NCBI GenBank assembly: GCA_039589195.1 | Contig: JBDHHV010000002.1 | Location: 1,126-65,125, forward strand | Origin: Gemmatimonadota bacterium | Lineage (GTDB): Bacteria; Gemmatimonadota; Gemmatimonadetes; Palauibacterales; Palauibacteraceae | Direction: 5' to 3' | Length of the DNA stretch: 64,000 nt | In this document: piece by piece, positions 1 to 64,000 of the stretch | Numbering within the stretch: position 1 is the stretch's first letter | How the letters are laid out: the number at the start of each line of letters is the position of its first letter | The notes under the pieces: model-generated | Database searches by the model: none | Told to the model about the DNA's origin: nothing | The model's input: the letters and a program-made list of their open reading frames with translations, nothing else | Translations under genes and position numbers: made by a program

Positions 1-33
1 CTAGCAGGCCGCTGCAGTTCTCGAGCGCCCGCC

Positions 34-618
34 TCAGCGGGAGCCGTCGAGCGAGGAGTCCAGCTGCGCGTCCTCGGCCGGCGGCGTGACCGGGGTGACC
101 GGCACCATTGGGCCGAACGGCATGAAGAAGTCCGAGGGTCCATCCAGCGTCGGTTCCAATGGAACGAGGTAGTCGGAGACGGGGAAGTCGAACGGCTTCT
201 CGCGGAACAATGCGGGCATCGGATCCAGCGCCATATCGCCCGCAGTCACCGGGATCTCGACAGCCACTGCGGGGAGCTCGACTTCGACCGACATCCGGGT
301 CGCGAACGGCAGCCACGTCAGAGCGAGGAAACCCACGGAAGCAACGGCAACCAGTGCTGCGCTGCCGAGGTGATGGCCCGATAGCCGTCCGGCGTCGTCG
401 ACATGGAACAGGCGGTGCTGGAGGCGCGGCAGAAAGTCCGGCGAAGGATGCAATTCCGGGAGCGACCGGTATTCAGCGACACCCTCACGCAAGACGCGGT
501 GGTAGCGCTGGCACGCCGGACACGCCTCCAGGTGTTCACCGAACGCTGCGCATGTGGCCGGCGATTGCCGGTCATCCGCAAACTCCGAGTAGCCCTGTAG
601 GAACTCCGAACACCGCAT
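34..618 (-). CDS. Anti-sigma factor, zf-HC2 type, single-pass membrane protein. The longest ORF starts at a TTG at 645; the ATG at 618 fits the family N-terminus better.
   Basis: N-terminus MRCSEFLQGYSEFADD resembles zf-HC2 anti-sigma factors. H-x3-C-x2-C motif (HLEACPAC). One hydrophobic TM segment (LVAVASVGFLALTWLPF). Lies immediately downstream of an ECF sigma gene on the same strand. Confidence 0.62.
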   Translation of the reverse strand: MRCSEFLQGYSEFADDRQSPATCAAFGEHLEACPACQRYHRVLREGVAEYRSLPELHPSPDFLPRLQHRLFHVDDAGRLSGHHLGSAALVAVASVGFLALTWLPFATRMSVEVELPAVAVEIPVTAGDMALDPMPALFREKPFDFPVSDYLVPLEPTLDGPSDFFMPFGPMVPVTPVTPPAEDAQLDSSLDGSR

Positions 619-778
619 GAGACGCCTATCCGTCTTCTCCTCCAAGTCAATCCGGCCCGCGTACTTCCCCCCAACCGACCACGCTCGGAGAGGTCACTCG
701 GACCGGCTCACTATACTCGTTCCTGAGGGCAGGGTTCCGCAAAAGAAGGACCGCCCTCCAGCGGACGGGAAGGTGGAT

Positions 779-809
779 AAAAAAAGGCCGCTCGCGAAGT
801 GGAGCGGCC
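779..809 (-). terminator. Rho-independent terminator between the ECF sigma gene and the anti-sigma gene
   Basis: On the minus strand: perfect 8-bp stem GGCCGCTC / GAGCGGCC with an 8-nt loop, followed by TTTTTTT (plus-strand aaaaaaa at 779-785). It lies ~60 nt after the sigma stop codon. Confidence 0.6.
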
Positions 810-866
810 ATGCAGGGATCTGCCTCATCCTCGCCCGAGCCGGCGGCTCACGCGGACCCCGGCTCA

Positions 867-1499
867 CTACTCGAGCATGGGGGCGATGATCTGAGCAAAC
901 TTGTTCCGCGCGCGATTCAAGCGGGACTTCACGGTGCCCAAGGTCACTCCTGTGATGTCGGAGATCTCCTCGTAGGTCTTGCCCTCCATCTCGCGCAACA
1001 CGAAGACGACCTTGTGGTGCTCGGGGAGCTCCGCGACGGCCCGCTCCACCTTCTCCCGGAGGTGTCGCTTCCGGAACAGGTCATCGGGCGAATACGAGTT
1101 GTCTTCCCACTGGAGCGGCCGATGGTCCGCATCCCAATTCTTCTTGATCGCCTGGAAGAGGACGAGAGGATTCCGCGATCGGTTCCTCAGCTCGTTCTTC
1201 GCCAGGTTGCTCGCGATCGTGTAGATCCAGGTCGAGAACTTCTTGGTCGGGTCGAACCTGTGCAGGTGGCGATACACGCGCACGAACGTCTCCTGCACCA
1301 GATCTTCACCGCGGTCCCGGTCCCCGATGGTCCGGTAGATGAAGTTGAGCAAGCGCTCCTGGTAGCGATTCACGAGCTCCTGGAAGGCGAACCGCTCGCC
1401 GTCGAGGTAGAGGCTGACCAGCTCGGCATCGTCGAGCCCGGCGAGCTGCGAGCGCTCGGGCGCGGGTGGCGACGATCCAGGGTTGGGCCGAGTCTCCAT
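867..1499 (-). CDS. ECF-type RNA polymerase sigma-70 family factor. Alternative GTG start at 1505.
   Basis: Sigma-70 region 2 (LVQETFVRVYRHLHRFDPTKKFSTWIYTIASN) and region 4 HTH (KTYEEISDITGVTLGTVKSRLNRARNKF). GAGGAG Shine-Dalgarno 5 nt before the ATG at 1499. Confidence 0.85.
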   Translation of the reverse strand: METRPNPGSSPPAPERSQLAGLDDAELVSLYLDGERFAFQELVNRYQERLLNFIYRTIGDRDRGEDLVQETFVRVYRHLHRFDPTKKFSTWIYTIASNLAKNELRNRSRNPLVLFQAIKKNWDADHRPLQWEDNSYSPDDLFRKRHLREKVERAVAELPEHHKVVFVLREMEGKTYEEISDITGVTLGTVKSRLNRARNKFAQIIAPMLE

Positions 1500-1592
1500 G
1501 TGCACTCCTCGTGTAACGGTGGACGGATCCGAGGCCGGCTCGGTATCCGTCGCATTTCCCTACAATCTATGACGCGCGAGCGTCCAGAATCG

Positions 1593-2204
1593 TCACACCG
1601 CGTCCGAAGTCGCCGCGAGGGCGACGTTCGGATCCAGTCTCACGGCACAGAGCAGCGTGCATATCGTCTTCGCGTCGTTGATCTGGCCCGACGCGACCAT
1701 TTCCAGCGCCTGCTCGAGCTTGAAATCGTGCCGCTCGATAAACTCGCTCTCCTCGTGTCGCATCTCGCCGGGCTCCAGCCCGAGCGCTACGAAGAGGTGA
1801 ATCACCTCATCGGTAAAGCCGGGAGTCGTATAGACCGTCGTGAGCCGCCTGAGCTCGCGAGCCCTTAGCCCCGCCTCCTCCTCGAGCTCCCGCCTCGCAC
1901 AGGATTCGGGTGACTCACCCGGATCGAGCTTGCCTGCGGGTACTTCCCAAAGCTCGCCACCTGCGGCGTAGCGAAACTGTCTGAGCAGCACGACGGCCGC
2001 GTCATCGCCTCCGGACCACTCCCCGGGGCGATACAGAGGCAGCACGGCTGCAGCCCCGGGGTGGCGGATCATCTCCAGCTCGCCGACGGAGCCATCCGGG
2101 AAGCGGACTCGATCGAGCTCGACATCGAAGACCCGGCCGCGGTACACCACCCCACCATCGACGCGGCGCCCGCTGGAACCTTCCAGGTCTACCTCCCGCA
2201 ACAA
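1593..2204 (-). CDS. NUDIX hydrolase (ADP-ribose pyrophosphatase-like). TTG start.
   Basis: Nudix box GKLDPGESPESCARRELEEEAGL matches GX5EX7REUXEEXGU. Confidence 0.78.
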   Translation of the reverse strand: MLREVDLEGSSGRRVDGGVVYRGRVFDVELDRVRFPDGSVGELEMIRHPGAAAVLPLYRPGEWSGGDDAAVVLLRQFRYAAGGELWEVPAGKLDPGESPESCARRELEEEAGLRARELRRLTTVYTTPGFTDEVIHLFVALGLEPGEMRHEESEFIERHDFKLEQALEMVASGQINDAKTICTLLCAVRLDPNVALAATSDAV

Positions 2205-2292
2205 CTTGACACGCGAACGGTTCCCGGAGCCGCCCGACCATCCCGGCCAGCGTGTCCGCGCTCGCCCCTTCCTTCCGAAGCGGCGAAGGCTG

Positions 2293-2330
2293 GTTTAAAT
2301 AACCGAAAATGAACCGAAAGTCAAGACTGG
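2293..2330 (-). promoter_or_regulatory. Candidate sigma-70-like promoter upstream of the NUDIX gene
   Basis: Rare AT-rich island. On the minus strand: TTGACT, then a 17-nt spacer, then TATTTA. Also a direct repeat AACCGAAA x2 on the plus strand. Confidence 0.4.
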
Positions 2331-2415
2331 CGCGGGTTTTCGGACGTTTTGGGAGACTGCTGAAGAACCCTGGCGGGTCGCGTTACGGAACGCGACAGCC
2401 CCGGATCCACGGCGC

Positions 2416-3792
2416 CTAGGGTCCGCTCGGAGAGTCCCGCCGCTCGACTTCGCCGAACCGCTCGACCTCGGCCTCCACGGCATCCGCATCGGTGACGGCC
2501 AGCAATACGAGCCGATCCTCGCTCAGGTATCTGCGGCAGACGTCCCGGACCTCTTCGGGGGTGATCGCGTCGATCCGCCCTCGGTACGCCTCCCAGTAAT
2601 CCGCCGGGAGATCGAAGATGAGCTGGCGACTGACCCGACTGGTGACCTGCGCCGGAGTTTCGAACTGAAGCGGGAGCGAGAGGGTGAGGGCGTGCTTGGC
2701 GAGCAGTAGCTCCTCCTCGCCCGGCGGCTCCTCCCGCATCCGGGCGATCTCGGCCAGCGTCTCCTCGAGCGCCGGTCCTGTGGCGGCGGTCTCCACCGCC
2801 GTCTTGGTGACGAAGGGTCCCGCGCCACGCCGGAAGCGAAAGAAGCTGCGCGCGCCGTACGTCCAGCCCTTGTCCTCGCGCAGGTTCATGTTGATGCGCG
2901 AGTTGAACAGGCCTCCCAGGATCGCGTTCGCGACGATGATCGCGTAATGGTCTTCCGTGCCGTGCGGGACCCCGACGGTGCCCACCCGCAGCTCGGACTG
3001 CGGACTGCCGGGGCGATCGATCAGGATCATCGCGGCCCGAGTCGCCGGGGACGCTGGAACCGAGGGCGCCGGTTCGCGCTCGCACGACCCCGTCCAACCG
3101 CCGAAGTGCCGCCCGAGGCTCTCCGTGAGGGTATGCACGCTCACGTCGCCGCAGGCCAGCAACAGGGCTCCGTCCGGCGCGTACCGGCGCGAGTGAAAGT
3201 CGCGCACCATTTCATCGTCGACCCGCCGAATCGAAGCATCGGTCCCGCGAATCGGCCGCCCGTACAGCCCGTCCGCGTAGATCGCCGAAATGAGAGCGTG
3301 GTCGGCCACGATGGCGGGCTCATCGAGCTCCCGCGAGATCTCGTCCAATCGCTCGCTCCGCAGTCGCTCGAACTCTTCCCCGTCGAAGCGCGCGTCCCGG
3401 GTCACGGCCGCGAGGAACTCGACCGCCTCGTCGAGCACGTCGCTCAACAGGTGCGTCGAGAGAACCGCGACGTCGTAGCTGACCGACACCTCGAATCCGG
3501 CGCCCAGGCGGTCCAGCCAGCGCGCCATCGCGACTGCGTCGCGAGACCCCGCCCCCTCCGTCAGCAAGCGTCCGGTCAGCTCGGCGAGTCCCGCCGCGCC
3601 GGACGGCTCGGCCGCGGCACCCGCCTCGAGCACGAGCCGCAGCGACACTTCGGGCAACTCGTCCCTGGCCGCCAGGCGGGCGTTCAGGCCACCCGGCGCC
3701 TGGACCGGCCGAAACGCCGGGAGCCGCAGGGGCCGCGGCTCGCCCGACTCCGGTCGCCGCGCTCGATCGGGTCCGACGTCCGCGGGACTCAC
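2416..3792 (-). CDS. M16 family peptidase, non-catalytic subunit (lacks HxxEH). GTG start overlapping the upstream stop codon.
   Basis: Pitrilysin-family fold-like sequence without the zinc motif. Translationally coupled (GTGA overlap) to the HxxEH-containing partner. Confidence 0.75.
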   Translation of the reverse strand: MSPADVGPDRARRPESGEPRPLRLPAFRPVQAPGGLNARLAARDELPEVSLRLVLEAGAAAEPSGAAGLAELTGRLLTEGAGSRDAVAMARWLDRLGAGFEVSVSYDVAVLSTHLLSDVLDEAVEFLAAVTRDARFDGEEFERLRSERLDEISRELDEPAIVADHALISAIYADGLYGRPIRGTDASIRRVDDEMVRDFHSRRYAPDGALLLACGDVSVHTLTESLGRHFGGWTGSCEREPAPSVPASPATRAAMILIDRPGSPQSELRVGTVGVPHGTEDHYAIIVANAILGGLFNSRINMNLREDKGWTYGARSFFRFRRGAGPFVTKTAVETAATGPALEETLAEIARMREEPPGEEELLLAKHALTLSLPLQFETPAQVTSRVSRQLIFDLPADYWEAYRGRIDAITPEEVRDVCRRYLSEDRLVLLAVTDADAVEAEVERFGEVERRDSPSGP

Positions 3793-5102
3793 GAGCCGTC
3801 TGCTACCTGATCCGTACCGGCCCGCGGCACGACGTGAACCGCCGTCAGGCGGTCGGACCGGAGGATCTCGTCGGCAAGCCCGGTCACGGCCTCTCCGGTC
3901 AGGCTCGCGTATCGGCCGAACACGCTGTTCACGTACCCGGGGTCGTCGCGTAGCGTGACGGCGTGCGCGAACGCGTCGGCGCGGCCACCCACCGCGTTCA
4001 ACTGCCCCACCAATGACCGGCGGGCCCGGTTGAGGGCGCCTTCCATCTCCTCCGCGCGGATGCTACCGGACCGGAGGTCCCGGATCACGTCGCGAGCCGC
4101 CGTCTCGAGGGCCTCGGCCGTCACCCCGGGGCGAGCCGTCGCGACGACGAAGAACATCCCGACCTTCTCCGTGGGCCACGTAAACGCGTGCACCTCCGCC
4201 GCAACCTGTTGCTCGTACACGAGGGCGTTGTGGAGTCGGGAGGACTTTCCGTCTCCGAGCAGGAACGTGAGGACGTCGGCCGCTTCGAAGCCCGGGTCGT
4301 CGAAAGGTGGCGAGTGGAACATCAAGTACACCCGCGGGACCTGGACCTGGTCGTCGATCGTGGCGCGCCGCTCTCCTCTGTCCAGGGCCGAGGGGACACT
4401 CACGCGGTCGGGGACCGGACGCGGCGGGATGTCGGCGAACCAATGCTCGACCCGACCCAACGCCGCCGCAGGCTCGATGTCGCCCGCCAGTACCAGCACG
4501 GCGTTGTTGGGCCCGTAGTGCCGATCGAAGAACCCGTGCACATCCTCGAGAGAGGCTTCTTCCAGATCGGGCATGTATCCGATCGTCGGGTGCCGATACG
4601 GGTGCCGCTCGGGATAGGCGCTCTCGAGGACCGTCTCGAACGCGAGTCCGTACGGCCGGTTCTCGTAGGATTGCCGGCGCTCGTTCTTCACCACCTCTCG
4701 TTGGTTGTCCAGCTTCTCCTGTGTGATGCCGGCGCGGAAGAACCCCATCCGGTCCGACTCCAGCCACAGAGCCAGGTCCAGCTCGTTCGAGGGCAAGGTC
4801 TCGTAGTAGTTGGTCCGGTCGAACCAGGTGGAGCCGTTGAGGGTTCCGCCGGCGTCCTGGATGTGCTTGAAGTGGCCTTCCCGTGGCACGTGCTCGGAAC
4901 CCTGGAAGAGCAGGTGCTCGAACAGATGGGCAAACCCCGTGAGCCCGGCACGCTCGTCTTTGGAGCCCACGTGATACATGACGTGCACCGCCACGATCGG
5001 GGTCGATCGATCCTGGTGCAGGATGACGCGCATCCCGTTGTCGAGCCTATGGTCCTCGAACGGAAACCCGACCGGGGCTCCGTTTGGGTCGATATTCGCC
5101 AT
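3789..5102 (-). CDS. M16 family zinc peptidase, catalytic subunit
   Basis: Inverted zincin motif HLFEHLLFQGSEH (HxxEH) plus a downstream E. The N-terminal region is typical of pitrilysin/PqqL-like proteins. Confidence 0.82.
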   Translation of the reverse strand: MANIDPNGAPVGFPFEDHRLDNGMRVILHQDRSTPIVAVHVMYHVGSKDERAGLTGFAHLFEHLLFQGSEHVPREGHFKHIQDAGGTLNGSTWFDRTNYYETLPSNELDLALWLESDRMGFFRAGITQEKLDNQREVVKNERRQSYENRPYGLAFETVLESAYPERHPYRHPTIGYMPDLEEASLEDVHGFFDRHYGPNNAVLVLAGDIEPAAALGRVEHWFADIPPRPVPDRVSVPSALDRGERRATIDDQVQVPRVYLMFHSPPFDDPGFEAADVLTFLLGDGKSSRLHNALVYEQQVAAEVHAFTWPTEKVGMFFVVATARPGVTAEALETAARDVIRDLRSGSIRAEEMEGALNRARRSLVGQLNAVGGRADAFAHAVTLRDDPGYVNSVFGRYASLTGEAVTGLADEILRSDRLTAVHVVPRAGTDQVADGS

Positions 5103-5190
5103 GCCACGTATCGCTCAAGGGTCGACTGCGGCCGCGCCAGGCCCGGCGAGCCGGGGGTCGGGGCGCGAATGTACACGGGCGGTGGTCGAG

Positions 5191-5225
5191 GCAAAAGGAG
5201 GGACGGCGGTCCGGTCGGACCGCCG
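5191..5225 (-). terminator. Putative intrinsic terminator downstream of rnpB
   Basis: On the minus strand: 9-bp stem CGGCGGTCC / GGACCGCCG with loop GACC, followed by TCCCTCCTTTTGCC. Confidence 0.45.
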
Positions 5226-5249
5226 GGTCGCCCGGCGGCCGCAGGCCGC

Positions 5250-5662
5250 GAAAGAGCGGAGGGGAGTAAGCCGGGTTCTGTTACGAAGGATCGACACGAG
5301 GACGCCCTTCGTGAGGTCATCTGTCTGCGACGCTCGGTTACCCGAGGTCTCTAGCGGCCTACCCGGAGCTCGAGCGTGACGGGCCGCCACATCGCTCCTG
5401 CTTGGCCTTGCTCCCGACGGGGTTTACCGTGCCGCCCCCTGTTACCAGTGGACGCGGTGGGCTCTTACCCCACCCTTTCACCCTTGCCTGTGCGGACCTC
5501 GGTCGCCCGAGATCCGCCATCGGCGGTCTGCTCTCTGTGGCACTTTCCGTCGCCTCGCGACGCCCGGGCGTTACCCGGCGCCGTGCCCTGTGGAGCCCGG
5601 ACTTTCCTCGAGCGGCGTGCCCGGGGGCACCCACCCGCGACCTCATCTCCCTCCGCTCTGAC
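5250..5662 (-). ncRNA. rnpB: RNase P RNA (type A, bacterial)
   Basis: The minus strand contains GAGGAAAGTCCGGGCTCCACAGGGCA (P4/CR-I). It also contains GGTAAGAGCCCACCGCG...TGGTAACAGGGGGCGGCACGGTAAACCCCGTCGGGAGCAAGGCCAAGCAGG, the P10-P12/CR-II-III region, collinear with E. coli M1 RNA. It has ACAGAACCCGGCTTA near the 3' end. P1 pairing: 5' GAGCGGAGGGAG with 3' CTCCCCTCCGCTC. Confidence 0.88.
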
Positions 5663-5750
5663 GCGGTCGAGTTATTCGTGCGGCTACCCTGACCTACCCG
5701 GGCCCCGTCGAGGAGGTTTCAGCACCGAGCGTGACGCCCCTGCAGGTGGC

Positions 5751-8700
5751 ATGTCCCGCCGCTCGCCGGAATATTGGGACATGCTGCGCGCCATGCTGAT
5801 GATCGCCTTCCTCCTGTCAGGCGCCGCCGGGCTCATCTACGAGCTCGCGTGGAGCCGGTACCTCGCCCTGTTCGTTGGCCACAGCGCCGAGGCACAGGTT
5901 CTCGTCATCGCCATGTTCCTGGGGGGCATGTCGATCGGCGCCCTCGCGGTGGGAGAGAGGTCGCGCCGCCTCGAGCGCCCGCTGTTTTGGTACGCGATCG
6001 CGGAGGGCTTGCTCGGCGCGTTCGGGCTCGCCTTCCACTTCCTGTTCGATCTCGTCACACGGGCAGCCTACACGTCCGTGTTTCCCGCCCTGGGCGGGCC
6101 GGTGGCGATCTCGATCGTCAAATGGCTGCTGGCGGGCCTGCTGATCTTCGTGCCGTCGATCGTCCTCGGCACGACCTTCCCGTTGATCGCCGCCGCCATC
6201 CTCCGCCGCTTCCGGGAGCGCCCGGGCGGAACGATCGCAACGCTGTATTTCGTGAACAGCCTCGGGGGAGCGATCGCGATCCTGGTCGCCGGATTCGTGC
6301 TGATCGGGCTGGCCGGGCTGCGCGGGACGCTCGCCACGGCGGCCGCTCTGAACTTCGCCGCGGCGGCGCTGGCGGCGTGGATCGCGGCCAGACACGCCGA
6401 GGGCGGGGCCACGGCGGCGCTCGAGCCCGCGCGAGCGACGGCGACGGTGGCTGCTGCCGAGGGCGCCGCGGGGGCGGTTCGCGCCGCGTCGACCGAGGTG
6501 CGGAGACGCCTGTGGACCGTGCTCCTGGGCGTAAGCGCCCTCACGGCGGTGGCGTCGTTCGTGTACGAGATCGGTTGGATCCGCATGCTCTCCCTCGTCA
6601 TGGGGAGCGCCACGCACTCCTTCGAGCTCATGCTCTCTGCGTTCATCCTGGGGCTGGCGCTCGGTGCGCTCGCCATCCGGACGGCCGCGGATCGCGCGAC
6701 CCGGCCGGTGGCGCTCCTGGGAGGCATCCAGTGGCTGATGGGGCTGTTCGCGCTCGCCACGCTTCCGGTGTACGCCGCCTCGTTCGGTTGGCTCGCAGAT
6801 CTGATGTCGGGGGTGAGCGCCGACGACGCGGGGTACAGGCTCTTCAACCTGGGGCGGTACGGCGTGGCGCTCGCCGTCATGCTCCCTTCGACCGTCCTGG
6901 CCGGCATGACGCTGCCGTTGATCACCAACACGTTGCTCCGCGTCGGATCGGGCGAGCGGGCCATCGGCTGGGTGTACGCGTGCAACACCGCCGGGGCGAT
7001 CGTGGGTGTCATGCTGGCCGGGCTGGTCCTGCTGCCGTGGCTCGGGCTCAAGGGCATGCTGGTGTGGGGCGCGGGGCTCGACATGGCGCTCGGGGTGGGC
7101 CTGCTGGCCCTGAGCCGGAGGGGATCTGATCTCGATGCGGTCGCGGGCGAGCGGGTCGGGGCGCTCCGCCGGGTGCCCGCCTGGGCAGCCCCGGCAACCG
7201 GGATCGCGGCGCTCGGCATCTCGCTCGCGGTCGTCTTCGGGATCCGTTTCGATCGCGCGCTCCTGACCAGCGGCGTGTTCCGGTACGGGCGGGTGGACCC
7301 GGCCAGCCACTCGGTCATGTACTACGCCGACGGGCGAACAGCCACGGTCGGTGTGCACATCACCGGCAGCGATACCCTGATCGTGCTCACGTCGAACGGG
7401 AAGCCGGACGCGTCGCTCACCGCGAGGTGGGTGCGCGCTGCGAGCGAGCCCGTGGACCCGCTGCCCATCCGGCAGCAGGACGAGTCGACCCAAATGCTGA
7501 GCGCGCTCGTGACGCTCGCCCACGCGCCGGACGCGAGAACCGGCGCCGTGATCGGGCACGGGTCGGGGATGTCGGGGCATTTCCTCCTCTCCGACCCCGG
7601 CCTCGAGGCGCTCACCACGATCGAGATCGAGCCTCGAGTGATCGACGCCTCCTACGTCTACTATCCCGCGAACCGCCGTGTCTTCGATGACGCCCGCTCG
7701 CGAATGGTGATCGCCGACGCGAAGTCCTTCTTCGCCCACCGGGGAGAGCGATACGACCTGATCCTGTCGGAGCCTTCCAACCCGTGGGTCTCGGGGACGG
7801 CGAGCCTGTTCAGCCTCGAGTTCTACGACCAGATCCGATCCTACCTGGCCCCCGACGGCGTGTTCGGGCAGTGGTTTCACCTGTACGAGAGCGATGATGA
7901 CCTCGTTCTCAGTGTCCTCTCCGCGTTGCACCGCGGCTTCGCGGACTACAGGGCGTACCTGGTCGGTGACACCGACCTGATGATCGTGGCCACGCCGGAG
8001 GGCACGCTGCGCGAGCCCGATTGGGACCTTCTGCTGCGATCCGACCTGCGCCAGGAGCTCTCCCACGTGCTCCCGATTCTCCCCGACCACCTCGACGGCC
8101 TCCGCGTGTTCGGGAGGCGGGAGCTCGCGCCGCTGACCGAGACCTGGGAATCGCCGAACTCGGACTACCGCCCGATCCTCGACCTGAGCGCGGAGCGCGC
8201 ACGGTTTCTCGATTCGATCGCGGACGGGGCCTACGGCATGGCGAAAGACCGGTTTCGCATCGCCGCGGCACTCGGCGGCTGGCGTATGGCGCCCGCCCGA
8301 TCGCCGGGGCTGCCGATCCCCGGGCTCGCGCCGCTCAGGGGGCGCGCGATTGCGGTCGAGATCCGCCGGGGGTTGAGCGATCCCGACGCCGAGGCGGCGG
8401 GTTTCGCCAGGGTCCAGGTGCGAACGACGCGACTCGGGTTCGGGCGGCTGCTCGACGCGCCGTCGGATCCGGCGGACACCGGGGCATGGGCGGGATGGGT
8501 CGCCGACTTCCTCCGAATCGAGGGAGCACTGCACGCCGGAACCGCCGGGTTCGTGGATGAGGTGTTCTACGGGGCTGTCGGCGCGATCCTGGCGCGCTCC
8601 CACCCACCGCCGGAGGTGCAGGCGACGGTCGACTTCATGCACGGGCTGGCCGGTTGGCAATTCGATGAGGCCGCTCGCGCAGCCCGGGTCCTGATGCGAG

Positions 8701-8939
8701 TCCTCGGTTCCGGGCCCGAGGTCGAGGACGGTGAGATTCCGACCAGCGCCACGATGTTGGCGCCCCTCGACCGAGGCCTGCTACTGGACGGGGCCGTCGT
8801 CGCCTTTCTGGTCACGGGAGAGCCCGGGCTGGCCGCAGAGACGCTCGATCGGCTGGCGGACGGGACGGGTCGGCCACCGAACGATCTCAGGCTACGGCTC
8901 CTGCGCGCCCACATCGCGGAGACCCTGGCGGCTCGCTGA
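5751..8939 (+). CDS. Fused multi-TM / spermidine synthase-like (polyamine aminopropyltransferase family) protein with C-terminal extension. Start reassigned from 5376.
   Basis: Begins MSRRSPEYWDMLRAMLMIAFLLSGAAGLIYELAWSRYL (conserved N-terminus of fused SpeE-like membrane proteins). About 11 TM segments. Aminopropyltransferase core GHGSGMSG...DLILSEPSNPWVSGTASLFSLEFYDQIRSYLAPDGVFGQWFHLYE. The track ORF start at 5376 would overlap rnpB. Confidence 0.75.
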   Translation: MSRRSPEYWDMLRAMLMIAFLLSGAAGLIYELAWSRYLALFVGHSAEAQVLVIAMFLGGMSIGALAVGERSRRLERPLFWYAIAEGLLGAFGLAFHFLFDLVTRAAYTSVFPALGGPVAISIVKWLLAGLLIFVPSIVLGTTFPLIAAAILRRFRERPGGTIATLYFVNSLGGAIAILVAGFVLIGLAGLRGTLATAAALNFAAAALAAWIAARHAEGGATAALEPARATATVAAAEGAAGAVRAASTEVRRRLWTVLLGVSALTAVASFVYEIGWIRMLSLVMGSATHSFELMLSAFILGLALGALAIRTAADRATRPVALLGGIQWLMGLFALATLPVYAASFGWLADLMSGVSADDAGYRLFNLGRYGVALAVMLPSTVLAGMTLPLITNTLLRVGSGERAIGWVYACNTAGAIVGVMLAGLVLLPWLGLKGMLVWGAGLDMALGVGLLALSRRGSDLDAVAGERVGALRRVPAWAAPATGIAALGISLAVVFGIRFDRALLTSGVFRYGRVDPASHSVMYYADGRTATVGVHITGSDTLIVLTSNGKPDASLTARWVRAASEPVDPLPIRQQDESTQMLSALVTLAHAPDARTGAVIGHGSGMSGHFLLSDPGLEALTTIEIEPRVIDASYVYYPANRRVFDDARSRMVIADAKSFFAHRGERYDLILSEPSNPWVSGTASLFSLEFYDQIRSYLAPDGVFGQWFHLYESDDDLVLSVLSALHRGFADYRAYLVGDTDLMIVATPEGTLREPDWDLLLRSDLRQELSHVLPILPDHLDGLRVFGRRELAPLTETWESPNSDYRPILDLSAERARFLDSIADGAYGMAKDRFRIAAALGGWRMAPARSPGLPIPGLAPLRGRAIAVEIRRGLSDPDAEAAGFARVQVRTTRLGFGRLLDAPSDPADTGAWAGWVADFLRIEGALHAGTAGFVDEVFYGAVGAILARSHPPPEVQATVDFMHGLAGWQFDEAARAARVLMRVLGSGPEVEDGEIPTSATMLAPLDRGLLLDGAVVAFLVTGEPGLAAETLDRLADGTGRPPNDLRLRLLRAHIAETLAAR

Positions 8940-9223
8940 GCCATCGAGTAGCACCGTTTGGGGCACTTCGACCCGGTGCGGGGTAGCAGTCACCTCGGCG
9001 TCGGTTCCCGCCCGCAGGCAACGTCGACGGTGGGCCGGCTGTCGGAAGGTCAAGTGCGGTACTATCTTTCGAGCCTGAGCACCCGGTTGTGGGAGGCGCG
9101 TGGGGCTATCGCCGCGCGATATCGGTCCGACTCCTGCATGATCGGCTCATGGCGGCCCCGGTGCGGGGGGGTAAGGGGGCCAAGTTTCGAAGCGGAGGTG
9201 AGTACCACGTAGCTACACCTGGT

Positions 9224-10372
9224 ATGCGATTCTACACTAACACTGACAACCGTTCATTCAGACGGTTCCTGCCGCTCCTGCTCCTGGGGATCCCCGTCCA
9301 AGGGGTTTCCCAGTCACCGGGTTTTCACGCTCCGGATAGGGATTACTACGTCTACGTAGCGGCCGAGTCCGAGGATCGCGTCGACCTGGTGCGGTACGGG
9401 CCCGCGGGTGCCACACTTGTCGATTCCATCCCGGTCGGTCGATATCCCACGGAGATCGATGGTCCACACGGTCTGGCGATGGGGCCGGACGGCGATCGTT
9501 GGTACGTGACGTTCGCGCACGGGAACCCATTCGGGGTCGTGGTCGCGTACTCCACCTCGAACAATCGACCCGCCGGCAAGGCCGATCTGGGCCTGTTCCC
9601 GGCCACCATGCAGGTGACGCCGGCCGGCCTGCTCTTCGCCGTGAACTTCAATCTCCACGGCGACCCGTTGCCCAGCAGCGTGTCGGTCGTCGACGTGGCT
9701 TCGATGACGGAGATCGCCCGCATCCCCACGTGCGCCCGGCCGCACGGCTCTCGCCTCACCGCGGATGCGGCGCGGCACTACTCCGTGTGCGTGTTCGACG
9801 AACAGCTCGTGGAGCTGGACGCGCATCGCCTCCAGGTCTCGCGACGAATGCACCTGCTGCCGGGACGCGAGCGGGTGCTGCCGCCCGAAGGCACATCCGA
9901 GGCCCCGGGTATGAACGGCGCCGATGGCCCGCGGTGCTCTCCCACGTGGGCACACCCGAGCCCGGACGGTGGGCGCGTCTACGTGGCGTGCAACAAGAAC
10001 GCGGAGGTGCTCGAGGTCGACACCGAGAGCTGGAGCGTGCTGCGTCGCTTCAGCACCGGACCCGGGCCCTACAACCTGGACATCACTCCCGATGGCCAGC
10101 ACCTCGTGGTCACGTACAAGGGTGGGCAGGCGACCGGGATCTGGCGGTTGGCGGATGGAACCGAGGTGGCACGCGTGGGGAACACGCGCCGTCTGCCACA
10201 CGGGATCGCGATCTCGCCCGACTCGCGCTACGCCTTCGTCTCCGTGGAGGGTGTGGGTGGCGAGCCCGGCACGGTCGACATCATCGATATCGCCGCGGGT
10301 AACCTGGCCGCGAGCGTGGATGTCGGTAAGCAGGCGGGCGGGATCATCTTTTGGAAGGCGGACCCATCATGA
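9224..10372 (+). CDS. Secreted YVTN-family beta-propeller repeat protein. Start reassigned to the ATG preceding the signal peptide.
   Basis: Signal peptide MRFYTNTDNRSFRRFLPLLLLGIPVQGVSQ. Repeated WYVTFAHG / RVYVACNKN / HLVVTYKG / YAFVSVEG beta-propeller blades. The stop overlaps the next start (ATGA). Confidence 0.6.
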   Translation: MRFYTNTDNRSFRRFLPLLLLGIPVQGVSQSPGFHAPDRDYYVYVAAESEDRVDLVRYGPAGATLVDSIPVGRYPTEIDGPHGLAMGPDGDRWYVTFAHGNPFGVVVAYSTSNNRPAGKADLGLFPATMQVTPAGLLFAVNFNLHGDPLPSSVSVVDVASMTEIARIPTCARPHGSRLTADAARHYSVCVFDEQLVELDAHRLQVSRRMHLLPGRERVLPPEGTSEAPGMNGADGPRCSPTWAHPSPDGGRVYVACNKNAEVLEVDTESWSVLRRFSTGPGPYNLDITPDGQHLVVTYKGGQATGIWRLADGTEVARVGNTRRLPHGIAISPDSRYAFVSVEGVGGEPGTVDIIDIAAGNLAASVDVGKQAGGIIFWKADPS

Positions 10373-13035
10373 GGGCGCGCGCCATCTTGATCGGGTGCGC
10401 TGCGATCGCTCTCGCCGCGTGCGGGGAGACGGGAAGCACCCAGCCCGCTTCCCCACCGACCCTGCTCGTCGCGCTCTCCCCGGCGGTGGACACCGTCGTT
10501 ACGGGCGACCTGACCGATCCTCCCATCTCGGTCCGTGTGGAGGACGCGCTCGGGGCGCCGGTGGAGGGGATCCCGGTCCGTTTCGTTCTCTCCGAGGGGG
10601 AGGGCGAGCTCTTCCCGAACCTGGCCGTCTCCGGTCAGGACGGGGTCGCCGAGGCCGCGTTCCAGGCGGCCGGGACACCGGGGTCGATTCAGATCCAGGT
10701 CGATATCCCGAGCGCCGCCAACGTGGCAGCGCTCGATTTCGAGGTCCTGGCGATGGCCGCGGATTCGGTGGAGCTGCGGCTCGTCGAGGGAAACGACCAG
10801 CGAGCCGAGGTCGGCAGTCAGCTCCCGATCCCGTTTGTCGTGCAAGCGTTGTCGGGCGGCGGGGCCCCGGCGGGCGGCATCGCGCTCGCGTGGCGTATTA
10901 GCGGTGGCCCGGGCCAATCCGCGATCCTGACGGCGGACACGACGCTCACCGATTCGAGCGGGCGCGGACAGGTGCTGCTCACCCTCGGTCGCGAGGCGAG
11001 AGAATACCGGGTCGAGGCATTCGCGACTCGTGGCGTACTCTCGGACACGATCCGCTTTACGGCCGTCGCGTCGACGGACTTCGTGGGCACGGTGCGGCTC
11101 GACTCGGTGGCGAGCGTGCCGCTCGTCGCTGGTGATGAGGCGCTCCTCTTCGGGCGCGGGTTCAGCCCGATCCCCTCCGAAAACGACATCCGGATCGAGG
11201 GTGAATCGGCGGAGGTCCTCGAGGCATCGGGTACCTCGCTGCGCATCGTCGTACCCGGGTTCCAGGACCAATGCTGGCCCGCCCGCGATGTCGGGGTGCG
11301 AGTGCTGGTCGCGGGAGACCCGAGCAACGGAGAGATGATCACTCTCCAGCCGATCCAACCCCCCCTCGACCTGGCCGTTGGCGAGGTGCGCACGGTGCGC
11401 GGGCCGGCCGACGTCGCGTGCCTCCAGTTCCCGTCCTCGTCGGCGCCGCGGGAATACCGGGTCGCCATCGGGAGCGCGGGACGGACACCGGCGAGCACGA
11501 GCATGAAGCTGGTCGGTCGATCCTCGACCGAGCTCTCGGCTCGTGGCGTCGCGACGTCCCTGGCGCGACGCGACATCGACGCTACGCTCGCCGACGGCGT
11601 GCGCGGCCGATTGCGGCCGGACGCACGGCTTCGGTCCAGCGCGTTGGAGGACCTGGTCCGGCGGCGCGTCGTCCCCGCCTCGCTGACGACGGCCACCTTC
11701 GGAGGCGTCGCCCCGGCAAGCGGGGATACGCTGCGATTCTTCTTCGCCGCGCAACCCGACCTGACCGCGTCCTGCGAGGACACTACCCGCGTGACGCAGG
11801 CCATCGTGCGCGAGGTCAGACGGCATGTCGTGCTCGCCGAGGATGCTCGTGCGCCGGCGGACGGATTCACCCGGGAGGACTTGACCTTCCTCGCCGATGA
11901 GCTCGACGGGGTCGGTATCCCGACCGACACGGCCTACTTCGGCGGTTTCGCCGACCTCGATGCGAACGACCGCATCATCGTGTTGCTGACACCGGAGGTG
12001 AACCGGCTCTCTTCACCGGGTGATGGGGGAATCGGTGGGTTCTTCCTGCCGCTCGACCTGGCGGCTTCGGGGCGCGGAGGCGGCGACGCCCGACCGCAGG
12101 GGGAGGTGTGCGCAGCCAGCAATGAGGGCGAGATCGTCTACGTAGCGGTACCCGACCCGGAGGCCGAATTCGGGATCACGCTGAATCGCGAGCAGGCGCT
12201 GGCGAACGTCCGCGGTACGGTCGCGCACGAGCTCCAACATCTCATCAACGCGGAGCGACGCGTCTTCGCCGCCGGGGGCGGGTTCGGAGCGACCGAGGAT
12301 GTGTGGCTCGACGAGGCCCTGTCCGCGATCGCCGAGGAGGTCGTGGGCCTCCGGGCGCTGGAGCTGGGGGAGCGTGGCGATTACACGTTCGATCAGGTGA
12401 CACCGACCCGAGAGGCCTCAGACATCTTCGACGCGTACCAGCTGAACAACTTCTTCAATCTGAGCCTGTTCTTGTCCGATCCGGCCGTTGCCCCGACGCT
12501 GGCGAGCGTGGATCCGGGCGGCGTCGAGGGACGCCAGATGCGCGGGTTCGGTTGGCTCATGCTCCGGTGGCTCGGGGATCAGGCCGGTGGCGATCCGGGC
12601 GCGCTTTTCCGATCTCTGGCGGCGGGCGGCCGGAATCGCGACCGCGGCATCCAGAACGTCGAGCGGGCCACGGGTCGTGACTGGGAGGACCTGCTCGCGG
12701 ACTTCTCAGCGTCGATCGCGGCGGATGACGCGGGCGTGGATGAGCTCGGAGATCGGTATCGGATCCTCACGTGGCAGTTCCGCGACGTGTTCTCGGCTCT
12801 CAGCCAGAATCCCGCCGCGCGCTCGAGCTTCCCCGTGCCCTTCCCGCTGTCCGCCACGGCCCTCGGGTTTGAAACCACAGCCCTCGAGTTTCACGTAGGG
12901 GCTTCGACGGTGCGATACTTCGCGCTCGTGTCGGGGCTCGACTCGCCGGCCCTGGCGCTGAGCCTCACGAGACCGAACGGGAACACCCTGAACCAGGCGG
13001 TACGGCCACAGGTCACGGTGGTGAGGACCCGCTAA
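10369..13035 (+). CDS. Surface lipoprotein with N-terminal Ig-like (Big_2/IPT-like) domains and a C-terminal putative gluzincin metalloprotease-like domain
   Basis: Lipobox MRARAILIGCAAIALAACG. Two Ig-like repeats and an IPT/TIG-like segment. HELQHL (HExxH) followed by DEALSAIAEE, a possible third ligand. Confidence 0.55.
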   Translation: MRARAILIGCAAIALAACGETGSTQPASPPTLLVALSPAVDTVVTGDLTDPPISVRVEDALGAPVEGIPVRFVLSEGEGELFPNLAVSGQDGVAEAAFQAAGTPGSIQIQVDIPSAANVAALDFEVLAMAADSVELRLVEGNDQRAEVGSQLPIPFVVQALSGGGAPAGGIALAWRISGGPGQSAILTADTTLTDSSGRGQVLLTLGREAREYRVEAFATRGVLSDTIRFTAVASTDFVGTVRLDSVASVPLVAGDEALLFGRGFSPIPSENDIRIEGESAEVLEASGTSLRIVVPGFQDQCWPARDVGVRVLVAGDPSNGEMITLQPIQPPLDLAVGEVRTVRGPADVACLQFPSSSAPREYRVAIGSAGRTPASTSMKLVGRSSTELSARGVATSLARRDIDATLADGVRGRLRPDARLRSSALEDLVRRRVVPASLTTATFGGVAPASGDTLRFFFAAQPDLTASCEDTTRVTQAIVREVRRHVVLAEDARAPADGFTREDLTFLADELDGVGIPTDTAYFGGFADLDANDRIIVLLTPEVNRLSSPGDGGIGGFFLPLDLAASGRGGGDARPQGEVCAASNEGEIVYVAVPDPEAEFGITLNREQALANVRGTVAHELQHLINAERRVFAAGGGFGATEDVWLDEALSAIAEEVVGLRALELGERGDYTFDQVTPTREASDIFDAYQLNNFFNLSLFLSDPAVAPTLASVDPGGVEGRQMRGFGWLMLRWLGDQAGGDPGALFRSLAAGGRNRDRGIQNVERATGRDWEDLLADFSASIAADDAGVDELGDRYRILTWQFRDVFSALSQNPAARSSFPVPFPLSATALGFETTALEFHVGASTVRYFALVSGLDSPALALSLTRPNGNTLNQAVRPQVTVVRTR

Positions 13036-13075
13036 CCCGTCGTGCGGACCCGACAATCCAGAGGAATACAAGAGG

Positions 13076-13756
13076 ATGATCCAACGCTACAGCCGTACAC
13101 GCTGGGCGAGGGGAGCGACCTTCGGGCTCGCCCTGACCCTATGGCTCGCCGGGCCGGGGGCGGCCCAGATGGCGGACGAAGCGGACGAGAGAATTGCCGA
13201 GCCGACCGGCTTCGAGATCGGGGCCTTCGTGGGCTGGGTCTCCCCGCTGTCGAACCTGACCGAGGACCCCGACGCGCCGTTCGCTACCGTGGTGAACCCG
13301 TATGTGTCGTTCGGGGCCGAGGCGGTGTACTGGCTGAGCCCGAGGTTCGGGATCGGGGCTTTCGGCCTGTTCGCGCCTTCCGAGCTTCGGGCCACCCAGC
13401 TCGTGGATCCGATGACGCCCGCCGACCTGGGAGACGCGAACTACATCACAGCGGTCGCGAACGTCGTGTATCAGGTCCCCGTCTCGGGCACGGCGACCCT
13501 GGTTCGGCCCTACTTCGCGCTCGGCGCCGGCATCCGCCACCTGGATCTGGACGAGACACAGGCCACGGAGGCCACATCCTCGACCGACCCGGTGGGGACG
13601 CTGGCCGCCGGCGTCCGGATCCCGTTCTCGGCGGGCATCTCGCTGTGGACCGAGTTGCGCGACATCGCCTCCTACTACGAATCGCCCATTACCGGCGACT
13701 CGAGGCTCCAGAACGATATCGCCATCACCATCGGGGTGGGAACTCGCATTCGTTAG
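13076..13756 (+). CDS. Outer-membrane beta-barrel protein (OmpA-like/porin-family barrel)
   Basis: Signal peptide ending AAQ. Alternating amphipathic beta-strands. Aromatic C-terminus GVGTRIR. Good SD AGAGGA before the ATG. Confidence 0.6.
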   Translation: MIQRYSRTRWARGATFGLALTLWLAGPGAAQMADEADERIAEPTGFEIGAFVGWVSPLSNLTEDPDAPFATVVNPYVSFGAEAVYWLSPRFGIGAFGLFAPSELRATQLVDPMTPADLGDANYITAVANVVYQVPVSGTATLVRPYFALGAGIRHLDLDETQATEATSSTDPVGTLAAGVRIPFSAGISLWTELRDIASYYESPITGDSRLQNDIAITIGVGTRIR

Positions 13757-13801
13757 CGCTCGGCCGGCCCTAGCGGCGAAAAGACCCGACCCGCGAAAAG
13801 A

Positions 13802-13832
13802 AGAGGGCGGCCACTCCGGCCGCCCTCTTTGT
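13802..13832. terminator. Bidirectional intrinsic terminator for the plus OMP gene and the minus PilX-like gene
   Basis: Perfect 11-bp stem AGAGGGCGGCC / GGCCGCCCTCT with a ~5-nt loop. TTTGTG follows on plus; TCTTCTTTTCGC follows on minus. Confidence 0.65.
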
Positions 13833-13874
13833 GCGTTGTGGCTAGAAGGCCCTCAAGCGCGTTGTGGCTAGAAG
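13833..13874. repeat. Perfect 17-nt direct repeat GCGTTGTGGCTAGAAGG x2 (13833-13849 and 13858-13874)
   Basis: The second copy contains the stop codon and last codons of the minus PilX-like gene. The first copy lies in the 3' UTR next to the terminator. Confidence 0.8.
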
Positions 13875-14968
13875 GTCTCGCGCCAGGTGCTGGGCTCCTC
13901 GACCGGCCACCCGATCCCCTTGAGGGCATTGAGCACGTTGCAGGAGTGGTAATTGATCGACCACGTCCCGTTCCCGAGATCCACCGGCTGCGGGATCACC
14001 CCGAGGTCCAGGTTGAGACCGGCCACGACCGCTCCGTCGATGTCCTGGCTCCCGTTCGAGACGAACTCGTTCCCGACCAGGATCACCCCTTCCCAGCGGA
14101 AGTCACCGTTGAAGATCGCGGTGCCCTCGAAGATCAACGTCCCACGCCCGCTGAACGCGTCATCGACGGCAAAGCTGGGGCTGTCGATGAAGATCATCGG
14201 CCACTCGTCCGTGTCGACATCGGTCACGAAGGACGGATACCCGTCCTGGGAGACGGTATAGTCGGCCTCCGCGAAGCTCCCGTCCAGGATCGACTGCCAG
14301 TTGATCCCGAGGCTGGTCAGTAACTGCGTGTCGGTTGACGTGCTGTCGATGCCGGGGTTTCCGTCGAAGCCGGCCCCCCAGACGTTGGCGCCCTTGCCGG
14401 CGCTGGGCTGGGTGAAGCCGGCCGGTGGCACCTCGAGACCGGCCACGTTCTCGGACTGGGCGACGGGACAGCTGTTGGCGGGCGCGGCGTCGTCGCCGTC
14501 CACGGTCCCAGCGGTCCCGTTCTTGATGAGCCCCCCGATCGCCGTGACCGCCGCGTTCACCGAGATGGCCGCCGCCTTGTGGAGCACGATCGAGCTCGCC
14601 CGGCGATTCGCCTGCCCACCCTCCGGAGAGGTGTGCAACGCGACGGTGTTCAGCCGGTACAGCGTCGAGGAATCATCCACCGCCAGCAGCGTGTCCACCC
14701 ACACCCGGGCGGTCCCGTCCATGTAGCTGTACGTGACCGTATCGTCGCGGAGCTTGCCGCGCCCCATGTAATGGGAGCGGGCGGCGTCCGCCACGTAGAA
14801 CGCTTTCATGCTCGCGCGGTGGTTCTGATTGATCCGGTAGTCCGTATTGGATCTCAGGTAGCCTGCCGTCGCGAGCGCCGACAGACCCAACAGGGCCAAG
14901 AGTACGAGCGCGAGCGCGAAGCCTCCCTGCGCGCGATCGGGCATGCCATGAACCGTAGAGCTCCTCAT
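13868..14968 (-). CDS. PilX_N-like domain protein (putative type IV pilus/pseudopilus-associated), paralog 1. Start reassigned to the ATG at 14968.
   Basis: N-terminus has a hydrophobic helix GFALALVLLALLGLSALATAG, then YLRSNTDYRINQNHRASMKAFYVADAA. This matches the PilX N-terminal pattern (TM helix, then N..A..AAEAG-like). GGGAGG Shine-Dalgarno 6 nt upstream. Confidence 0.5.
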   Translation of the reverse strand: MRSSTVHGMPDRAQGGFALALVLLALLGLSALATAGYLRSNTDYRINQNHRASMKAFYVADAARSHYMGRGKLRDDTVTYSYMDGTARVWVDTLLAVDDSSTLYRLNTVALHTSPEGGQANRRASSIVLHKAAAISVNAAVTAIGGLIKNGTAGTVDGDDAAPANSCPVAQSENVAGLEVPPAGFTQPSAGKGANVWGAGFDGNPGIDSTSTDTQLLTSLGINWQSILDGSFAEADYTVSQDGYPSFVTDVDTDEWPMIFIDSPSFAVDDAFSGRGTLIFEGTAIFNGDFRWEGVILVGNEFVSNGSQDIDGAVVAGLNLDLGVIPQPVDLGNGTWSINYHSCNVLNALKGIGWPVEEPSTWRETF

Positions 14969-15295
14969 TGTCCGCCTCCCACAGTGTGCGTCGACGACGA
15001 GTAAGGGCAAGGCCGGTTCCTGATTGGTGAACCCATCGTAACCGGTTGTCTTGTAGAGCGTTAGGTGGTTTCGCGACTGCATGGTGTTGCACAATTTCGT
15101 CAGCCCCGGGGTTGCAACTTGCAAGCAACCCGCGCAGCGCCATCTCCCGGGCCCGGCGCCGGTCGGGTCAGGTCAGTGGGTCGGGGGGATTCGGGTGCGC
15201 TTGAAGGCGTCGGGAGGGGCGGTCGGCTAGTGCCGGTCGATCGCAAACCGGTCTTTCGCTCCTCGCGGCACTGCCCCGGGCTCGAGGTCGGCACC

Positions 15296-16462
15296 CTATA
15301 TCACTTCGAGCCAGGTTCCCGGCTCCTCGACCGGCCAACCGATCGCACCGAGCGCGTTCAACACGTTGCACGAGTGGTACGCGTAGAGCCAGGTGCCGTT
15401 GCCCAGATCCGTCTGTCCGGCGCTACCGCCCAGCAGGAGGTTCAGACCCGTGATCACGGCGCCTTCGACCGTTTCCACGCCGTTGCTGGTCAGCGTGCCC
15501 CCCACGAGGATCAAGCCATCCCAGTCGAAGTTCCCGTTGATGTCCAGATCACCCATCACGGCCAGGGTCCCGCGCCCGCTGTGACCTGGGCCGGCTGCGA
15601 AGTCCGAGTAGTCGGCGACGATCAGCGGCCACTCGTCCGTGTCCACATCGGTCGCGAAGTCGGGGTACCCATCCTGCGAGACCAGGTAGTCGGCCTGCGC
15701 GAAGCTTCCGTCCAGGATGCCCTGCCAGTCGATCCCCGTGTCGAGCAGGAGCTGCAGGGCGGTTTGCGTACTGTCGATCGCGGGATTGCCATCGACACCC
15801 GGAGGCCACGGACCGCCACCCCCTCCCACACCTCCACCGGCCATCGTGAACGTGCTCTGGGGTAGCGCGATACCGGCCACGTCCTCGCTTCCCGCGACCG
15901 AGCACGAGCCGGGTGTCGCCGCGTCGTGACCATCCACGTTCCCCGCCACCCCGTTCTTCAGCAGCCCGGGCGGAGAGGTGATGGCCGCGTTGACGGAGAA
16001 CCCGGCCACCTTGTGCAACAGAATCGAATTCACGCGCCGCGCCGCCTGGCCACCCTCCGGTGAGTCGTGCGACCCGACCGTGTGGAGCCGGTAGAGCGTC
16101 GACGAATCATCCACGGCCAGCAGCGTGTCCAACCACACCTGGCCCGTTCCATCCACGTAGTTGTACGTAAGCGTGTCGGTGTGAACGCGCCCTCGTCCCA
16201 TAAACTGGGATCGGGCCGCATCGGCCACGTAGAACGCCTTCACGCTGGCGCGGTGATTCTGGTTGATGCGATAGTCCGTGTTCGAGCGCAGATACCCGGC
16301 CGTCGCGATCGCGGTCAGCGCGATCAGCGCGAGGAGTACCGCGCCGAGCGCGAAGCCCGCCTCACCCGGCCCGACCTCTCGGCGCCTGAAGGGGTCCCGG
16401 GTCGGCACGCCGAGCCGGGGCTGCTCCGACTGTCCATGGGGGAAACGTATCAATCCACGCAT
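15296..16462 (-). CDS. PilX_N-like domain protein, paralog 2. Start reassigned; the track ORF 15296..17488 N-terminal extension is spurious.
   Basis: Same architecture as paralog 1 (~65% identity), e.g. GFALGAVLLALIALTAIATAGYLRSNTDYRINQNHRASVKAFYVADAA. ATG preceded by GGAGAG. The longer ORF would overlap the real DUF819 gene on the plus strand. Confidence 0.5.
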   Translation of the reverse strand: MRGLIRFPHGQSEQPRLGVPTRDPFRRREVGPGEAGFALGAVLLALIALTAIATAGYLRSNTDYRINQNHRASVKAFYVADAARSQFMGRGRVHTDTLTYNYVDGTGQVWLDTLLAVDDSSTLYRLHTVGSHDSPEGGQAARRVNSILLHKVAGFSVNAAITSPPGLLKNGVAGNVDGHDAATPGSCSVAGSEDVAGIALPQSTFTMAGGGVGGGGGPWPPGVDGNPAIDSTQTALQLLLDTGIDWQGILDGSFAQADYLVSQDGYPDFATDVDTDEWPLIVADYSDFAAGPGHSGRGTLAVMGDLDINGNFDWDGLILVGGTLTSNGVETVEGAVITGLNLLLGGSAGQTDLGNGTWLYAYHSCNVLNALGAIGWPVEEPGTWLEVI

Positions 16463-16709
16463 ACCGGCAACTCTCCAAGAAGTCATGACTCCGGACGTCG
16501 CGCCTCTGGAGGGCAAGCCCGGTGCCCTATACATCGGCACTCGGTTCTTCACCGTAAGCCGTTGGCGCGATTGCACTTTCCGCAACGATTGACATTCGTG
16601 CACACCGCAGGGACTACCAGGTGCGTGTGCAAAGAATGACGAAACGGCAAGGACGATCAGGGATCCTGGCCGGCTCGGTCTGCCGTCGCGCGCTTCGGCG
16701 GAAGCCGGA

Positions 16710-17879
16710 ATGATCACCGATCCGTTGGGCCTGGCCACCGTCATTGCAGTCGTCACCGCGCTCGGGCTGTGGCTCGATCGACAGTTTTCCTGGGCCGCCA
16801 AGGTCAGCTCGGCGCTGCTCGTCCTCGCGTTCGGCGCGGTGCTCTCCAACCTCGGAGTCGTCCCGGCGGCCTCGCCCGTGTACGACGGGATATTCGGCCC
16901 GGTCACCTCGCTCGCGATCGCGTGGCTCCTGTTCGGGGTTCGCCTCGGAGACCTGCGCGCTGCGGGGCCGCGCATGTTGGGGGCGTTCGGTCTGGCCACC
17001 CTGGGGACGGCGGTGGGGGCGCTGATTGCCGCGCTCCTGTTCGCGGGCGCGTTCGACGGCGATGTATGGCGGCTCGCGGGCGTGCTCACCGGTACGTATT
17101 CGGGTGGAAGCATCAACTTCGTGTCGGTCGGGCGGGCGGTGGAGCTACCGACCTCGCTCTTCTCGGCGGCCGCCGCGGCCGACGCTCTTGTCACGGGGAT
17201 CTGGATGGGCGCAACGCTGCTGCTTCCGCTTTGGCTCGGGAAGCGCTTTCGGCCCATCCCGGGCCGTGAGCGGCCCGACGACCCCGGCGCGCGCGGCGGT
17301 CCGTCCGGGGAGCGAGCCGGGAATCCCGGAGCGCCAAGCTCACCGCTCGCGGGCGCCGACCTCAGGATCACGGACCTGGCGATCTTGATGGCGCTCGGTT
17401 TCCTGATCCTCGAGACCTCCGCAGGCTTGCATGCCCTGGTCCCTGCGATTCCCGTGATCCTCTGGCTCACCACACTCTCACTCGCCATCGCGCAGCTCCC
17501 GGCCGTCCGATCGCTACACGGTGCGCTCCCACTCGGCTATCTCGCACTCCACCTGTTCTTCGTCGTGATCGGGATCGGATCGCGGGTGGATGAGATCCTC
17601 CGGGTGGGACCCGAGGTGTTTTACATCACGGCGCTGGTGGTTCTCATTCACGGCCTCGTGGTCTACGGAGGCGCCTGGCTGGCGCGACTGGATATCGGCA
17701 CTACGTCGGTCGCCTCGCAGGCGGCGGTGGGTGGCCCGTTGAGCGCGGTAGCCCTGGCCATGGCGCGCGGATGGCCCCGCCTCGCACTCCCCGGAGTCGC
17801 GGTCGGTCTTCTCGGTTATGCGGTCGGGACCTACGTCGGTCTTGGGGTGGCGTGGCTCACGCGCGCCCTCATCGGATGA
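16710..17879 (+). CDS. DUF819 family integral membrane protein (YjcL-like)
   Basis: ~11 TM helices. Conserved N-terminus MITDPLGLATVIAVVTALGLWLDRQ...SALLVLAFGAVLSNLGVVP typical of DUF819. Confidence 0.7.
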   Translation: MITDPLGLATVIAVVTALGLWLDRQFSWAAKVSSALLVLAFGAVLSNLGVVPAASPVYDGIFGPVTSLAIAWLLFGVRLGDLRAAGPRMLGAFGLATLGTAVGALIAALLFAGAFDGDVWRLAGVLTGTYSGGSINFVSVGRAVELPTSLFSAAAAADALVTGIWMGATLLLPLWLGKRFRPIPGRERPDDPGARGGPSGERAGNPGAPSSPLAGADLRITDLAILMALGFLILETSAGLHALVPAIPVILWLTTLSLAIAQLPAVRSLHGALPLGYLALHLFFVVIGIGSRVDEILRVGPEVFYITALVVLIHGLVVYGGAWLARLDIGTTSVASQAAVGGPLSAVALAMARGWPRLALPGVAVGLLGYAVGTYVGLGVAWLTRALIG

Positions 17880-18248
17880 CGCGGAGTTTCCGCCCGACAG
17901 CTCCACTTTCCGTGGGCTTCCCGAATTTCTGCCAGTGAGAGTATATAGCAGTGGCACGACAGTTCCTTCGCGACCCCTCTCCGAGCACGGCCCCTCGAAA
18001 CAGTGGCGCACCGAGTCGCGATGCTCTTTCGTCTCTGGTCCACGTCCCCGACGGCCGACCAGAACCCGAACCCGCCGTCCCCGATGGCCAACACCGGTGC
18101 CAGGCGTGATCGCGCTCGTGCGAGGCGCGTATGCCGGCGGCAACTTCGAGAGCGCCAAGAACACGTTGGCCAGCTCCAACGAGCAGGGCTGTCCGCTCTG
18201 GCCGCCCGGAGCACATGCGGGAGGCATCGACCTCCCGCGCACATGGCG

Positions 18249-18285
18249 AAAGAGGCCCGGCAGGATGCCGGACCTCTTTCTTGTT
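18249..18285 (+). terminator. Intrinsic terminator, strongest on the plus strand. Also serves minus gene 18317..22126.
   Basis: AAAGAGGCCCGG-CAGGATG-CCGGACCTC, then TTTCTTGTTGG. 9-bp stem with 1 mismatch, 7-nt loop, U-tract on plus. The minus orientation gives TTTCGCC. Confidence 0.6.
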
Positions 18286-18316
18286 GGTCGAATCTCCAGG
18301 TCGCTTGCTGGTGGGT

Positions 18317-21300
18317 CTACCGGTTCGGCGCGCGGAGGCGGAGCTCGGAGCCTCGCTCCATTACATCTCGGGTGATGTTTTCTTCCGAAACCCGTCCATC
18401 GGGCCAGTGCACGCGGACCGCGGTGGGACGACCGCTGAACCCCAGCGTCTGAACGGCCTCATCGCGCGACCAGTACCCTCCACCGGAGCGCACCTCGCGA
18501 AGCGGGCCGAGCTCGTCCTCGTAGATGAGTTGCACGCTCGCACCGATGGCCTGCGGATTCGCCGGGCTTCCAGTCAAGCGAATCCTGATTCCCGGCGTCG
18601 CACCGACGTTTCGATACAACTTTGTCGGCGCGCCATTCTGAGCCACAACGAGATCCACTCGCCCGTCGCGATCGTAGTCGGCGAACGCCGCGCCTCTCGC
18701 GTCCCCGTACACCGCGATTCCGGAGACCTGACCCGGGACGGGGACCAGGCCTCCCCGACCATTACCGCGTAGCCACAGGCTCCGGCCCGCATCGTGGCGT
18801 GGGATCCCGCGTCGCATCGGGAAGAAGTTCTGCGTGATGAGCACGTCCTCGGCCCCGTCTCCATCCAGGTCCGCCACACCCACATGGGACGCGGGCGCGA
18901 GCTGGGCCTCGAGCGGGAGCGGGACGGCCTCGAAGTGCGTCCGGCGGTTCAGAAAGAGCATGTGCTGGAGGGTGACGACCTGGAGCCGGCCCGCCTGGGC
19001 GATGGTCTCGCCAAAGAGATCGTCCAGGTCGGCCGTCACGAAGGCTTCATGCCCTCCGGGACGCCGTTGCAGGAACGGAATCCCACGTCCGAGCTGGTCC
19101 AGTCGACCCAACGACCGCAGCTTCCCGCCCGGCTCCGGGAGCGCCTCGACGAGATCCAGCGTCCCGTTTCGATCCAGGTCGCCGTACACGAGCGTATAGC
19201 GGTCGTCGTGCTCCGCGTGCTCGGTGTTGCTCCCCCACCCCGTGACCACGAGATCGGGATTCCCGTCCCCGTTCAGATCGCCAGTCGTCACCCCGTTCCA
19301 GCGGCCGAGTGCTTCCCCGAGTCCGAGCGCGTCCGTCGCATCGGTGAACACGCCGCCCTCGTTGCTGAAGACCCGCACGGGGCCCCACTCGGTCGCGAGC
19401 ACGAGATCCGGATCACCATCCACATCGATATCCGAGAACACGGCCGCGGTCACGAGACCGACGTCGACGAACGGGGTGGAAAGTGCCGAGTCGGGGAGAA
19501 ACCGACCTCCCTCGTTCCGGAGGAGACGCGAGGACGCGGCGATGGGGTACGCGACGGGGATCACCCGGCCACCGACGAACAGATCGAGATCCCCATCGCC
19601 GTCCACGTCGGCCTGGGCGAGGGCGCCTGCCGTGCTCCGGTCGCCGGGGACGGCCGGCTCGACGGAACCAGCTCGGGCTCCATCCCCGCCCAGCGACAGG
19701 CGCACGACCGATGGGATCGCGATGGCCTCGGCGGGTGAGCTGGCCTCGTAGGACATTTCACCGACGAGAAGATCGTGTCCCGCTCCCGTCGCACTCGGTC
19801 CGGCCGTGCCGGAAGCGCCGGGCTCGGCCGGGAGTCCGAGTACCGTCGTCTGATCCCAGGCCACGTCACCCCAGCCGTTATCCACCGGCTCGAGCGACCC
19901 CGCGTCGTTCCGATAGTAGGCCAGCCGACCGCCGCGTCCACCCGCGATGACCAGGTCGGGGTCACCGTCACCGTCCGCATCCAACCACGTGACACCGGGA
20001 CCGAGCTGGCTCAAGCGATTGGGGAGCAAAGGCTGGCGGAGCGCATCGTCGAACGGCGTGTCGACGTGGACGTGTCCAAGGCTGGCGGACACGTCGATGA
20101 AATGTGTCTCCCGCGTCTCTCGCGCGGCTCCCGGTCCTCGCGCGGCTCCCGGTCCCGGCGTGGTGCCTGGCCCGCCCGCCTCGGGCTGCCCGGTACTGTC
20201 CTCCTCGATCTCGTACAGCCGGTTCGGCTGGACGTCGGCGATCCGGGTCTCGCCCCCACCCGGCCACTCAACGATCAACTCTAGGGGATCGCCGTCGCCC
20301 GCGGCGAAGGTCATGGCTCCGTCGGACGAGGACAGGTAGAAGCCGCCCGCCGTAACCTGCTTCTGCTGCTCCCCGGCCGGGTGACCGAGAAGCCGCACCC
20401 GTGCACCTACTCCGCCGGTGTTGGGTGGCTTTCCGGTCAGGCGCACGGCCACTCGCGCGGCGCCGGACTCGTTTCGGTACAGGGCCGGTGGATCCCCGTA
20501 GCGTGTCACCACCAAATCCCGATCCCCATCGCCGTCCAGGTCGGCCGATGCGATCCCGTGGGAGATGTCGGCCTCCGCTCCGAACCCCCAGCCCTCGCTC
20601 ACGTCCTCGAAGGTGGAGCTCCCCCGGTTCCGGAATGCGGCGTTCGGCTGCGGGAGGCTCGGGAAGGTGCTCAACTCACGCTGCCAGTCCACCGCGCCGG
20701 GCGCGGCTCGGAGGCGCGCGTGCGTGTCCGCATCCAGTTGATCCCACAGGTGCCCGGTGGTGACGAGAAGATCCTCGTACCCATCCAGATCCACATCCAG
20801 GAAGAGCGCGCCCCAGGTCCAATCCGATGCGGCGATGCCCGCCGCCCATGCGACCTCGGCAAACGTCCCGTCACCCCGATTCAGTTGCAGGGTGTTCCGG
20901 TTTACCTGCGGGCGCGGATCGATCTCGCCCGGCGCGACCGGGTCCGGCATCACGCTCGGCACCTGCATCAAGCGGCGCCCTCGATCACGCGCCAGCATGT
21001 CGGTGGTGAGCAGGTCCACGTCCCCATCGCGGTCCAAGTCGGAGAAGTCGACCGTCATGGAGGAGAGGCTCGTGGTGCGGATCGCGATCGCGGGCGCCGC
21101 GCGGAAAACGCCGTCCCCATCGTTCAGCCACACGTGATCCGGACTCGAGAAATCGTTCGCCACGTACAGATCGGCGTCGCCGTCCAGGTCCCAGTCGTGA
21201 AACCGCGCGCTGAGGCCCCAATCTCTCGGCGAGGCGCTCAGCGGCTCCCCTGCTTCGTCCAGAAAGCGCCCGCCGGTGAAGTCGATGCGCTCGAACCGGC

Positions 21301-22126
21301 CGCTCCCGTCGTTGAGATAGAACTCGTCGGGCTCGCCTAGCTCCCAGCGTCTGGTGACGGTGCCTTCCACTTCGAGCCGATAGTGCCCTTCCAGCTCGGG
21401 GGGGAGCCGAACGGCTCCCATCTCATCCGGCCGGATCCGGTCGAACGAGCGCTGCGCGGGAGAGAACACGTCGTCGGCCTGGCGGGTCTTGTAGTTGGCG
21501 ACGTAGAGGTCCAGGTCACCGTCCCCGTCGGCATCGGCGAGCGCCGGCGTGGTGCTCCCGGCCTCGGTCATGAACCCGGCATCGGGGCGCTCGACGAAGC
21601 GGCCGGCGCCATCGTTCAGGAAGAGCCGGTTGCGGGCCCCGTGGACGGTGACGACGAGGTCGAGGTCCTTGTCCGCATCGACGTCGGCGAAGGCGGCGCC
21701 CCGCGCCGCGAGACCGGACAGGGCCAGCCCGGCGCGCTCCGTCACATCCTCGAAATGCAACCTGCCCTGGTTTCGGTACAACACGCTCTGTCCAGCGACA
21801 CCGGCGAAGAAGAGGTCGGCGAGCCCGTCTCCGTCCACGTCGCCGATCGCGACCCCGCCACCCTCGGCCAGGATTCGGTTCTCGAGCCGGCTCTCCTCGG
21901 AGACCTCGTACAGGAAAGAGATCCCGGCCCGTCGCGCATCCACCCGCGTGAAGCCCGCCCGGCCGCCACGCACCGAGAGCGGACGCCAACGGTAGCCGTC
22001 CTCTTCCACCCACCCGGGTGGGGGCGAATCACCGCCGCACGCCGCGAGGCTTCCGCCGGCGCCGAGGAGAATGGCGAGCCATGGCGTTCGGGCAGGCGCC
22101 CCCGCTCTCACGAATCCTCCCGCCAC
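18317..22126 (-). CDS. CRTAC1-like lipoprotein: tandem double unit of FG-GAP/VCBS beta-propeller repeats plus ASPIC/UnbV domains. GTG start.
   Basis: Lipobox LAILLGAGGSLAACGG. Many DVDGDG/DADGDGD FG-GAP calcium-binding repeats. Two UnbV-like modules (mid-protein and the C-terminal ...GGGYWSRDEAVQTLGF...VRVHWPDGRV). Confidence 0.7.
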   Translation of the reverse strand: MAGGFVRAGAPARTPWLAILLGAGGSLAACGGDSPPPGWVEEDGYRWRPLSVRGGRAGFTRVDARRAGISFLYEVSEESRLENRILAEGGGVAIGDVDGDGLADLFFAGVAGQSVLYRNQGRLHFEDVTERAGLALSGLAARGAAFADVDADKDLDLVVTVHGARNRLFLNDGAGRFVERPDAGFMTEAGSTTPALADADGDGDLDLYVANYKTRQADDVFSPAQRSFDRIRPDEMGAVRLPPELEGHYRLEVEGTVTRRWELGEPDEFYLNDGSGRFERIDFTGGRFLDEAGEPLSASPRDWGLSARFHDWDLDGDADLYVANDFSSPDHVWLNDGDGVFRAAPAIAIRTTSLSSMTVDFSDLDRDGDVDLLTTDMLARDRGRRLMQVPSVMPDPVAPGEIDPRPQVNRNTLQLNRGDGTFAEVAWAAGIAASDWTWGALFLDVDLDGYEDLLVTTGHLWDQLDADTHARLRAAPGAVDWQRELSTFPSLPQPNAAFRNRGSSTFEDVSEGWGFGAEADISHGIASADLDGDGDRDLVVTRYGDPPALYRNESGAARVAVRLTGKPPNTGGVGARVRLLGHPAGEQQKQVTAGGFYLSSSDGAMTFAAGDGDPLELIVEWPGGGETRIADVQPNRLYEIEEDSTGQPEAGGPGTTPGPGAARGPGAARETRETHFIDVSASLGHVHVDTPFDDALRQPLLPNRLSQLGPGVTWLDADGDGDPDLVIAGGRGGRLAYYRNDAGSLEPVDNGWGDVAWDQTTVLGLPAEPGASGTAGPSATGAGHDLLVGEMSYEASSPAEAIAIPSVVRLSLGGDGARAGSVEPAVPGDRSTAGALAQADVDGDGDLDLFVGGRVIPVAYPIAASSRLLRNEGGRFLPDSALSTPFVDVGLVTAAVFSDIDVDGDPDLVLATEWGPVRVFSNEGGVFTDATDALGLGEALGRWNGVTTGDLNGDGNPDLVVTGWGSNTEHAEHDDRYTLVYGDLDRNGTLDLVEALPEPGGKLRSLGRLDQLGRGIPFLQRRPGGHEAFVTADLDDLFGETIAQAGRLQVVTLQHMLFLNRRTHFEAVPLPLEAQLAPASHVGVADLDGDGAEDVLITQNFFPMRRGIPRHDAGRSLWLRGNGRGGLVPVPGQVSGIAVYGDARGAAFADYDRDGRVDLVVAQNGAPTKLYRNVGATPGIRIRLTGSPANPQAIGASVQLIYEDELGPLREVRSGGGYWSRDEAVQTLGFSGRPTAVRVHWPDGRVSEENITRDVMERGSELRLRAPNR

Positions 22127-22153
22127 ATGCTCACGAGCCAGTCGCTGGCGCCC

Positions 22154-25100
22154 TCACCGATCCTCCGCCGGGACCGGCATGGGGATCTCGAGCTCCGTCA
22201 CTCCTTCCGGCACCGGAGTCTCGGTCACCACGCCCCCGGGCCAACGCACTTCGATGGCGCGCGGTGGCTCGCGCAGCCCCAGGACCTGGACCAGATCGTT
22301 CTGCGACCAGTAGCCGGAGCCTGACTGAATCTCACGCACGGGACCCGACCCGGCGGCGTACAACACCCGCAGGCCGGCACCGACGCCATGCGGGTTCCCC
22401 GGTGGCCCGAGCAGCCGCACGCGGAGACCCGGCTCGGCGCCGACGTTGCGAAACAGGAGCGTGGCGGTGCCGTTCTGGCTCACGACCAGATCGGTGCGCG
22501 CGTCACCGTCGTAGTCGGCGAGCGCCGCTCCGCGGGGGTCGCCGTAGACCGCGACGCCGCTCTCGGTGGCCGGGACCGGCTCCAGCGCCCCGCTCCCATC
22601 GCCGGCCAGCCACAGGCTCCGACCCGCATCGTATCGCGGGGTCTCGGGCTCCGTCGCGAAGAAGTTCTGCGTCAGGAACACATCCTCGTGGCCATCCCCC
22701 TGGAGATCCGCCACCCCCACGTAGAACGCCGGCGCGACCTGCGCCGCGCTCGGCAGGCGAACGGGCTCGAATCTGTCTCCACGATTCAGGAAGAGCGTGT
22801 GTGACAGGGTCCGGGCCTCCAGCCGAGTCGCCGCGCTCAGTTGCTCGCCAAAGACGGCGGTGAAGGTGGCCTCCGAGTAGGCCTCGAACGAGGGCACGAA
22901 GCGGCGCAGGGCCGGGATGGCTCTCTCGAGCCGGCGCAGGGGCTCGAGCGACGCGATGTCCCCGATCCGGGTGTCGTGTCTGGCGCGCACCACCTCGTAC
23001 GTGCCGTTCCCATCCACGTCACCGTGGTACAGGTAGAGTGGGTGCTCCGGCGTCGCCTCGAACCCCGTGTTATCCCCCCATGAGGTGGCGATCAGGTCCG
23101 GGCGGCCGTCCTCGTCCAGATCGCCGCTCGCGAGCCCGTTCCACGGCCCGCTCCACGCGTCGAGTCCGTACTGGCGCGTGGCGTCCCGGAATGCTCCCGC
23201 GTCGTTTCGGAACAGGCGGATCGCCCCCCACTCCAATGCGAGGACCAGATCGGGGTCGCCGTCCTGATCCACGTCGCTGAACAGTGCAGCCGAGACCATG
23301 CCGATCGCCCCCAGCAGGGGGTCCATCCCCGTGTCGGGCTCGAAGACGCCCTCGACGTTCCGGAACAGGCGCGAGGGGACGGCGGTCGGGTAAACCGTGG
23401 GGGCGACGCGCCCCCCGACGAACAGGTCCAGGTCTCCGTCGGCATCCACATCGGCCAGCGCGAGCGGGCCGACGGTGGGCAACGCACCGGGAACCGCGGG
23501 CCCCACGTGCGCGCTGGCACGCCCCGTCCCCAAACCCGCGAGCCGCGCGCGAAGCACCGACGGCACCTCACGGGCCTCCTGCGGGCTCGAGGCCTCGTAG
23601 TTCATCTGGCCGATCAGCAACTCGACCCCGCCATCCGCCGTCGGCAGGCCGAGGATCGTGCTCTGGTCGAGCGAGGACGCCGGCATCTCAACACTCACCG
23701 GGCTCAGGCGCCCGGCGTCGTTTCGATACAGGGCCAGCCGCCCGCCGCTACCACTCCCGACGACGAGGTCCGGGTCTTCGTCCCCATCCACGTCGATCCA
23801 CGACACGCCGGGGCCCAGCTGGCTGAGCCGATACGGGAGAAGGGGTTGGCGCAGGAACTCGTCGAACGAGGACTCGGCATGGGCGTGCCCCAACGGCACC
23901 TGCTCGAAGATCAATGCCCCCGCTGCCGTCGCTGGAGCGGACGTGGGGATTCCGGGCGCCGCCTCCGGTTCGCGCACCTCGTACAGCCGGTTCGGGACGA
24001 CGCCGTCGACCCGCGTCGTCTCCCCGCTCGGCCAGCGCACCTCGATCGAAAGCGGGCCATCGCCGCCGGCCGCGAACGTGTACGCAGGCTCCGAGCTCGA
24101 AAGATACGATGCGGTCGCCGTCACCTCCCTACGCTGCTCGGCCACGGACCCACCCAACACATGGATCGTCGCGCCGATCCCCCGGGTGTTCGGAGCGAGC
24201 CCGTCGAGCCGCACCCTCACACGCGGGGCCGATGACTCGTTCCGCAGGACCAGCGGCGGCGCGTTCAAGCGCGATACGACGAGATCCGAGTCGCCATCCC
24301 CGTCCAGATCGCCGCCCGCGATGCCCTGGGCGATGTCCGGCTCCACACCGAACCCCCAGCGCTCCGAGCGCTCGTCGAACGTGGAGTCGCCCCGGTTGTG
24401 GAACGCCAGGTTCGGGAGGAGGAGCGGTGGATACAGCCGGTTCTCCACCTGCCAGTCGATCTGGCCGCGCGCCTCGCCGGCCCGCATCTGGAGATCCGCG
24501 TCGAGCAGATCCCAGGCGTGGCCGGTGGTCAGAAGAAGATCTTCGTACCCATCCAGATCCACATCCAGGAAGAGCGCGCCCCAGGTCCAATCCGAGCCCG
24601 TGATCCCCGCCATCGGCGCCAGGTCGGCGTACGTACCGTCTCCCCGATTGAGCTGCAGGGTATTGCGGGTTCGCTGCGGGCGGCTCGTCAGGTCGCCGGG
24701 GCCGGTGGTGTCCGGCAACATCTGGGGGAGGATCCGCTTGCGGCGTACCTCATCCACCCCTTCCATGTCCGCCGTGAAGAGATCCTCGACCCCGTCGCGG
24801 TCCACGTCGGCGAAGTCCAGCGTCATGCAAGCGAGGCTCGTCGTCCGGATGAGCTCCGGGGGGGCTGCCCGGAACCGCCCTCCTCCGTCGTTGATCCAGA
24901 TGTGGTCGGGGCTCTCGAAGTCGTTGCACACGTACAGGTCGGGTATCGCGTCCCCGTTCAGGTCGTGGAAGCGGACGCTCAAGCCCCAGTCGCGCGGCGC
25001 CTCGGTCAGGGGCTCGCCGCGCTCGTCGAGGAAGCGTCCGCCGGTGAACGAAACCGGCTCGAACCGGCCCGCACCGTCGTTCAGGTAGAACTCGTCTTCC

Positions 25101-25927
25101 TCGGCGAGCTCGAAGCGACGGACGAAGTCTCCGATCCTCGTGACCCGGTAGTGGTCGGCGAACTCCGGAACGACCTCGTAACGCTCGCCCCGGCGCACCA
25201 TGACCCGCTCCGAGGTCCGGTCTTCGGGGGGGAACAGGTCGCGCGCGACACGAGTCTTGTTGTTGGTGACGTAGAGGTCCAGGTCGCCATCCCCGTCGAC
25301 GTCGGCGAGCGTCATGCTCCGGCTGGCGCGGGATACCCGGAAGCCGGCCTCCCCGGACACGTCGGTGAAGACACCTGTCCCGTCGTTGATCAGCAGACTG
25401 TTCGGGTGACCCGTCGCCGTGACGATGAGGTCGAGATCGCCGTCCCCATCCACATCCGCGAACGCCGCCCCCGTCGACGCACGGTCCGCCAGGGCGACCC
25501 CCGCGCCCTCCGTGATCTCCTCGAACTGCCACCCACCCAGGTTCCGGTACAGGGCGTTGGGGCCGGCGATACGACACAGGTATACATCGGTCCGCCCGTC
25601 CCCATCCACGTCGCCCAGCGCCACCCCCGACCCATCCGCCAGCGTACGATTCTCGAGCGCGAGCGCCGCGGGCAGCTCGTTCGCAGCTTCGATCCCGGTT
25701 CGCCCGGGCGACAGGATCTCGAACCCTGCCGTCTCCCGGCCTTCGACGTCGAGCGCCAGCCAGCGGTGGTCCGCGCCCTCCTGCCATTCGGCCGGCGCAT
25801 CCCCTCCACACCCGACCACGAGCGCGGTCAGACACATGAGCCCCGCGAACAGGGCATGCCCCGTGAGGAGGGCGGGCCCCGTGACGAGGGCGCGCCCCGC
25901 ATGGCGCGCGGGCCCGGAGACGAGCAC
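22154..25927 (-). CDS. CRTAC1-like lipoprotein, paralog B (double FG-GAP/UnbV unit). Start uncertain: GTG at 25927 or ATG at 25837.
   Basis: Same architecture as 18317..22126. Lipobox LTALVVGCGG. Two UnbV-like modules. C-terminus GSGYWSQNDLVQVLGL...IEVRWPGGVV. Confidence 0.65.
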   Translation of the reverse strand: MLVSGPARHAGRALVTGPALLTGHALFAGLMCLTALVVGCGGDAPAEWQEGADHRWLALDVEGRETAGFEILSPGRTGIEAANELPAALALENRTLADGSGVALGDVDGDGRTDVYLCRIAGPNALYRNLGGWQFEEITEGAGVALADRASTGAAFADVDGDGDLDLIVTATGHPNSLLINDGTGVFTDVSGEAGFRVSRASRSMTLADVDGDGDLDLYVTNNKTRVARDLFPPEDRTSERVMVRRGERYEVVPEFADHYRVTRIGDFVRRFELAEEDEFYLNDGAGRFEPVSFTGGRFLDERGEPLTEAPRDWGLSVRFHDLNGDAIPDLYVCNDFESPDHIWINDGGGRFRAAPPELIRTTSLACMTLDFADVDRDGVEDLFTADMEGVDEVRRKRILPQMLPDTTGPGDLTSRPQRTRNTLQLNRGDGTYADLAPMAGITGSDWTWGALFLDVDLDGYEDLLLTTGHAWDLLDADLQMRAGEARGQIDWQVENRLYPPLLLPNLAFHNRGDSTFDERSERWGFGVEPDIAQGIAGGDLDGDGDSDLVVSRLNAPPLVLRNESSAPRVRVRLDGLAPNTRGIGATIHVLGGSVAEQRREVTATASYLSSSEPAYTFAAGGDGPLSIEVRWPSGETTRVDGVVPNRLYEVREPEAAPGIPTSAPATAAGALIFEQVPLGHAHAESSFDEFLRQPLLPYRLSQLGPGVSWIDVDGDEDPDLVVGSGSGGRLALYRNDAGRLSPVSVEMPASSLDQSTILGLPTADGGVELLIGQMNYEASSPQEAREVPSVLRARLAGLGTGRASAHVGPAVPGALPTVGPLALADVDADGDLDLFVGGRVAPTVYPTAVPSRLFRNVEGVFEPDTGMDPLLGAIGMVSAALFSDVDQDGDPDLVLALEWGAIRLFRNDAGAFRDATRQYGLDAWSGPWNGLASGDLDEDGRPDLIATSWGDNTGFEATPEHPLYLYHGDVDGNGTYEVVRARHDTRIGDIASLEPLRRLERAIPALRRFVPSFEAYSEATFTAVFGEQLSAATRLEARTLSHTLFLNRGDRFEPVRLPSAAQVAPAFYVGVADLQGDGHEDVFLTQNFFATEPETPRYDAGRSLWLAGDGSGALEPVPATESGVAVYGDPRGAALADYDGDARTDLVVSQNGTATLLFRNVGAEPGLRVRLLGPPGNPHGVGAGLRVLYAAGSGPVREIQSGSGYWSQNDLVQVLGLREPPRAIEVRWPGGVVTETPVPEGVTELEIPMPVPAEDR

Positions 25928-25946
25928 CGGCTGTCCGCGCTCCGGG

Positions 25947-28520
25947 TCATTCACCGTCGGCAGATCCCGCGGCCTGGGTACCGATCGAGCGCTGAAAGAG
26001 CTCGAAGATGCGGCGGTACTCGTCGGTCCACGACGTCGGCTCCACGAAGCCGTGGTTCTCCACCGGGTAGACCGCCATCTCCCAATTCTCCTTGCCGAGC
26101 TCGATGAGGCGCTGCGCCAGACGCACCACATCCGAGAAGTGCACGTTCGTGTCGTACATCCCGTGCGCGATCAGGAGATGCCCCTTCAGGCCGTCGGCGA
26201 AATAGATGGGTGAGGAGCGGCGGTACGCCTCCTCATCTCCGTCGGGGAGGTTGAGGATACGGCTCGTGTACCAGTGGTTGTAGTGGGCCCAGTCGGTCAC
26301 CGAGCGGAGCGCGGCGCCTGCCGCGAACACGTCCGGTTCCGTGAACAGCGCCATCAGCGTGATGAACCCGCCGTACGAGCCGCCGTAGATGCCGATGCGA
26401 CCCGGATCCACGCCCTCGGCGCTCGCCAGGTAGCCAGCCCCATCGACCTGATCGCTCAGATCCCAGCCGCCCATGTGCCGGTAGATCGCGGTGCGCCAAT
26501 CACGCCCGTACCCCGCCGAGCCCCGGTAATCGATGTCGAGAACGGTATATCCGTTGGCGGCGAGGAAGTGGTGGAACATGTACTCGCGGTAGTAGCTCGA
26601 CCACCAGTTGTGCACGTTGTGCAGGTAGCCCGCCCCGTGAACGAAGACCACCCCCGCTCCGTTCGCACGGGCGCCCACGTCGGAGGGCCGGTAGATGCGA
26701 GCCGGCACGCCGGTCCCATCACGGGCTTCGACCCGCACGATCTCGGGCTGGATCCAGGGGAAGGTCAGCCACTCGGCCGTCGGCGATACGGTCACCTGGT
26801 CGAGCGCGGAATCGATGTCATTATCGCTCACGAACAACTCGGGCGGCCGGTTGGAACGCGAGACGAGCACAGCCAGCCGGTCCCCACCGGGTGAGGGGGT
26901 CGTCCGGTACGATCCTTCGCCGGCCAGCACCTGCGTCCGCCGCGCGCCGTCGAACTCCATCCGCCACGGGTGAAGGTCGAACGGCGACACCTCGCTCGTG
27001 TGGAGCAGGAACCTGTCGCGTCCCTCTGGGATCGTGACCGACTGCACCTCCCACTCGCCGCTCGTGAGCTGGCGCCGGTCCGAGCCGTCCACGTCGATCG
27101 CGTACAGGTGGGCGTAGCCGGTTTCCTCGCTCACGTACCACGCCCGCGGTCCGTCCGCGGACACGGGGGCGTCGTCCGGGAACCAGCCGAGGCACCCACC
27201 ACCGAAGCGCGGGAAGCACGGACCACCGACCCAGGCCTCATCCTCGTGAGAATCCAGCAACGTGAGCTCGCCGGTCGCGGCCTCGAGCGCGTACAGGCGC
27301 CAGGCCTTGTAGTCGAAGTCGACCGCGAACAGGAGACCGTGCGTGCCCTCATCGTTCCACCCGGCGAACCGGGCGACGGCCAGGGCCGGGGTCTTCGCTC
27401 CGGATTGCCGCGTGGCCTCGGCCCCTCCGGCACCCTCGCCCGCCCCGGCGCCCTCGGCTGCCCCGGCACCCTCGACGGCCCCCGGCTCGTCGGCCTCGGC
27501 CTCCGCTGCGGGCTCATCGCCCTCTTCCGCATCGGACGCGGTCAGATCCAGCCAGGTCGCCCCACCCGTCTCCACGTCTATGAGAGCGATACGGGCCTCG
27601 GACTGTTCGTCCCCGACCTTCGCCCGCACCTGGCTGTCCTCCGTATATCCGGAAGTGGTCACCCAACGCGGAACGAGCGTCTGCGTGGCGTCCTGAGCCG
27701 GCTTTGTCACGGTCGCCACCACGAACGCGCCCGTCGGGTCGGGCGCGAGGGCCTGTACGCGCTCTATCGAATCCAGGTACAGCGGCTCCGGGCGCTCGGC
27801 CTCTCGCCGGTCTTGATCGGCTTCCCGGCGCTCGTCCCGCTCTTCCGCGACGCGCACATGCTCGAACAGCTCGCGCTGCTGCTCTTCCAGGAACCCTTTG
27901 TGGCCTTCGGCGGGCTCGTCGTCCTTTGGCGCGGGGCCGCTGCGGACGTCCGTCAGCTGGCGCACGGCTCCATCGGCACGCGTCAGCGAGTACAGGTTGC
28001 CGTTGCGGCGGAATAACACCTGCTGGTCATCACCCGAGAAGGCGGGCGAGCTCTCCGCCTCGGTCGTCCGGGTGAGTCGGCGTACCGATCCGGTGGCGCG
28101 CTCGACCAGGTACAGATCGCCTTCGACCGAGGTCACACGCCACGCGTGGTCGGCCGACACGTCGCCACCGGAAAAGTGCACGGCAAGCGAGTCCGCCGCC
28201 TCGTCGTCGAGCCGTTCCGGTTCTCCACCGGTGGCCGGGACCCGGTACAGATCGCGCTCCTCGTGCCACGCCTGACCTCCCGGAAGCCACCGGAAGTAGA
28301 TCCACTGCCCATCATCGGTCCATCGAACGCCCGTGGGGGCCTGACCCACCAGCTCCGCGCCCCGCATGATGCTCTGGATTGTGAGCGGGAACTCGAATCC
28401 CACCGTCACCTCGGGTTCCTGCAGAGCGGTCGTTTGCCCCAGCAATGGCCTGGCCGGCAGGAGGGTGAGGACGGAAAGCGCCAGTACACGGTGGTTTGCT
28501 ACCGGTAGTCGCATCGTCAT
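25947..28520 (-). CDS. S9 family serine peptidase (prolyl oligopeptidase / dipeptidyl-peptidase type) with N-terminal beta-propeller and an internal low-complexity insert
   Basis: Signal peptide. C-terminal alpha/beta hydrolase with GGSYGG (GxSxG), plus D and H (ENHGF). Confidence 0.85.
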   Translation of the reverse strand: MTMRLPVANHRVLALSVLTLLPARPLLGQTTALQEPEVTVGFEFPLTIQSIMRGAELVGQAPTGVRWTDDGQWIYFRWLPGGQAWHEERDLYRVPATGGEPERLDDEAADSLAVHFSGGDVSADHAWRVTSVEGDLYLVERATGSVRRLTRTTEAESSPAFSGDDQQVLFRRNGNLYSLTRADGAVRQLTDVRSGPAPKDDEPAEGHKGFLEEQQRELFEHVRVAEERDERREADQDRREAERPEPLYLDSIERVQALAPDPTGAFVVATVTKPAQDATQTLVPRWVTTSGYTEDSQVRAKVGDEQSEARIALIDVETGGATWLDLTASDAEEGDEPAAEAEADEPGAVEGAGAAEGAGAGEGAGGAEATRQSGAKTPALAVARFAGWNDEGTHGLLFAVDFDYKAWRLYALEAATGELTLLDSHEDEAWVGGPCFPRFGGGCLGWFPDDAPVSADGPRAWYVSEETGYAHLYAIDVDGSDRRQLTSGEWEVQSVTIPEGRDRFLLHTSEVSPFDLHPWRMEFDGARRTQVLAGEGSYRTTPSPGGDRLAVLVSRSNRPPELFVSDNDIDSALDQVTVSPTAEWLTFPWIQPEIVRVEARDGTGVPARIYRPSDVGARANGAGVVFVHGAGYLHNVHNWWSSYYREYMFHHFLAANGYTVLDIDYRGSAGYGRDWRTAIYRHMGGWDLSDQVDGAGYLASAEGVDPGRIGIYGGSYGGFITLMALFTEPDVFAAGAALRSVTDWAHYNHWYTSRILNLPDGDEEAYRRSSPIYFADGLKGHLLIAHGMYDTNVHFSDVVRLAQRLIELGKENWEMAVYPVENHGFVEPTSWTDEYRRIFELFQRSIGTQAAGSADGE
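27405..27539 (-). repeat. Low-complexity Glu/Ala/Gly tandem repeat inside the S9 peptidase
   Basis: Protein: EPAAEAEADEPGAVEGAGAAEGAGAGEGAGGAEAT. DNA: degenerate GAGGG(C/T)GCCGGGG-like units. Confidence 0.7.
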
Positions 28521-28657
28521 GCTCGCGGCTCGGGTAACTCGACGTCGGCACGCGGACCCGGGCTGTCGCCGGGCGCGCCTATGTGTCGGGAGAAACTACG
28601 GTGAGGTGGTATTGCCGCCAGCGCGGAGGGTTCGCGGGGGGGGTCAGCGGCGGGGTA

Positions 28658-29581
28658 TCAGCCGACCATCACCTCGCGTCGCATGGAGAGGGCCTCCACG
28701 CACCCGGCGACCTGCTCCTCCCAGCGTGGGAGCCCGAGGCCGAACCTCTCCTTCAGCTTGCGACCGCTCAACAGACTGTTCCGTGGCCGGTGGGCGGCGG
28801 TCTCGTACTCGGCCGAGGTAATGGGCCGGATGCTCTCCAGACGTAGCTGGGGGTCTCCCACGCGACGCAAGCAGGCCGCGATCTCCTCGGCGAAGCCGTG
28901 CCACGTCGTCCGACCCGGGCCGGCCAGGTGGTACAGGCCTCCGTGCTCGATCAGCGTCTCGGCCAGCGGCGGGCTCTTCCCGGACGCGTGCCGCAGCAGC
29001 TCCGCGGTGGCGGCAGCGATCTCCCAGCACCATGTCGGACTCCCGGTCTGGTCGTTCACCACCGACACCTCCACGCGGCGCCTGAACAGATCGAGCATGG
29101 TCGTGAGGAAGTTGCGCGTCCGACCGCCGTACACCCAGGCCACACGCAGGATCAGGTGCGGAGCGCCGACGGATCGCACGCCCTCATCCCCCAGTAGCTT
29201 GGTGCGGCCGTACACGCTCAGCGGTCCGGGGGCGTCATCTTCCTCGTATGGCTCGTCCTTCTCTCCGTCGAACACGTAGTCGGTGGAATAGTGGACGAGC
29301 GGCACAACCAGCCGGGCGGCTTCCTCGGCGAGAATCCGGGGGGCGTGCGCGTTGACGGCGAGCGCTTCATCGGGCTCGGACTCGGCGCGGTCCACGTCGG
29401 TGAACGCGGCCGCGTTGACGATCAGGTCCGGACGGAGCGCGCGCACAGTGCCCACGATCTCATCCGGGTCTGCCAGGTCCAACTCCGCCCGGTCCGTGGC
29501 GTGGACCTGTCCGAGCGGTGCGAGGGCGCGAACCAGCTTTGACCCGACCTGCCCGTTCCGGCCCGTCAGAAGGATCTTCAT
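28658..29581 (-). CDS. rfbD: dTDP-4-dehydrorhamnose reductase
   Basis: MKILLTGRNGQVG Rossmann N-terminus. YxxxK (YGRTK). Family-typical length. Start overlaps the rfbC stop. Confidence 0.88.
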   Translation of the reverse strand: MKILLTGRNGQVGSKLVRALAPLGQVHATDRAELDLADPDEIVGTVRALRPDLIVNAAAFTDVDRAESEPDEALAVNAHAPRILAEEAARLVVPLVHYSTDYVFDGEKDEPYEEDDAPGPLSVYGRTKLLGDEGVRSVGAPHLILRVAWVYGGRTRNFLTTMLDLFRRRVEVSVVNDQTGSPTWCWEIAAATAELLRHASGKSPPLAETLIEHGGLYHLAGPGRTTWHGFAEEIAACLRRVGDPQLRLESIRPITSAEYETAAHRPRNSLLSGRKLKERFGLGLPRWEEQVAGCVEALSMRREVMVG

Positions 29582-30186
29582 CAGGTAGCGAAGGCCGGAT
29601 GGGTCTCCAGAGCCGACTCCACGACGCCTGTGAACTCAGGCAGCCGGCCGGCGGCCCGAAGCTGCTCGAGCGTCAGGCCGGCTTCGTCTTTGGGCGACAG
29701 CACGGGAGTGCGTAGCGGCCAGTCGATCGAGGCCGCGGGGTCGTTCCATAGCAGCGTGTGCTCGTGACTCGGCTCGTACAGTGCGGTGCATTGATACACG
29801 AGGTCCACTTCGTCGCTGAGCGCTATGAACCCGTGCGCGAAATCGGGCGGCACGTACAGCTGCCTTCCGTTCTCGGCGGACAGCCGAACGCCGATCCAGC
29901 GCGCGAACGTGGGCGAGCCGACCCGGATGTCGACCGCCACATCAAACACCTCTCCGCGCGTCAGCGACACCAGCTTCCCCTGCGGGCGAGGGTATTGAAA
30001 GTGGAGCCCTCGCAGTACGCCGAAGAGCGAGCGGGAGCAGTTCACCTGGACGAAGTCTTCGTCGATCCCGGCCGCGCGGTAGCGCGGCGCCTGGTAGCAC
30101 TCCACGAACGCGCCGCGGGTGTCGCGGTGGATTTCGCGGTCCACGAGTATCGGCCCGCTCGGCTCGTGAATGGGATAGAACTTCAT
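29581..30186 (-). CDS. rfbC: dTDP-4-dehydrorhamnose 3,5-epimerase
   Basis: RmlC cupin motifs: RGLHFQ, DVAVDIRVGSPTF, ...YVPPDFAHGF. Confidence 0.9.
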   Translation of the reverse strand: MKFYPIHEPSGPILVDREIHRDTRGAFVECYQAPRYRAAGIDEDFVQVNCSRSLFGVLRGLHFQYPRPQGKLVSLTRGEVFDVAVDIRVGSPTFARWIGVRLSAENGRQLYVPPDFAHGFIALSDEVDLVYQCTALYEPSHEHTLLWNDPAASIDWPLRTPVLSPKDEAGLTLEQLRAAGRLPEFTGVVESALETHPAFAT

Positions 30187-31142
30187 CAGTCGAGACCTTC
30201 CTCCAGGATCAGCCTCAGGTAGTGCCCGTAATCGGTGTGCTCGATCGGCTCGATCGTCTTCGCCAGCCCGACGGTGTCGATGAAGCCCATCCGGTACGCG
30301 ACCTCCTCCGGACAGGCGATCTTGAGCCCCTGGCGGTCTTCTACGGTGCGGATGAAGTTCGCGGCCTCCAGCATGGAACCCGGGGTCCCGGTATCGAGCC
30401 AGGCGTCGCCCCGCCCCAACTTCTCCAGCCGGATCGCACCGCGCTCGAGATAAGCGCGGTTCAAGTCCGTAATCTCGAGCTCGCCGCGCGCGGAAGGTCT
30501 CAGGCCGGAGGCTAGCTCCGAAGCCTGGCCGTCGTAGAAGTAGAGCCCCGTGACCGCGTAGTGTGAGCGCGGCTGTCGTGGCTTCTCCTCGAGACCTATG
30601 ACACGGTTCTCGGCGTCGAACTCCGCCACCCCGTACCGTTCCGGATCGTGGACCCGGTAGCCGAACAGGGTTGCCCCGTTCAGCTCGGCGGCGGCCCGGC
30701 GCAGACGCGAGGCGAGGCCGTGCCCGTAGAAGATGTTGTCCCCGAGGATCAGAGTGGATGGCTCGGCCCGCAGGAACTCATCTCCGATCACCAGGGCCTG
30801 GGCGATCCCCTCGGGCGCCGGCTGCACGGCGTAACGCAGGTCGAGCCCCCATTGCGCCCCGTCCCCGAGCAGGCGCTCGAACGCGGCCTCGTCCTCTCGC
30901 GTCGTGATGACGAGGATCTCCCGAATCCCGCACAGCATCAGCGTGCACAGCGGATAATAGACGAGCGGCTTGTCGTAGACGGGGAGCAGTTGCTTGCTGG
31001 CGGCCCGCGTCATCGGGTGGAGCCGGGTTCCGGAGCCGCCGGCGAGCAGGATCCCACGCCGGGTCGAGACGGGGATCGCCGCCGGACGCGCGCTTGCTCG
31101 CTCGCCTGCTCGCGCGGGAGACGAGTCCCGCTCGACCGCCAC
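30186..31142 (-). CDS. rfbA: Glucose-1-phosphate thymidylyltransferase. GTG start chosen after the rfbB stop; the track ORF start at 31295 would overlap rfbB.
   Basis: [36 protein letters not shown] matches the RmlA N-terminus. EEKP...GLYFYD motif. Confidence 0.8.
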
Positions 31143-31165
31143 CGCGGCGGTCCCGGCTTCCCCGC

Positions 31166-32227
31166 TCACGCGCTCACCCCCAACCGCTCGCCGCCATACG
31201 TCGTCTCGCGGGTGCGGGCCCACCAGGTCTCGTGGTCCAGGTACCACTGGATCGTGCGTCCGAGACCCGTCTCGAAGCTCTCGAGGGGCTCCCAACCCAA
31301 CTCGCGGCGCGTCTTGCTCGCGTCGATCGCGTATCGTCGATCGTGCGCGCGTCGGTCGGCCACGAAGCTGATCTGACTCCGGAAGCTGCGGCCGTCACCG
31401 CGCGGGCGAATCGCGTCAAGGGTGTCACAGAGCTGGTTTACGACCTGGATGTTCTGCCGTTCGGCGCTCCCGCCTATCCCGTACGTCTCGCCGACCCGGC
31501 CCCGCAGCAGGACCGCCATGAGCGCCCGCACGTGATCCTCCACATAGAGCCAATCCCGCACATTGCGCCCATCCCCGTACACGGGGAGCGTCCTCCGCTC
31601 GAGAGCGCGCAGGATCATGTTCGGGATGAGCTTCTCGGGGAATTGGAACGGGCCGTAGTTGTTGGAGCAGTTCGTGACGATGACGGGCAGGTCGTACACA
31701 CGTTGCCACACGCGCGCGAAGTGGTCCGCGGCGGCCTTGCTGGCCGCATACGGCGAGTTGGGGTCGTACGGCGACGACTCCGTGAAGAAGCCTCGCGGCC
31801 CGAGCGTACCGAACACCTCGTCCGTGGATACGTGGATGAAGCGGAACTCGGTCTGATCGATCTCATCCGGGTCTACGTAGTGGCGGCGCGCTTCCGTCAG
31901 GAGGGTGCATGTCCCCACCACGTTCGTGTGCAGGAAGAGCATCGGCCCGTCGATCGACCGATCCACGTGCGACTCCGCGGCGAGGTGGAAGACGGCGCGC
32001 GGTCGATACTGCTCGAACAGCCGTCGAACCTCCGCGCCCTCGCAGATGTCCACCTGCTCGAAGCGATAGCGGTCGGACTGTTCCACCGAAGTGAGCGATT
32101 CAAGGTCACCGGCGTACGTCAGACAATCCACGTTCACGACCGCGTGCTCGGTCTCTCGGATCAGATGTCGGATGAGCGCGGAGCCGATGAATCCAGCCCC
32201 TCCCGTGACCATTATCGGTCGATTCAA
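31166..32227 (-). CDS. rfbB: dTDP-glucose 4,6-dehydratase. TTG start with a GGAGG Shine-Dalgarno; alternative ATG at 32212.
   Basis: [10 protein letters not shown] Rossmann. YAASKAAAD (YxxxK). RmlB-typical C-terminus. Confidence 0.88.
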
Positions 32228-32308
32228 CGACGCCTCCGTTGTCGTCCCGTCATTCGTGTGCCTCCCGGCGGCCTGCGCGTGCTCCCGCCGCCCGTGCCTG
32301 TTCCGCGC

Positions 32309-35300
32309 CTAGTCCAGCGAGAGCCAGTAGCTCAGCTTCGCCACCAGGATGTTCTCTCCCACGTCCCCGACGGCCCGGAACAGAGACCCGGGGCTCACGA
32401 GGTCTCCCTGCTCATCCCAGTACCAGCGGTTCTGCTGCCAGATCAGGAAGAGCGTGCTCCCCCGCCGCCACTCCCAGCGAACCACGGCGTTGGTTCTGAA
32501 GGAGCGCACGTTGAAATCCGAGTTCCACAGCGTGAACGTCTCGTCCCCGTCGGTGACGATCAGCGATCCGTCCTCGGTGGGTCCCACCGTCGTCCCGTCC
32601 GTGCCGTATAGGCGGAGCTCGCGGCCGCCTGCCTCGGCCAGCTCTCCGAAGTCCAGGAAGCTGCCCGACGAGGCGAACGGCTCCGCATGGAGCTCCACGG
32701 TGAGGTCCGGAGCCAGCCCCAGGCTGGCGCTCAGCTGAGCGTAGATCTCACTGCGATCGAGTCGGGAGAAGACGTAGCGGCGCCCGAACGTGGCGTCGCT
32801 ACTCCCGAGCATCTCGCCGAAGAACTGACGAGAGTCGCTCGCCCGCAGGTACCCGGGGCTGAGCGCGAGCTCGAGATTCGAGCTCGGACGAACCGCCACC
32901 CATCCATCCACGGAGAAGCTCCATCCTCCGAACTCATCGAAGAAGCTCCGGGCCGATAGCGACCACTGGTTCACCGCCGCCGCGCTACTCGACAGTCCGA
33001 CCGTTGCGTCTACGGCCGAAGCGGTGCCCATGAGGGGGCCGCCGCGCGTGAGGTCGTCGCTCAGAGCCCGGGTCTGGAACCCGACCCGCAGCCACGTGCG
33101 CCAGAAGTTGTCCCACGTGCCGCTCGCGAAGAGCGAGGGGGACGTGAACTGGCGCACCCCTTCGAAGTTCCACCCGGCGCCCAGGGCGAGCCCGAGGGTG
33201 TAGTGCCGGAAGGGTCCGCTGCGTCCGGCCTCCCGATATCGGAGACCGCCGGTGAGCTCCAGATCGTCGGCGGAGTCGAGGATCCCGGAGTCCTTGATCT
33301 CGAAGCCCGGTGACTCCGCGTTGAACCCGACGTCCCATAGCCAGTGCTCGCCGCCGAGCTTGGCCAGACGGAGCCCGCCCGTGTAGCCCGAAAGCGAGGT
33401 CCGAGTCGGGTCGACCTGCACGTGCGTCGCATCGGGGCGCTGGAAGTAGCGAGCGCTCGAGCGCTGTATGAGCCGGATGGCGGACGTGTCACCCTGCACG
33501 GTGGAGAAACCGGCATGCCCACTCAGCTCGTACGTTCCTTCGCTGAAGCGCAGGTTCCAATCCCCACCACCGGAGTACGCCCGGCGACTCATGCGCCGCT
33601 CGAGGCCGGTGTCCGACCCCAGATCTCGCTCCACACCTGTCAGAACGAAGCCGGCGGACGATCCGTGCGCGCCGAACTCCTTTTGGATCCGTGTGACCCC
33701 GAAGGCGGTCGTGGGAGCGAGCGCCACCGGAACGACCTCGCCCGTCAGGTCGTCGACCGTGAGCACATCCTCCGGCGTCGTCACGGCGACCAGCCCCCCG
33801 ACCGACAGCCCCGAGGGAAGTCTCCCGGTCAGCTTGGCCGCCCCGGCGATGGTACCGTTCTTCGGGGCGTCCACCACGTTCCCCAGGCCGTTCGGCTGCG
33901 GCACCGCCCCGATGCGCCGGGAATAGAAGTAGTCGGGACCGCTTCCCCTCAGCAGTTGACTGCCCTCGGTGAAGAACGGCCGCCGCTCCTCGAACCTTGT
34001 CTCGAACGCGGTCAGGTTTACTTCGGCGGGGTCGGCTTCGACCTGTCCGAAGTCGGGGTTGATGGTCGCGTCCAGCGTCAGGTTCGAGCTCAATCCTGCC
34101 TTGAGGTCGACTCCGAAGCGGGTGTCGGTGTCTCGCCCTTCGCCCGGGGCGGCGATCTCGTCGTCCAGGAAAGTGGCCGTCGCGACGCCGTATGGTGTCA
34201 CCTCGAACCGGCGTGAGGCCTGTACGGTCGGAATCCCTACCAGCGTGCCGAACCGGGAAGCCCACCCCGTCTCGTGGATCGGCACCACCACCCAGTAGGC
34301 GTTCAGATACCCGCCCGGATCCCACCTGCGAACGTTGACCCCCCAGGTGGACGCATCGCCCTCGTTGAAGCGGAGCTGCGAGAACGGGATACGCATCTCG
34401 GCGGTCCACCCGCTCGAGTCGGGGGCCGTGTAGGCCTCCCAGACGGGGTCGTACGACCCTTCCGTGCGCCCCTCACGGTCTTCCGGATGGTGGTGGTCGA
34501 CGCGGACTCCACCAGCGGTGACGCCGAACGTGTATGCCGTGCGGCGATCCAGGTAGGTGTCCAGGGACACGAGGATCCGGTCGGCGATTCCGGGCTCATC
34601 CCGGCGGCCCACAGGCGCATAAAGGGTCTCAGGGGACTTCTTTTCCATCCGGGCCGCCACGTACAGCGCGTCCTCCCCGAAGGCGAATGCCACCCCGGTC
34701 CGCTCGCGTGGCGGGTAGCCACGATCGGGTCCCTTCTGCTCGAAATCCTGCACGAAGACGGCGCGGCGCCAGACCATATCGTCCAGGCGCCCGTCCACCT
34801 CGATGTCGCCGGCGCGTACCCGCGCGGCGCGCACCTGCTTGCGACCCTCCCCGTCGAGCGGGGAAGCCGCTGGTGGCCCGTCTCCGGGCAGTGGGCAATC
34901 GAGCCACTGAGGCGTCTGCTGAAGTGGAACGTCCGTGCCGGCGACACGGACCTCGACGAGACGGCGTTCCCCGGGCTCGCCGCCATCGGGGAAGCTGTAC
35001 ATGAAGCTGTGGGCGCCATTGCCCTTGCCGGCATCCTCCAGCCCTTCCCGGTAGTTCCCCGCGGTGACCGTCGCCACGAGCCGTCCCGAGTCGTAGATGT
35101 CCACGTCGATCGCGTCGTTCGGACGCGAGGAATCCCAGACCCACCCGTAGGTCATCTTGCAGTTGCCCCCATCGTGGAAGCCTTGAAGGACGGGGGCCGT
35201 CGCCGGGGTGACGATGGGGGCCGTCGCTGGGGTCACGGCGGTAGCCGCCGCCGGCGCTCGCTCGGAGTCGGCCTCCGGCGCCTGGGCGACCTCGGTCTCC

Positions 35301-35809
35301 GCTACCCGCGCGCGGACCGGCTCCCGGGACGGCTGTTGGACCGGCTCGTGGGCCGGCTCCTGGGACGGCTCCTGGGCTCGTCGAGCCTGTTCCGCGGCCT
35401 GTTCTCGTGCAACCACCAGATCGGCGAGCGGCACTTCGTCCCCCGGCGTCCGGCCCTGGCCGTGCAGGGCGATCCAGGCGTCGGTGTAGCCCGCGGCCCG
35501 CATCTGGGTCGCCGCGCGACGGGCGGGACCGATCGATACGAAGTCGCCCACCTGTACCCGGTAGTAGCCAGCACCGTGCATCACGTGGATTGACCAGCGG
35601 TCGCCGACGGCATCGCTGACGGCCTCGAGCTCGAGCGCGGCGGCCGATGCGTCCGCGTGCGCGGCGACCTGGACCCGGTACCTGCGGTCGCCGTTCGCCT
35701 GCCCCGCGGCCGCGCTCGACAGAACCACGAGACCACCGAGCGAGCCAAGCAGAGCCCACACGATTCGCCTCCAGGGCTGGAGCCGGTGTCCTTCACGTGA
35801 TCGACACAT
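32309..35809 (-). CDS. Large secreted protein: N-terminal SPOR domain plus CBM9-like/DUF5916 family domain. Start reassigned to the ATG with GAGGAAAAGG Shine-Dalgarno.
   Basis: Signal peptide WRRIVWALLGSLGGLVVLSSAAAG. SPOR-like RYRVQVAAHADASAAALELEAV...YYRVQVGDFVSIGPARRAATQMRAAGYTDAWI. Pro/Ala/Glu linker. ~850-aa C-terminal region with beta-rich DUF5916-like features and aromatic C-terminus ...LSYWLSLD. Confidence 0.5.
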   Translation of the reverse strand: MCRSREGHRLQPWRRIVWALLGSLGGLVVLSSAAAGQANGDRRYRVQVAAHADASAAALELEAVSDAVGDRWSIHVMHGAGYYRVQVGDFVSIGPARRAATQMRAAGYTDAWIALHGQGRTPGDEVPLADLVVAREQAAEQARRAQEPSQEPAHEPVQQPSREPVRARVAETEVAQAPEADSERAPAAATAVTPATAPIVTPATAPVLQGFHDGGNCKMTYGWVWDSSRPNDAIDVDIYDSGRLVATVTAGNYREGLEDAGKGNGAHSFMYSFPDGGEPGERRLVEVRVAGTDVPLQQTPQWLDCPLPGDGPPAASPLDGEGRKQVRAARVRAGDIEVDGRLDDMVWRRAVFVQDFEQKGPDRGYPPRERTGVAFAFGEDALYVAARMEKKSPETLYAPVGRRDEPGIADRILVSLDTYLDRRTAYTFGVTAGGVRVDHHHPEDREGRTEGSYDPVWEAYTAPDSSGWTAEMRIPFSQLRFNEGDASTWGVNVRRWDPGGYLNAYWVVVPIHETGWASRFGTLVGIPTVQASRRFEVTPYGVATATFLDDEIAAPGEGRDTDTRFGVDLKAGLSSNLTLDATINPDFGQVEADPAEVNLTAFETRFEERRPFFTEGSQLLRGSGPDYFYSRRIGAVPQPNGLGNVVDAPKNGTIAGAAKLTGRLPSGLSVGGLVAVTTPEDVLTVDDLTGEVVPVALAPTTAFGVTRIQKEFGAHGSSAGFVLTGVERDLGSDTGLERRMSRRAYSGGGDWNLRFSEGTYELSGHAGFSTVQGDTSAIRLIQRSSARYFQRPDATHVQVDPTRTSLSGYTGGLRLAKLGGEHWLWDVGFNAESPGFEIKDSGILDSADDLELTGGLRYREAGRSGPFRHYTLGLALGAGWNFEGVRQFTSPSLFASGTWDNFWRTWLRVGFQTRALSDDLTRGGPLMGTASAVDATVGLSSSAAAVNQWSLSARSFFDEFGGWSFSVDGWVAVRPSSNLELALSPGYLRASDSRQFFGEMLGSSDATFGRRYVFSRLDRSEIYAQLSASLGLAPDLTVELHAEPFASSGSFLDFGELAEAGGRELRLYGTDGTTVGPTEDGSLIVTDGDETFTLWNSDFNVRSFRTNAVVRWEWRRGSTLFLIWQQNRWYWDEQGDLVSPGSLFRAVGDVGENILVAKLSYWLSLD

Positions 35810-36515
35810 GTGCCTTTTCCTCGAGTTGGTGGAACGACACGAGCTCGATTCCGGAATCCGACAGCGTCTGTCGCACACCCGGGTCGCAGAGCACCGCGAG
35901 CTCGATCGCACGCTCGGTGGCGTAGGGCGCGCCGGCGTCCGCATCAGCACCGGGATGACACCCCACCTCCGTCACGCCGGGCTCGAGCCCGGTCAGAATC
36001 CGGAGCAGGCGATCGAGGGAGATTCCGTCCGGGAAGGGCTCGCCCTTCCCGGTCTGGCCGTAGAAGTCACCGCAGTATCGAACGGAGCCGAGCCCACGCA
36101 CCGGGACGCCGAGCTCTGCGGCAATCGCGAGCACGGCGGATCTCGCAGGCTCGCCGGAGTGCACGTGCTGGTGGGAGTCGATGTGTGTGGGTTCCAGGCC
36201 CGTCATGCTTCGAAAGGCTCTCAGCTGTCTCTCCAGCTCTTCACCGACTGCCGCCGGGTCCGCGGTCGGCACGACCTCGTAGAGTGCCGACCACCGGCCG
36301 TCGCGATGCACCCACTCTCCCAGATCCAGGTGCAGCCCGAGGCTCAAGTCCGGGAAGCTCCTGGCCGCGTGCACCGCCGCCTCGGCATGCGGGCGGCGGA
36401 CGAGCACGCTCGCGCTCGTCACGACTCCGCGCTCGTGCGCTTTGAGCACGCCCCGGTTGACACCCGGACTGAGCCCGAAATCGTCGGCGTTCACGATCAG
36501 TCGGCGTTCGGTCAC
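35793..36515 (-). CDS. YdjC/ChbG/HpnK family carbohydrate deacetylase. GTG start.
   Basis: IVNADDFGLSPGVNRGVLKAHERGVVTSASVL and HIDSHQHVH motifs of the YdjC family. Confidence 0.75.
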   Translation of the reverse strand: MTERRLIVNADDFGLSPGVNRGVLKAHERGVVTSASVLVRRPHAEAAVHAARSFPDLSLGLHLDLGEWVHRDGRWSALYEVVPTADPAAVGEELERQLRAFRSMTGLEPTHIDSHQHVHSGEPARSAVLAIAAELGVPVRGLGSVRYCGDFYGQTGKGEPFPDGISLDRLLRILTGLEPGVTEVGCHPGADADAGAPYATERAIELAVLCDPGVRQTLSDSGIELVSFHQLEEKAHVSIT

Positions 36516-36711
36516 GCGCGTTCTGGTGGCAGGGAGCGTTCCGGGGCTCGGCGCTCGGCGGAGGAACCGGTTTTCCGCTTAACCATGCGGGTCGAGCCGG
36601 TGCAGGCGACGGCTCGGAATCGAGGTCGCGAGCGAGGAAGGTGCAATCTTTTCAGCGGGGCGGAGTTTTCTTTCCAGCGGGGGGAGCTCCGTTTCTCGCG
36701 GTGTCGACCGT

Positions 36712-37260
36712 TCAACGCAGGGCTTCGACGAAGAGGCTCTCCGCCTCGCGGTTGTCCAACTCGGTGATCCCGGCATGCCCGCATCGCGTCTCGCGGAAAC
36801 CGCACCGCTGCACAAGAGAGAAACCCGCTTGCAGAAGCAACTCCTCGATGAAGTCGTATGTGAACAGCGTCCTCGAGTGGCCGTACCAGATGAGCTGGAG
36901 TACCATCTTGGCACCGATCGCCTTCGCGTCCTCGTCGGGGATGAGGAAATAGTCGGTGTCACCCGCCTCGTAGGCCTGCATGGCACGCTCGAGATCGGGA
37001 AGCGCGAGACGCAGGATCCCGCCGGGCTTCAGCACCCGGCGGAGCTCGGTGAGCACGGGCACGAGATCCGGGTAGGGGATCTCCTGCAGTGCGTGGATGG
37101 AGACCGCGTAATCGATGTTCGCGTCCGGTAGCGGCAATCCGTCCTTGACGTCGCACGCGTGCTGGATCCCGGGACCCTGCTTCGCGTCCGAGTTGATCCA
37201 GCCCGGCTCACCATGGGCACCGCACCCCCAGTTGAGTCGACGGACCGGCGAGCTCGTCAT
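36712..37260 (-). CDS. Class I SAM-dependent methyltransferase. Start reassigned to the ATG overlapping the upstream stop (ATGA).
   Basis: LNWGCG(A) motif I and LKPGGILRL post-I/II motifs. ~180 aa. Confidence 0.7.
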   Translation of the reverse strand: MTSSPVRRLNWGCGAHGEPGWINSDAKQGPGIQHACDVKDGLPLPDANIDYAVSIHALQEIPYPDLVPVLTELRRVLKPGGILRLALPDLERAMQAYEAGDTDYFLIPDEDAKAIGAKMVLQLIWYGHSRTLFTYDFIEELLLQAGFSLVQRCGFRETRCGHAGITELDNREAESLFVEALR

Positions 37261-38309
37261 CGAGGCCCCATGTCCAGCAGGACAGCGGCGTTCAGGGCGG
37301 TGGTCAACCAGTCCGTGCGGTGCTCGTGCGGAGGGGTCCAATCCGCGCCCCAACCCAGCCACTGGACCGCGACGATCAGCCGACAGGCCTGAAGACTCGA
37401 CTCGAAGGTGGCCCGGTCCGTTCGATACTCGGTCGGCAACGCCTCACGGTACGCAGCCGCGATTCGATCGCGCGCGGGCTCACTCCAATCTCCGGCGGTC
37501 AGGGCCGCCAGGTCGAAGAGCCCGGGGCCGAAGCCGGCGAGCTCCCAATCGACTGGCCGGACGACAGCCGACCCCCGCTTCTCTTCGAGCAAGACGTTCG
37601 AGGGATAGAAGTCACCATGTATGAGGGTCCGGGGGAGCTGGAGGACGAAGTCGACCGCCCGGAGGTAGGGTCCCGCGAGTCGCTCGAGGGCGCGCCGCGT
37701 CCCCTTTTCCGCGCGCGCGCTGGCGAATTGGCAAGCACGAGAGTACCAACCTCGCAGCAACCGCGGCGTATATTCCAGAAGCCGTGCGGCGCGGCAGGCC
37801 ACCTGAAAGCGCGTGATGGCCTGGCCTCTCGCGTGAAAGCCCGCGAGCCAGGCCGCGACTTCCTCCCAGCGCTCGATCGCCTCGAACTGGTATAGCTCAC
37901 GACCACGTATCCGCTCCAGGAGGAGCCATGAGCCGGGGGTCGCCCCGCGCGCACGCACGACCCCATAAAGGAATGGGACGTCCGGCTCCCGGTCCGCGAG
38001 CAGCGCGCGGTAGACCAGCACCTCTCTCATGCCATCGTACACATGAGTGGGCTTGCCATCGGATCGATCGGCGAGCGATCCGCCGACATCGATTCGTTTG
38101 AGCATCAGAGGCAGCGTGGATCCATCGGCTAGCTCGCCTTCCGCCTCGAGCAGGGTGTGGGTCGTGGCGTAGCGCGACCGTCGCCACCGAAGGCCGGCCA
38201 TTCGCGGGCGTCGTCGGTCCCGCCCCAGCGTCTCCGCGATCGCGAGGGCGAAATCCGTGTCGTCCGTGCCCGGGAGTCCGGGGCCGGGTGACGACGTGGC
38301 GGACGTCAA
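37257..38309 (-). CDS. Phosphotransferase (APH/choline-kinase-like protein kinase fold) family protein
   Basis: HGDFYPSNVLL (HGDxxxxN catalytic loop) and VDWELAGFG (D-W-E). ~350 aa. Confidence 0.65.
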   Translation of the reverse strand: MTSATSSPGPGLPGTDDTDFALAIAETLGRDRRRPRMAGLRWRRSRYATTHTLLEAEGELADGSTLPLMLKRIDVGGSLADRSDGKPTHVYDGMREVLVYRALLADREPDVPFLYGVVRARGATPGSWLLLERIRGRELYQFEAIERWEEVAAWLAGFHARGQAITRFQVACRAARLLEYTPRLLRGWYSRACQFASARAEKGTRRALERLAGPYLRAVDFVLQLPRTLIHGDFYPSNVLLEEKRGSAVVRPVDWELAGFGPGLFDLAALTAGDWSEPARDRIAAAYREALPTEYRTDRATFESSLQACRLIVAVQWLGWGADWTPPHEHRTDWLTTALNAAVLLDMGPR

Positions 38310-39460
38310 GCGATCCCCACCCGGCCCAACAGAGCCGTGAGAACGCTGTCCGAATCGAAGTGGCTCCGCGCGAGCGCACGGGCTGCGCGGGAGTGTGGCC
38401 TGTAATCGCGGCGGATGGCTCGAAGTCCCTCCGCCGCTTCATCCAGGGTCGTGAAAGCGCACAACCCGGCACCCGTCGGCAGGTAGCGCGAGAAGCCGGT
38501 CTCCTGCGCGAGGACCGGCCGGCCCGATGCCAGATAGCAGACGCTCCGATCGGAGAACCAGCCGCACGCGGCTTCGACGTATCCGGACTTGGCGACGCCG
38601 AGCTCGGCGAAGGAGTCGACGACGAAGCGGCGGTAGCGGTCGGGAGTACCAGCCGACTGCGTGGGATCCACGAGGACCCAGCCGCCGGCACGCAGCGAGG
38701 CCAGGTCGTCTCGTTCGTCGGGGTGTACGGTGAGCGCCAGCCGAACGCGCTCGTCCGCCAGTCTGGGCAGCTCCATCAGGGGACGGAGCGCGTGCGCCTT
38801 CTGCCCATAAAAAACGCCTTCGTGTCGAATCGAACCGTATGCGCGCCAGTTGGCCACCGTCGTGAACGACGCCTCGGCGGGCTCGCGGTTCGACTCGACG
38901 AGCGGCCAATACGGGAGCACCACGGGGGGTAGCGTCGGGATCCAGCTCCGCCCGCACGTCGGTATCGTGCAATCCGCCTCGGCCAGACCCGGCCCCACCG
39001 TGGCGAAATGCGTGTGACCCTCCAGCCCCAGATCCAGCCCCTCCACGGCGCTCCACAGCTGCGTGAAGCCGGGGTCGAGATCCACGTACAGGCGGGTGGG
39101 GATCGGTCCGGTGATCTCCCGGTCGCGGAGGACGCCGGACAGGTTGACGAGCAGGTCGGCGCGTCCGGCCGCGTCGATCACGCTCTCGTACGGCATGCCC
39201 ATGGCCCTGCGAGCGCCGGGGACGAGCAGCGCGGCCCTTCCGGCGAGACCGAAGCGTCGGCAGACACGGCCGAAATACTCCTCGACCGCCGGCCCGGACA
39301 CGGAGTCATCGAGCGGCTCGACGAGGGTGACCTCCCAGCCAAGCCGCCGGAGCCCCAGGGCGTATTGAAGCACCGCCCAGGTAGCGCCACCCTGCCCCGG
39401 GGTCCCGGCGAAGCGGCCGCTCACGATCGCCGTCCGTCGGCGAGACGAGGCGGGGATCAA
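38306..39460 (-). CDS. Divergent GT-B fold (GT4-like) glycosyltransferase, paralog 1 of 3 tandem copies. TTG start with GGAGAGGG Shine-Dalgarno.
   Basis: N-terminal Rossmann half with G-rich loop (GTPGQGGATWAVLQYALGLRRLGWEV). C-terminal half GWFSDRSVCYLASGRPVLAQETGF resembling the GT4 EAMA-G-PV donor-binding region. Paralogous to 39457..40635 and 40643..41884. Confidence 0.5.
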   Translation of the reverse strand: MIPASSRRRTAIVSGRFAGTPGQGGATWAVLQYALGLRRLGWEVTLVEPLDDSVSGPAVEEYFGRVCRRFGLAGRAALLVPGARRAMGMPYESVIDAAGRADLLVNLSGVLRDREITGPIPTRLYVDLDPGFTQLWSAVEGLDLGLEGHTHFATVGPGLAEADCTIPTCGRSWIPTLPPVVLPYWPLVESNREPAEASFTTVANWRAYGSIRHEGVFYGQKAHALRPLMELPRLADERVRLALTVHPDERDDLASLRAGGWVLVDPTQSAGTPDRYRRFVVDSFAELGVAKSGYVEAACGWFSDRSVCYLASGRPVLAQETGFSRYLPTGAGLCAFTTLDEAAEGLRAIRRDYRPHSRAARALARSHFDSDSVLTALLGRVGIA

Positions 39461-40635
39461 GCCGCCCTCTCCACGGGTCCGACGCGATCGAGAAACTCGC
39501 CCAGCACTCGGCTCGAGTCCAGATAGTGCTCGGCGAGCGCCCGGGCGGCGCTCGAATGCTCATCGTAGTCCCGCCGGATCCGGGCAGCGCCCGCGACGGC
39601 GTCCTCGAGGGTCCGGAACGTGAGCAGGCCGGCGTCGGTGGGCAGGTCCGAGAACCCGGTGTCCTCCACCAGCGCGGGTCTACCGGAGGCCAGATAATGG
39701 GCCGTCCGGTCGCTGAACCACCCGCTTAGCGTCTCGACGTAGATCTCCTGGGCGGCGGAGAACTCCGCATCGGATGCTTGGATGTAGCTCCGGTACGTGG
39801 CCGGATCCGGCACCACATCCCGCGGATCCACCAGCGACCATCCGTGCGTCCGCAGGGCATGCAGATCGACCGAGTCGCCGGGGTCGATCTGGAGGGCGAT
39901 CTCGAACCGCCCCTCGGCTCGTCTGGGGACGTCCAGGTACTCGCGAAACCGGTGCGCTTTCAGGCCCAGTCGACGGCCATCCCGGTGGAGAGAACCGAAC
40001 GCGCCACGCCAGCTCGCGACGGTTGTGAATCGGGGCTCCCGGCCAGCGTATCCGGCGCCCTCGGACGAGGGCCATTCCTCCATGAGCACCGGCGGCCGGA
40101 ATGGCTGCCACGCGAGACCACCGTCGGGTATCGCGCACCCCGCGAGCCCCACGTTGGCGCCCACGGTGAAGAAGGCCGTGTGGTCCCCGAGGCGTCCTCC
40201 GAGACCCTCGTCGTGCCAGAACTGGGTGAAGCCGGGGTCCAAATCGATGTACGCGCGGCGCGGCACGCGAGTCATGAACGGTTCGAGCGTCAGGTGGCCG
40301 CTCATGTTGACGAGCAGGTCGGCGTCGCCCGCCAGGTCGGCCAACTCCCCCGGTCCGAGCCCCGAGACCGGCTGCCCGTCTCGGGTCACGAGCGCTGACC
40401 GCTCCCCCAGTCCGAACTCACGCATCACGGCGTCGAAGTGGGCGCGGTGACCGCTGTCGCTCGGCGCGCACCGCTCGCCCAAACCGTCGGTGCATAGGCC
40501 CGGATCGATCTGCTCGAGGAAGTACACTTCCAAGCCGAGGCGCGCGAGACCGACCGCCCAGGTCATGCGAACCCACGCTTCGCCCGCGTTTCCGAGCTTG
40601 TTCGCCACCGCGCCCGCCACGATCGCGATCGTCAT
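39457..40635 (-). CDS. Divergent GT-B fold glycosyltransferase, paralog 2. Start reassigned to ATG at 40635; the track ORF extension overlaps the upstream gene.
   Basis: MTIAIVAGAVANKLGNAGEAWVRMTWAVGLARLGLEV...GWFSDRTAHYLASGRPALVEDTGF. Same architecture as its neighbours. Confidence 0.5.
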   Translation of the reverse strand: MTIAIVAGAVANKLGNAGEAWVRMTWAVGLARLGLEVYFLEQIDPGLCTDGLGERCAPSDSGHRAHFDAVMREFGLGERSALVTRDGQPVSGLGPGELADLAGDADLLVNMSGHLTLEPFMTRVPRRAYIDLDPGFTQFWHDEGLGGRLGDHTAFFTVGANVGLAGCAIPDGGLAWQPFRPPVLMEEWPSSEGAGYAGREPRFTTVASWRGAFGSLHRDGRRLGLKAHRFREYLDVPRRAEGRFEIALQIDPGDSVDLHALRTHGWSLVDPRDVVPDPATYRSYIQASDAEFSAAQEIYVETLSGWFSDRTAHYLASGRPALVEDTGFSDLPTDAGLLTFRTLEDAVAGAARIRRDYDEHSSAARALAEHYLDSSRVLGEFLDRVGPVERAA

Positions 40636-40642
40636 ACGCGAC

Positions 40643-41884
40643 TCACCCTGGTCCGACCGTGATGGGGGGTTGGGACGTCGGTCCTTGAGGATCGATCGGG
40701 CCCTGCGGAAGCGAAGCCGCCATTTCGTCCAGCAATCGTGCGAGCACGCGGTCGCTGTCGAGGTAGGCCTCGGCCAGCTCGCGGGCGGCACGCGCGTGGC
40801 GCTCCCAGTCGGCGTCGATCTGCGCGACGCCCACCACCGCACCTTCGAGGTCCGCGAACGAGAGCAGTCCCTCACCGCTCGGAAGAGCCGCTTCGAAGCC
40901 CGTGTCCGATGCGAGCACGGGTCGCCCACTGGCCAGATAGCAGGCCGACCGGTCGCTGATCCAGCCGCTTCGGGTCTCCGTGTAGAGCGCCTTCGCGACC
41001 ATCAACTCGGCACGCGAGCCGGCGATGAAGCCCCGATAGGCGTCGGGCCCGCCCGCGACGGTCAGCGGGTCCTGGATGGTCCACGCCGATTCGCTCAGGC
41101 GAGCGAGATCCGCTCGTTCGTTCGGGTGGATGTCCAGCGCGACGCGGAACTGCTGGCCTGTCCTCGAGGGGAGAGAGAGGAGCTCGCGGAATGCGTGCGC
41201 GCGCAGACCGTACGTATGGCCTTCGAACTCCAGCGAGCCGCTGTCGCCGCGCCATGTCGCGACCGTGGTGAAGCCGTCGCCCGGGTCCACGACCCGGGGC
41301 CACTCCTCGAGCACCACCGGGGGTAGCGTCGGAATCCACTCAACTCCGCACGCTGGGATCGTGCAGCCGGCGGACCCGATGCCCGTGCCGACGGTGACGA
41401 AGGCATCGTGCCCGGTGAACAGGTCCACGAGCCCCAGTTGGTGCCACATCTGGCCGAACCCGGGATCCAGGTCGACGAACACTCTGCGCTCGGGAGCGGA
41501 AAGGACCTCCTCGTCCGTCCAGTAGCCCATGAAGTTCAGGAGGAAGACCGAGCTCAGCGCATGGTCGATGACCGAGTCGCGCGACCGACCCAGATAACCC
41601 TCACCCTCGCACAGAAGGGCCCATGCGTCCGTCAAGCCGAAACGGTCCATGCAACGAGCGAAGTAGGCCAACTGGACCGAGTAGCGCGGCGCGCACGGGT
41701 GACCGGCGGCGTCCGTGCACATGTCCCGCTCCAGCCGGTCCAGAAACAGTACGTCCCAGCCAAGCCTCCGCAGCCCCAGCAGGTACTGGAGAAAGACCCA
41801 CACATGGCCGGCGCGGCGGTACCGCTGCGCGACGCCGCCTGCGACGATGATGCGTCCCCTGCTCCGAGCGACGCGGCTGCTCAT
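40643..41884 (-). CDS. Divergent GT-B fold glycosyltransferase, paralog 3
   Basis: RIIVAGGVAQRYRRAGHVWVFLQYLLGLRRLGWDV...GWISDRSACYLASGRPVLASDTGF. Confidence 0.5.
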   Translation of the reverse strand: MSSRVARSRGRIIVAGGVAQRYRRAGHVWVFLQYLLGLRRLGWDVLFLDRLERDMCTDAAGHPCAPRYSVQLAYFARCMDRFGLTDAWALLCEGEGYLGRSRDSVIDHALSSVFLLNFMGYWTDEEVLSAPERRVFVDLDPGFGQMWHQLGLVDLFTGHDAFVTVGTGIGSAGCTIPACGVEWIPTLPPVVLEEWPRVVDPGDGFTTVATWRGDSGSLEFEGHTYGLRAHAFRELLSLPSRTGQQFRVALDIHPNERADLARLSESAWTIQDPLTVAGGPDAYRGFIAGSRAELMVAKALYTETRSGWISDRSACYLASGRPVLASDTGFEAALPSGEGLLSFADLEGAVVGVAQIDADWERHARAARELAEAYLDSDRVLARLLDEMAASLPQGPIDPQGPTSQPPITVGPG

Positions 41885-41893
41885 GCGCGGGCC

Positions 41894-43234
41894 TCAGGCG
41901 CCCACGCCCGCGACGGGCGGTGGGATCAGCGCCGGCTTGTCCAGGTATCCGAACGCCCCCAGCGCCGGTCCCAGAGACTCATCGCAAGCCCGTAGCAGGT
42001 CGGGTGGCAGGTCCCGGCGCCAGCGTCCCACCGACGACGCGGGGTCTCTCGCGGTGCGGTGCTGCTCCACGCCCGGCATCCCGCGGGCCGCGTCCTCGAG
42101 CAGGGTACCCGCGGTGGACTCATCCGCCGGGAGATCCAGGTATTCGAGAAGCCGTATCACGGTCGGGATGGGGCGCAGGATGAGGTCCTCGTACCGCACC
42201 AGGTGTGCCTTGTCCGAGCGCGCCTCCCACTGGCCGCGGATGGCTTCCGCCTGGGAGGTGAATTGACGGATCCAGTCCGAGTCGCTCTCGGCCCGGTCGC
42301 GGCCCCAACCGGTGTGCCCGCGTTTCTCGATAAAGGCGAGGATGGAGCAGACCACGTCCCGGAAATCACGCACCAGCACGATCTCCTTGGGCGCGGAGTA
42401 GAGCTCCCAGACCAGGTCCGGGATGTGCCCGCGCATCATGAGCTTCTCGGCATAGTAAACCGGTGTCTCGAGCTCCGAGAGACCGGCGATCTCGCCGTAC
42501 AGGGTGTCGATCTGCCGCTGACAGAAGCTCGCCAGATCCCGCGCCCGGGTCCCACTCAGGCGGGCATCCAATGCCGGGTCCATGGGAGGCGGCCTGAAGC
42601 CGGGGCCGCCCGCCCACCAGTTGTCGCCGAGATCGGTCGGGATCGTGAGCTGTCGCAGGTAGCTGTCGGGGTCGACGAGCGTGCGGAACAGCTCGAACCA
42701 GTACATGGTCACCCGCGCTTCGTACGGGAAGCGGCCATGCACGACGATCTTCGGACTCGCGTCCAGCAGCCGCATCATCCAGGTGGAGCCGCTCCGGCCC
42801 AGGGTCGTCAGCATGAGCGGCTGTAGCCGCGGCGCGTAGTCGCTCATCAGCTCGGGGCGGCGGCCCTCGATCGTCGCCACGGTCGCCCTGCGACCGTTCT
42901 CGAACACCACCCGCACGAGCAACGTGAAGTCCCGAGACAGACCCGCCAGACCGATCAGACACCTGAAGCCCGAGCGCTCGACTCCCGGGGCGCCGGCATG
43001 CAGTTGGGCGATGTCCGGACGCTCGATGTCCACGGGTCCACGGGCCACGGTCACGCCGCGGTCCAGGACCTCGACTTCAGCGACAGCTGCGTCCGCGCCT
43101 ACGGCCCACCCGCGGATGGCGAGGTGCGAGGCCGTCCTGGTACCCGTGTGCCGGGGCTCATCCAGCCCGTGCGCCTTGAGTCCCTCGGTTCCCGCGGGTG
43201 ATTTGACGATGCTGTGGATGTCGAACCCGTTCAC
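41894..43234 (-). CDS. Sulfotransferase family protein with a ~130-aa N-terminal accessory domain
   Basis: 5'-PSB-like TTLGRSGSTWMMRLL and 3'-PB-like RDFRDVVCS PAPS-binding motifs. N-terminal domain related to the N-terminus of the neighbouring GT2 (43231..45192). Confidence 0.72.
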   Translation of the reverse strand: MNGFDIHSIVKSPAGTEGLKAHGLDEPRHTGTRTASHLAIRGWAVGADAAVAEVEVLDRGVTVARGPVDIERPDIAQLHAGAPGVERSGFRCLIGLAGLSRDFTLLVRVVFENGRRATVATIEGRRPELMSDYAPRLQPLMLTTLGRSGSTWMMRLLDASPKIVVHGRFPYEARVTMYWFELFRTLVDPDSYLRQLTIPTDLGDNWWAGGPGFRPPPMDPALDARLSGTRARDLASFCQRQIDTLYGEIAGLSELETPVYYAEKLMMRGHIPDLVWELYSAPKEIVLVRDFRDVVCSILAFIEKRGHTGWGRDRAESDSDWIRQFTSQAEAIRGQWEARSDKAHLVRYEDLILRPIPTVIRLLEYLDLPADESTAGTLLEDAARGMPGVEQHRTARDPASSVGRWRRDLPPDLLRACDESLGPALGAFGYLDKPALIPPPVAGVGA

Positions 43235-45192
43235 TCGTCCGCCCCCCCGTCTTCCGTTTCTTCCCCGTCACCCGGCGGGCACGCGCCGCCGGCCATCGCC
43301 TCGTACGGAAACGCCGCCCGAGCTTCCTGGATGGTCTCGTCCCACAGATGAGTGTGCAGCCAGGCGTTGAAGCGGGTGTTCAGCGAGCGTGCCGCCGATG
43401 GATACGACTGGCCCTCGAGGTGGTACAGCTCCGCATCGGGCAGATACCAGGATGCGAGCCCTCGCTCGAACAGCCGCAGGCAGAGGTCCGAGTCTTCGAA
43501 ATCCCCCTGTACGTAGACACCTCGCAGTCCGCCCAACTCCTCGTAGAGAGCCCGCTCCAACAGCACGCAGGCACCGGTCACCGCCGGTACGCGTCGAGTC
43601 AGGTTGGCGGCAGGGAGCGACCGCGGCATGCCCTTGAAGTAGTGCATGTTCAGCCACACGTCGTTGCCCGGCTGGCGGTCGAAGTACATGCCCGCGTGCT
43701 GGAGCGTATCGTCCTCGTACAGGAGCTTCGCCCCGAGGGCTCCGATACGCGGCGTCTCGTCGTAGAACGAACGCATCTTCCCGAGCCACCCCGGGTGGTG
43801 CGGCAGCACATCCGAGTTGAGCAGCAGAGCCAGCCGCCCACGCGCGGCTCCAACCCCCAGGTTGTTCGCCGCTGAAAAGCCCCCGTTCCGATCCAGCGTT
43901 ACCACTCGAAACGGCACGCGATACAGGTCGTGGAGCTGCGGTGCCGAGATGGCCAGGGCGTCGGCCTGATCGGGCGAATCCAGCACGTAGATGAGGTCCA
44001 CCTCTCGCATCGCCGGATCGTGCACGAACTGAGCGAGCTGCGCCTCCAGGAACTCGAGGCGTCGGTACAGCGGGACGATGATCGAGATCTCGGCGGCGGC
44101 GGGCGTCGCCCCGTACTCCGTGATCTCCGCCACGGCCACTTGATCCATGAGGCGCGTCTGCAGTCGGTTCAGCGCGGGCGCGAGGTGGTCGGTCAGGAGC
44201 GTCTCGGCAGGCCGGGTCTCGCCACCGAGCTGTTTCAGAAGCGCTCGCCGAACACGCTCCGGATCCTTGATCACCGGAGGGGCGGCCGTGACGGCCCGAT
44301 CACCCTCCGCGTTCGTCATCTCGACCCGCCAGCCGTGCGGGAGCCGGCTCGGCCCTCGTGTTCCGAAACGCGCGCAGAAGCCCGTCGAGGTGGAATGTTC
44401 GGCGCCCGCGGGTGCATAGAACTTCTCTACATCGGGGCGCCGGAACCTGTGCAGCGTGTCGAACACCGAAACCCGGTGTCCCTCGGGCGATACGAGCCGG
44501 AGGTCCACGACGCGGGCCTCGCGGTCGTGCAGCCAGCCTCGCACGAAGAAGGTCTCCTCGTCGATCGAGAAGATCTCGTCGACGTGCAGGCCGCGCGGCT
44601 CCTCGGATGCGATCACCACAGGATCCGGAGACTCGCATAGCAGATCGCGTGCGATGGCGAGGGCGCGGCTGGTCTCGAACGGGACCGGCAGCCCGAGCTT
44701 GCGTGGAACCCCCGCCAGGAAGTCCGCCAGACGCCCCCGATCCCTGGCCGGCAGTGGCACGAGCCCGCCCAGGAGCAGGGTGTCCAGGTCGGTCAGCGAC
44801 TTGGAGAGGTCCGAGGGACCGAGCGTCAGGACTCGGTCGCCGGACCGGACCGCAAGACGTCCCATACGGGAAGCGGCTCGTGGGGGCCGGAGCAGGCGCA
44901 CGGCGACCACCTTCGCGGGGCTTGGATCCTCCGGAGGGGGATCGGAGCGCGCGTACGACTCGAAGCATGCGTCGAGGGACTCGAGCTGGCCGTCTCGCTC
45001 GAGCGCGAACTCGATCTCACCGTCCGGTGCCGGGAACCAGCCCACGAGGATCAGAATTTCCTCGCCCAACCAGGCGGCGTAGTCCACCCAACCACCCAGG
45101 CTGTCGGGGATCCACGCGGACTCCGCGACCGCGCTCCCTGGGGCTGCCACCCCGACCGATCCTCTCGTCTCATCCGGCCGATCGGGTCTCAT
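43231..45192 (-). CDS. GT2 family glycosyltransferase with a long N-terminal accessory region. Start reassigned to the ATG overlapping the upstream stop.
   Basis: SIIVPLYRR...DSP... DxD-containing GT2-A fold. LLNSDVLP. QxxRW-like region. Confidence 0.78.
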   Translation of the reverse strand: MRPDRPDETRGSVGVAAPGSAVAESAWIPDSLGGWVDYAAWLGEEILILVGWFPAPDGEIEFALERDGQLESLDACFESYARSDPPPEDPSPAKVVAVRLLRPPRAASRMGRLAVRSGDRVLTLGPSDLSKSLTDLDTLLLGGLVPLPARDRGRLADFLAGVPRKLGLPVPFETSRALAIARDLLCESPDPVVIASEEPRGLHVDEIFSIDEETFFVRGWLHDREARVVDLRLVSPEGHRVSVFDTLHRFRRPDVEKFYAPAGAEHSTSTGFCARFGTRGPSRLPHGWRVEMTNAEGDRAVTAAPPVIKDPERVRRALLKQLGGETRPAETLLTDHLAPALNRLQTRLMDQVAVAEITEYGATPAAAEISIIVPLYRRLEFLEAQLAQFVHDPAMREVDLIYVLDSPDQADALAISAPQLHDLYRVPFRVVTLDRNGGFSAANNLGVGAARGRLALLLNSDVLPHHPGWLGKMRSFYDETPRIGALGAKLLYEDDTLQHAGMYFDRQPGNDVWLNMHYFKGMPRSLPAANLTRRVPAVTGACVLLERALYEELGGLRGVYVQGDFEDSDLCLRLFERGLASWYLPDAELYHLEGQSYPSAARSLNTRFNAWLHTHLWDETIQEARAAFPYEAMAGGACPPGDGEETEDGGADE

Positions 45193-46517
45193 GCAGCCGC
45201 CTCCGAGCGCTTCCGCTCCATCAGCTGGCGGTAGATGGCCGAGATCGACTTGACCGCATCTTCCATCCAATACACCTCGGGAATTCCGGTCTGGAGGCGA
45301 GCCCACAGCTCGGGGTCACGAGCCGCCCGCGCGATCGTGCGCGCGAGGGAGCGCGGATCCCCGGCCCGGAAGTGCAATCCGCTGACGCGGTCCTCCACTT
45401 TCTCCGCCATGCCGCCGATATCGCTGCAGATCACCGGTCGCCCGTGCATGAACGCTTCCTGAATCACGAGCGGGGAGTTCTCGAACCAGATCGAGGGGAT
45501 GACCACCCAGTCGATCGCGCGCATCAGATCGGGCAGCTCGGATGGCTCGTAACGGCCCACCATGGTGACGCGCTCGCGAGTCGCGTCGAGCTGCTCCTCG
45601 AACTCGCGCCGAAACTCGGGGGACCGGAACTCCAGATTCGCGCCATGTAGCCAGACGCGGGGCCGGGGGTCCGTCACGACCTCGTCGGCCAGGATTTTCA
45701 TGGCCTCGAGGAGGACCGTCACTCCCTTGAACGGGCTCAGCTGCCCGAAGAACGCGAATCGATTGCGGGGGCGCTCGGGATCGTCGAGTTCGATCGACCC
45801 CGGCTCGGGCTCGGGCGGACGAATCCGTCCGTTCGGCTCGAAGCGCAGCTTCTCCCGCGGGATGCCCCAATCCACGTAGCGGTCCACCAGGAAGCGGCTC
45901 GGCGCCAGGAAGAGGTCCACCAGCTCGAAGTGGGATTGGATGAAGCGCTTTCTGGCAAGGAACGCCTGCGGCGATATCTCGGGGAAGCACTCGTGGCAGC
46001 GCCGCGGCGAGGACTCCATACAAGGGCGGTCGTTCATGGTCCGCAGCATCTGACCATCCCGATGGCAGATCGGCAGGTACTCGTGCAGCGTGTACACGAT
46101 CGCCGAGTCCGGGAGCGTGTTTCGGATCTCGCGCAGGATGTCGACTCCCAGAAACAGCGTGTGCTGGAAGTGGACCACGTCGGGACGATACGAGAGCAGG
46201 ACATCCCTGAAGCTCTGCGTATACAGGCGCTTGTCCGGGACCGTCATGCGAAACAGATCGAAGGCGGAGCCCTCGGTATGGAAGAAGAGCTGGCCCTCGT
46301 CCTGGTTCACCCGAGACAGACGCGTCCCCGGGTGAGGAGCTGCCGCACGTGATACCGGCGGGCCGTTACGCGCCAACAAGACGGGGTCGAACTCGCCGGC
46401 CTTTTTGACGCCTTGGTACAGCTCCAGAGCGTAATTTTCTACGCCGCCGGGAACGATGGACGGGTGATTGTGGGTCACGTAGAGGACCCTCGGTCGTTCG
46501 CTGGATGCCGAGCTCAC
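45189..46517 (-). CDS. GT4 family (glycosyl transferases group 1) glycosyltransferase. GTG start.
   Basis: WFENSPLVIQEAFMHGRPVICSDIGGMAEKVEDRVSGLHF (E-X7-E region). Confidence 0.85.
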   Translation of the reverse strand: MSSASSERPRVLYVTHNHPSIVPGGVENYALELYQGVKKAGEFDPVLLARNGPPVSRAAAPHPGTRLSRVNQDEGQLFFHTEGSAFDLFRMTVPDKRLYTQSFRDVLLSYRPDVVHFQHTLFLGVDILREIRNTLPDSAIVYTLHEYLPICHRDGQMLRTMNDRPCMESSPRRCHECFPEISPQAFLARKRFIQSHFELVDLFLAPSRFLVDRYVDWGIPREKLRFEPNGRIRPPEPEPGSIELDDPERPRNRFAFFGQLSPFKGVTVLLEAMKILADEVVTDPRPRVWLHGANLEFRSPEFRREFEEQLDATRERVTMVGRYEPSELPDLMRAIDWVVIPSIWFENSPLVIQEAFMHGRPVICSDIGGMAEKVEDRVSGLHFRAGDPRSLARTIARAARDPELWARLQTGIPEVYWMEDAVKSISAIYRQLMERKRSEAAA

Positions 46518-47269
46518 GCCAGCCCTCGCGTCCCGGTCCCCGCTTCATCCAAGGCGTAGACGCGCGCGGTGTCTTCCCGGTGTGCTACCAGCCGGTAACG
46601 AGCCTCCAGATAACGGCCGAATGCCTCGTAATGCTCCAGCCACCAGTAGCTCGCGTGGGGGAGAACGAAGTAGCCGACACCGAGCGCCTTGAGCCGCTCC
46701 AGATGCTCGATGGCCGCCTCGCTGTCCTTTGGGTGATAACCCGCCCAGGTACCGTCGTCATCGGCGGGGAAATGACGGCCGATGCGGCCGTCGAGCTTGA
46801 GCAACATCGAGTCACCCCGACTGACCACCGACACCTGAGATCCCGGCGGGATGGTCGCCTCGATCAGCGAGCGGACGCGCTGGACCAGCGCATCGTAGTC
46901 GACGGGGCCGTTCGCCCGGTCTGCCCAGGGCGTGCCCGTGCCGAGCCCGGAAGTGTCGCCGCACACCCTCGGCTCCGGTCCGCCGGCAGCGGCGCCCGAG
47001 CGACTCCCCCTCGTCCCGAGCGCAGCAGTCTCACGGTGTAGCGCCGCGAGAATGGCACCCAGCTCGTTGATCCGGCGGGCGAGGTGTTCCTGCGATTCGA
47101 GCAGGCGCCGCTGTGAAGCGAGCAGAGCCGCCTCCATCCCCTGGATGCGACGCTCGAGCTCCTCGTAGCGGTCCGAGTCGGGCTCGCGCCGAGCCACCGC
47201 CAGGGCGGCGACCGCTTGTGCGGCAGCCTCTGCGCTCGCCAATCCGTTCGTCTTCATCGGCTTCCCCAT
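46514..47269 (-). CDS. Hypothetical protein: N-terminal coiled coil plus a conserved ~100-aa C-terminal domain of unknown function (shared with the next two proteins)
   Basis: Coiled-coil heptads (EELERRIQGMEAALLASQRRLLESQEHLARRINEL). C-terminus SRGD...HFPADDDGTWAGYHPKDSEAAIEHLERLKALGVGYFVLPHASYWWLEHYEAFGRYLEARYRL. Confidence 0.5.
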   Translation of the reverse strand: MGKPMKTNGLASAEAAAQAVAALAVARREPDSDRYEELERRIQGMEAALLASQRRLLESQEHLARRINELGAILAALHRETAALGTRGSRSGAAAGGPEPRVCGDTSGLGTGTPWADRANGPVDYDALVQRVRSLIEATIPPGSQVSVVSRGDSMLLKLDGRIGRHFPADDDGTWAGYHPKDSEAAIEHLERLKALGVGYFVLPHASYWWLEHYEAFGRYLEARYRLVAHREDTARVYALDEAGTGTRGLA

Positions 47270-47273
47270 TCGG

Positions 47274-48887
47274 TCAATAACTCCCTGCGGAGGTCACCCG
47301 ACCCTCGTCCTGCACGGTGCGCTCGTGGGCGGTGCTCGCCCGCGCCGCGCTCGAGGTCCGGTCTCCGGTCGTGAGCCTGTAGATCACACCCGCCGCATCG
47401 TCCGCGATCGTGCGGTAGTATCGTTCCAGGTGTTCGTGGAAGTCCGGGTACTTTTCGAACCACCACCTCGCGTTATCCGGGATCAGCAGGTAGTCGCCTT
47501 CCCCCCGCCCGCGCAGCGCTTCGAGCTGCGAGATCGCCTCCTCGCTCGAGGCGGGGTGGTGGCCGGCGTACACGCCGTCTCCGGTCTGTGGGAAGTGCGT
47601 GGCCCGAGCGCCCTCGACCGCGACCAGCTCGGGGTCTCCGTGGCTCACGACGAGTAGGGCCGCTCCGCGGGGGACGCTCGAGTCGGCGAGACTGCGCGCA
47701 CGGCGGACCTCCGCGCGGTGCCGGAGATCGCTTCCGGCCACGAACGCCGGGACCTCGCCGAGCGGGCCGGCTCTCGAGCAGGCCACAGCCTCCTCGAGAG
47801 CCAGGAGCCGGGACTCCAGCGCTTCATCCCGCCGGAGCTCGGTGCGAGGGTCGGGATCTCCCGTTCCCGAGGGCGTCACATCGGCACCAGCCCCCGTCAG
47901 GCGTGTGTCCCCGTCGGTGGTGGAGGCTTCGGGGGGAATGCCCAACTCCAGATGCGCCACGCGGGCCATCAGGCGAGTGGCCTCGCCCAGGAGCGCGCGC
48001 ACCTGTCGGGAGCGTGCCGCGAGGATCGCCTCCACGTCACCGGTGCGGGACCCGGGGTCGAAGAAGGCGAGCTCCGGGGCGACGTCCAGGGCGTGTGGGT
48101 ACGCGGACTCGTATGCAAAACGGATCAGGCCGTCGGCCAGATACTGGTCCACGTCATCGGGACGCACATGCTCCGACCACTGTTCCCGGTATCTGCGCAC
48201 ATTGTCGCGGTCGTGCCCGAAACGGCCCTCGGAGACGGATTCCAGGTGCTCAACCACGCACTCGGGGCAGTAATGGATCTCGCTGCCGGCTTCCCCCAGA
48301 CGCAGGCAGAGATCGACGTCCTCGAACCCGTTCCGGTAGCCCTCGTCGAACCCTCCCACACGATCGAAGGCATCGCGGCGGACCAGGATGCACGCCGCGG
48401 TCACCGCCTGGAGGCGTCGGGCCCGGTTCACCGCGGGGTGATCGCTCGGGAAGCCCGCGTACAGGTGGCGGGGATACCCATCCTGGCAGAAGACCACCCC
48501 GGCGTGCTGAACCGCCCCGTCAGGGTACAGGAGCTTCGCCCCCAGGGCGGCAGCTTCGGGGTGCGTGGCGGCGTAGCTCGTGAGTGCGTCGAGCCAGCCG
48601 GGATGCGGCCGGGTGTCGTTGTTCAGGAAAACCAGCCAACCGGCTTCGGATGCGGCCGCCCCCGCGTTGCAGGCGACGGCGAACCCGGCATTCTCCGGGT
48701 TGTCAACGACCCGAACCGCGTCCCCTCGCTCTGCGAGCACGCGGAAGGTGTCGTCCGTCGAGCCGTCATCCACGACGATCACTTCGTGCGACACCGCGGG
48801 GGGGTGCGCGAAGATGACTTCCAGACACCGGTCCAGCAGGGCGGCGGCGTTGAAGGTCGGGATGATGATCGAGCACTCGGGCATCAT
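47274..48887 (-). CDS. GT2 family glycosyltransferase fused to a coiled coil and the conserved C-terminal DUF domain. Start reassigned to ATG at 48887.
   Basis: MMPECSIIIPTFNAA...VIVVDDGSTDDT...GFEDVDLC GT2 motifs. C-terminus SHGD...HFPQTGDGVYAGHHPASSEEAISQLEALRGRGEGDYLLIPDNARWWFEKYPDFHEHLERYYR. Confidence 0.78.
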   Translation of the reverse strand: MMPECSIIIPTFNAAALLDRCLEVIFAHPPAVSHEVIVVDDGSTDDTFRVLAERGDAVRVVDNPENAGFAVACNAGAAASEAGWLVFLNNDTRPHPGWLDALTSYAATHPEAAALGAKLLYPDGAVQHAGVVFCQDGYPRHLYAGFPSDHPAVNRARRLQAVTAACILVRRDAFDRVGGFDEGYRNGFEDVDLCLRLGEAGSEIHYCPECVVEHLESVSEGRFGHDRDNVRRYREQWSEHVRPDDVDQYLADGLIRFAYESAYPHALDVAPELAFFDPGSRTGDVEAILAARSRQVRALLGEATRLMARVAHLELGIPPEASTTDGDTRLTGAGADVTPSGTGDPDPRTELRRDEALESRLLALEEAVACSRAGPLGEVPAFVAGSDLRHRAEVRRARSLADSSVPRGAALLVVSHGDPELVAVEGARATHFPQTGDGVYAGHHPASSEEAISQLEALRGRGEGDYLLIPDNARWWFEKYPDFHEHLERYYRTIADDAAGVIYRLTTGDRTSSAARASTAHERTVQDEGRVTSAGSY

Positions 48888-51427
48888 CGACGCCCCTCGC
48901 GGTTGGCATGACTCTCCGGCCGGGGACCGGCCTCCATCAGTGGACCGGTCAGACGGTACAGCACACCGGTCCCGGGCTCCTCGGCCACGACGCACGCGTG
49001 GCGACGGAGCCGCTCGGCCAGCTCTTCGTAGTGCGACAGCCACCAGAGGGACGTGGCCGGGAGCAGCAGATAGCCCGCGCCCCCGCGCCGAAGCTCTTCG
49101 AGGTGCGTAATCGCGTCCCACGCCGTAGCCGGGTGGTGGCCGGCGTACCCGCCGCCGGGGGCCTGCGGGAAGTGGGCGGCACGGTGGCTCTGGAGCTCCA
49201 CGAGCGCCTCATCGCCGCGGCTCGCCACCAGCACCATCTCCCGCTCTGGCACGTGCCGGCTCACGAGATCCAGCGCATGCGCCCGCTGCCGCTCGTAGTC
49301 GGGGTTCGATCGTCGGCCGTAAGGCGGCGGCGGCTCACCCCATTTCCGCTCGAAGCGGGCCCGGTTCTCGCGCAGCAACGCGTCGTACTCGCCTTCTCCG
49401 ACAAGCGCCCCGAACGATCCCTTGTCGAAGTGGTGCATGAACACGTCTTCGGCGGACACGAGTCGGAGACCTGCTCCCCGGATCCGGTGGCAATAGTCGT
49501 CGTCCTCGAGGGTGCCGAGTCCAAAGCGCTCATCCAGGGCCCCGATCCGCTCCCAGGTCGAGCGGCGCAGCGCGAAGCAGAACATCGTGAGAGACGGGAT
49601 GTCCCGCGGTTCCCCCGCGTGCCGCTCCCGGCGTTCCCGGGCGAACCGCATCAAGTCGCCGTATGTGTCGTACGAGGCGTCGATCTGCGCCTCGTTGCAG
49701 ATCCGGTTCGTGACCGGCCCCACCGCTCCGACCGACGGATCGGACAGGTGCCGCAGCAGGTCGCCCAGCCACCAGCGTGGAGGGATCGTGTCGTTGTTGA
49801 GCAGGACCAGGGCGGGGGCGCGAGACATCTCCATCCCGAGGTTACACGCGGCCGCGAACCCGAGGTTGCTGTCGGACAGCCGGACCCGGACCCTCGGGTG
49901 CGAGCGGGCGAGATCGCGCAGGTATGCCGGCGTGTCATCCGTGGACGCGTTGTCGAGGACGATGAGCTCGTAGTCCCCGATTTCCGTGTTCGCGAGCAGG
50001 CTCTCCAGACAGAGTCGGGTCAGGAGGAGCCCGTTGTGCGTGACGACGATCACGCTCGCCCGTGGCTTGACCGATGGCTCGTCCCCGGGTGGAAGCAGCG
50101 CACCCGACGACCCTGGCCACGGGCGGTCGAGCACGAGCCGGGCGCTCTCCTCCGAGAGCCGAACGGGATTCCGTGACACCGGCTCGAGCACCAGCTCGCG
50201 GGGGAATGCGTCGACGTTCTTCAGCACGGGGCGCACGCGCGGGTGGGCGGTAGCGGCTCCAATCTGGTCCAGCATGTGTCCGAGCACTCGACCCGCGTCG
50301 AAGTACTCGTTCGCGATGTCCTCGGCGGCTCGCGCGTGCCCGTCGTAGTCAGAGCGTATCGCCTCGAGCGCCGCCCTCGCTTCGTCGAGCGTGTCGAACG
50401 CGAACAGACCGAGGCCCGTGGGGAGAGTCTGACCGAGACCCGTATTTTGGGTGATGACGGGGCAGGCGGCAGCCAGGTACGTGGCGCTGCGGTCGCTGAA
50501 CCAGCCGCTTCTGAGCCTTACGTTCTGGTCCTTCGCGACCGTGAACTCCGCCCGTGAACCCTGAATGTAGGCGCGGTACGCGTCGAGATCCGCGGAGAGC
50601 GGCCCTGCATCGCGAACCGCCCAGCCCACCGCTTCGAGGAGGTCTCGGTCCTCTCGCTCGACACCCGAGAGCGCAAGCTCGAACGAATCCGGGGCAGCCG
50701 ACGGCAACTCGCGTACCTTCTCGAATTGCTCGTGCTTGCTCCAGCGATACAGCTCGCCGCGGAACCGGATGTCGCGCCATTGCCGCCAGCTGGCGATCGT
50801 CGTGATGAGCTCGCGCTCACTCCTCGCTTCCGGCTCTGTGCGCCACAGGTCGAGCACCACCGGTTGCCGGGTGGGCCGGAAGCGGAATGCGGACGAGTCG
50901 GGCACCCCACAGTCCCCGTTCCCGAGGTTCTCCCCGAAGCTGAAGTGGGCGAAGTGGCTCGCGAGGAATCGCGCCGTGCTCTCGAAGCGGTGGAAGAGCT
51001 CGAGCTGCGGGAGCACCGGGTCCGTCTCCACATAGACGAGGCGATCCCGGTCGTGTCCGGGCCGCGGTGTCGTGCCACCGTGCAGGTTCAGGATCAGCGA
51101 GGCCCGGTCGTAAAGCCGGGCCAGCTCTTCCGGCGTCATCCCGAGGCAGTCACCGTCCGCGTGTAGCGCCTCGTACGCCCACCGATCCCCAAAGCCGAAG
51201 CGGCTCAAGTGACGGTCCAGGTATGCGGCGGCCCCACGCACGCCGAAAGGATCGCCCGGCTTCACGAATGCGGAGGGTGTGCGGGCGTGCGCCTCGACGT
51301 AGTACACGTCGTACCCCAACCGGCGCAGACCGATGAGGTAGTGCAGCGTCTGCCACACCACCCCGGCGACCGGCATCGGTGTCATCATCCCCAGGACGAC
51401 GGCGCGTGGGCGCCCGAGCAGTCTCAT
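48884..51427 (-). CDS. Three-part fusion: divergent GT-B domain (4th paralog) + GT2 domain + conserved C-terminal DUF domain
   Basis: N-terminus AGVVWQTLHYLIGLRRLGYDV...GWFSDRSATYLAAACPVI. Middle SVIVVTHNGLL...DNASTDDT...GTLEDDDYC. C-terminus SRGD...HFPQAPGGGYAGHHPATAWDAITHLEELRRGGAGYLLLPATSLWWLSHYEEL. Confidence 0.7.
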   Translation of the reverse strand: MRLLGRPRAVVLGMMTPMPVAGVVWQTLHYLIGLRRLGYDVYYVEAHARTPSAFVKPGDPFGVRGAAAYLDRHLSRFGFGDRWAYEALHADGDCLGMTPEELARLYDRASLILNLHGGTTPRPGHDRDRLVYVETDPVLPQLELFHRFESTARFLASHFAHFSFGENLGNGDCGVPDSSAFRFRPTRQPVVLDLWRTEPEARSERELITTIASWRQWRDIRFRGELYRWSKHEQFEKVRELPSAAPDSFELALSGVEREDRDLLEAVGWAVRDAGPLSADLDAYRAYIQGSRAEFTVAKDQNVRLRSGWFSDRSATYLAAACPVITQNTGLGQTLPTGLGLFAFDTLDEARAALEAIRSDYDGHARAAEDIANEYFDAGRVLGHMLDQIGAATAHPRVRPVLKNVDAFPRELVLEPVSRNPVRLSEESARLVLDRPWPGSSGALLPPGDEPSVKPRASVIVVTHNGLLLTRLCLESLLANTEIGDYELIVLDNASTDDTPAYLRDLARSHPRVRVRLSDSNLGFAAACNLGMEMSRAPALVLLNNDTIPPRWWLGDLLRHLSDPSVGAVGPVTNRICNEAQIDASYDTYGDLMRFARERRERHAGEPRDIPSLTMFCFALRRSTWERIGALDERFGLGTLEDDDYCHRIRGAGLRLVSAEDVFMHHFDKGSFGALVGEGEYDALLRENRARFERKWGEPPPPYGRRSNPDYERQRAHALDLVSRHVPEREMVLVASRGDEALVELQSHRAAHFPQAPGGGYAGHHPATAWDAITHLEELRRGGAGYLLLPATSLWWLSHYEELAERLRRHACVVAEEPGTGVLYRLTGPLMEAGPRPESHANREGRR

Positions 51428-53295
51428 CGGGCACTTCCGACGCTGCGGACGAGCTCCGGCCCCGCCTCGGACTCGGGCTCCTGGCCCGCCGACGCCTCCG
51501 GCCCCGGATCATGCTGCGGTGCCGATCGGGCATGACCGGCCTGTACGTCGTGCAGCTCCCGGAAGAGACCGTCACGCGCGAGCAATTCCTCGTGGCTCCC
51601 CTGCTCGACGATTCGGCCGCCGTCCATCACCAGGATCCTGTCCGCGTTCCGGATCGTGGACAGGCGGTGCGCTATCATGAACGTCGTGCGCCCGAGCATG
51701 AGCCGTTCGAGCGCGTCCAGGATCACGCCCTCGGTACGCGAGTCGATCGAGGAGGTCGGCTCGTCGAGGATCAGGATCGGGGCGTCGCGCAGGAACGCTC
51801 GCGCGACCGAGATGCGCTGGCGCTCGCCGCCCGACATCTGGACTCCTCGCTCACCGAGCGCGGTATCGTACCCCTTCGGAAGCCGCTCGATGAACCCGTG
51901 CGCGTTGGCGGCCCTGGCGGCCTCGACCACTTCGTCCATGGATGCGGACAGGCGCCCGTAGAGGATGTTGGAGGCGATCGTCCCGGAGAAGAGGAGGGGC
52001 TCCTGGAGCACGATGCTGACCTGGTCTCGCAGCGAGGCCAGCGTGATCTGACGGATGTCAGTCCCGTCCAGGAGGATGTGCCCCTCACCGGGCTCGTAGA
52101 ACCGTGGGATGAGGCTCACGAGCGTGGTCTTGCCCGCGCCCGTGGGCCCGACGACGCCGAGCTTCTGGCCGGGCTCGGCGGTGAACGAGATCCCCTCGAG
52201 CGTCCGGTCGCGGCCGTCGTAGCTGAAGCCGACATCTTCGAACACGACCTCGCCACGAGCGCGCGGGATCACCAGGGCCCCGGGCAGATCACGGATCTTC
52301 GGCTCCTGATCCAACACCTTGTACGCGATCTCGAGGCTGATGAACCGATCCTGGAACGACCCGATCGTGTTCGCGATCGCTTCGAGCGGGCCGTAGATGG
52401 AGGCGATGTAGGCGAGCACGACCAGAAGCTCGCCACCCGTGAGCCGTCCCTCGGTGATCTGCCACACGCCGAACCCCAGCACGACGGCCGCCCCCGCCGC
52501 CGTGGTCGTGTTCACGATCAGCGAGAACAGCGTCTGGCGGACGGTGACCTTCACGCGCTCATCGATGGCACGCTTGCCCTGCTGGCGAAAACGGCGGAAC
52601 TCGTGGCTCTCGCGCCCGAAAGCCACGATGACCCGCATCATCGAGATCGCCTCGTGTACGATCGAGAGCGACTCGCCCTCGAGTCCCTTCACCTTCCGGA
52701 GTCGCTCCTGGATGTGGGTCATGTAATAGCCCACGGACCAGTACAGGAACGGCACCACGACCAGCGAAAGGAGGGCGAGCTGGTGGTGGATCATCCAGGT
52801 CAACCAGAACATCCCGATCAGCGTGAGGGCGCTCTGCGCGAGGGGCAGCACGGCCATCACCAGACCGGCGGCCGCATCCGCCTGGAAGTTGATCGCGTAG
52901 ATCAATCCTCCCGCGCGACGCTTGTCGTGGTAGGCCATCTCGAGCCGCTGCGCGTGCTGGAACAGGTCGCTACGGAAGTTCAGCACCATCCCCTGCTCGA
53001 GGCGCGTCTGCACGTAGCTGTTCAGGACCGAGAAGCCGTTCTGGGCCAGGGTGAGCCCGAACCCGCCCAGGACCACGGCGCCGATGAGGAGGAGCTTCTG
53101 CTCCATCAGGGGCTGGAGCACCGGTGCCACGATGCCGGGTGGCGGGTGCGAGCCCAGCACGCTGTCGAACAGGATCTTGAGCGGCCACGGCTCCAGCAGC
53201 GCGAGCAGTGACACGCCGATCGTGAGGACGCCTGTCACGACCGCCGAGCGCCAGAACGGCTTCAGATATCGCAGCACGCGGAGGAAGTACTTCAC
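51424..53295 (-). CDS. ABC transporter permease/ATP-binding protein (MsbA-like type I exporter). GTG start.
   Basis: 6-TM domain. Walker A GPTGAGKTT. Signature LSGGERQRISVARA. Walker B ILILDEPTSSID. Confidence 0.9.
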   Translation of the reverse strand: MKYFLRVLRYLKPFWRSAVVTGVLTIGVSLLALLEPWPLKILFDSVLGSHPPPGIVAPVLQPLMEQKLLLIGAVVLGGFGLTLAQNGFSVLNSYVQTRLEQGMVLNFRSDLFQHAQRLEMAYHDKRRAGGLIYAINFQADAAAGLVMAVLPLAQSALTLIGMFWLTWMIHHQLALLSLVVVPFLYWSVGYYMTHIQERLRKVKGLEGESLSIVHEAISMMRVIVAFGRESHEFRRFRQQGKRAIDERVKVTVRQTLFSLIVNTTTAAGAAVVLGFGVWQITEGRLTGGELLVVLAYIASIYGPLEAIANTIGSFQDRFISLEIAYKVLDQEPKIRDLPGALVIPRARGEVVFEDVGFSYDGRDRTLEGISFTAEPGQKLGVVGPTGAGKTTLVSLIPRFYEPGEGHILLDGTDIRQITLASLRDQVSIVLQEPLLFSGTIASNILYGRLSASMDEVVEAARAANAHGFIERLPKGYDTALGERGVQMSGGERQRISVARAFLRDAPILILDEPTSSIDSRTEGVILDALERLMLGRTTFMIAHRLSTIRNADRILVMDGGRIVEQGSHEELLARDGLFRELHDVQAGHARSAPQHDPGPEASAGQEPESEAGPELVRSVGSAR

Positions 53296-56009
53296 CCGAC
53301 TGCCTCTCGGGGGTCGGTCTTGGGCGAGGGGTCCGAGTCCGCATGCCCCGGTCGGTCGGTCTCCGGGCCATCGTGCCTCGGTCCCGAGTCACGTGCGACC
53401 GCGGGTGTCGTGGCCATCCGCCCGTTGGACTCGTACCGCGGCCGGCCTGAGACCGTGGCGCCGCCGGTGGTCCGGACGTCGGCATCGTGCATCGCGTCGA
53501 GCGCTTCGAGGACGGCGGTCATCGCGCCGCCACACTCGAGAACGATCCGTACGGCGAACAGTACGAACGCGAGAGCGAGCAGGACCCCGGCAAACACCGC
53601 ACCCGCCGCGAGCGCCCACCCGGTGAGAGCCGCGAGGAGACCGAGCGACCCCGAGCCGGGACGCGACAACGTCGGTAGCAGTCGCACACGCACGAACTGC
53701 TGACCGGCCCCATGCTCCTCGGTGCACGTGCGAATCCTGACGCGTCCGGATGGACCACCCTTGACCAGGAGATCCCAGTTATCGAAGGGGCCACCCCGCA
53801 GTACCGCGGCGCGCATCCGTCGGAGTACGAACTCGAGACGCGCGAGTCGCTCGGGAGGGGGTGACCACCCGTCGCTCCACAGGAAGACGGTCTGCGGTTC
53901 GGGCAGTACGAAGCGCCTCCGGGTTCGCAGTCGCCACGGCGTCAGACCATGGCGCAATCGCCCCCGCAGGCGGGCGGCGGGCTGCAGGAGATGTAACGCG
54001 ACCGTCAGGAGCGGCCTGACGAACCGGTCGCGGGGACTCGATCCTCTCGAGTCGTCGCGCGCGTGCGCCGCGCCCGCGATCGCCTGCGGAAGCACCGCGC
54101 CCGCCGCCAGGACGAGAAGTGGCAGCGTCCATAGCAGGGGTCGCCACGCGAGCCCGAGCGCGCTGAGCCCGGCGAGCGCCAGGATCACGAGGTACCATTC
54201 CGGCGTCGAGACGAGGGAGCTCAGGAAGCCGGGCGACGGAGGGTGGTACGCCTGGAAGGGGGCTTCGCCCCAGATTCCGTGATAGATCCGCCCACGACGA
54301 CCCAGACCGAACAGCCGTGGCGCCCCGTACACACGCCCGCCCCACGTCACGTGCCCGGCCGAGTTGTACTTCTCCGGCCACTTCTCCTCGAGCAAGGCCT
54401 CCGCGCGCCCGTACCCGGACTGCTGCCGCCAGTATGTCCGGACGGAGTCACGCGCGTGGTGCCATACCATCGCGGCCGGACTGAAGCCGAGCGTGTGTCC
54501 GCTCTCCTGTAGCCGCCAGCAGATGTCCACGTCATCGCCCGCTACGCGGAAGCGTGGGTCAAAGCCATCCACCTCGTCGAGCGCGCTCTTCCGGAAGGCC
54601 ATATTGCAGCCGGGGATGTGCTCCGCCACCTGATCGGACAGCAACACGTGGATCGGGCCGCCGGGGGCATTCGCCACGCAGCCGGCCACGAAACCGTCCC
54701 CGGGAGGCGCCACGTTGGGCCCGCCGGCGCCCGCGAATGTTTCGTCGGCGAGCGTCATGGACAGATACGTGAGCCAATCGGAGTCCGGTCGCGCATCGGC
54801 GTCGGTGAACGCGACGATCTCGCCCGTCGCCGCTTCGATGCCCGCATTGCGGGCTTTGCTCAGCCCCTGGTTGGCCGTCCGGATCAGCTGGACGGGGAAT
54901 TCGGCGGCGATGTCGGGCGTCGAGTCCGTCGAGCCATCGTCGACCACGATCACCTCGTAGTCCGGATACTGGATCGCGGTCGCTCCCTCGAGGCAATCGC
55001 GCAGCGTGCCCGCGGCGTTGAACGCGCAGATGACGATGGAGATGCGAGGGCGTTTCTCCCCCTCGATCTCGGGTGTCGCGGCAAAGGCCCGTCGCACGCT
55101 GCGGAGAGCGGGCTTGGGCTTCCGGCACTCGTCGGTCACCCCGAATCCCCACGCCTCGACATCGTGCCCGCCCGTGTGCCACTCGTCGGTCCATGAGAAC
55201 ACGAACGTCCCCGCGCACCCTCCCCGGCGCGCGGCCCGGATCTGGGCATCCAGCCCGCAGGCCTGCCCGAACTCGCCGTGCGAGCGGCTGTCGAGCCCGA
55301 GCTCTCCCATGAGGAGTGGACGGTCGCCCGCGAGGTTGTGAAGGCGCGCGAGGTAAGCCGAGAGACGCTCCGCCGATTCCAGATAGACGTTGAAGCACAG
55401 GAGATCGAGGAAGTCGAGGTGGAGATACTCCGTGGATGGGTAGTTCACGTACGTGACGAGCCCGTCGGGGTCCTCGGCCTTGGCCAGGTCGTATAGCGAT
55501 CGGATGTGCCGCTCGATGCGCTCGCGACCGCTCCAGCGGACGATCTGCGCGGGTGTCTCGTTTCCCACTGCGTAGCACAGGACGGCGGGGTGCCCTGCGC
55601 ACGCCCGCACGGCCCGGCGCACTCGCCCCTCGATCCGGGCGACGCGGCCCGGCTCGTCGAGGAAGGCCACGTGTTGCTCCCAGGGGATCCCGACCATGAT
55701 GCGGAGTCCCTGCCGTGCGGCTGCGTCGAGCGTCCAGCGTGGGGGCGGCGTGTACGTGCGGACGGCGTTCGCCCCCGCCTCGGCCATGTGGGCGAAGTCA
55801 CGCTCGACCATCTCTCGCGGTGGAAACGGCTCCCCGTCACGGTTGCGGCGGAACGTCCCATAGGTGAAGCCGCGGACGAAGAGCTTCTCGTCCCCCGCGT
55901 ACAGGAACTTGCCGGCCGCGCGCGGTCGCGGAGCCGCCTCGGCCGGTGCCTCCCTGCCGGTCGGGACGGGTCCGCCCGCGCGGCCGTTGATGGTTGGTCC
56001 GGGGTGCAT
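53292..56009 (-). CDS. Fusion protein: clan GH-A glycoside hydrolase-like TIM-barrel domain + GT2 glycosyltransferase + C-terminal multi-TM region. First gene of the operon.
   Basis: N-terminal FVRGFTYGT...AVGNETP (NEP acid/base-like). Middle ISIVICAFNAAGTL...VIVVDDGSTDST...DADA...GFDPRF...CWRL GT2 motifs. Hydrophobic helices after residue ~600. Confidence 0.68.
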   Translation of the reverse strand: MHPGPTINGRAGGPVPTGREAPAEAAPRPRAAGKFLYAGDEKLFVRGFTYGTFRRNRDGEPFPPREMVERDFAHMAEAGANAVRTYTPPPRWTLDAAARQGLRIMVGIPWEQHVAFLDEPGRVARIEGRVRRAVRACAGHPAVLCYAVGNETPAQIVRWSGRERIERHIRSLYDLAKAEDPDGLVTYVNYPSTEYLHLDFLDLLCFNVYLESAERLSAYLARLHNLAGDRPLLMGELGLDSRSHGEFGQACGLDAQIRAARRGGCAGTFVFSWTDEWHTGGHDVEAWGFGVTDECRKPKPALRSVRRAFAATPEIEGEKRPRISIVICAFNAAGTLRDCLEGATAIQYPDYEVIVVDDGSTDSTPDIAAEFPVQLIRTANQGLSKARNAGIEAATGEIVAFTDADARPDSDWLTYLSMTLADETFAGAGGPNVAPPGDGFVAGCVANAPGGPIHVLLSDQVAEHIPGCNMAFRKSALDEVDGFDPRFRVAGDDVDICWRLQESGHTLGFSPAAMVWHHARDSVRTYWRQQSGYGRAEALLEEKWPEKYNSAGHVTWGGRVYGAPRLFGLGRRGRIYHGIWGEAPFQAYHPPSPGFLSSLVSTPEWYLVILALAGLSALGLAWRPLLWTLPLLVLAAGAVLPQAIAGAAHARDDSRGSSPRDRFVRPLLTVALHLLQPAARLRGRLRHGLTPWRLRTRRRFVLPEPQTVFLWSDGWSPPPERLARLEFVLRRMRAAVLRGGPFDNWDLLVKGGPSGRVRIRTCTEEHGAGQQFVRVRLLPTLSRPGSGSLGLLAALTGWALAAGAVFAGVLLALAFVLFAVRIVLECGGAMTAVLEALDAMHDADVRTTGGATVSGRPRYESNGRMATTPAVARDSGPRHDGPETDRPGHADSDPSPKTDPREAVG

Positions 56010-56370
56010 GCGCGCCGAACAGCCTCCCGTAAACGGCGGACGAAACTGCGGTTACATCGCGAGCTGTGGGGGGTGTTGAGCAGCACGTATGCCAGCCGCG
56101 GTATCGAGCCCCGACCAGGCGCGGAGCTGCGGTCCCGGATCCGCTCGGCCACTGGATTCGGGGCGGGCGGGGCGTGAATCAGGAGCGCCGGAAGTCAGAT
56201 CCGGTTAGGGTCTTAGGGACGATTCGGGCTCCGGCGGCGTCCCCTTCGGCACGTGGCCACGGGAAGGTGTTCGGCCACCGTGGCGCAGTCGGACGCGTCG
56301 CGGCGTGCGACGCGTCCGTGGAGGGTGGGTGCGTCACGGTTTGGCTCGGGTGTGAAAAAAGTGGCGCCTG

Positions 56371-57135
56371 CTAGTTCCCTTCCAGCTGTGAGAGCAATCG
56401 CGTGGCCTGTGGGTTCTCGGGATCGATCTCGAGCGCCTTCCGGACGGCGGCGAGCGCCGCGTCCTTGTCGCCCTCCTGTGTGTTCAACTGCGCGAGTAGC
56501 AACAAGCTGTTCACGGACTCCGGGTAGTGCTCGAGGTTGAGCTCCACGAGCGCTTTGGCCTCGCCGGTCTTCTGCGCCTGGGCCAGACCTCCCGCCACCA
56601 GCATGAGCGCGAACTCGCTGAAGTCGTAGGACGCGCTGCCGTAGAACTCCTCCCGCAACTCGCGATACTTGGCCACTGCGGCGTCGATCCCCTCCGCATC
56701 GATCGTTTGGACGATGACGTCGCCGATCGACCGGGGAAGCGCCTTGCCGTTGTGGCAGGTCGCGCACGTGACCTTGACGGCGGGCTCGGCGCGCTCGGCG
56801 ACTTCGGTCAGCCCGGGCAGCCGCTCCTCGTTCAGGTAGTCGACCATCTGGAGCATGAAGCGCGCTTTGCGCTTGGTCTCCTTGTCATCGGATTCGAAGT
56901 CGTACTCGGAGAACGGCCGGCCTTCCTCTCCGACGTGGCAGTGCGTGCACCGGACCCCGAGCCCGATCGCGAAGCCTCGCATCACCCCGATCAACTCGCG
57001 CTGCGGGATGTCCTCCGGGAGCACCTGGAGATTGTTGAACTCGTCGGGTATCTGGGCCGCCGCGGGGCTCGGGAGGGCCAGACCCGCCCCCAGCACCACC
57101 CCCAGGGCCACAATTCGTCGCAACATTGGCATCAT
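56371..57135 (-). CDS. Diheme c-type cytochrome with C-terminal TPR-like domain, periplasmic
   Basis: Signal peptide. Two CxxCH motifs (CTHCH, CATCH). TPR-like helical C-terminus. GGAGAG Shine-Dalgarno. Confidence 0.7.
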   Translation of the reverse strand: MMPMLRRIVALGVVLGAGLALPSPAAAQIPDEFNNLQVLPEDIPQRELIGVMRGFAIGLGVRCTHCHVGEEGRPFSEYDFESDDKETKRKARFMLQMVDYLNEERLPGLTEVAERAEPAVKVTCATCHNGKALPRSIGDVIVQTIDAEGIDAAVAKYRELREEFYGSASYDFSEFALMLVAGGLAQAQKTGEAKALVELNLEHYPESVNSLLLLAQLNTQEGDKDAALAAVRKALEIDPENPQATRLLSQLEGN

Positions 57136-57372
57136 CGCTCTCCGTGTCTCATGACGGTCAGCCGAAGTGGCCGACCTCCATCAAATCCATACCAGGGCAT
57201 ACCGGTTTCATCGGGTACTCCAAACCGGCACTCTCGATGGGTGGCGATGTCGTCGCTACCCCGTTGCGCCGAAGCGGACGGCGGGAACGACGAGGCGGGA
57301 GTCCGCGGGGCCAGAACGGGGGTCCGACCGACGGCGATCCCACGCCGTGTCGGCAGCTTTCGGGGGAGCGGC

Positions 57373-58152
57373 CTAGAGCTCGTGCCCGAGCGCGACTCGC
57401 GCTCGCTCACGGTAGGTGCGGCTCAAGCGCAACTCCGTTCCGTCGCGCAGGACCACTCCGTAATCACCGCGCGCACGGGGGATCAGCCGCCCGATGCGAT
57501 CCAATCGCACGATCGTCGAGCGGTGGATGCGTAGAAAGCTCTGGCGGTCGAGCCGCTCCTCCATATCGCGGAGCGTCGCGCGCATCAGGTGGGCGCGGCC
57601 ACCCGCGTGCAAGCGCACATAGTCCCCGGCGGCCTCGACCCAGTCGATGTCCGCCGCCGGCACGAGCTCGATGCTGTCCCGCTTGCGCACGGCGAAGCTC
57701 GCTCGGGCAGGAGTCGACGGAGGACCATCACCGACCGCGTGGTTCAAGAGTGCGTGCAGGTGGCCGCCCAGCCTCTCCGCGTTTCGCTCGCGCAACCGCC
57801 GTCCGGCGTAGTGCAGGGCCGCCTCGAAGCGCTCGTCATCGAAGGGCTTGAGCAAGTAGTCGATCGCGTGCGCCTCGAACGCGCGAATCGCGTGATCGTC
57901 GTAGGCCGTGACGAAGATCGTGATCGGGACCTCGGCGGGATCGAGGCTGCTCAGCACTTCGAACCCGGTGAGTCCCGGCATCTGGATATCCAGGAAAAGG
58001 AGGTCCGGCCGGTGGGTCCGTACTGCGCTCACGGTGTCCGGCCCCGTCTTCGCTTCCGCGACGACGTCGTACTCATCGCGGTGGCGGAGCAGATTGCGGA
58101 TGCGGCGACGCGCGGGGGCTTCGTCATCTGCGATCAGCGCCCGGATGGGCAT
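57373..58152 (-). CDS. LytTR-family two-component response regulator
   Basis: REC domain (ALIADDE...LLFLDIQMPGLTGFEVL...AYDDHAIRAFE). C-terminal LytTR DNA-binding domain. Confidence 0.85.
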   Translation of the reverse strand: MPIRALIADDEAPARRRIRNLLRHRDEYDVVAEAKTGPDTVSAVRTHRPDLLFLDIQMPGLTGFEVLSSLDPAEVPITIFVTAYDDHAIRAFEAHAIDYLLKPFDDERFEAALHYAGRRLRERNAERLGGHLHALLNHAVGDGPPSTPARASFAVRKRDSIELVPAADIDWVEAAGDYVRLHAGGRAHLMRATLRDMEERLDRQSFLRIHRSTIVRLDRIGRLIPRARGDYGVVLRDGTELRLSRTYRERARVALGHEL

Positions 58153-59354
58153 CAGCCGGCGTCCGGAGAGTGGTCGGAGTCGGCCAACGCGGAATCGACG
58201 TCCCCGACGGGCTCGCGCCGATAGGGGATCTCGATCTCGACCCGCAACCCTCCGCGCGCTGATTCAGCGAGCTGGAACCGGTGATCATCGGGGTACAACT
58301 GGGTCAACCTCGCGCGCGTGTTGCTCAGCCCGATCCCGGTTCCGCCATTCACGGAGCCCTCGCGCGACAGCCCCGGCCCGTCGTCCTCCACGGCCAGGGT
58401 CAGACGGCCATCCCCCCTCCGGGCGCGTACCCGCACGCTCCCTCGCTCGGCCGATGGCTCCACTCCGTGTCGGATGGCGTTCTCGACAAGCGGCTGCATG
58501 AGGAACGGCGGGACGAGCGCGTCGGCGGTTCCCTCCTCCACCTCCCACTCGACCGCCAGCCGGTCACCGAAGCGGATCTCCTCGATCTCCACATAACGGC
58601 GCAGGATGTCGAGCTCCGCTTCGAGCGGCTGCTCCTGAACGCCCTCGCTCTCCAGGGTTGCGCGGAGTAGCTCGCTCAACCGGGCGAGCACCCTGCGGGC
58701 AGCCTTCACGTCGTCGTCCATGAGCGAGGCGACGACGTGCAGCGTGTTGAACAGGAAGTGTGGCCGGAGCTGCATCTTCAGGGCTCGGAGCTGCGTCCGC
58801 GCCAGCTCGGCGCGGGCGCGGGAGGCCTCCACCTCGCCCTCCCGATAGCGTCGGTAGTTGGCGATCGCGTGGTCGACGCCCACGATCGCCCAGTAGATGA
58901 GGAACGCGATGTTGAAGCGGGCCCGGAAGAAGGCCCAGAAGACGTCCGATGTCGAGACGTCGACGCTGTATCCACCGACCCGCCAGCTCCACTGCATCCA
59001 TGCGAACACGTACAGGAGCCCGCAGGCACCTGCGGCGAAGACGTGCACGGGGACGTGGCGTCCGAGGTCCCCTCTCTCGAGCGGAAACCGCCGCGCGACG
59101 ACGAGCACGAGCGGGGTGAGGAGGATCCACACCAGATACGCAGGGAGCTGCTGCGCCAGGAGTGCGCCCCACTGCGGCTCGTCCCCCAGCGAGCGATTGG
59201 CCAGGTATGAGCTGGCCAGATACGACTGGCTGGCGGCGAGGAGGCTGACGAGGGCCCACACCCCCACGATCACCGCAGCGGTCTTGAGACGCCGGGAGGC
59301 GCGCCCCGGGCTACCGCCGGTGCTGGGCTGGAAGCCTGGTGTCCGGTTAGCCAC
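58152..59354 (-). CDS. Sensor histidine kinase (LytS/YehU-type His_kinase + HATPase_c) with N-terminal multi-TM sensor. GTG start.
   Basis: LKMQLRPHFLFNTLH H-box. QPLVENAIRHG N-box. G-box DDGPGL...GTGIGLSN. 1-nt overlap with the downstream regulator. Confidence 0.8.
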   Translation of the reverse strand: MANRTPGFQPSTGGSPGRASRRLKTAAVIVGVWALVSLLAASQSYLASSYLANRSLGDEPQWGALLAQQLPAYLVWILLTPLVLVVARRFPLERGDLGRHVPVHVFAAGACGLLYVFAWMQWSWRVGGYSVDVSTSDVFWAFFRARFNIAFLIYWAIVGVDHAIANYRRYREGEVEASRARAELARTQLRALKMQLRPHFLFNTLHVVASLMDDDVKAARRVLARLSELLRATLESEGVQEQPLEAELDILRRYVEIEEIRFGDRLAVEWEVEEGTADALVPPFLMQPLVENAIRHGVEPSAERGSVRVRARRGDGRLTLAVEDDGPGLSREGSVNGGTGIGLSNTRARLTQLYPDDHRFQLAESARGGLRVEIEIPYRREPVGDVDSALADSDHSPDAG

Positions 59355-59398
59355 GGCCTCGGCCTTCGTACCGTGCTCGGCGGGTCTCGGGCGCGGAC

Positions 59399-59986
59399 TC
59401 AGCCGCCCGCGCCCAAGTACCGGTCCGGGATCGCCTCGTCACCCGGGACGCCGCGCCAGAAGATGTTCACGATCCACCATCGGTCGCCGTCATGGAACAG
59501 CTGGATGCTGTTGATCCCGCGCTGGAACGGCTCGGGGTCCTCGGGAGTCCAGCGAGATTGGTACGTGCTGAAGGCGTGGGTGATGCTCTTGAACTCCTCC
59601 GTCACGCGCCCGATCTCGCTCTCGAAGAACCCACGCCGTTCCAGGAAACCTCCGGCCTGCGCGATGTACTCGTCGACGGTCCACACCTGGTAGCCGATTT
59701 CGCCGGTCTGGTTCGCACTGGTGGGAATCAGCCTCGCCTCAGGGACGTGCAGCGACCGGAAACGATCCCAGTCGCGCGCCTCCCCGGCGGGCCCGGAGAT
59801 CACGTCGTACAGGGCGGCGATGATCGCGTCGACCGAAGCCACGTCCTCGGGATCGGCCGTCGGCCACTCGGCGTCCTGCGCGCCGGCACCGGCGGGAATC
59901 AGAAGAGCTGCGAGAGTCAGGGCCGAGAGACCCCGAGCCCGGACTTGCGCAGAGAACCACCTGATGTGCTGTTCTGTTGGGCTCAT
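59399..59986 (-). CDS. Secreted hypothetical protein, possibly NTF2-like (SnoaL/DUF4440-like) fold
   Basis: Signal peptide LTLAALLIPAGAGAQD. C-terminal DGDRWWIVNIFW reminiscent of NTF2-like proteins. Confidence 0.4.
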   Translation of the reverse strand: MSPTEQHIRWFSAQVRARGLSALTLAALLIPAGAGAQDAEWPTADPEDVASVDAIIAALYDVISGPAGEARDWDRFRSLHVPEARLIPTSANQTGEIGYQVWTVDEYIAQAGGFLERRGFFESEIGRVTEEFKSITHAFSTYQSRWTPEDPEPFQRGINSIQLFHDGDRWWIVNIFWRGVPGDEAIPDRYLGAGG

Positions 59987-60059
59987 GAAGCCTCCGTTGA
60001 TCGAGAGTCCGACGGCTGAGATTAGGGCTGTGCGAGCGGCAAGGCCAACCGTGGAGCTT

Positions 60060-60620
60060 TCAGCTCGACCAGCTCTCGTACTCCGCTCTCACCTCCTTCC
60101 TCGCGAGCCAGATGATCAGGAAGACGGGGAAGGCGAGCAGGATTACAAGCGCCACAGCCAGCCCGAACGCGGCGGCCGCCTGCCAGGTTCCTGGCGGGAG
60201 CCCGGCGATCTCGCCGCCGTACCGGGAGAGCCACCAGGTCGCCCATCCCATCTCGACCGCGATCCAGACGATCGCGAGAACGGCCCACTGCCTGCACCGG
60301 GATATCCCCCAGCGACGGCGGCGCCGGAGCCCGAGGCACCCCACGAGGAGGAGCACGCCCAGCGCAACGTGCGCGAGGCTGGAGACCAGCCGCCAGGCAA
60401 ACGGCGGGAGCGCGCCGATGATCACTTCGGCGAGGTCGGGTCCGAAGATCTCCCGCCAGTTCTCTTCGGTCCATGTCAGGGTCACGAGGTCGTCGAGCTT
60501 GTCCACGAAGATGAGGATGGAGAGGATGATGCCGATCATCCCGATTACCTCCGGCCACCGCGACCGGGGCGGGCCGGCGGGAGTTACATAACCGGATTCG
60601 GGCTCATGCGTGGAGATCAT
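60060..60620 (-). CDS. Hypothetical integral membrane protein (4 predicted TM helices)
   Basis: Long ORF on the dominant coding strand with hydrophobic segments. No recognisable motif. Confidence 0.4.
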   Translation of the reverse strand: MISTHEPESGYVTPAGPPRSRWPEVIGMIGIILSILIFVDKLDDLVTLTWTEENWREIFGPDLAEVIIGALPPFAWRLVSSLAHVALGVLLLVGCLGLRRRRRWGISRCRQWAVLAIVWIAVEMGWATWWLSRYGGEIAGLPPGTWQAAAAFGLAVALVILLAFPVFLIIWLARKEVRAEYESWSS

Positions 60621-60700
60621 GGAGGGACCTCCTGTCTGGGTTCCAAGATGTATCGTTCGGAGGCGTAGTGTCGATTCGCGTCATTCACCTCCACCCTCAC

Positions 60701-62125
60701 CTATGCCTCCTCTGACCCTTTTGGTCCACCCTCCCGAGCGCCCAACCCGAATCGAAACAGCGCGTGCAGACCTACCGCGAGCAGTACCCCCAATACCACG
60801 GAGTTCGTGATCAGTAGCCGGAGGAGCAACGGCACATCGCTCAGCCATGCCTCGCCAAGACCGACTTGCGCGTAGATGGGCAGTCCCGCGGCGACGATCA
60901 GGGTCGCGCCCACGATCGTGTTGTTGGATGGGCTGTCCGGCACGCTGCCCAGGATCCGGAGACCCGAGATCGCGATCATCCCGCAGACGAGCACGAACAC
61001 GCCCCCGAGCACGGAGCGCGGGAGCGCGACGAGTAAGGCCCCGAACTTGGGGCTCAACCCGTAGAGCAGCAGGATCACCGCGGCGATCCGCACGACGGTC
61101 CGGCTGGCGACTCGGGTGGCCGCGATGATCCCCACGTTCTGCGTATAGCTCGTGCAGGGGAGGCCCCCGAGGGTGGCGGCGATCGCGCTCCCCAACCCCT
61201 CGGCGAAGATCCCGCGGTTCATGTGCCGTACTTCGTATTGCTCACCGGCGACCGCGCAGGTGGCCGCGTAGTCCCCCAGGGACTCGACCATCGACCCCAG
61301 GTAACCCGCGAGCACGGCCGCTACCGCCGCGAGCGGGAAGGTCCACCCGAAACCCGGTCCTCCGTAGGGAAACAGCGCGGGCGCGGCGAGCCACGGCCGG
61401 TCGCGCACCAGCGTCCAATCGACCTGGTCGAGCACGCTCCCGAGCCCGAGACCAACGACCCAGATCGAGATGAAGATCGCGCCCCGGGCCAGGAGGCCGC
61501 CGGCCACATTCCGGAAGCGGATCTGCAGCACGGCGATCAAACCGAGGACAGCCGCGGCGAGGGCGAAGTTGATCCCGCGCCCGTCACCGACCATCAACCG
61601 CACCGCCAGCTGTCCGAGCGCGAGCGCGATCGTAACGACGACCACACCGGCCACCACGGGTGGGAAAAGACGTCGCATGAGACCGACCAGCCGCGCCCCG
61701 CCGACCGTCATCTCTATCAGACCGCCGAGGAACGCGCCGCCCCACATGGCGGCCGGCCCGATTTGGCCGGCGATCGGGGCCATGGTGCCGGTCAGCGTGG
61801 CCGAGGGACCCTGGATTATCGGGAGTCGATTCCCGATCGTGGTCTGGATCAGGGTCGCCACGCCCATCGAGAACAAACAGAAGTTGATGAACCGGGCGGA
61901 GTCTCCGGCCGACATCCCGATGGCGGCCGCCACGGCGAGGGGCAGCACGAAGGGCGAAATGTCGACCAGGGTGTGCTGCCAGCCGTACAGGACGGTCTCC
62001 CACCACGAGTCGGGGCGCTCGTTCACCCGATAGACCGGCTCGACGATCGCGGGCATTTCGTCCCACACGGAGTTCCCGGTGTCTGCGGCAGAACTTTTCA
62101 GGTGGTCTGACGGCTTTGGACGCAT
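60701..62125 (-). CDS. Nucleobase:cation symporter-2 (NCS2/xanthine-uracil permease) family transporter
   Basis: ~13 TM. Conserved NCS2 motifs (TIGNRLPIIQGPS, GLPCTSYTQNVGIIAATRVASR). Confidence 0.8.
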   Translation of the reverse strand: MRPKPSDHLKSSAADTGNSVWDEMPAIVEPVYRVNERPDSWWETVLYGWQHTLVDISPFVLPLAVAAAIGMSAGDSARFINFCLFSMGVATLIQTTIGNRLPIIQGPSATLTGTMAPIAGQIGPAAMWGGAFLGGLIEMTVGGARLVGLMRRLFPPVVAGVVVVTIALALGQLAVRLMVGDGRGINFALAAAVLGLIAVLQIRFRNVAGGLLARGAIFISIWVVGLGLGSVLDQVDWTLVRDRPWLAAPALFPYGGPGFGWTFPLAAVAAVLAGYLGSMVESLGDYAATCAVAGEQYEVRHMNRGIFAEGLGSAIAATLGGLPCTSYTQNVGIIAATRVASRTVVRIAAVILLLYGLSPKFGALLVALPRSVLGGVFVLVCGMIAISGLRILGSVPDSPSNNTIVGATLIVAAGLPIYAQVGLGEAWLSDVPLLLRLLITNSVVLGVLLAVGLHALFRFGLGAREGGPKGSEEA

Positions 62126-62292
62126 GGGCTCCCGGCCAGGTCGGCCTGCGCAGTTCTCGTTCGGTGCGGCTCCGGCCCGGATCGAACCCCGGCCGGACCT
62201 GACCGGGCTTAAGAGGAGGTCGCGGCCGATCGCGCGTCAACGCCCGCGCGCATCAGCGCACCCGTGCGCACCAACGTGAAAGGAGATCAGCG

Positions 62293-62706
62293 ATGGTTCA
62301 GGCGGTGTCGGAATTCAGTCGTGGGTTGCGTTCTCTGGGGTGGCCCTGGCAGCTCTGGGTCGCCCTGGTCGCCGCCGTGAACATGATCCCGGGACTCGTC
62401 TACTTCGCGAGACCCGAGGGCAAGATCCTCTTGATCGCGATGGCCTTCGCGTTTGTCCTGATGCTCCTGATCGTGCGCGCAAAGGGATTCGTTCGACTGC
62501 TCGGGCTCGGGCACCTTCTCGTGTGGGGACCGATGCCCCCCTGGCTGTGGGGCCGCCTGCAGGAAGTCGGTACCGCGAGTGGCCTGGGGCGATGGCTCCT
62601 CGCGGTGATCGTCATGGATGGGATCTCGCTCGTGATCGACCTGATCGACGTCGGGCGGTACGCATCGGGCGATCGGGCGCCGGCCGTGCCCCCGTCGGCG
62701 GCCTGA
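62293..62706 (+). CDS. Small hypothetical membrane protein (3-4 TM)
   Basis: AAAGGAGAT Shine-Dalgarno 7 nt before the ATG. Hydrophobic segments. Divergent from the NCS2 gene. Confidence 0.4.
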   Translation: MVQAVSEFSRGLRSLGWPWQLWVALVAAVNMIPGLVYFARPEGKILLIAMAFAFVLMLLIVRAKGFVRLLGLGHLLVWGPMPPWLWGRLQEVGTASGLGRWLLAVIVMDGISLVIDLIDVGRYASGDRAPAVPPSAA

Positions 62707-62739
62707 TCGACCGGGCCCGGCGCGCCCGAAAGGGATGAG

Positions 62740-64000
62740 TCACGAGATGGCTCGGCCGCTTTCGATCAGCCGCAAAACCGCCTCCAGGACCGGATCTCGG
62801 TTGGAAAAGTAGTCCTCCGAAGAGAGTCCTGCCGGGACATCGGGCGCAATCCACAGTCGGTCGTCGTTCGCGTGCGAATCCTGCCAGTAGCGCGACGAGA
62901 TACTCCCCTGAAGACCGCTGTACGGGAGTGTCACGGGCGTCGTCTCGCCCGTGAAGTTGGGGCGTGAGCCGGTCGGCTCTCCCACGAACACCGCGTCGGT
63001 CAGTCGCTCGACCCCGTTCACGAAGTTCTGCGCCGCCGAGAACGTGTGGCGTCCGGCGAGCACGAAGATCCTGCGATCGGGAGCGCCGTGCTCGAACTGG
63101 ATCAGCGCACGAACCAGCGGCCAGTTGAGGAAATTGTTCCCGCCTCCGTTCCGGCGGACGTCCACGATCACCGAAGAAGACCGGGTACGTCCCAGGGTAG
63201 CGAGCAGGGTGTCGGCGAAGTCCGCGACCGTGTTCCCACGCTCGTTCGCGACCGAGTTGTACTGCACGTACACCGCCCGGTGATCGGGGAGCTCCTCCAA
63301 CCAGATGTTCCTGGCCGGGTTGCTCAGGTATAGCGGTGCGGGCGCCGAGGCCTCGGCGGGTGGCCTGGTCAGACGCCAGGTTCGTCGGGGTGGACCGGCC
63401 GTGAGGGTCACGGTGCGCGTGGTGCCGCCGGGATCGGCCACGGTCACCGACATGGCGTCGCCGTCGCGCGTCGCTCCCAGCCCCTCCAGGAGGTCGATCC
63501 GCGTGATGAGGGCGGGTGTCCCGGAGCGCACACCCATCGGGTTGTCGACCGGGACGTACGGCTCGATCCCGGGCACGAGCTCGTCCACCGGGACGCCTCC
63601 AATCTCGAGCAACCGGCTCCCGATCAGGTCCCGGGCGCCGGCGCCCGCGGCTCCCACCACGAACAACCCATCGCTGAACATGTAGAGGTCGATCGGGAGT
63701 CCGGAGAACATCACCTCGCCCTGCGGAACCGACCAGATGCCGCTGTGGCCGTCCCCGAGCATTACCACCAACCGCTTGAGCTCGTTCGCGATTTGCTCGT
63801 CCGTCAGTCGAGGGATCCGGGTCCGGATGTCCGCCACGGTCGCCTCGAAGGCCGGAGAGAACGCGGGGCGCTCGAAGGCGGCGTGCAATCGCCGGATCTC
63901 TTCGACGAGGTAGTCGAGGTCGTACAGCCAACCGTCATCCCGCGTGAGCTCACGCCTAGGCAGGAGGCCGGCGATGCGACGGTACCGGTCGTCGTCCTCA
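62740..64000 (-). CDS. S41 family peptidase (tail-specific / tricorn-core-like), 5'-partial. The ORF runs off the window end; the M at 63888 in the track is an internal TTG.
   Basis: VIVDVRRNGGGNNFLNWPLV (S41 DxRxNxGG). Catalytic Ser region FVLAGRHTFSAAQNF. The in-frame upstream sequence ...LYDLDYLVEEIRRLHAAFERP continues to position 64000 without a stop. Confidence 0.72.
   Translation of the reverse strand, partial: EDDDRYRRIAGLLPRRELTRDDGWLYDLDYLVEEIRRLHAAFERPAFSPAFEATVADIRTRIPRLTDEQIANELKRLVVMLGDGHSGIWSVPQGEVMFSGLPIDLYMFSDGLFVVGAAGAGARDLIGSRLLEIGGVPVDELVPGIEPYVPVDNPMGVRSGTPALITRIDLLEGLGATRDGDAMSVTVADPGGTTRTVTLTAGPPRRTWRLTRPPAEASAPAPLYLSNPARNIWLEELPDHRAVYVQYNSVANERGNTVADFADTLLATLGRTRSSSVIVDVRRNGGGNNFLNWPLVRALIQFEHGAPDRRIFVLAGRHTFSAAQNFVNGVERLTDAVFVGEPTGSRPNFTGETTPVTLPYSGLQGSISSRYWQDSHANDDRLWIAPDVPAGLSSEDYFSNRDPVLEAVLRLIESGRAIS

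Follow-up and report, generated by a model that had tools for sequence, protein, structure and literature searches.

The window analyzed here, a stretch of 64,000 nucleotides from a contig of a Gemmatimonadota bacterium (JBDHHV010000002.1), carries on its minus strand a GT2 glycosyltransferase gene located directly upstream of a sulfotransferase gene (Table 1). Both peptides quoted in the first-pass annotation of this DNA are found in the corresponding minus-strand open reading frames, 41894-43234 and 43231-45192. The two genes are part of a conserved, operon-like cluster and are translationally coupled. The cluster comprises a GH2-like/GT2 synthase, a fused TMD-NBD ABC exporter, three GT2s, a GT4, the module-bearing GT2 described here, and the sulfotransferase; it also includes paralogous GT-B-like proteins, a kinase-like protein, YdjC, and dTDP-rhamnose genes.

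Table 1. Features of the GT2-sulfotransferase locus (positions in the window) and secondary structure elements paired between the two modules (residue numbers in the 446-residue sulfotransferase and the 653-residue GT2)
Feature	Position	Strand	Residues	Basis or remark
GT4 gene, upstream of GT2	45189-46517	(-)		Pfam GT4
ATGA overlap, GT2 start/GT4 stop	45189..45192	(-)		4 bases; sequence read
GT2 glycosyltransferase gene	43231..45192	(-)	653 aa	from ATG 45192; ORF and Pfam GT2
GT2 N-terminal all-β domain c1	44821..45105	(-)	30-124	probable degenerate module copy, helix lost
Helical segment between c1 and c2 of GT2	44638..44817	(-)	126-185	AlphaFold2
GT2 internal β-sandwich module c2	44278..44610	(-)	195-305	homologue of sulfotransferase N-module
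GT2 GT-A catalytic domain	43303..44133	(-)	354-630	Pfam, AlphaFold2, Foldseek
GTGA overlap, sulfotransferase start/GT2 stop	43231..43234	(-)		4 bases; sequence read
Sulfotransferase gene	41894..43234	(-)	446 aa	GTG start 43234, stop 41894-41896; ORF and Pfam
Sulfotransferase N-terminal β-sandwich module	42830..43234	(-)	1-135	conserved core ~17-126
Sulfotransferase catalytic domain	41897..42820	(-)	139-446	LGRSGST and RDFRDxxxS motifs; Pfam
Paired strand			19-26 = GT2 200-209
Paired strand			37-46 = GT2 214-223
Paired strand			51-58 = GT2 228-234
Paired strand			61-70 = GT2 240-250
Paired helix			73-78 = GT2 253-259
Paired strand			89-95 = GT2 271-277

The alignments of homologues to the GT2 start close to ATG 45192. 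The reading frame stays open to GTG 45306, and in the JGI annotation of identical contigs the protein has 617-618 residues, with its start ~35 codons further in. The Pfam GT2 domain covers residues 369-607 (407-645 in the numbering of a 691-residue product), with profile scores above threshold (PF13641, 57.8 bits; PF00535, 45.5 bits), and no Pfam domain lies over the ~368 residues on its N-terminal side. In the AlphaFold2 model of the full-length protein (pLDDT 90.9, pTM 0.87), linker helices (residues 311-350) precede a Rossmann-like α/β catalytic domain, and Foldseek comparison of the complete model with solved structures returns GalNAc-T2, GlfT2, and K4CP (E 1e-9 to 8e-13). Profile and predicted fold thus agree in describing the protein as a GT-A-fold glycosyltransferase. 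Of 60 homologues, at least 90% retain the segment N-S460-D461-V462, as well as D405; the acidic motif reads NSD, which differs from the canonical DxD.

PAPS sulfotransferases are characterized by a 5'-phosphosulfate-binding loop, GxxGS/T-T, and a 3'-phosphate-binding R...S motif. In the sulfotransferase of the window these correspond to T144-LGRSGSTW and V288-RDFRDVVCS, respectively; residues G146, R147, and G149 of the former and R289, D290, R292, D293, and S297 of the latter are invariant or conserved in at least 90% of 38 homologues. Pfam assigns Sulfotransfer_3 to residues 139-372 (E 2.9e-13) and Sulfotransfer_1 to residues 140-421 (E 4e-9), and over residues 139-421 the scores of PF13469 (51 bits, cut-off 27) and PF00685 (36.7 bits, cut-off 22) are both above their cut-offs. 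The protein is therefore assigned to the PAPS-dependent type by its profile and by both motifs, with the activity itself predicted. No Pfam domain covers its first 138 residues.

It is in these unassigned N-terminal regions that the first-pass annotation had placed a homologous β-rich accessory module, common to the two catalytic domains, and this claim is upheld: sulfotransferase residues ~17-126 and GT2 residues ~195-305 (c2) are divergent, anciently related members of one β-sandwich family of ~110 residues. The likeness could in principle be convergent or accidental, a matter of unrelated small β-sandwiches that have three short motifs in common in a GC-rich, Ala/Arg/Gly/Val-rich proteome, and the pairwise signal is indeed marginal, with a BLASTP E value of 0.009 (26% identity over 92 columns) and a Smith-Waterman score of 58 that is matched by 3 of 2000 shuffles (34 ± 5). 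Likewise, alignment by hhalign of the N-domain family (43 sequences) with a GT2 N-terminal profile of only 5 sequences yields a probability of just 56-63%. The score of that alignment (35.4, E 1e-4), however, lies far above composition-preserving column shuffles (13.7 ± 2.6, maximum 26.4, n = 300; z ~8), the control against which the claim had been set, and above the reversed profile (12.5). With 60-75 GT2 homologues in the profile the probability becomes 93-94.4% (E 3e-7 to 9e-8), and an independent profile, made of 69 module copies on non-sulfotransferase proteins, gives 95% (E 4e-8), the two independently built profiles aligning in the same register at 94-95%. Matches within the window are reciprocal: when its 708 six-frame segments are searched with either module HMM, the top non-self hit falls on the other protein, in the correct region; no further protein of the window bears the module by the same search. 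In addition, nine members of the GT2 family are matched directly, in their c2 region, by the sulfotransferase-module HMM (E 3e-6 to 6e-5).

The predicted structures point in the same direction. According to high-confidence AlphaFold2 models, both segments are β-sandwiches with the same strand order and a single helix, and the disorder that would have spoken against a folded domain is not seen. The N-domain of the sulfotransferase (pLDDT 93.3) is modeled with eight strands and one helix, whereas the strands of c2 extend across residues 200-303, with a helix at 253-259. The order of elements in the module is strand-strand-strand-strand-helix-strand-strand-strand (β4-α-β3). When the hhalign alignment is mapped onto the models, six elements pair one to one (Table 1), and two more strands follow in the same order in both modules. 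The anchors named earlier, GW, RPD(I/V), and GF, are invariant or nearly so in both family alignments; they correspond to G42 and W43, R72-P73-D74, and G89 and F90 in the sulfotransferase, and to G219 and W220, R252-P253-D254-V255, and G271 and F272 in c2. The identical order of secondary structure, together with the profile evidence, makes an accidental resemblance very improbable, and we regard that explanation as already largely refuted. A recent duplication within this genome was considered as the origin of the pair and discarded because the two modules are about 23-26% identical, whereas either protein shares 63-71% identity with its own orthologue.

A second, degenerate copy of the module had been suggested further toward the N terminus of the GT2. 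The corresponding region, c1, is modeled as all-β, with eight strands at residues 35-124, and is separated from c2 by helices 126-132, 136-144, 149-160, 162-165, and 172-185, all with pLDDT above 90. Comparison of c2 with c1 by hhalign scores 25.7 (probability 38%, E 3e-4), against 9.4 ± 1.9 for shuffles (maximum 16.1, n = 200), and it is on this profile score and on the predicted fold alone that c1 is called a copy. The sulfotransferase-type module profile does not match it significantly (probability 2-3%). The suggestion is therefore only partly sustained, with c1 plausibly representing a second, more eroded copy.

The curated libraries searched contain no recognizable form of the module. 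The accessory regions match no family in Pfam (E ≤ 10) or NCBIfam, both module profiles find nothing meaningful among the PDB sequences, and the Foldseek comparison of the module model with the PDB yields nothing at E ≤ 1e-3. The nearest structural neighbors are generic Ig/ML/FnIII-like sandwiches, none of them a carbohydrate-binding module, with E ≥ 9e-3 and TM below 0.46; they include the Ig-like domain of the sulfite dehydrogenase SorT and IgV domains. At the top stand two ML domains, MD-1 and NPC2 (probability ≤0.97, E 9e-3 to 0.1, TM 0.3-0.46, rmsd 7-12 Å), although the Pfam ML family itself is not matched. Across Pfam, the PDB sequence search, and Foldseek-PDB, no described CBM or lectin family corresponds to the module, so that of the fold suggested earlier, a β-sandwich or carbohydrate-binding one, the β-sandwich is predicted and a known carbohydrate-binding fold is not matched. 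Assignment of the module to the CBMs, the ML domains, or a TarS-like type was set aside, as the Foldseek-PDB matches were generic sandwiches only. In the literature on accessory β-sandwiches of sulfotransferases and glycosyltransferases we found no description of this domain, and we conclude that it is an undescribed family, missing from the curated libraries searched. Word-indexed homologue searches return nothing for the 139-residue N-domain alone and only 4 proteins for the GT2 N terminus; the families surfaced only with the full-length sulfotransferase as a query (482 homologues, with 80-100% query coverage among the 120 listed) and in an exhaustive HMMER search (507 representatives).

The family so delineated is promiscuous and spread over many bacterial phyla, beyond the sulfotransferase/GT2 pair. 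In 81 loci, the module-bearing ORFs comprise 109 sulfotransferases and 68 others, and the Pfam partners of the modules outside the sulfotransferase family are GT2, Methyltransf_11, a second type of sulfotransferase, and TPR-GT2-GT2. The module is N-terminal on sulfotransferases and GT2s, the latter being of several types, C-terminal on Methyltransf_11, and may also lie between or after GT2 domains. Related loci, with hosts that include Solirubrobacterales, Chloroflexota, Gemmatimonadota, filamentous cyanobacteria, and giant sulfur bacteria, among others, contain 1-6 copies per 21 kb. Among the 48 loci with full flanks, 31 have at least two module-bearing genes; in the other 17 (35%) the sulfotransferase is the sole such gene within 10 kb, and a role shared cluster-wide is for that reason not universal.

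The link between the GT2 and the sulfotransferase is provided chiefly by the genes themselves. In addition to the overlapping codons listed in Table 1, the order GT4-GT2-sulfotransferase is kept across phyla, in relatives merely 36-40% identical. A gene of the family to which this GT2 belongs lies within 10 kb of the sulfotransferase in 31 of 69 species-level loci, and is its immediate upstream neighbor in 14 of them. Fusions of the two enzymes, which the first-pass annotation had recommended searching for, do occur: 7 of 150 family representatives are single chains with the architecture c1/c2-GT2-module-sulfotransferase. The overlap, the kept order, and these natural fusions show that the two enzymes are functionally linked, and they lend good support to the earlier idea that the sulfotransferase acts on the glycan built by the GT2. 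The shared domain, from which that idea had been drawn, is itself weak evidence for a specific pairing of the two, because the module is also found on many other enzymes of such clusters.

We propose that a single lipid-linked glycan would be the cytoplasmic substrate of all enzymes of the cluster, ahead of its export, with the GT2 adding a sugar and the sulfotransferase then sulfating the same chain. In such a scheme the module would most likely be a common targeting domain that keeps each tailoring enzyme at the nascent glycan, or at its carrier, at the membrane. Self-association through the module may make a second contribution, as it does for the accessory β domains of TarS discussed below. 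The overall reading, in which homologous modules in coupled genes serve as a common targeting domain for a lipid-linked glycan, has in our estimation roughly an even chance of being correct. The targeting role, although inferred, is the one we prefer, with oligomerization or docking as its serious rival. The substrate- or carrier-recognition domain suggested in the first-pass annotation may be of this kind, but a role in oligomerization or docking would suit the observations just as well. A point against targeting is that the conserved W, F, R, and D of the module may be core or structural residues rather than parts of a binding site.

In that rival explanation, which we consider less probable but deserving of attention, the module would mediate contacts between proteins, forming homo-oligomers or docking to other enzymes, to a scaffold, or to the ABC exporter, and the outcome would be an assembly line close to the membrane in which the module does not itself recognize the glycan. 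The Ig-like fold and the presence of the SorT Ig-like domain and IgV among the PDB neighbors are in keeping with it, as are the occurrence of the module on several different enzymes of one cluster and the presence of two other non-catalytic modules common to neighboring proteins of the cluster. The pTM of the GT2 model suggests that c1, the helices, and c2 would pack rigidly on the catalytic domain, unlike a tethered binding module, and such structural integration would also suit an interaction domain; the analogous domains of TarS form a trimer interface (PMC5156392). The GT2-sulfotransferase fusions, however, keep both modules, although docking of these two partners to each other would be redundant there, and the 35% of full-flank loci that lack a second module-bearing gene nearby indicate that hetero-docking through pairs of modules is not general; homo-oligomerization may still occur. 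A different suggestion, by analogy with the lipid-binding β-sandwiches of ML domains, is that what the module binds is not the sugar chain but the membrane or the polyprenyl-phosphate carrier, and that it would thereby bring enzymes that are otherwise soluble to the cytoplasmic side of the membrane. Its attraction lies in the identity of the top Foldseek matches and in the fact that the module-bearing enzymes of the cluster, in which Pfam finds catalytic domains only, must act on a lipid-linked intermediate exported by the fused TMD-NBD protein, but the ML matches are weak by E value, TM score, and rmsd alike, and we judge lipid binding to be quite improbable.

A broader reading is conceivable, although we think it unlikely. 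The module would then belong to a dedicated docking or recognition family, the address tag of an unrecognized, widespread assembly line in the cytoplasm whose product is a glycan both sulfated and methylated; interchangeable tailoring enzymes would be recruited by it either to one lipid-linked polymer or to the complex of the exporter, much as docking domains do in PKS/NRPS systems. If this were true, the conserved cluster, with its ABC exporter, GH2-like/GT2 synthase, and multiple enzymes sharing the module, would make an uncharacterized envelope polymer common in soil Actinomycetota, Chloroflexota, and Gemmatimonadota, as well as in filamentous cyanobacteria and giant sulfur bacteria.

Several known systems offer parallels. 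The mechanism proposed for the module is the same as that of the polypeptide GalNAc-transferases (GT27), whose GT-A domains are the closest solved structures to the catalytic domain of the GT2, and whose ricin-type lectin domain steers the enzyme to substrates that already bear glycans. That lectin domain, however, is a C-terminal β-trefoil of eukaryotic, lumenal enzymes, with no relation in sequence or structure to the module. GlfT2, the mycobacterial galactan polymerase, is a GT-A enzyme that extends a lipid-linked glycan on the cytoplasmic side of the membrane, and its N-terminal β-rich domain has a part in tetramer formation and membrane apposition. Its structures (4fiy, 9dtp) are among the Foldseek matches of the full GT2, with a poor global alignment (TM ~0.3, rmsd ~25 Å) that gives no evidence of homology between the β domains. 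Carbohydrate-binding modules, including the C-terminal CBM of Wzt in O-antigen ABC transporters, illustrate how one β-sandwich family on different enzymes and transporters can recognize the same glycan, a logic resembling that of one small β-sandwich family on different catalytic domains. Classical CBMs reside on degradative enzymes that are secreted, and that of Wzt is part of a transporter, whereas the module described here resides on cytoplasmic biosynthetic tailoring enzymes and is absent from the fused exporter, in which Pfam finds only ABC_membrane and ABC_tran and which the module HMMs do not match.

TarS, the wall teichoic acid β-GlcNAc transferase of S. aureus, has C-terminal tandem CBM-like β domains, which provide the oligomer interface and for which binding of the polymer and a gain in processivity have been proposed (PMC5156392). 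Both TarS and this GT2 combine a GT-A (GT2) catalytic domain with tandem or paired β domains connected via helices, and TarS also acts in the cytoplasm on a lipid-linked polymer. The β domains of TarS, however, are C-terminal and similar to starch-binding CBMs, whereas the module is N-terminal and has its own GW/RPD/GF signature; unlike the TarS domains, it is also found on sulfotransferases and methyltransferases, and neither Foldseek-PDB nor the sequence searches match it to TarS or to a CBM.

Bacterial carbohydrate sulfotransferases are, to our knowledge, poorly understood, their acceptors being rarely known and the way in which acceptors are found a blank. Hundreds of sulfotransferases, GT2s, and methyltransferases from many phyla carry this compact, confidently folded module, and in the present case synteny and natural fusions tie the sulfotransferase to one specific GT2. 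The ~110 residues of the module offer an immediate experimental handle, and their signature could serve to find, in soil and aquatic bacteria that have not been cultured, the enzymes of the same uncharacterized sulfated glycan. If the module turns out to serve in recognition or docking, it would reveal the way in which ABC-exporter-linked glycan assembly recruits its tailoring enzymes beyond the Enterobacterial models.

The sulfotransferase and the GT2 encoded just upstream of it belong to a long series of genes on the minus strand; 2-kb blocks of the 64-kb window have a G+C content of 64-71%. Pfam places Sulfotransfer_3 and Sulfotransfer_1 above threshold at residues 139-421 of the sulfotransferase, in which the PAPS-binding motifs are retained, leaving ~138 N-terminal residues without a Pfam domain. 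The GT-A domain of the GT2 (residues ~354-630) keeps acidic residues conserved among its homologues (in an NSD rather than a canonical DxD motif), has a fold closest to GalNAc-T2, GlfT2, and K4CP, and follows ~350 residues that neither Pfam nor NCBIfam assigns, even at E <= 10. The sulfotransferase GTG start overlaps the GT2 stop as GTGA. The start codon of the GT2 is ambiguous among GTG 45306, ATG 45192, and a start ~35 codons later (617-618 aa) in JGI gene calls on identical contigs, which would truncate a conserved, confidently predicted strand. Since ATG 45192, the start taken in the first-pass annotation, shares an ATGA overlap with the stop codon of the GT4 gene upstream, and homologue alignments start near it, the 653-aa numbering was adopted.

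Genes, domains and segments discussed in the text (nucleotide positions in the window unless residues are indicated)
Feature	Position	Strand	Detail
Sulfotransferase	41894-43234	-	ORF, 446 aa
GT2	43231-45306	-	Open ORF; 691 aa from GTG 45306, 653 aa from ATG 45192
GT2 disordered tip	residues 1-27		AlphaFold2
GT2 c1 (likely copy)	residues 35-124		Eight-strand beta domain (AlphaFold2)
GT2 helical segment	residues 126-185		AlphaFold2
GT2 copy c2	residues 200-303		Second beta domain, helix 253-259 (AlphaFold2)
GT2 linker helices	residues 311-350		Then GT-A domain (AlphaFold2)
Synthase-like protein and exporter	51427-56051	-	919-aa ORF, GH2-like TIM-barrel segment + GT2/GT21 synthase-like domain, then TMD-NBD exporter (ABC_membrane + ABC_tran)
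APH-like kinase	37257-38309	-	
YdjC	35796-36578	-	
SPOR + DUF5916 protein	32312-35971	-	1220 aa
Rhamnose-pathway dehydratase	31169-32308	-	
Rhamnose-pathway nucleotidyltransferase	30189-31394	-	
RmlD-like	28661-29635	-	
HFP...Y carrier, 251-aa protein	46514-47269	-	Segment at 114-240
HFP...Y carrier, 615-aa GT2 ORF	47274-49121	-	Segment at 470-584
HFP...Y carrier, 847-aa GT2	48884-51427	-	Segment at 702-827; ~390-aa domain at residues 6-400
Stand-alone ~390-aa domain genes	38306-39460, 39457-40929, 40643-41884		
FG-GAP paralogues	18320-26170	-	1278 and 1338 aa
S9 prolyl-oligopeptidase-family protein	25950-28595		
Genes upstream of the glycan cluster	56374-59438	-	LytTR response regulator, His_kinase-type sensor pair, cytochrome-c/TPR protein

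The first-pass annotation had claimed that the sulfotransferase N terminus and an internal GT2 region (copy c2) share a homologous module, and we regard this homology as very probable. The pairwise sequence signal is marginal: BLASTP gave E 0.009 for an alignment of 92 columns (26% identical) that follows the register first proposed, and the Smith-Waterman score of 58 (shuffles, 34 +/- 5) was reached by 3 of 2000 shuffles. Profile comparison goes well beyond such controls, with an hhalign score of 35.4 (E 1e-4) between the N-domain profile and a 5-sequence GT2 profile, compared with 13.7 +/- 2.6 (maximum 26.4) for 300 column-shuffled profiles and 12.5 for a reversed one. Inclusion of 60-75 GT2 homologues yielded a probability of 93-94.4% (E 3e-7 to 9e-8), and a third profile, comprising only module copies on non-sulfotransferase proteins, yielded 95% (E 4e-8) with the register unchanged. 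The sulfotransferase-module HMM directly matches the c2 region of nine other GT2-family members (E 3e-6 to 6e-5), and among 708 six-frame segments of the window the best non-self match of each module HMM is the other protein. The N-domain is conserved across a large family of sulfotransferases (482 matches, with 80-100% query coverage among the 120 matches listed), in which G42 W43, R72, and G89 F90 are strictly or almost strictly conserved. The GT2 N-terminal architecture marks a family of 507 representative clusters (E <= 1e-3) among 1.84 billion proteins.

The N-domain of the sulfotransferase is predicted by AlphaFold2 (43-sequence alignment) to be a beta-sandwich (pLDDT 93.3), with strands 3-11, 19-26, 37-46, 51-58, and 61-70, helix 73-78, and strands 89-95, 102-111, and 116-125; the full GT2 model (60-sequence alignment) has pLDDT 90.9 and pTM 0.87. 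The hhalign alignment pairs six elements of the sulfotransferase module one-to-one with those of c2, and the next two strands also keep their order. In both modules RPD opens the sole helix, GW is found at the end of the second aligned strand, and GF at the start of the fifth. With a score far above shuffles, and with both segments confidently predicted as folded rather than disordered, the shared module therefore stands.

A degenerate second copy further N-terminal in the GT2, also proposed initially, is likely, although less certain than the homology of c2. This segment (c1) aligns with c2 in the same register, with GW and R.D aligned (hhalign score 25.7, probability 38%, E 3e-4; 200 shuffles, 9.4 +/- 1.9, maximum 16.1), and is predicted to have as many strands as c2, identically ordered, but no helix. 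Against sulfotransferase-type module profiles, hhalign found no significant match of c1.

Glycan-active enzymes with accessory beta-sandwich domains are a known kind. This module family has no match in the curated libraries searched (Pfam, NCBIfam) and no solved relative, and is new as far as the library, structure, and literature searches show. One genome per species was scanned, which yielded 273 sulfotransferase relatives, and the 77 loci kept come from Solirubrobacterales and other Actinomycetota, Thermomicrobiales and other Chloroflexota, Gemmatimonadota, filamentous cyanobacteria (Lyngbya, Okeania, Microcoleus), Thiotrichaceae (Thioploca, Thiomargarita, Marithrix), Chlorobiaceae, Myxococcota, Verrucomicrobiota, and Bryobacterales. 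Each locus carries 1-6 module copies by HMM scan, on 109 sulfotransferase and 68 non-sulfotransferase ORFs in all. Partners read from Pfam on ten example proteins are GT2 (module N-terminal), Methyltransf_11 (module C-terminal), a second sulfotransferase type, GT2-GT2 proteins, and a cyanobacterial TPR-GT2-GT2-module protein. The first-pass idea that a single module sits on various catalytic domains is thus correct, and it reaches far beyond the pair in the window, where the HMM scan of 64 kb detects no copies other than that of the sulfotransferase and the diverged ones of the GT2. This promiscuous accessory domain is widespread, and within a conserved, uncharacterised cluster it is carried by sulfotransferases, GT2s, and methyltransferases alike. 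In Okeania sp. KiyG1 (locus L066), regularly spaced weak partial module-HMM matches (1-15 bits, ~11850-15055) downstream of the sulfotransferase may represent a repetitive protein with degenerate module copies.

Functional coupling of the GT2 and the sulfotransferase is probable on grounds independent of the shared module. The order GT2 (~825-850 aa)-GT2 (~500)-small protein-GT4-this GT2-sulfotransferase is kept in three relatives with sulfotransferases only 36-40% identical; an ABC exporter gene lies upstream of it in all three distant relatives (L002-L004), preceded by the GH2-like/GT2 gene in L002 and L004. A 71%-identical relative shows full synteny downstream of the sulfotransferase. Among 69 loci with >= 3 kb of upstream sequence, 31 have a member of this rare GT2 family encoded <=10 kb from the sulfotransferase, as its immediate upstream neighbour in 14 of these; in several of the others one extra module-bearing sulfotransferase lies between the two. 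This tight genetic coupling extends to seven single-chain fusions, (c1)-c2-GT2-module-sulfotransferase (775-1079 aa; P0192, P0254, P0201, P0259, P0274, P0270, P0187), among the best 150 metagenome representatives of the GT2 family, with the domain order equal to the gene order in the window. P0127 and P0239 are GT2-methyltransferase fusions, and in P0260 a sulfotransferase domain is N-terminal to the GT2 unit.

The initial interpretation, a common recognition domain on enzymes acting on one glycan, is supported in part. The cluster enzymes would share a single lipid-linked glycan as their cytoplasmic substrate; the module would bring every one of them to this common acceptor, and the chain extended by the GT2 would then be sulfated. 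This targeting role is a tentative proposal, with an even chance or somewhat less. It resembles CBMs common to enzymes acting on one polysaccharide, the lectin domain of GalNAc-transferases, and the accessory beta domains of TarS, whose tandem CBM-like domains form the trimer, with proposed roles in binding poly-ribitol-phosphate and in raising processivity (PMC5156392). Three points speak against a simple tethered binding module: Foldseek against the PDB gave no CBM match, the conserved residues may be structural, and the high pTM of the GT2 model implies rigid packing.

The main rival, an oligomerisation or docking domain, is less likely; the Ig-like fold and the many module-bearing enzymes per cluster speak for it, but its hetero-docking version is weakened on two counts: of the 48 loci with full flanks, 17 have a lone module-bearing sulfotransferase, and the GT2-sulfotransferase fusions retain both modules. 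Weak structural matches to ML domains are the only basis for binding of membrane or carrier lipid, a weak candidate. Although unsurprising in principle, the result is concrete and testable, and opens a route to how bacterial carbohydrate sulfotransferases locate substrates.

The conserved ABC-exporter glycan cluster likely has its upstream end in the window at the GH2-like/GT2 synthase-like protein and the fused TMD-NBD exporter. Downstream, the kinase-to-RmlD-like genes (28661-38309, minus) include dTDP-rhamnose genes, so rhamnose is likely a component of the glycan. A second shared non-catalytic segment, ~110 aa and C-terminal (HFP...GYHP...YLL.P...WW...Y), is present in three neighbours with 37-45% identity (E 1e-19 to 3e-23); no Pfam family covers it, and its 251-aa carrier has no Pfam match at all. 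Additionally, a ~390-aa domain with a weak Glyco_trans_1_2 match as its sole Pfam signal occurs in four copies (35-47% identical, E 1e-49 to 1e-103), three encoded by stand-alone genes in tandem and the fourth at the N terminus of a GT2. Since the paralogue alignments begin near residue 97-103 of ORF 39457-40929, its true start is probably an internal Met (MTIAIV...). Beyond the rhamnose genes, the S9 protein lies next to two adjacent giant paralogues with many FG-GAP repeats and ASPIC/UnbV domains, and the genes for the LytTR response regulator, the His_kinase-type sensor pair, and the cytochrome-c/TPR protein are located upstream of the glycan cluster.

Follow-up and report, generated by a model that had tools for sequence, protein, structure and literature searches.

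A GH-A barrel-GT2 membrane protein encoded beside an ABCB-type exporter: predicted topology and possible role in glycan synthesis

The 905-amino acid (aa) protein described here is encoded at 53292..56009 on the minus strand of the window, which is the whole 64-kb stretch of DNA that was analyzed. The open reading frame begins with an ATG codon, and its placement on the minus strand is a correction to an earlier, sequence-only reading of this DNA. From the N-terminus, the protein consists of a clan GH-A TIM barrel (residues ~28-312), a GT2 domain (~321-551), and a C-terminal membrane module in which two transmembrane (TM) hairpins lie on either side of a soluble domain of ~120 aa. An AlphaFold2 (AF2) model had a pLDDT of 78.6 and a pTM of 0.74 and agreed with hydropathy on the C-terminal hairpins. 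The motifs named previously were all found (GNETP at 149-153, VVDDGSTDST at 355-364, TDADA at 402-406, and DICWRL at 495-500), and the proposal that GH-A, GT2, and membrane elements are fused in a single polypeptide held up, with the Glu pair of the barrel, the DxD motif, and the catalytic Asp intact. An identical database entry is annotated solely as 'GT2 family glycosyltransferase'.

The open reading frame is genuine and is neither a read-through nor a chance product, because homologues built in the same way number in the thousands and were found in >15 phyla at 50-65% identity. Among the matches listed, this architecture was represented by at least 8000 clusters at 90% identity, and the family is encoded by at least 593 species-level genomes. 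Our literature search did not find a paper on the GH-A/GT2/membrane architecture or a characterized member of the family. One candidate, a paper on promonan from Sphingomonas, was checked and was unrelated.

The stop codon of the enzyme gene overlaps the GTG start of the following gene as GTGA. This second gene (51424..53295, minus strand) encodes an ABCB-type (type IV, MsbA/Sav1866-like) half-transporter, as identified with Pfam, NCBIfam, and the PDB, and is a full-length exporter in which an ABC_membrane TMD and an ABC_tran NBD are joined on one chain. The protein scored best against the MsbA model (453.8 bits, below the equivalog cutoff of 602), aligned with Sav1866 over residues 6-585 (E 1e-98), and also matched the PglK model. 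It is a generic ABCB/MsbA-like protein and is not specifically near Cgt/ChvA. An ABC exporter gene was found 3' of the enzyme gene on the same strand at 48 of 61 informative loci and adjoined it in 46, while an adjoining exporter was absent from 13 of the 61; in two Deltaproteobacteria, the enzyme gene is isolated, with 2-oxoglutarate dehydrogenase genes next to it. In two homologues (P0063 and P0172), the enzyme and the transporter have been fused into one gene independently. The link between enzyme and exporter is therefore strong, as the overlap, the synteny, and the two fusions all show, and the previously suggested tie to the ABC exporter was supported by conserved gene order, translational coupling, and fusions in other lineages.

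The enzyme gene had been described as an operon leader, which is plausible given a 361-bp upstream gap, the GTGA overlap with the ABC gene, and a sigma-54-like -24/-12 element, TGGCATACGTGCTGCT (56079..56094, minus strand), ~70 nt upstream of the ATG. This element was the single match in the window, compared to 0.02 expected. It is not conserved in related loci, being present at one other of the 77 loci scanned, besides the window's own contig (L001). No sigma-70 promoters or intrinsic terminators were found by a scan of 51000-57400.

The second most conserved partner, found at 47 of 61 loci by tblastn synteny, is a ~390-aa GT-B-like family. Three divergent paralogues lie in tandem within 38306..41884 on the minus strand (40643-41884, 39457-40929, and 38306-39460), and a GT2 protein at 48884-51427 has a fourth copy as its N-terminal half. 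These proteins gave weak Pfam Glyco_trans_1_2 matches, no significant PDB profile match, and nothing with NCBIfam. A YdjC-family carbohydrate deacetylase (35793..36515, minus strand; Pfam YdjC, E 6e-49) is a recurrent partner but not a universal one (14 of 82 loci), and its NCBIfam matches to ChbG and HpnK were below cutoff. An APH-family kinase (37257..38309, minus strand; Pfam APH) is also encoded, and APH-like clusters recur in related loci. The cluster further encodes a sulfotransferase, a methyltransferase, and several more GT2/GT4 proteins, a gene content that suits a heteropolysaccharide more than it does a simple glucan.

The N-terminal domain (residues 28-312; 55074..55928, minus strand) was assigned to the clan GH-A (beta/alpha)8 barrels with Pfam, PDB profile searches, and Foldseek, and is predicted to be cytoplasmic. 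The Pfam Glyco_hydro_2_C TIM-barrel model matched residues 57-241 (E 8.8e-10; 38.6 bits, with the cutoff at 21), and AF2 returned a TIM-barrel fold with a pLDDT of mostly 85-97 over residues 30-310. Foldseek matched the domain to GH157, GH2, and GH158 barrels with E-values of 1e-15 to 1e-12, the top match being LaGH157 (E 1e-15). In the profile search against the PDB, LaGH157 (E 3.8e-14; positions 8-256 of 285, the whole barrel) was followed by GH158 (E 3.2e-10). Among known families, the barrel appears closest by sequence to the GH157 and GH158 beta-1,3-glucanases, at an identity of just 18-23%, with GH2 beta-glucuronidases and galacturonidases scoring nearly level with them. The GH72 glucanosyltransferase model matched 10 of 14 homologues and exceeded its gathering cutoff in two of them (P0131 and P0138). 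GH2 membership itself was rejected: the barrel begins at residue ~30, without the N-terminal jelly-roll and Ig-like domains, whereas in the GH2 proteins of the PDB it aligned from target residue ~260-350. Pfam found the GH2_C barrel model and no other GH2 domain in the 905-aa protein, and there was no Pfam match to GH17 in this protein or in the homologues scanned. Tat export of the barrel was also considered and rejected, since no hydrophobic h-region comes after the conserved RPR that precedes the barrel, and the same chain continues into the GT2 domain.

The active site typical of clan GH-A is present. The Asn-Glu after strand 4 is N150-E151 of the GNE motif (55557..55562, minus strand; codons checked), with the Glu as putative acid/base, and the putative catalytic nucleophile after strand 7 is E236 of MGELGLD (55302..55304, minus strand). 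All three residues were invariant in 186/186 family members from many phyla, and Y209 (or F) and W273 were essentially invariant in 186 sequences from >15 phyla. N150-E151 aligned with the NE of GH158 and LaGH157, and E236 aligned with the LaGH157 Glu that was mutated to Ala (E224A) in PDB 9g4n. The clan GH-A assignment and the NETP acid/base motif proposed in the sequence-only reading are therefore well founded; its concern that the catalytic Glu pair might be missing, or that the domain might belong to a non-hydrolase TIM-barrel family, was checked, and the pair was present and the families matched were glycosidases. The near-invariance of the Glu pair, NE motif, Y209, and W273 is what we would expect if the barrel were a working retaining enzyme or transglycosylase and not simply a module for binding.

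The GT2 (GT-A) domain (residues 321-551; 54357..55049, minus strand; codons checked) proved as canonical as its DDGSTDST, DADA, and CWRL motifs had suggested. Pfam Glycos_transf_2 (PF00535) matched residues 324-480 (E 1.1e-31; 110.5 bits, with the cutoff at 23.3), and Glyco_trans_2_3 matched residues 398-636, reaching into the first TM hairpin. The motifs are DDGS (357-360), DAD (403-405), GDDVD (491-495), and a QQSGY helix (529-533); D358, D403, D405, D492, D493, Q530, and Y533 were each invariant in 186/186 sequences. The family match, the DxD motif, and the conserved catalytic Asp identify an inverting GT2 enzyme. Invariant Q529-Q530-x-G-Y533 stands where synthases have Q(Q/R)xRW, an equivalence that was read from the alignment. 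The best NCBIfam match was MftF (TIGR03965; E 5.9e-47, 160.6 bits, with the cutoff at 280), and EpsD and PgaC (E 3.8e-26) were also matched; polyprenyl-phosphate transferases matched at E 1e-4 to 1e-5.

Hydrophobic helices were found solely beyond residue ~600, in two hairpins seen both by hydropathy and by AF2. The first spans residues 603-648 (54066..54203, minus strand; AF2 helices 605-618 and 623-648) and the second, together with a C-terminal helix, residues 783-845 (53475..53663, minus strand), giving four TM helices with outer loops of ~5 residues. Between the hairpins lies a conserved, predicted cytoplasmic C-domain (residues 659-781; 53667..54035, minus strand), modeled as a small alpha/beta domain that comes after a long amphipathic helix (pLDDT 87) and carrying the invariant residues R680, E764, H766, and Q771. 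The tail (residues 850-905; 53295..53462, minus strand) is not conserved, since it was unaligned in homologues, and is predicted to be disordered (pLDDT <50). A Foldseek search of the C-terminal module against the PDB gave no match below E 0.001, with weak, non-significant similarities to KA1- and START-like folds, and a word-indexed search with the C-terminal 196 aa gave short same-family fragments and nothing else. One locus (L083) has an apparent stand-alone C-module adjoining an ABC gene, which is probably a broken copy. The possibility that the hydrophobic region is low-complexity read-through can be discarded because different phyla share this region and some of its residues are invariant.

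No signal peptide or hydrophobic segment was found in residues 1-590, where the maximum of the family-average hydropathy was 0.93. Because the chain lacks a signal peptide and has no TM helix ahead of or between the two domains, both GH and GT2 are predicted to be cytoplasmic; with no TM helix before residue ~600, the barrel would lie on the same side as the nucleotide-sugar-dependent GT2 domain. The loop between the hairpins (645-705) contains 14 K/R, consistent with the positive-inside rule. The C-terminus is likely cytoplasmic because in P0063 and P0172 it runs into the N-terminus of the ABCB-type transporter. All soluble domains are thus predicted by the topology model to face the cytoplasm, suggesting that the protein is not a periplasmic trimmer of the BcsZ or PelA kind, and the analogy that had been drawn with BcsA plus BcsZ and with PelA did not survive. 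The membrane part, with four TM helices and QQxGY, is not a BcsA-type channel.

We propose, with a probability of about 50%, that the protein is a membrane-anchored bifunctional synthase and glycosidase/transglycosylase that faces the cytoplasm and hands a processed beta-glycan to the ABCB-type exporter. The inverting, nucleotide-sugar-dependent GT2 domain with its QQxGY helix would build a beta-linked glycan at the inner membrane face. The GH157/GH158/GH72-like retaining barrel would then cleave, release, or transglycosylate the chain before export, which could amount to cyclizing the chain or setting its length. The four TM helices and the C-domain may anchor the enzyme and dock it to its dedicated exporter, which would move the processed product over the cytoplasmic membrane. 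The GT-B-like protein and, variably, the YdjC deacetylase and APH-like kinase may extend or decorate the product. The domain identities, the conserved catalytic residues, the predicted topology, and the synteny and fusion with the exporter are results of the analysis, whereas we infer that both activities share one glycan, that the steps occur in this order, and that a soluble oligo- or polysaccharide is made. Of the self-contained polymerase/trimmer suggested earlier, polymerization and trimming by one protein is possible, but trimming in the periplasm is contradicted by the predicted topology; a role in cytoplasmic release, cyclization, or transglycosylation is at least as likely. A beta-1,3-glucan backbone is a tentative assignment that we would not favor. 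Similarly, it is conceivable, if somewhat doubtful, that the family represents a new cross-phyla pathway in which a cytoplasmic GT2 polymerase and GH157-like transglycosylase, with a GT-B-like partner, make a beta-glucan-type product of defined length or cyclic form and pass it to the fused or adjacent ABCB exporter through the 4-TM/C-domain dock.

Another possible explanation, although an unlikely one, is that the GT2 domain and TM hairpins act on a lipid acceptor in the membrane, which could be polyprenyl-phosphate, an undecaprenyl-PP-glycan, or a glycolipid, with the ABCB-type protein as a PglK/MsbA-like flippase and the GH-like domain editing or releasing the lipid-linked glycan. DPMS, GtrB, ArnC, and PcManGT have a similar layout, in which interface helices and a pair of TM hairpins come after a GT-A domain, and enzymes of these types were among the PDB matches, weakly (5mlz, 9hwj, and 6yv7). 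Pfam Glyco_transf_21, a family of glycolipid synthases, scored 31.7 bits, above its cutoff. Transporters of the ABCB/MsbA type also flip lipid-linked substrates, in keeping with the MsbA and PglK matches of the ABC protein, and the YdjC partner resembles HpnK, which deacetylates lipid-linked GlcNAc. KA1 and START, the weak fold hints for the C-domain, are lipid-binding, but these hints were not significant. The GT2 domain is far nearer to the oligosaccharide-forming enzymes MftF, EpsD, and PgaC than to polyprenyl-phosphate transferases, and no initiating phosphoglycosyltransferase was found among those recurrent neighbor families that were annotated. Lipid-linked synthesis would also leave the invariant retaining-glycosidase active site without a role.

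There is little chance that the barrel is non-hydrolytic in vivo and serves as a glycan-binding or scaffold module, or as a primer-holding site for GT2. A cytoplasmic hydrolase beside a synthase seems futile, and a precedent is offered by the C-terminal domain of PgaB, which was long called only PNAG-binding and needed for export, its hydrolase activity being found later (PMC5933820). However, near-invariance of the active-site residues across 186 sequences and >15 phyla is not expected of such a module. The model of the sequence-only reading, a self-contained BcsA-like secretion synthase whose fused hydrolase trims the chain after translocation as BcsZ, PelA, or the periplasmic GH17 domain of NdvB does, has GH and GT2 on one chain with intact catalytic residues, the Glyco_trans_2_3 and PgaC/NodC-type similarity, and the GH-to-GT2 order of NdvB in its favor, but is very improbable given the lack of a signal peptide and of TM helices before or between the domains, only four TM helices with their short outer loops, QQxGY in place of QxxRW, no Pfam match to PilZ in the 905-aa protein, and a conserved, sometimes fused ABC exporter, for which an enzyme acting as its own channel should have no need.

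If the model of a cytoplasm-facing synthase and glycosidase is true, one polypeptide would polymerize and process a glycan in the cytoplasm while physically coupled to an ABCB exporter, which would be a distinct route for the synthesis and export of envelope or extracellular glycans. It would provide a compact two-gene system for studying the handover of soluble glycans to type IV ABC exporters, and the barrel would be a candidate for a new GH family that serves biosynthesis. The new-pathway reading, if true, would mean a third independent invention of a cyclic or oligo-glucan synthase plus ABC exporter, one widespread among the Acidobacteriota, Gemmatimonadota, Chloroflexota, and Actinomycetota of soil. 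Large and conserved to an unusual degree, with ~50-60% identity from phylum to phylum, the family occurs in dominant yet little-studied soil phyla and is annotated merely as 'glycosyltransferase'. Since the catalytic residues are conserved and natural fusions exist, the GH-GT2/ABC model is directly testable.

Among known systems, MftF, which adds a short beta-1,4-glucan chain, is the named GT2 family against which the catalytic domain scored highest. Identity with MftF was rejected, as the score was below the cutoff and no recognizable mycofactocin genes were among the cluster genes scanned; the match spans model positions 67-314 of 467, and the GH barrel falls outside it. Identity with the processive synthases (BcsA, PgaC, HAS, NodC, and CrdS) was rejected as well, because TM helices do not flank the GT domain on both sides and Q(Q/R)xRW is absent, the aromatic Y533 being present without the Arg-Trp. 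BcsA/BcsZ, PgaC/PgaB, and Pel (PelF/PelA) likewise pair a glycosyltransferase with a dedicated glycoside hydrolase in the same system. However, the hydrolases of these systems are separate periplasmic proteins, with BcsZ and PelA acting on an exported chain, and export occurs through the synthase channel or dedicated porins rather than an ABC transporter. GH157 (LaGH157, PDB 9fz9/9g4n) and GH158 are the best matches of the N-terminal domain in both sequence and structure, with catalytic residues aligned, and GH157 shares the (T/A)D(E/G)Wx(R/K)GG motif after beta-8. These enzymes are secreted or surface-located, act on external laminarin, and have extra C-terminal sequence (chains of 537 aa and 424 aa), whereas the barrel here is predicted to be cytoplasmic rather than secreted or at the surface and is followed by GT2.

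In pseudomonads and Bradyrhizobium, cyclic beta-1,3-glucan is made by NdvB-type synthases. NdvB is a fusion of GH17 with GT2 that carries a signal peptide; its GH17 domain is periplasmic and is separated from GT2 by a BcsA-like region with multiple TM helices (PMC10237404). Both proteins begin with a clan GH-A barrel of a beta-1,3-glucan-acting family followed by GT2, and both are proposed to polymerize and then cut or cyclize. The 905-aa protein resembles NdvB in this logic but is not homologous to it. It has no signal peptide and no TM helices between the domains, its TM helices are C-terminal only, NdvB has Q(Q/R)xRW instead of QQxGY, and here an ABC exporter is the partner.

The description of this system as a non-canonical export route is fair relative to the Wzx/Wzy and synthase pathways, but precedent exists in Cgs, whose soluble domains are all cytoplasmic and which relies on the ABC transporter Cgt to export what it makes (PMC10901819). 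As in the Cgs/Cgt systems of Agrobacterium and Brucella (Cgt/ChvA/NdvA), a membrane-anchored multidomain enzyme would hold glycosyltransferase and glycan-cleaving or transglycosylating domains in the cytoplasm, with few TM helices, which do not build the export path, and a separate type IV ABC half-transporter for export. The two enzymes are not homologous. Cgs, at about 2800 aa, is larger than the ~900-aa enzyme here and combines a GT84 domain with a phosphorylase of family GH94 and a cyclase domain of a distinct kind, none of which had a Pfam or NCBIfam match in the 905-aa protein, and the ABC partner here is not specifically Cgt-like. The resemblance to Cgs/Cgt is confined to logic and topology.

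The GH-GT2 protein is encoded by a 905-aa ORF with an ATG start at 53292..56009 on the minus strand. The motifs quoted in the sequence-only reading were all found (GNETP at residues 149-153, VVDDGSTDST at 355-364, TDADA at 402-406, and DICWRL at 495-500), and the proposed tri-fusion of a GH TIM barrel, a GT2 domain, and a C-terminal membrane module in one ORF was borne out. Pfam matches were obtained to Glyco_hydro_2_C, a TIM barrel (residues 57-241, E 8.8e-10, over the gathering score), Glycos_transf_2 (324-480, E 1.1e-31), and Glyco_trans_2_3 (398-636). An identical protein is on record in public metagenome data, where its sole name is "GT2 family glycosyltransferase". A homologue search scored at least 8000 proteins and, among the matches listed, 120 of 120 carried GH2_C and GT2, with identities of 56-100%. 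In a scan using one genome per species, at least 593 loci encoded GH-GT2. These belonged to Acidobacteriota, Gemmatimonadota, Chloroflexota, Actinomycetota, Nitrospirota, and several proteobacterial classes, as well as to Bacteroidota (Nibrella, Mucilaginibacter), Chlorobium, Planctomycetota, Verrucomicrobiota, and others. GH-GT2 is a very large uncharacterised family. Homologues with the same architecture are abundant across phyla, from which we conclude that the ORF, with its fusion and its C-terminal region, is genuine and subject to strong selection. The breadth of the family rules out a chance or read-through origin, and the hydrophobic C-terminal region, which could have been spurious, is kept across it. 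Two representatives (P0146 and P0162) have an NHL-repeat beta-propeller at the C-terminus, after the membrane module, and another (P0131) has an additional N-terminal GT2 domain.

Next, the barrel was examined using an AlphaFold2 model from a 28-sequence alignment (pLDDT 78.6, pTM 0.74) and residue conservation counted over 186 family members. The model, together with sequence and structure matches, places a (beta/alpha)8 barrel at residues ~28-312. Compared as a single sequence with solved structures, it was nearest to GH158 (E 8e-10) and the GH157 enzyme LaGH157. LaGH157 was also the top match in a family-profile search (E 3.8e-14, spanning almost the whole barrel), ahead of GH158 (3.2e-10) and GH2 glucuronidases (~1e-9), and in Foldseek (1e-15), followed by GH2 uronidases and GH158 (~1e-13). 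The two proteins have a common motif after strand 8, TDEWHTGG in the GH-GT2 protein and ADGWWKGG in LaGH157. The Pfam GH72 "glucanosyltransferase" model matched 10 of 14 homologous N-domains and exceeded its cutoff in P0131 and a further homologue, P0138. The catalytic Glu pair, on which the hydrolase assignment depended, is present and invariant: N150-E151, both invariant, align to the NE acid/base of GH158 and LaGH157, and E236 aligns to the LaGH157 Glu mutated as E224A, trapping laminaritriose in structure 9g4n. N207, E211, T274, D275, and W277 are invariant or nearly so, W273 is found in 185 of the 186 members (one Tyr), and position 209 is Tyr in 172 members and Phe in the other 14.

Pfam and conserved residues define a GT-A GT2 domain at residues ~321-551, in which D358, D403, D405, D492, and D493 are invariant (n = 186). 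The helix at 529-533 bears an equally invariant QQxGY which, in our reading of the alignment, would occupy the place of Q(Q/R)xRW in synthase-type GT2s. The best named relatives of this domain were MftF (E 5.9e-47, under cutoff), EpsD, and PgaC.

The C-terminal module (residues ~603-845) consists of a TM hairpin (603-648), a long amphipathic helix with a small alpha/beta domain (659-781; R680, E764, H766, and Q771 invariant), and a second TM hairpin (783-845). Modelled separately, it reached pLDDT 87, and a PDB structure search with this model gave no significant match. The last 55 residues of the protein are predicted to be disordered and lack conservation. Over residues 1-590, the 19-residue hydropathy mean peaks at 1.26, and the family average at 0.93 compared to 1.8-2.7 in the TM hairpins. 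Hydropathy thus indicates neither a signal peptide nor any TM segment ahead of the GH domain or separating it from GT2. The nucleotide sugars used by GT2 enzymes are cytoplasmic and, with no TM segment between the domains, the barrel should be cytoplasmic too. The inter-hairpin loop has 14 Lys/Arg, in keeping with the positive-inside rule, and the outer loops are ~5 residues. Two homologues continue from the C-terminal helix straight into an ABC_membrane + ABC_tran transporter, entering it at its N-terminal elbow/TM1: P0063 (Chloroflexia, 1467 aa), where a ~15-residue linker intervenes, and P0172 (1421 aa). Type IV exporters have a cytoplasmic N-terminus, and these fusions independently support a cytoplasmic C-terminus. 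The prediction is thus that every soluble part of the protein faces the cytoplasm, and a BcsA-like channel cannot be built from four TM helices.

The TGA stop of the GH-GT2 gene shares GTGA with the GTG start of the next gene, which encodes a 623-aa ABCB/MsbA/Sav1866-like half-transporter. Of the related loci, 61 offered 3.5 kb or more of sequence downstream of the gene; a same-strand exporter lies downstream in 48 of these and is directly adjacent in 46, and 13 have no adjacent exporter. Some Acidobacteriota without it have an uncharacterised ~330-aa protein in its place. In three such Acidobacteriota loci, L003 (13568-14530), L055 (12741-13730), and L009 (14547-15530), the protein directly downstream of GH-GT2 is ~320-330 aa long and gave no match in Pfam, and L035 has a similar-sized 330-aa ORF at the same position. 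The gene adjoins 2-oxoglutarate dehydrogenase genes, with no adjacent exporter, in two deltaproteobacteria, one of them Desulforhabdus. The exporter is coupled to GH-GT2 genetically and, in two lineages, physically. The earlier proposal of a fused synthase and hydrolase tied to an ABC exporter holds in outline, but its BcsZ/PelA analogy is wrong in topology, as the barrel is predicted to be cytoplasmic with no signal peptide or preceding TM segment. On a related metagenome contig (L083, 2040-7918), gene calling assigns the C-terminal module to its own 261-aa gene, immediately upstream of the ABC exporter; this is probably a disrupted copy. A 375-aa PilZ-domain protein at 2040-3167, separated from the module gene by ~2 kb with only small opposite-strand ORFs, hints at c-di-GMP control.

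Both catalytic domains look active and are placed on the cytoplasmic side, and the membrane module is conserved. Together these features suggest a cytoplasm-facing synthase with GH processing that passes its product to the ABC exporter, a mechanism to which we give a probability of about 0.5. The GT2 domain would make a beta-linked glycan chain from nucleotide sugars. Beta-linkages are what inverting GT2 enzymes make from alpha-linked nucleotide sugars and what retaining clan GH-A enzymes attack; given this chemical match, both domains probably work on one chain. Since the barrel sits upstream of export, release, length-setting, or cyclisation/transglycosylation of the chain before export is more likely than trimming afterwards. 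Docking of the enzyme to the exporter is probably the role of the C-module. GH157, GH158, and GH72 transglycosylases, the barrel's nearest relatives, all act on beta-1,3-glucan, making a backbone of this type our leading guess, a tentative one given the almost equal scores of GH2 uronidases. The main rival, a lipid-linked substrate flipped by an MsbA/PglK-like partner, appears less likely. No initiating phosphoglycosyltransferase or Wzx/Wzy/Wza was found among the annotated part of the recurrent neighbour families.

The second most conserved partner belongs to a ~390-aa family and is present in 47 of the 61 loci; its resemblance to GT-B (Glyco_trans_1_2) is no more than faint, and it has no NCBIfam or PDB match. 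The window contains three tandem paralogues (~384-490-aa ORFs, 38306-41884, minus strand) and a fourth copy (50150-51427) as the N-terminal half of an 847-aa GT2 protein (48884-51427, minus strand). A YdjC deacetylase occurs in 14 of 82 loci, and APH-like kinases, NAD-epimerase, hexapeptide acyltransferase, and UDP-glucose dehydrogenase in subsets. The window's remaining GT2/GT4 genes, its sulfotransferase, and its methyltransferase are specific to the lineage. An APH-family kinase and a SAM methyltransferase are immediate neighbours (36712-38309, minus strand), a few genes from the sulfotransferase (41894-43234, minus strand). This kinase-methyltransferase pair recalls WbdD, which terminates chains in ABC-transporter-dependent O-antigen synthesis. 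Another possibility for the kinase is that it phosphorylates sugars at the anomeric position, in partnership with the nucleotidyltransferase at 30186-31295. The same-strand run has at its distal end, beside the YdjC deacetylase, a 1213-aa protein with SPOR (peptidoglycan-binding) and DUF5916 (32309-35950, minus strand), a possible envelope component of the system.

The gap upstream of the GH-GT2 gene is 361 bp and contains a sigma-54-like -24/-12 element, TGGCATACGTGCTGCT (56079-56094, minus strand), ~70 nt upstream of the start. This is the single match to TGGCAY-N5-YTGCW in the 64-kb window (0.02 expected). Gap and element are consistent with the gene's suggested role as operon leader. The element is not conserved: in 77 loci scanned, only L048 matched besides the window's own contig, L001. 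The genes directly upstream, in the same direction (56371-59354, minus strand), encode a LytS-type histidine kinase, a LytTR response regulator, and a protein in which TPR repeats are joined to a reaction-centre cytochrome c-like region. Near the homologous cluster of a Mucilaginibacter MAG (L074) there is likewise a LytTR/His_kinase pair.

Literature searches found no paper on the GH-GT2-membrane architecture. The closest system in logic is Cgs/Cgt, with all its soluble catalytic domains in the cytoplasm, six TM helices, and an exporting ABC transporter that favours products of a particular size (PMC10901819). NdvB is closest in composition, with an N-terminal GH17 and a GT2, but its GH17 follows a signal peptide, lies in the periplasm, and is separated from the GT2 by a BcsA-like TM region (PMC10237404), whereas the GH-GT2 barrel is predicted to be cytoplasmic. 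The protein lacks the defining features of Cgs, NdvB, GH2, BcsA-type synthases, and MftF, and has the sequence and structure features that define clan GH-A and GT2. GH-GT2 adds a variant to a known kind of system, in which an ABC exporter serves a glycan synthase that carries a fused GH domain for processing.
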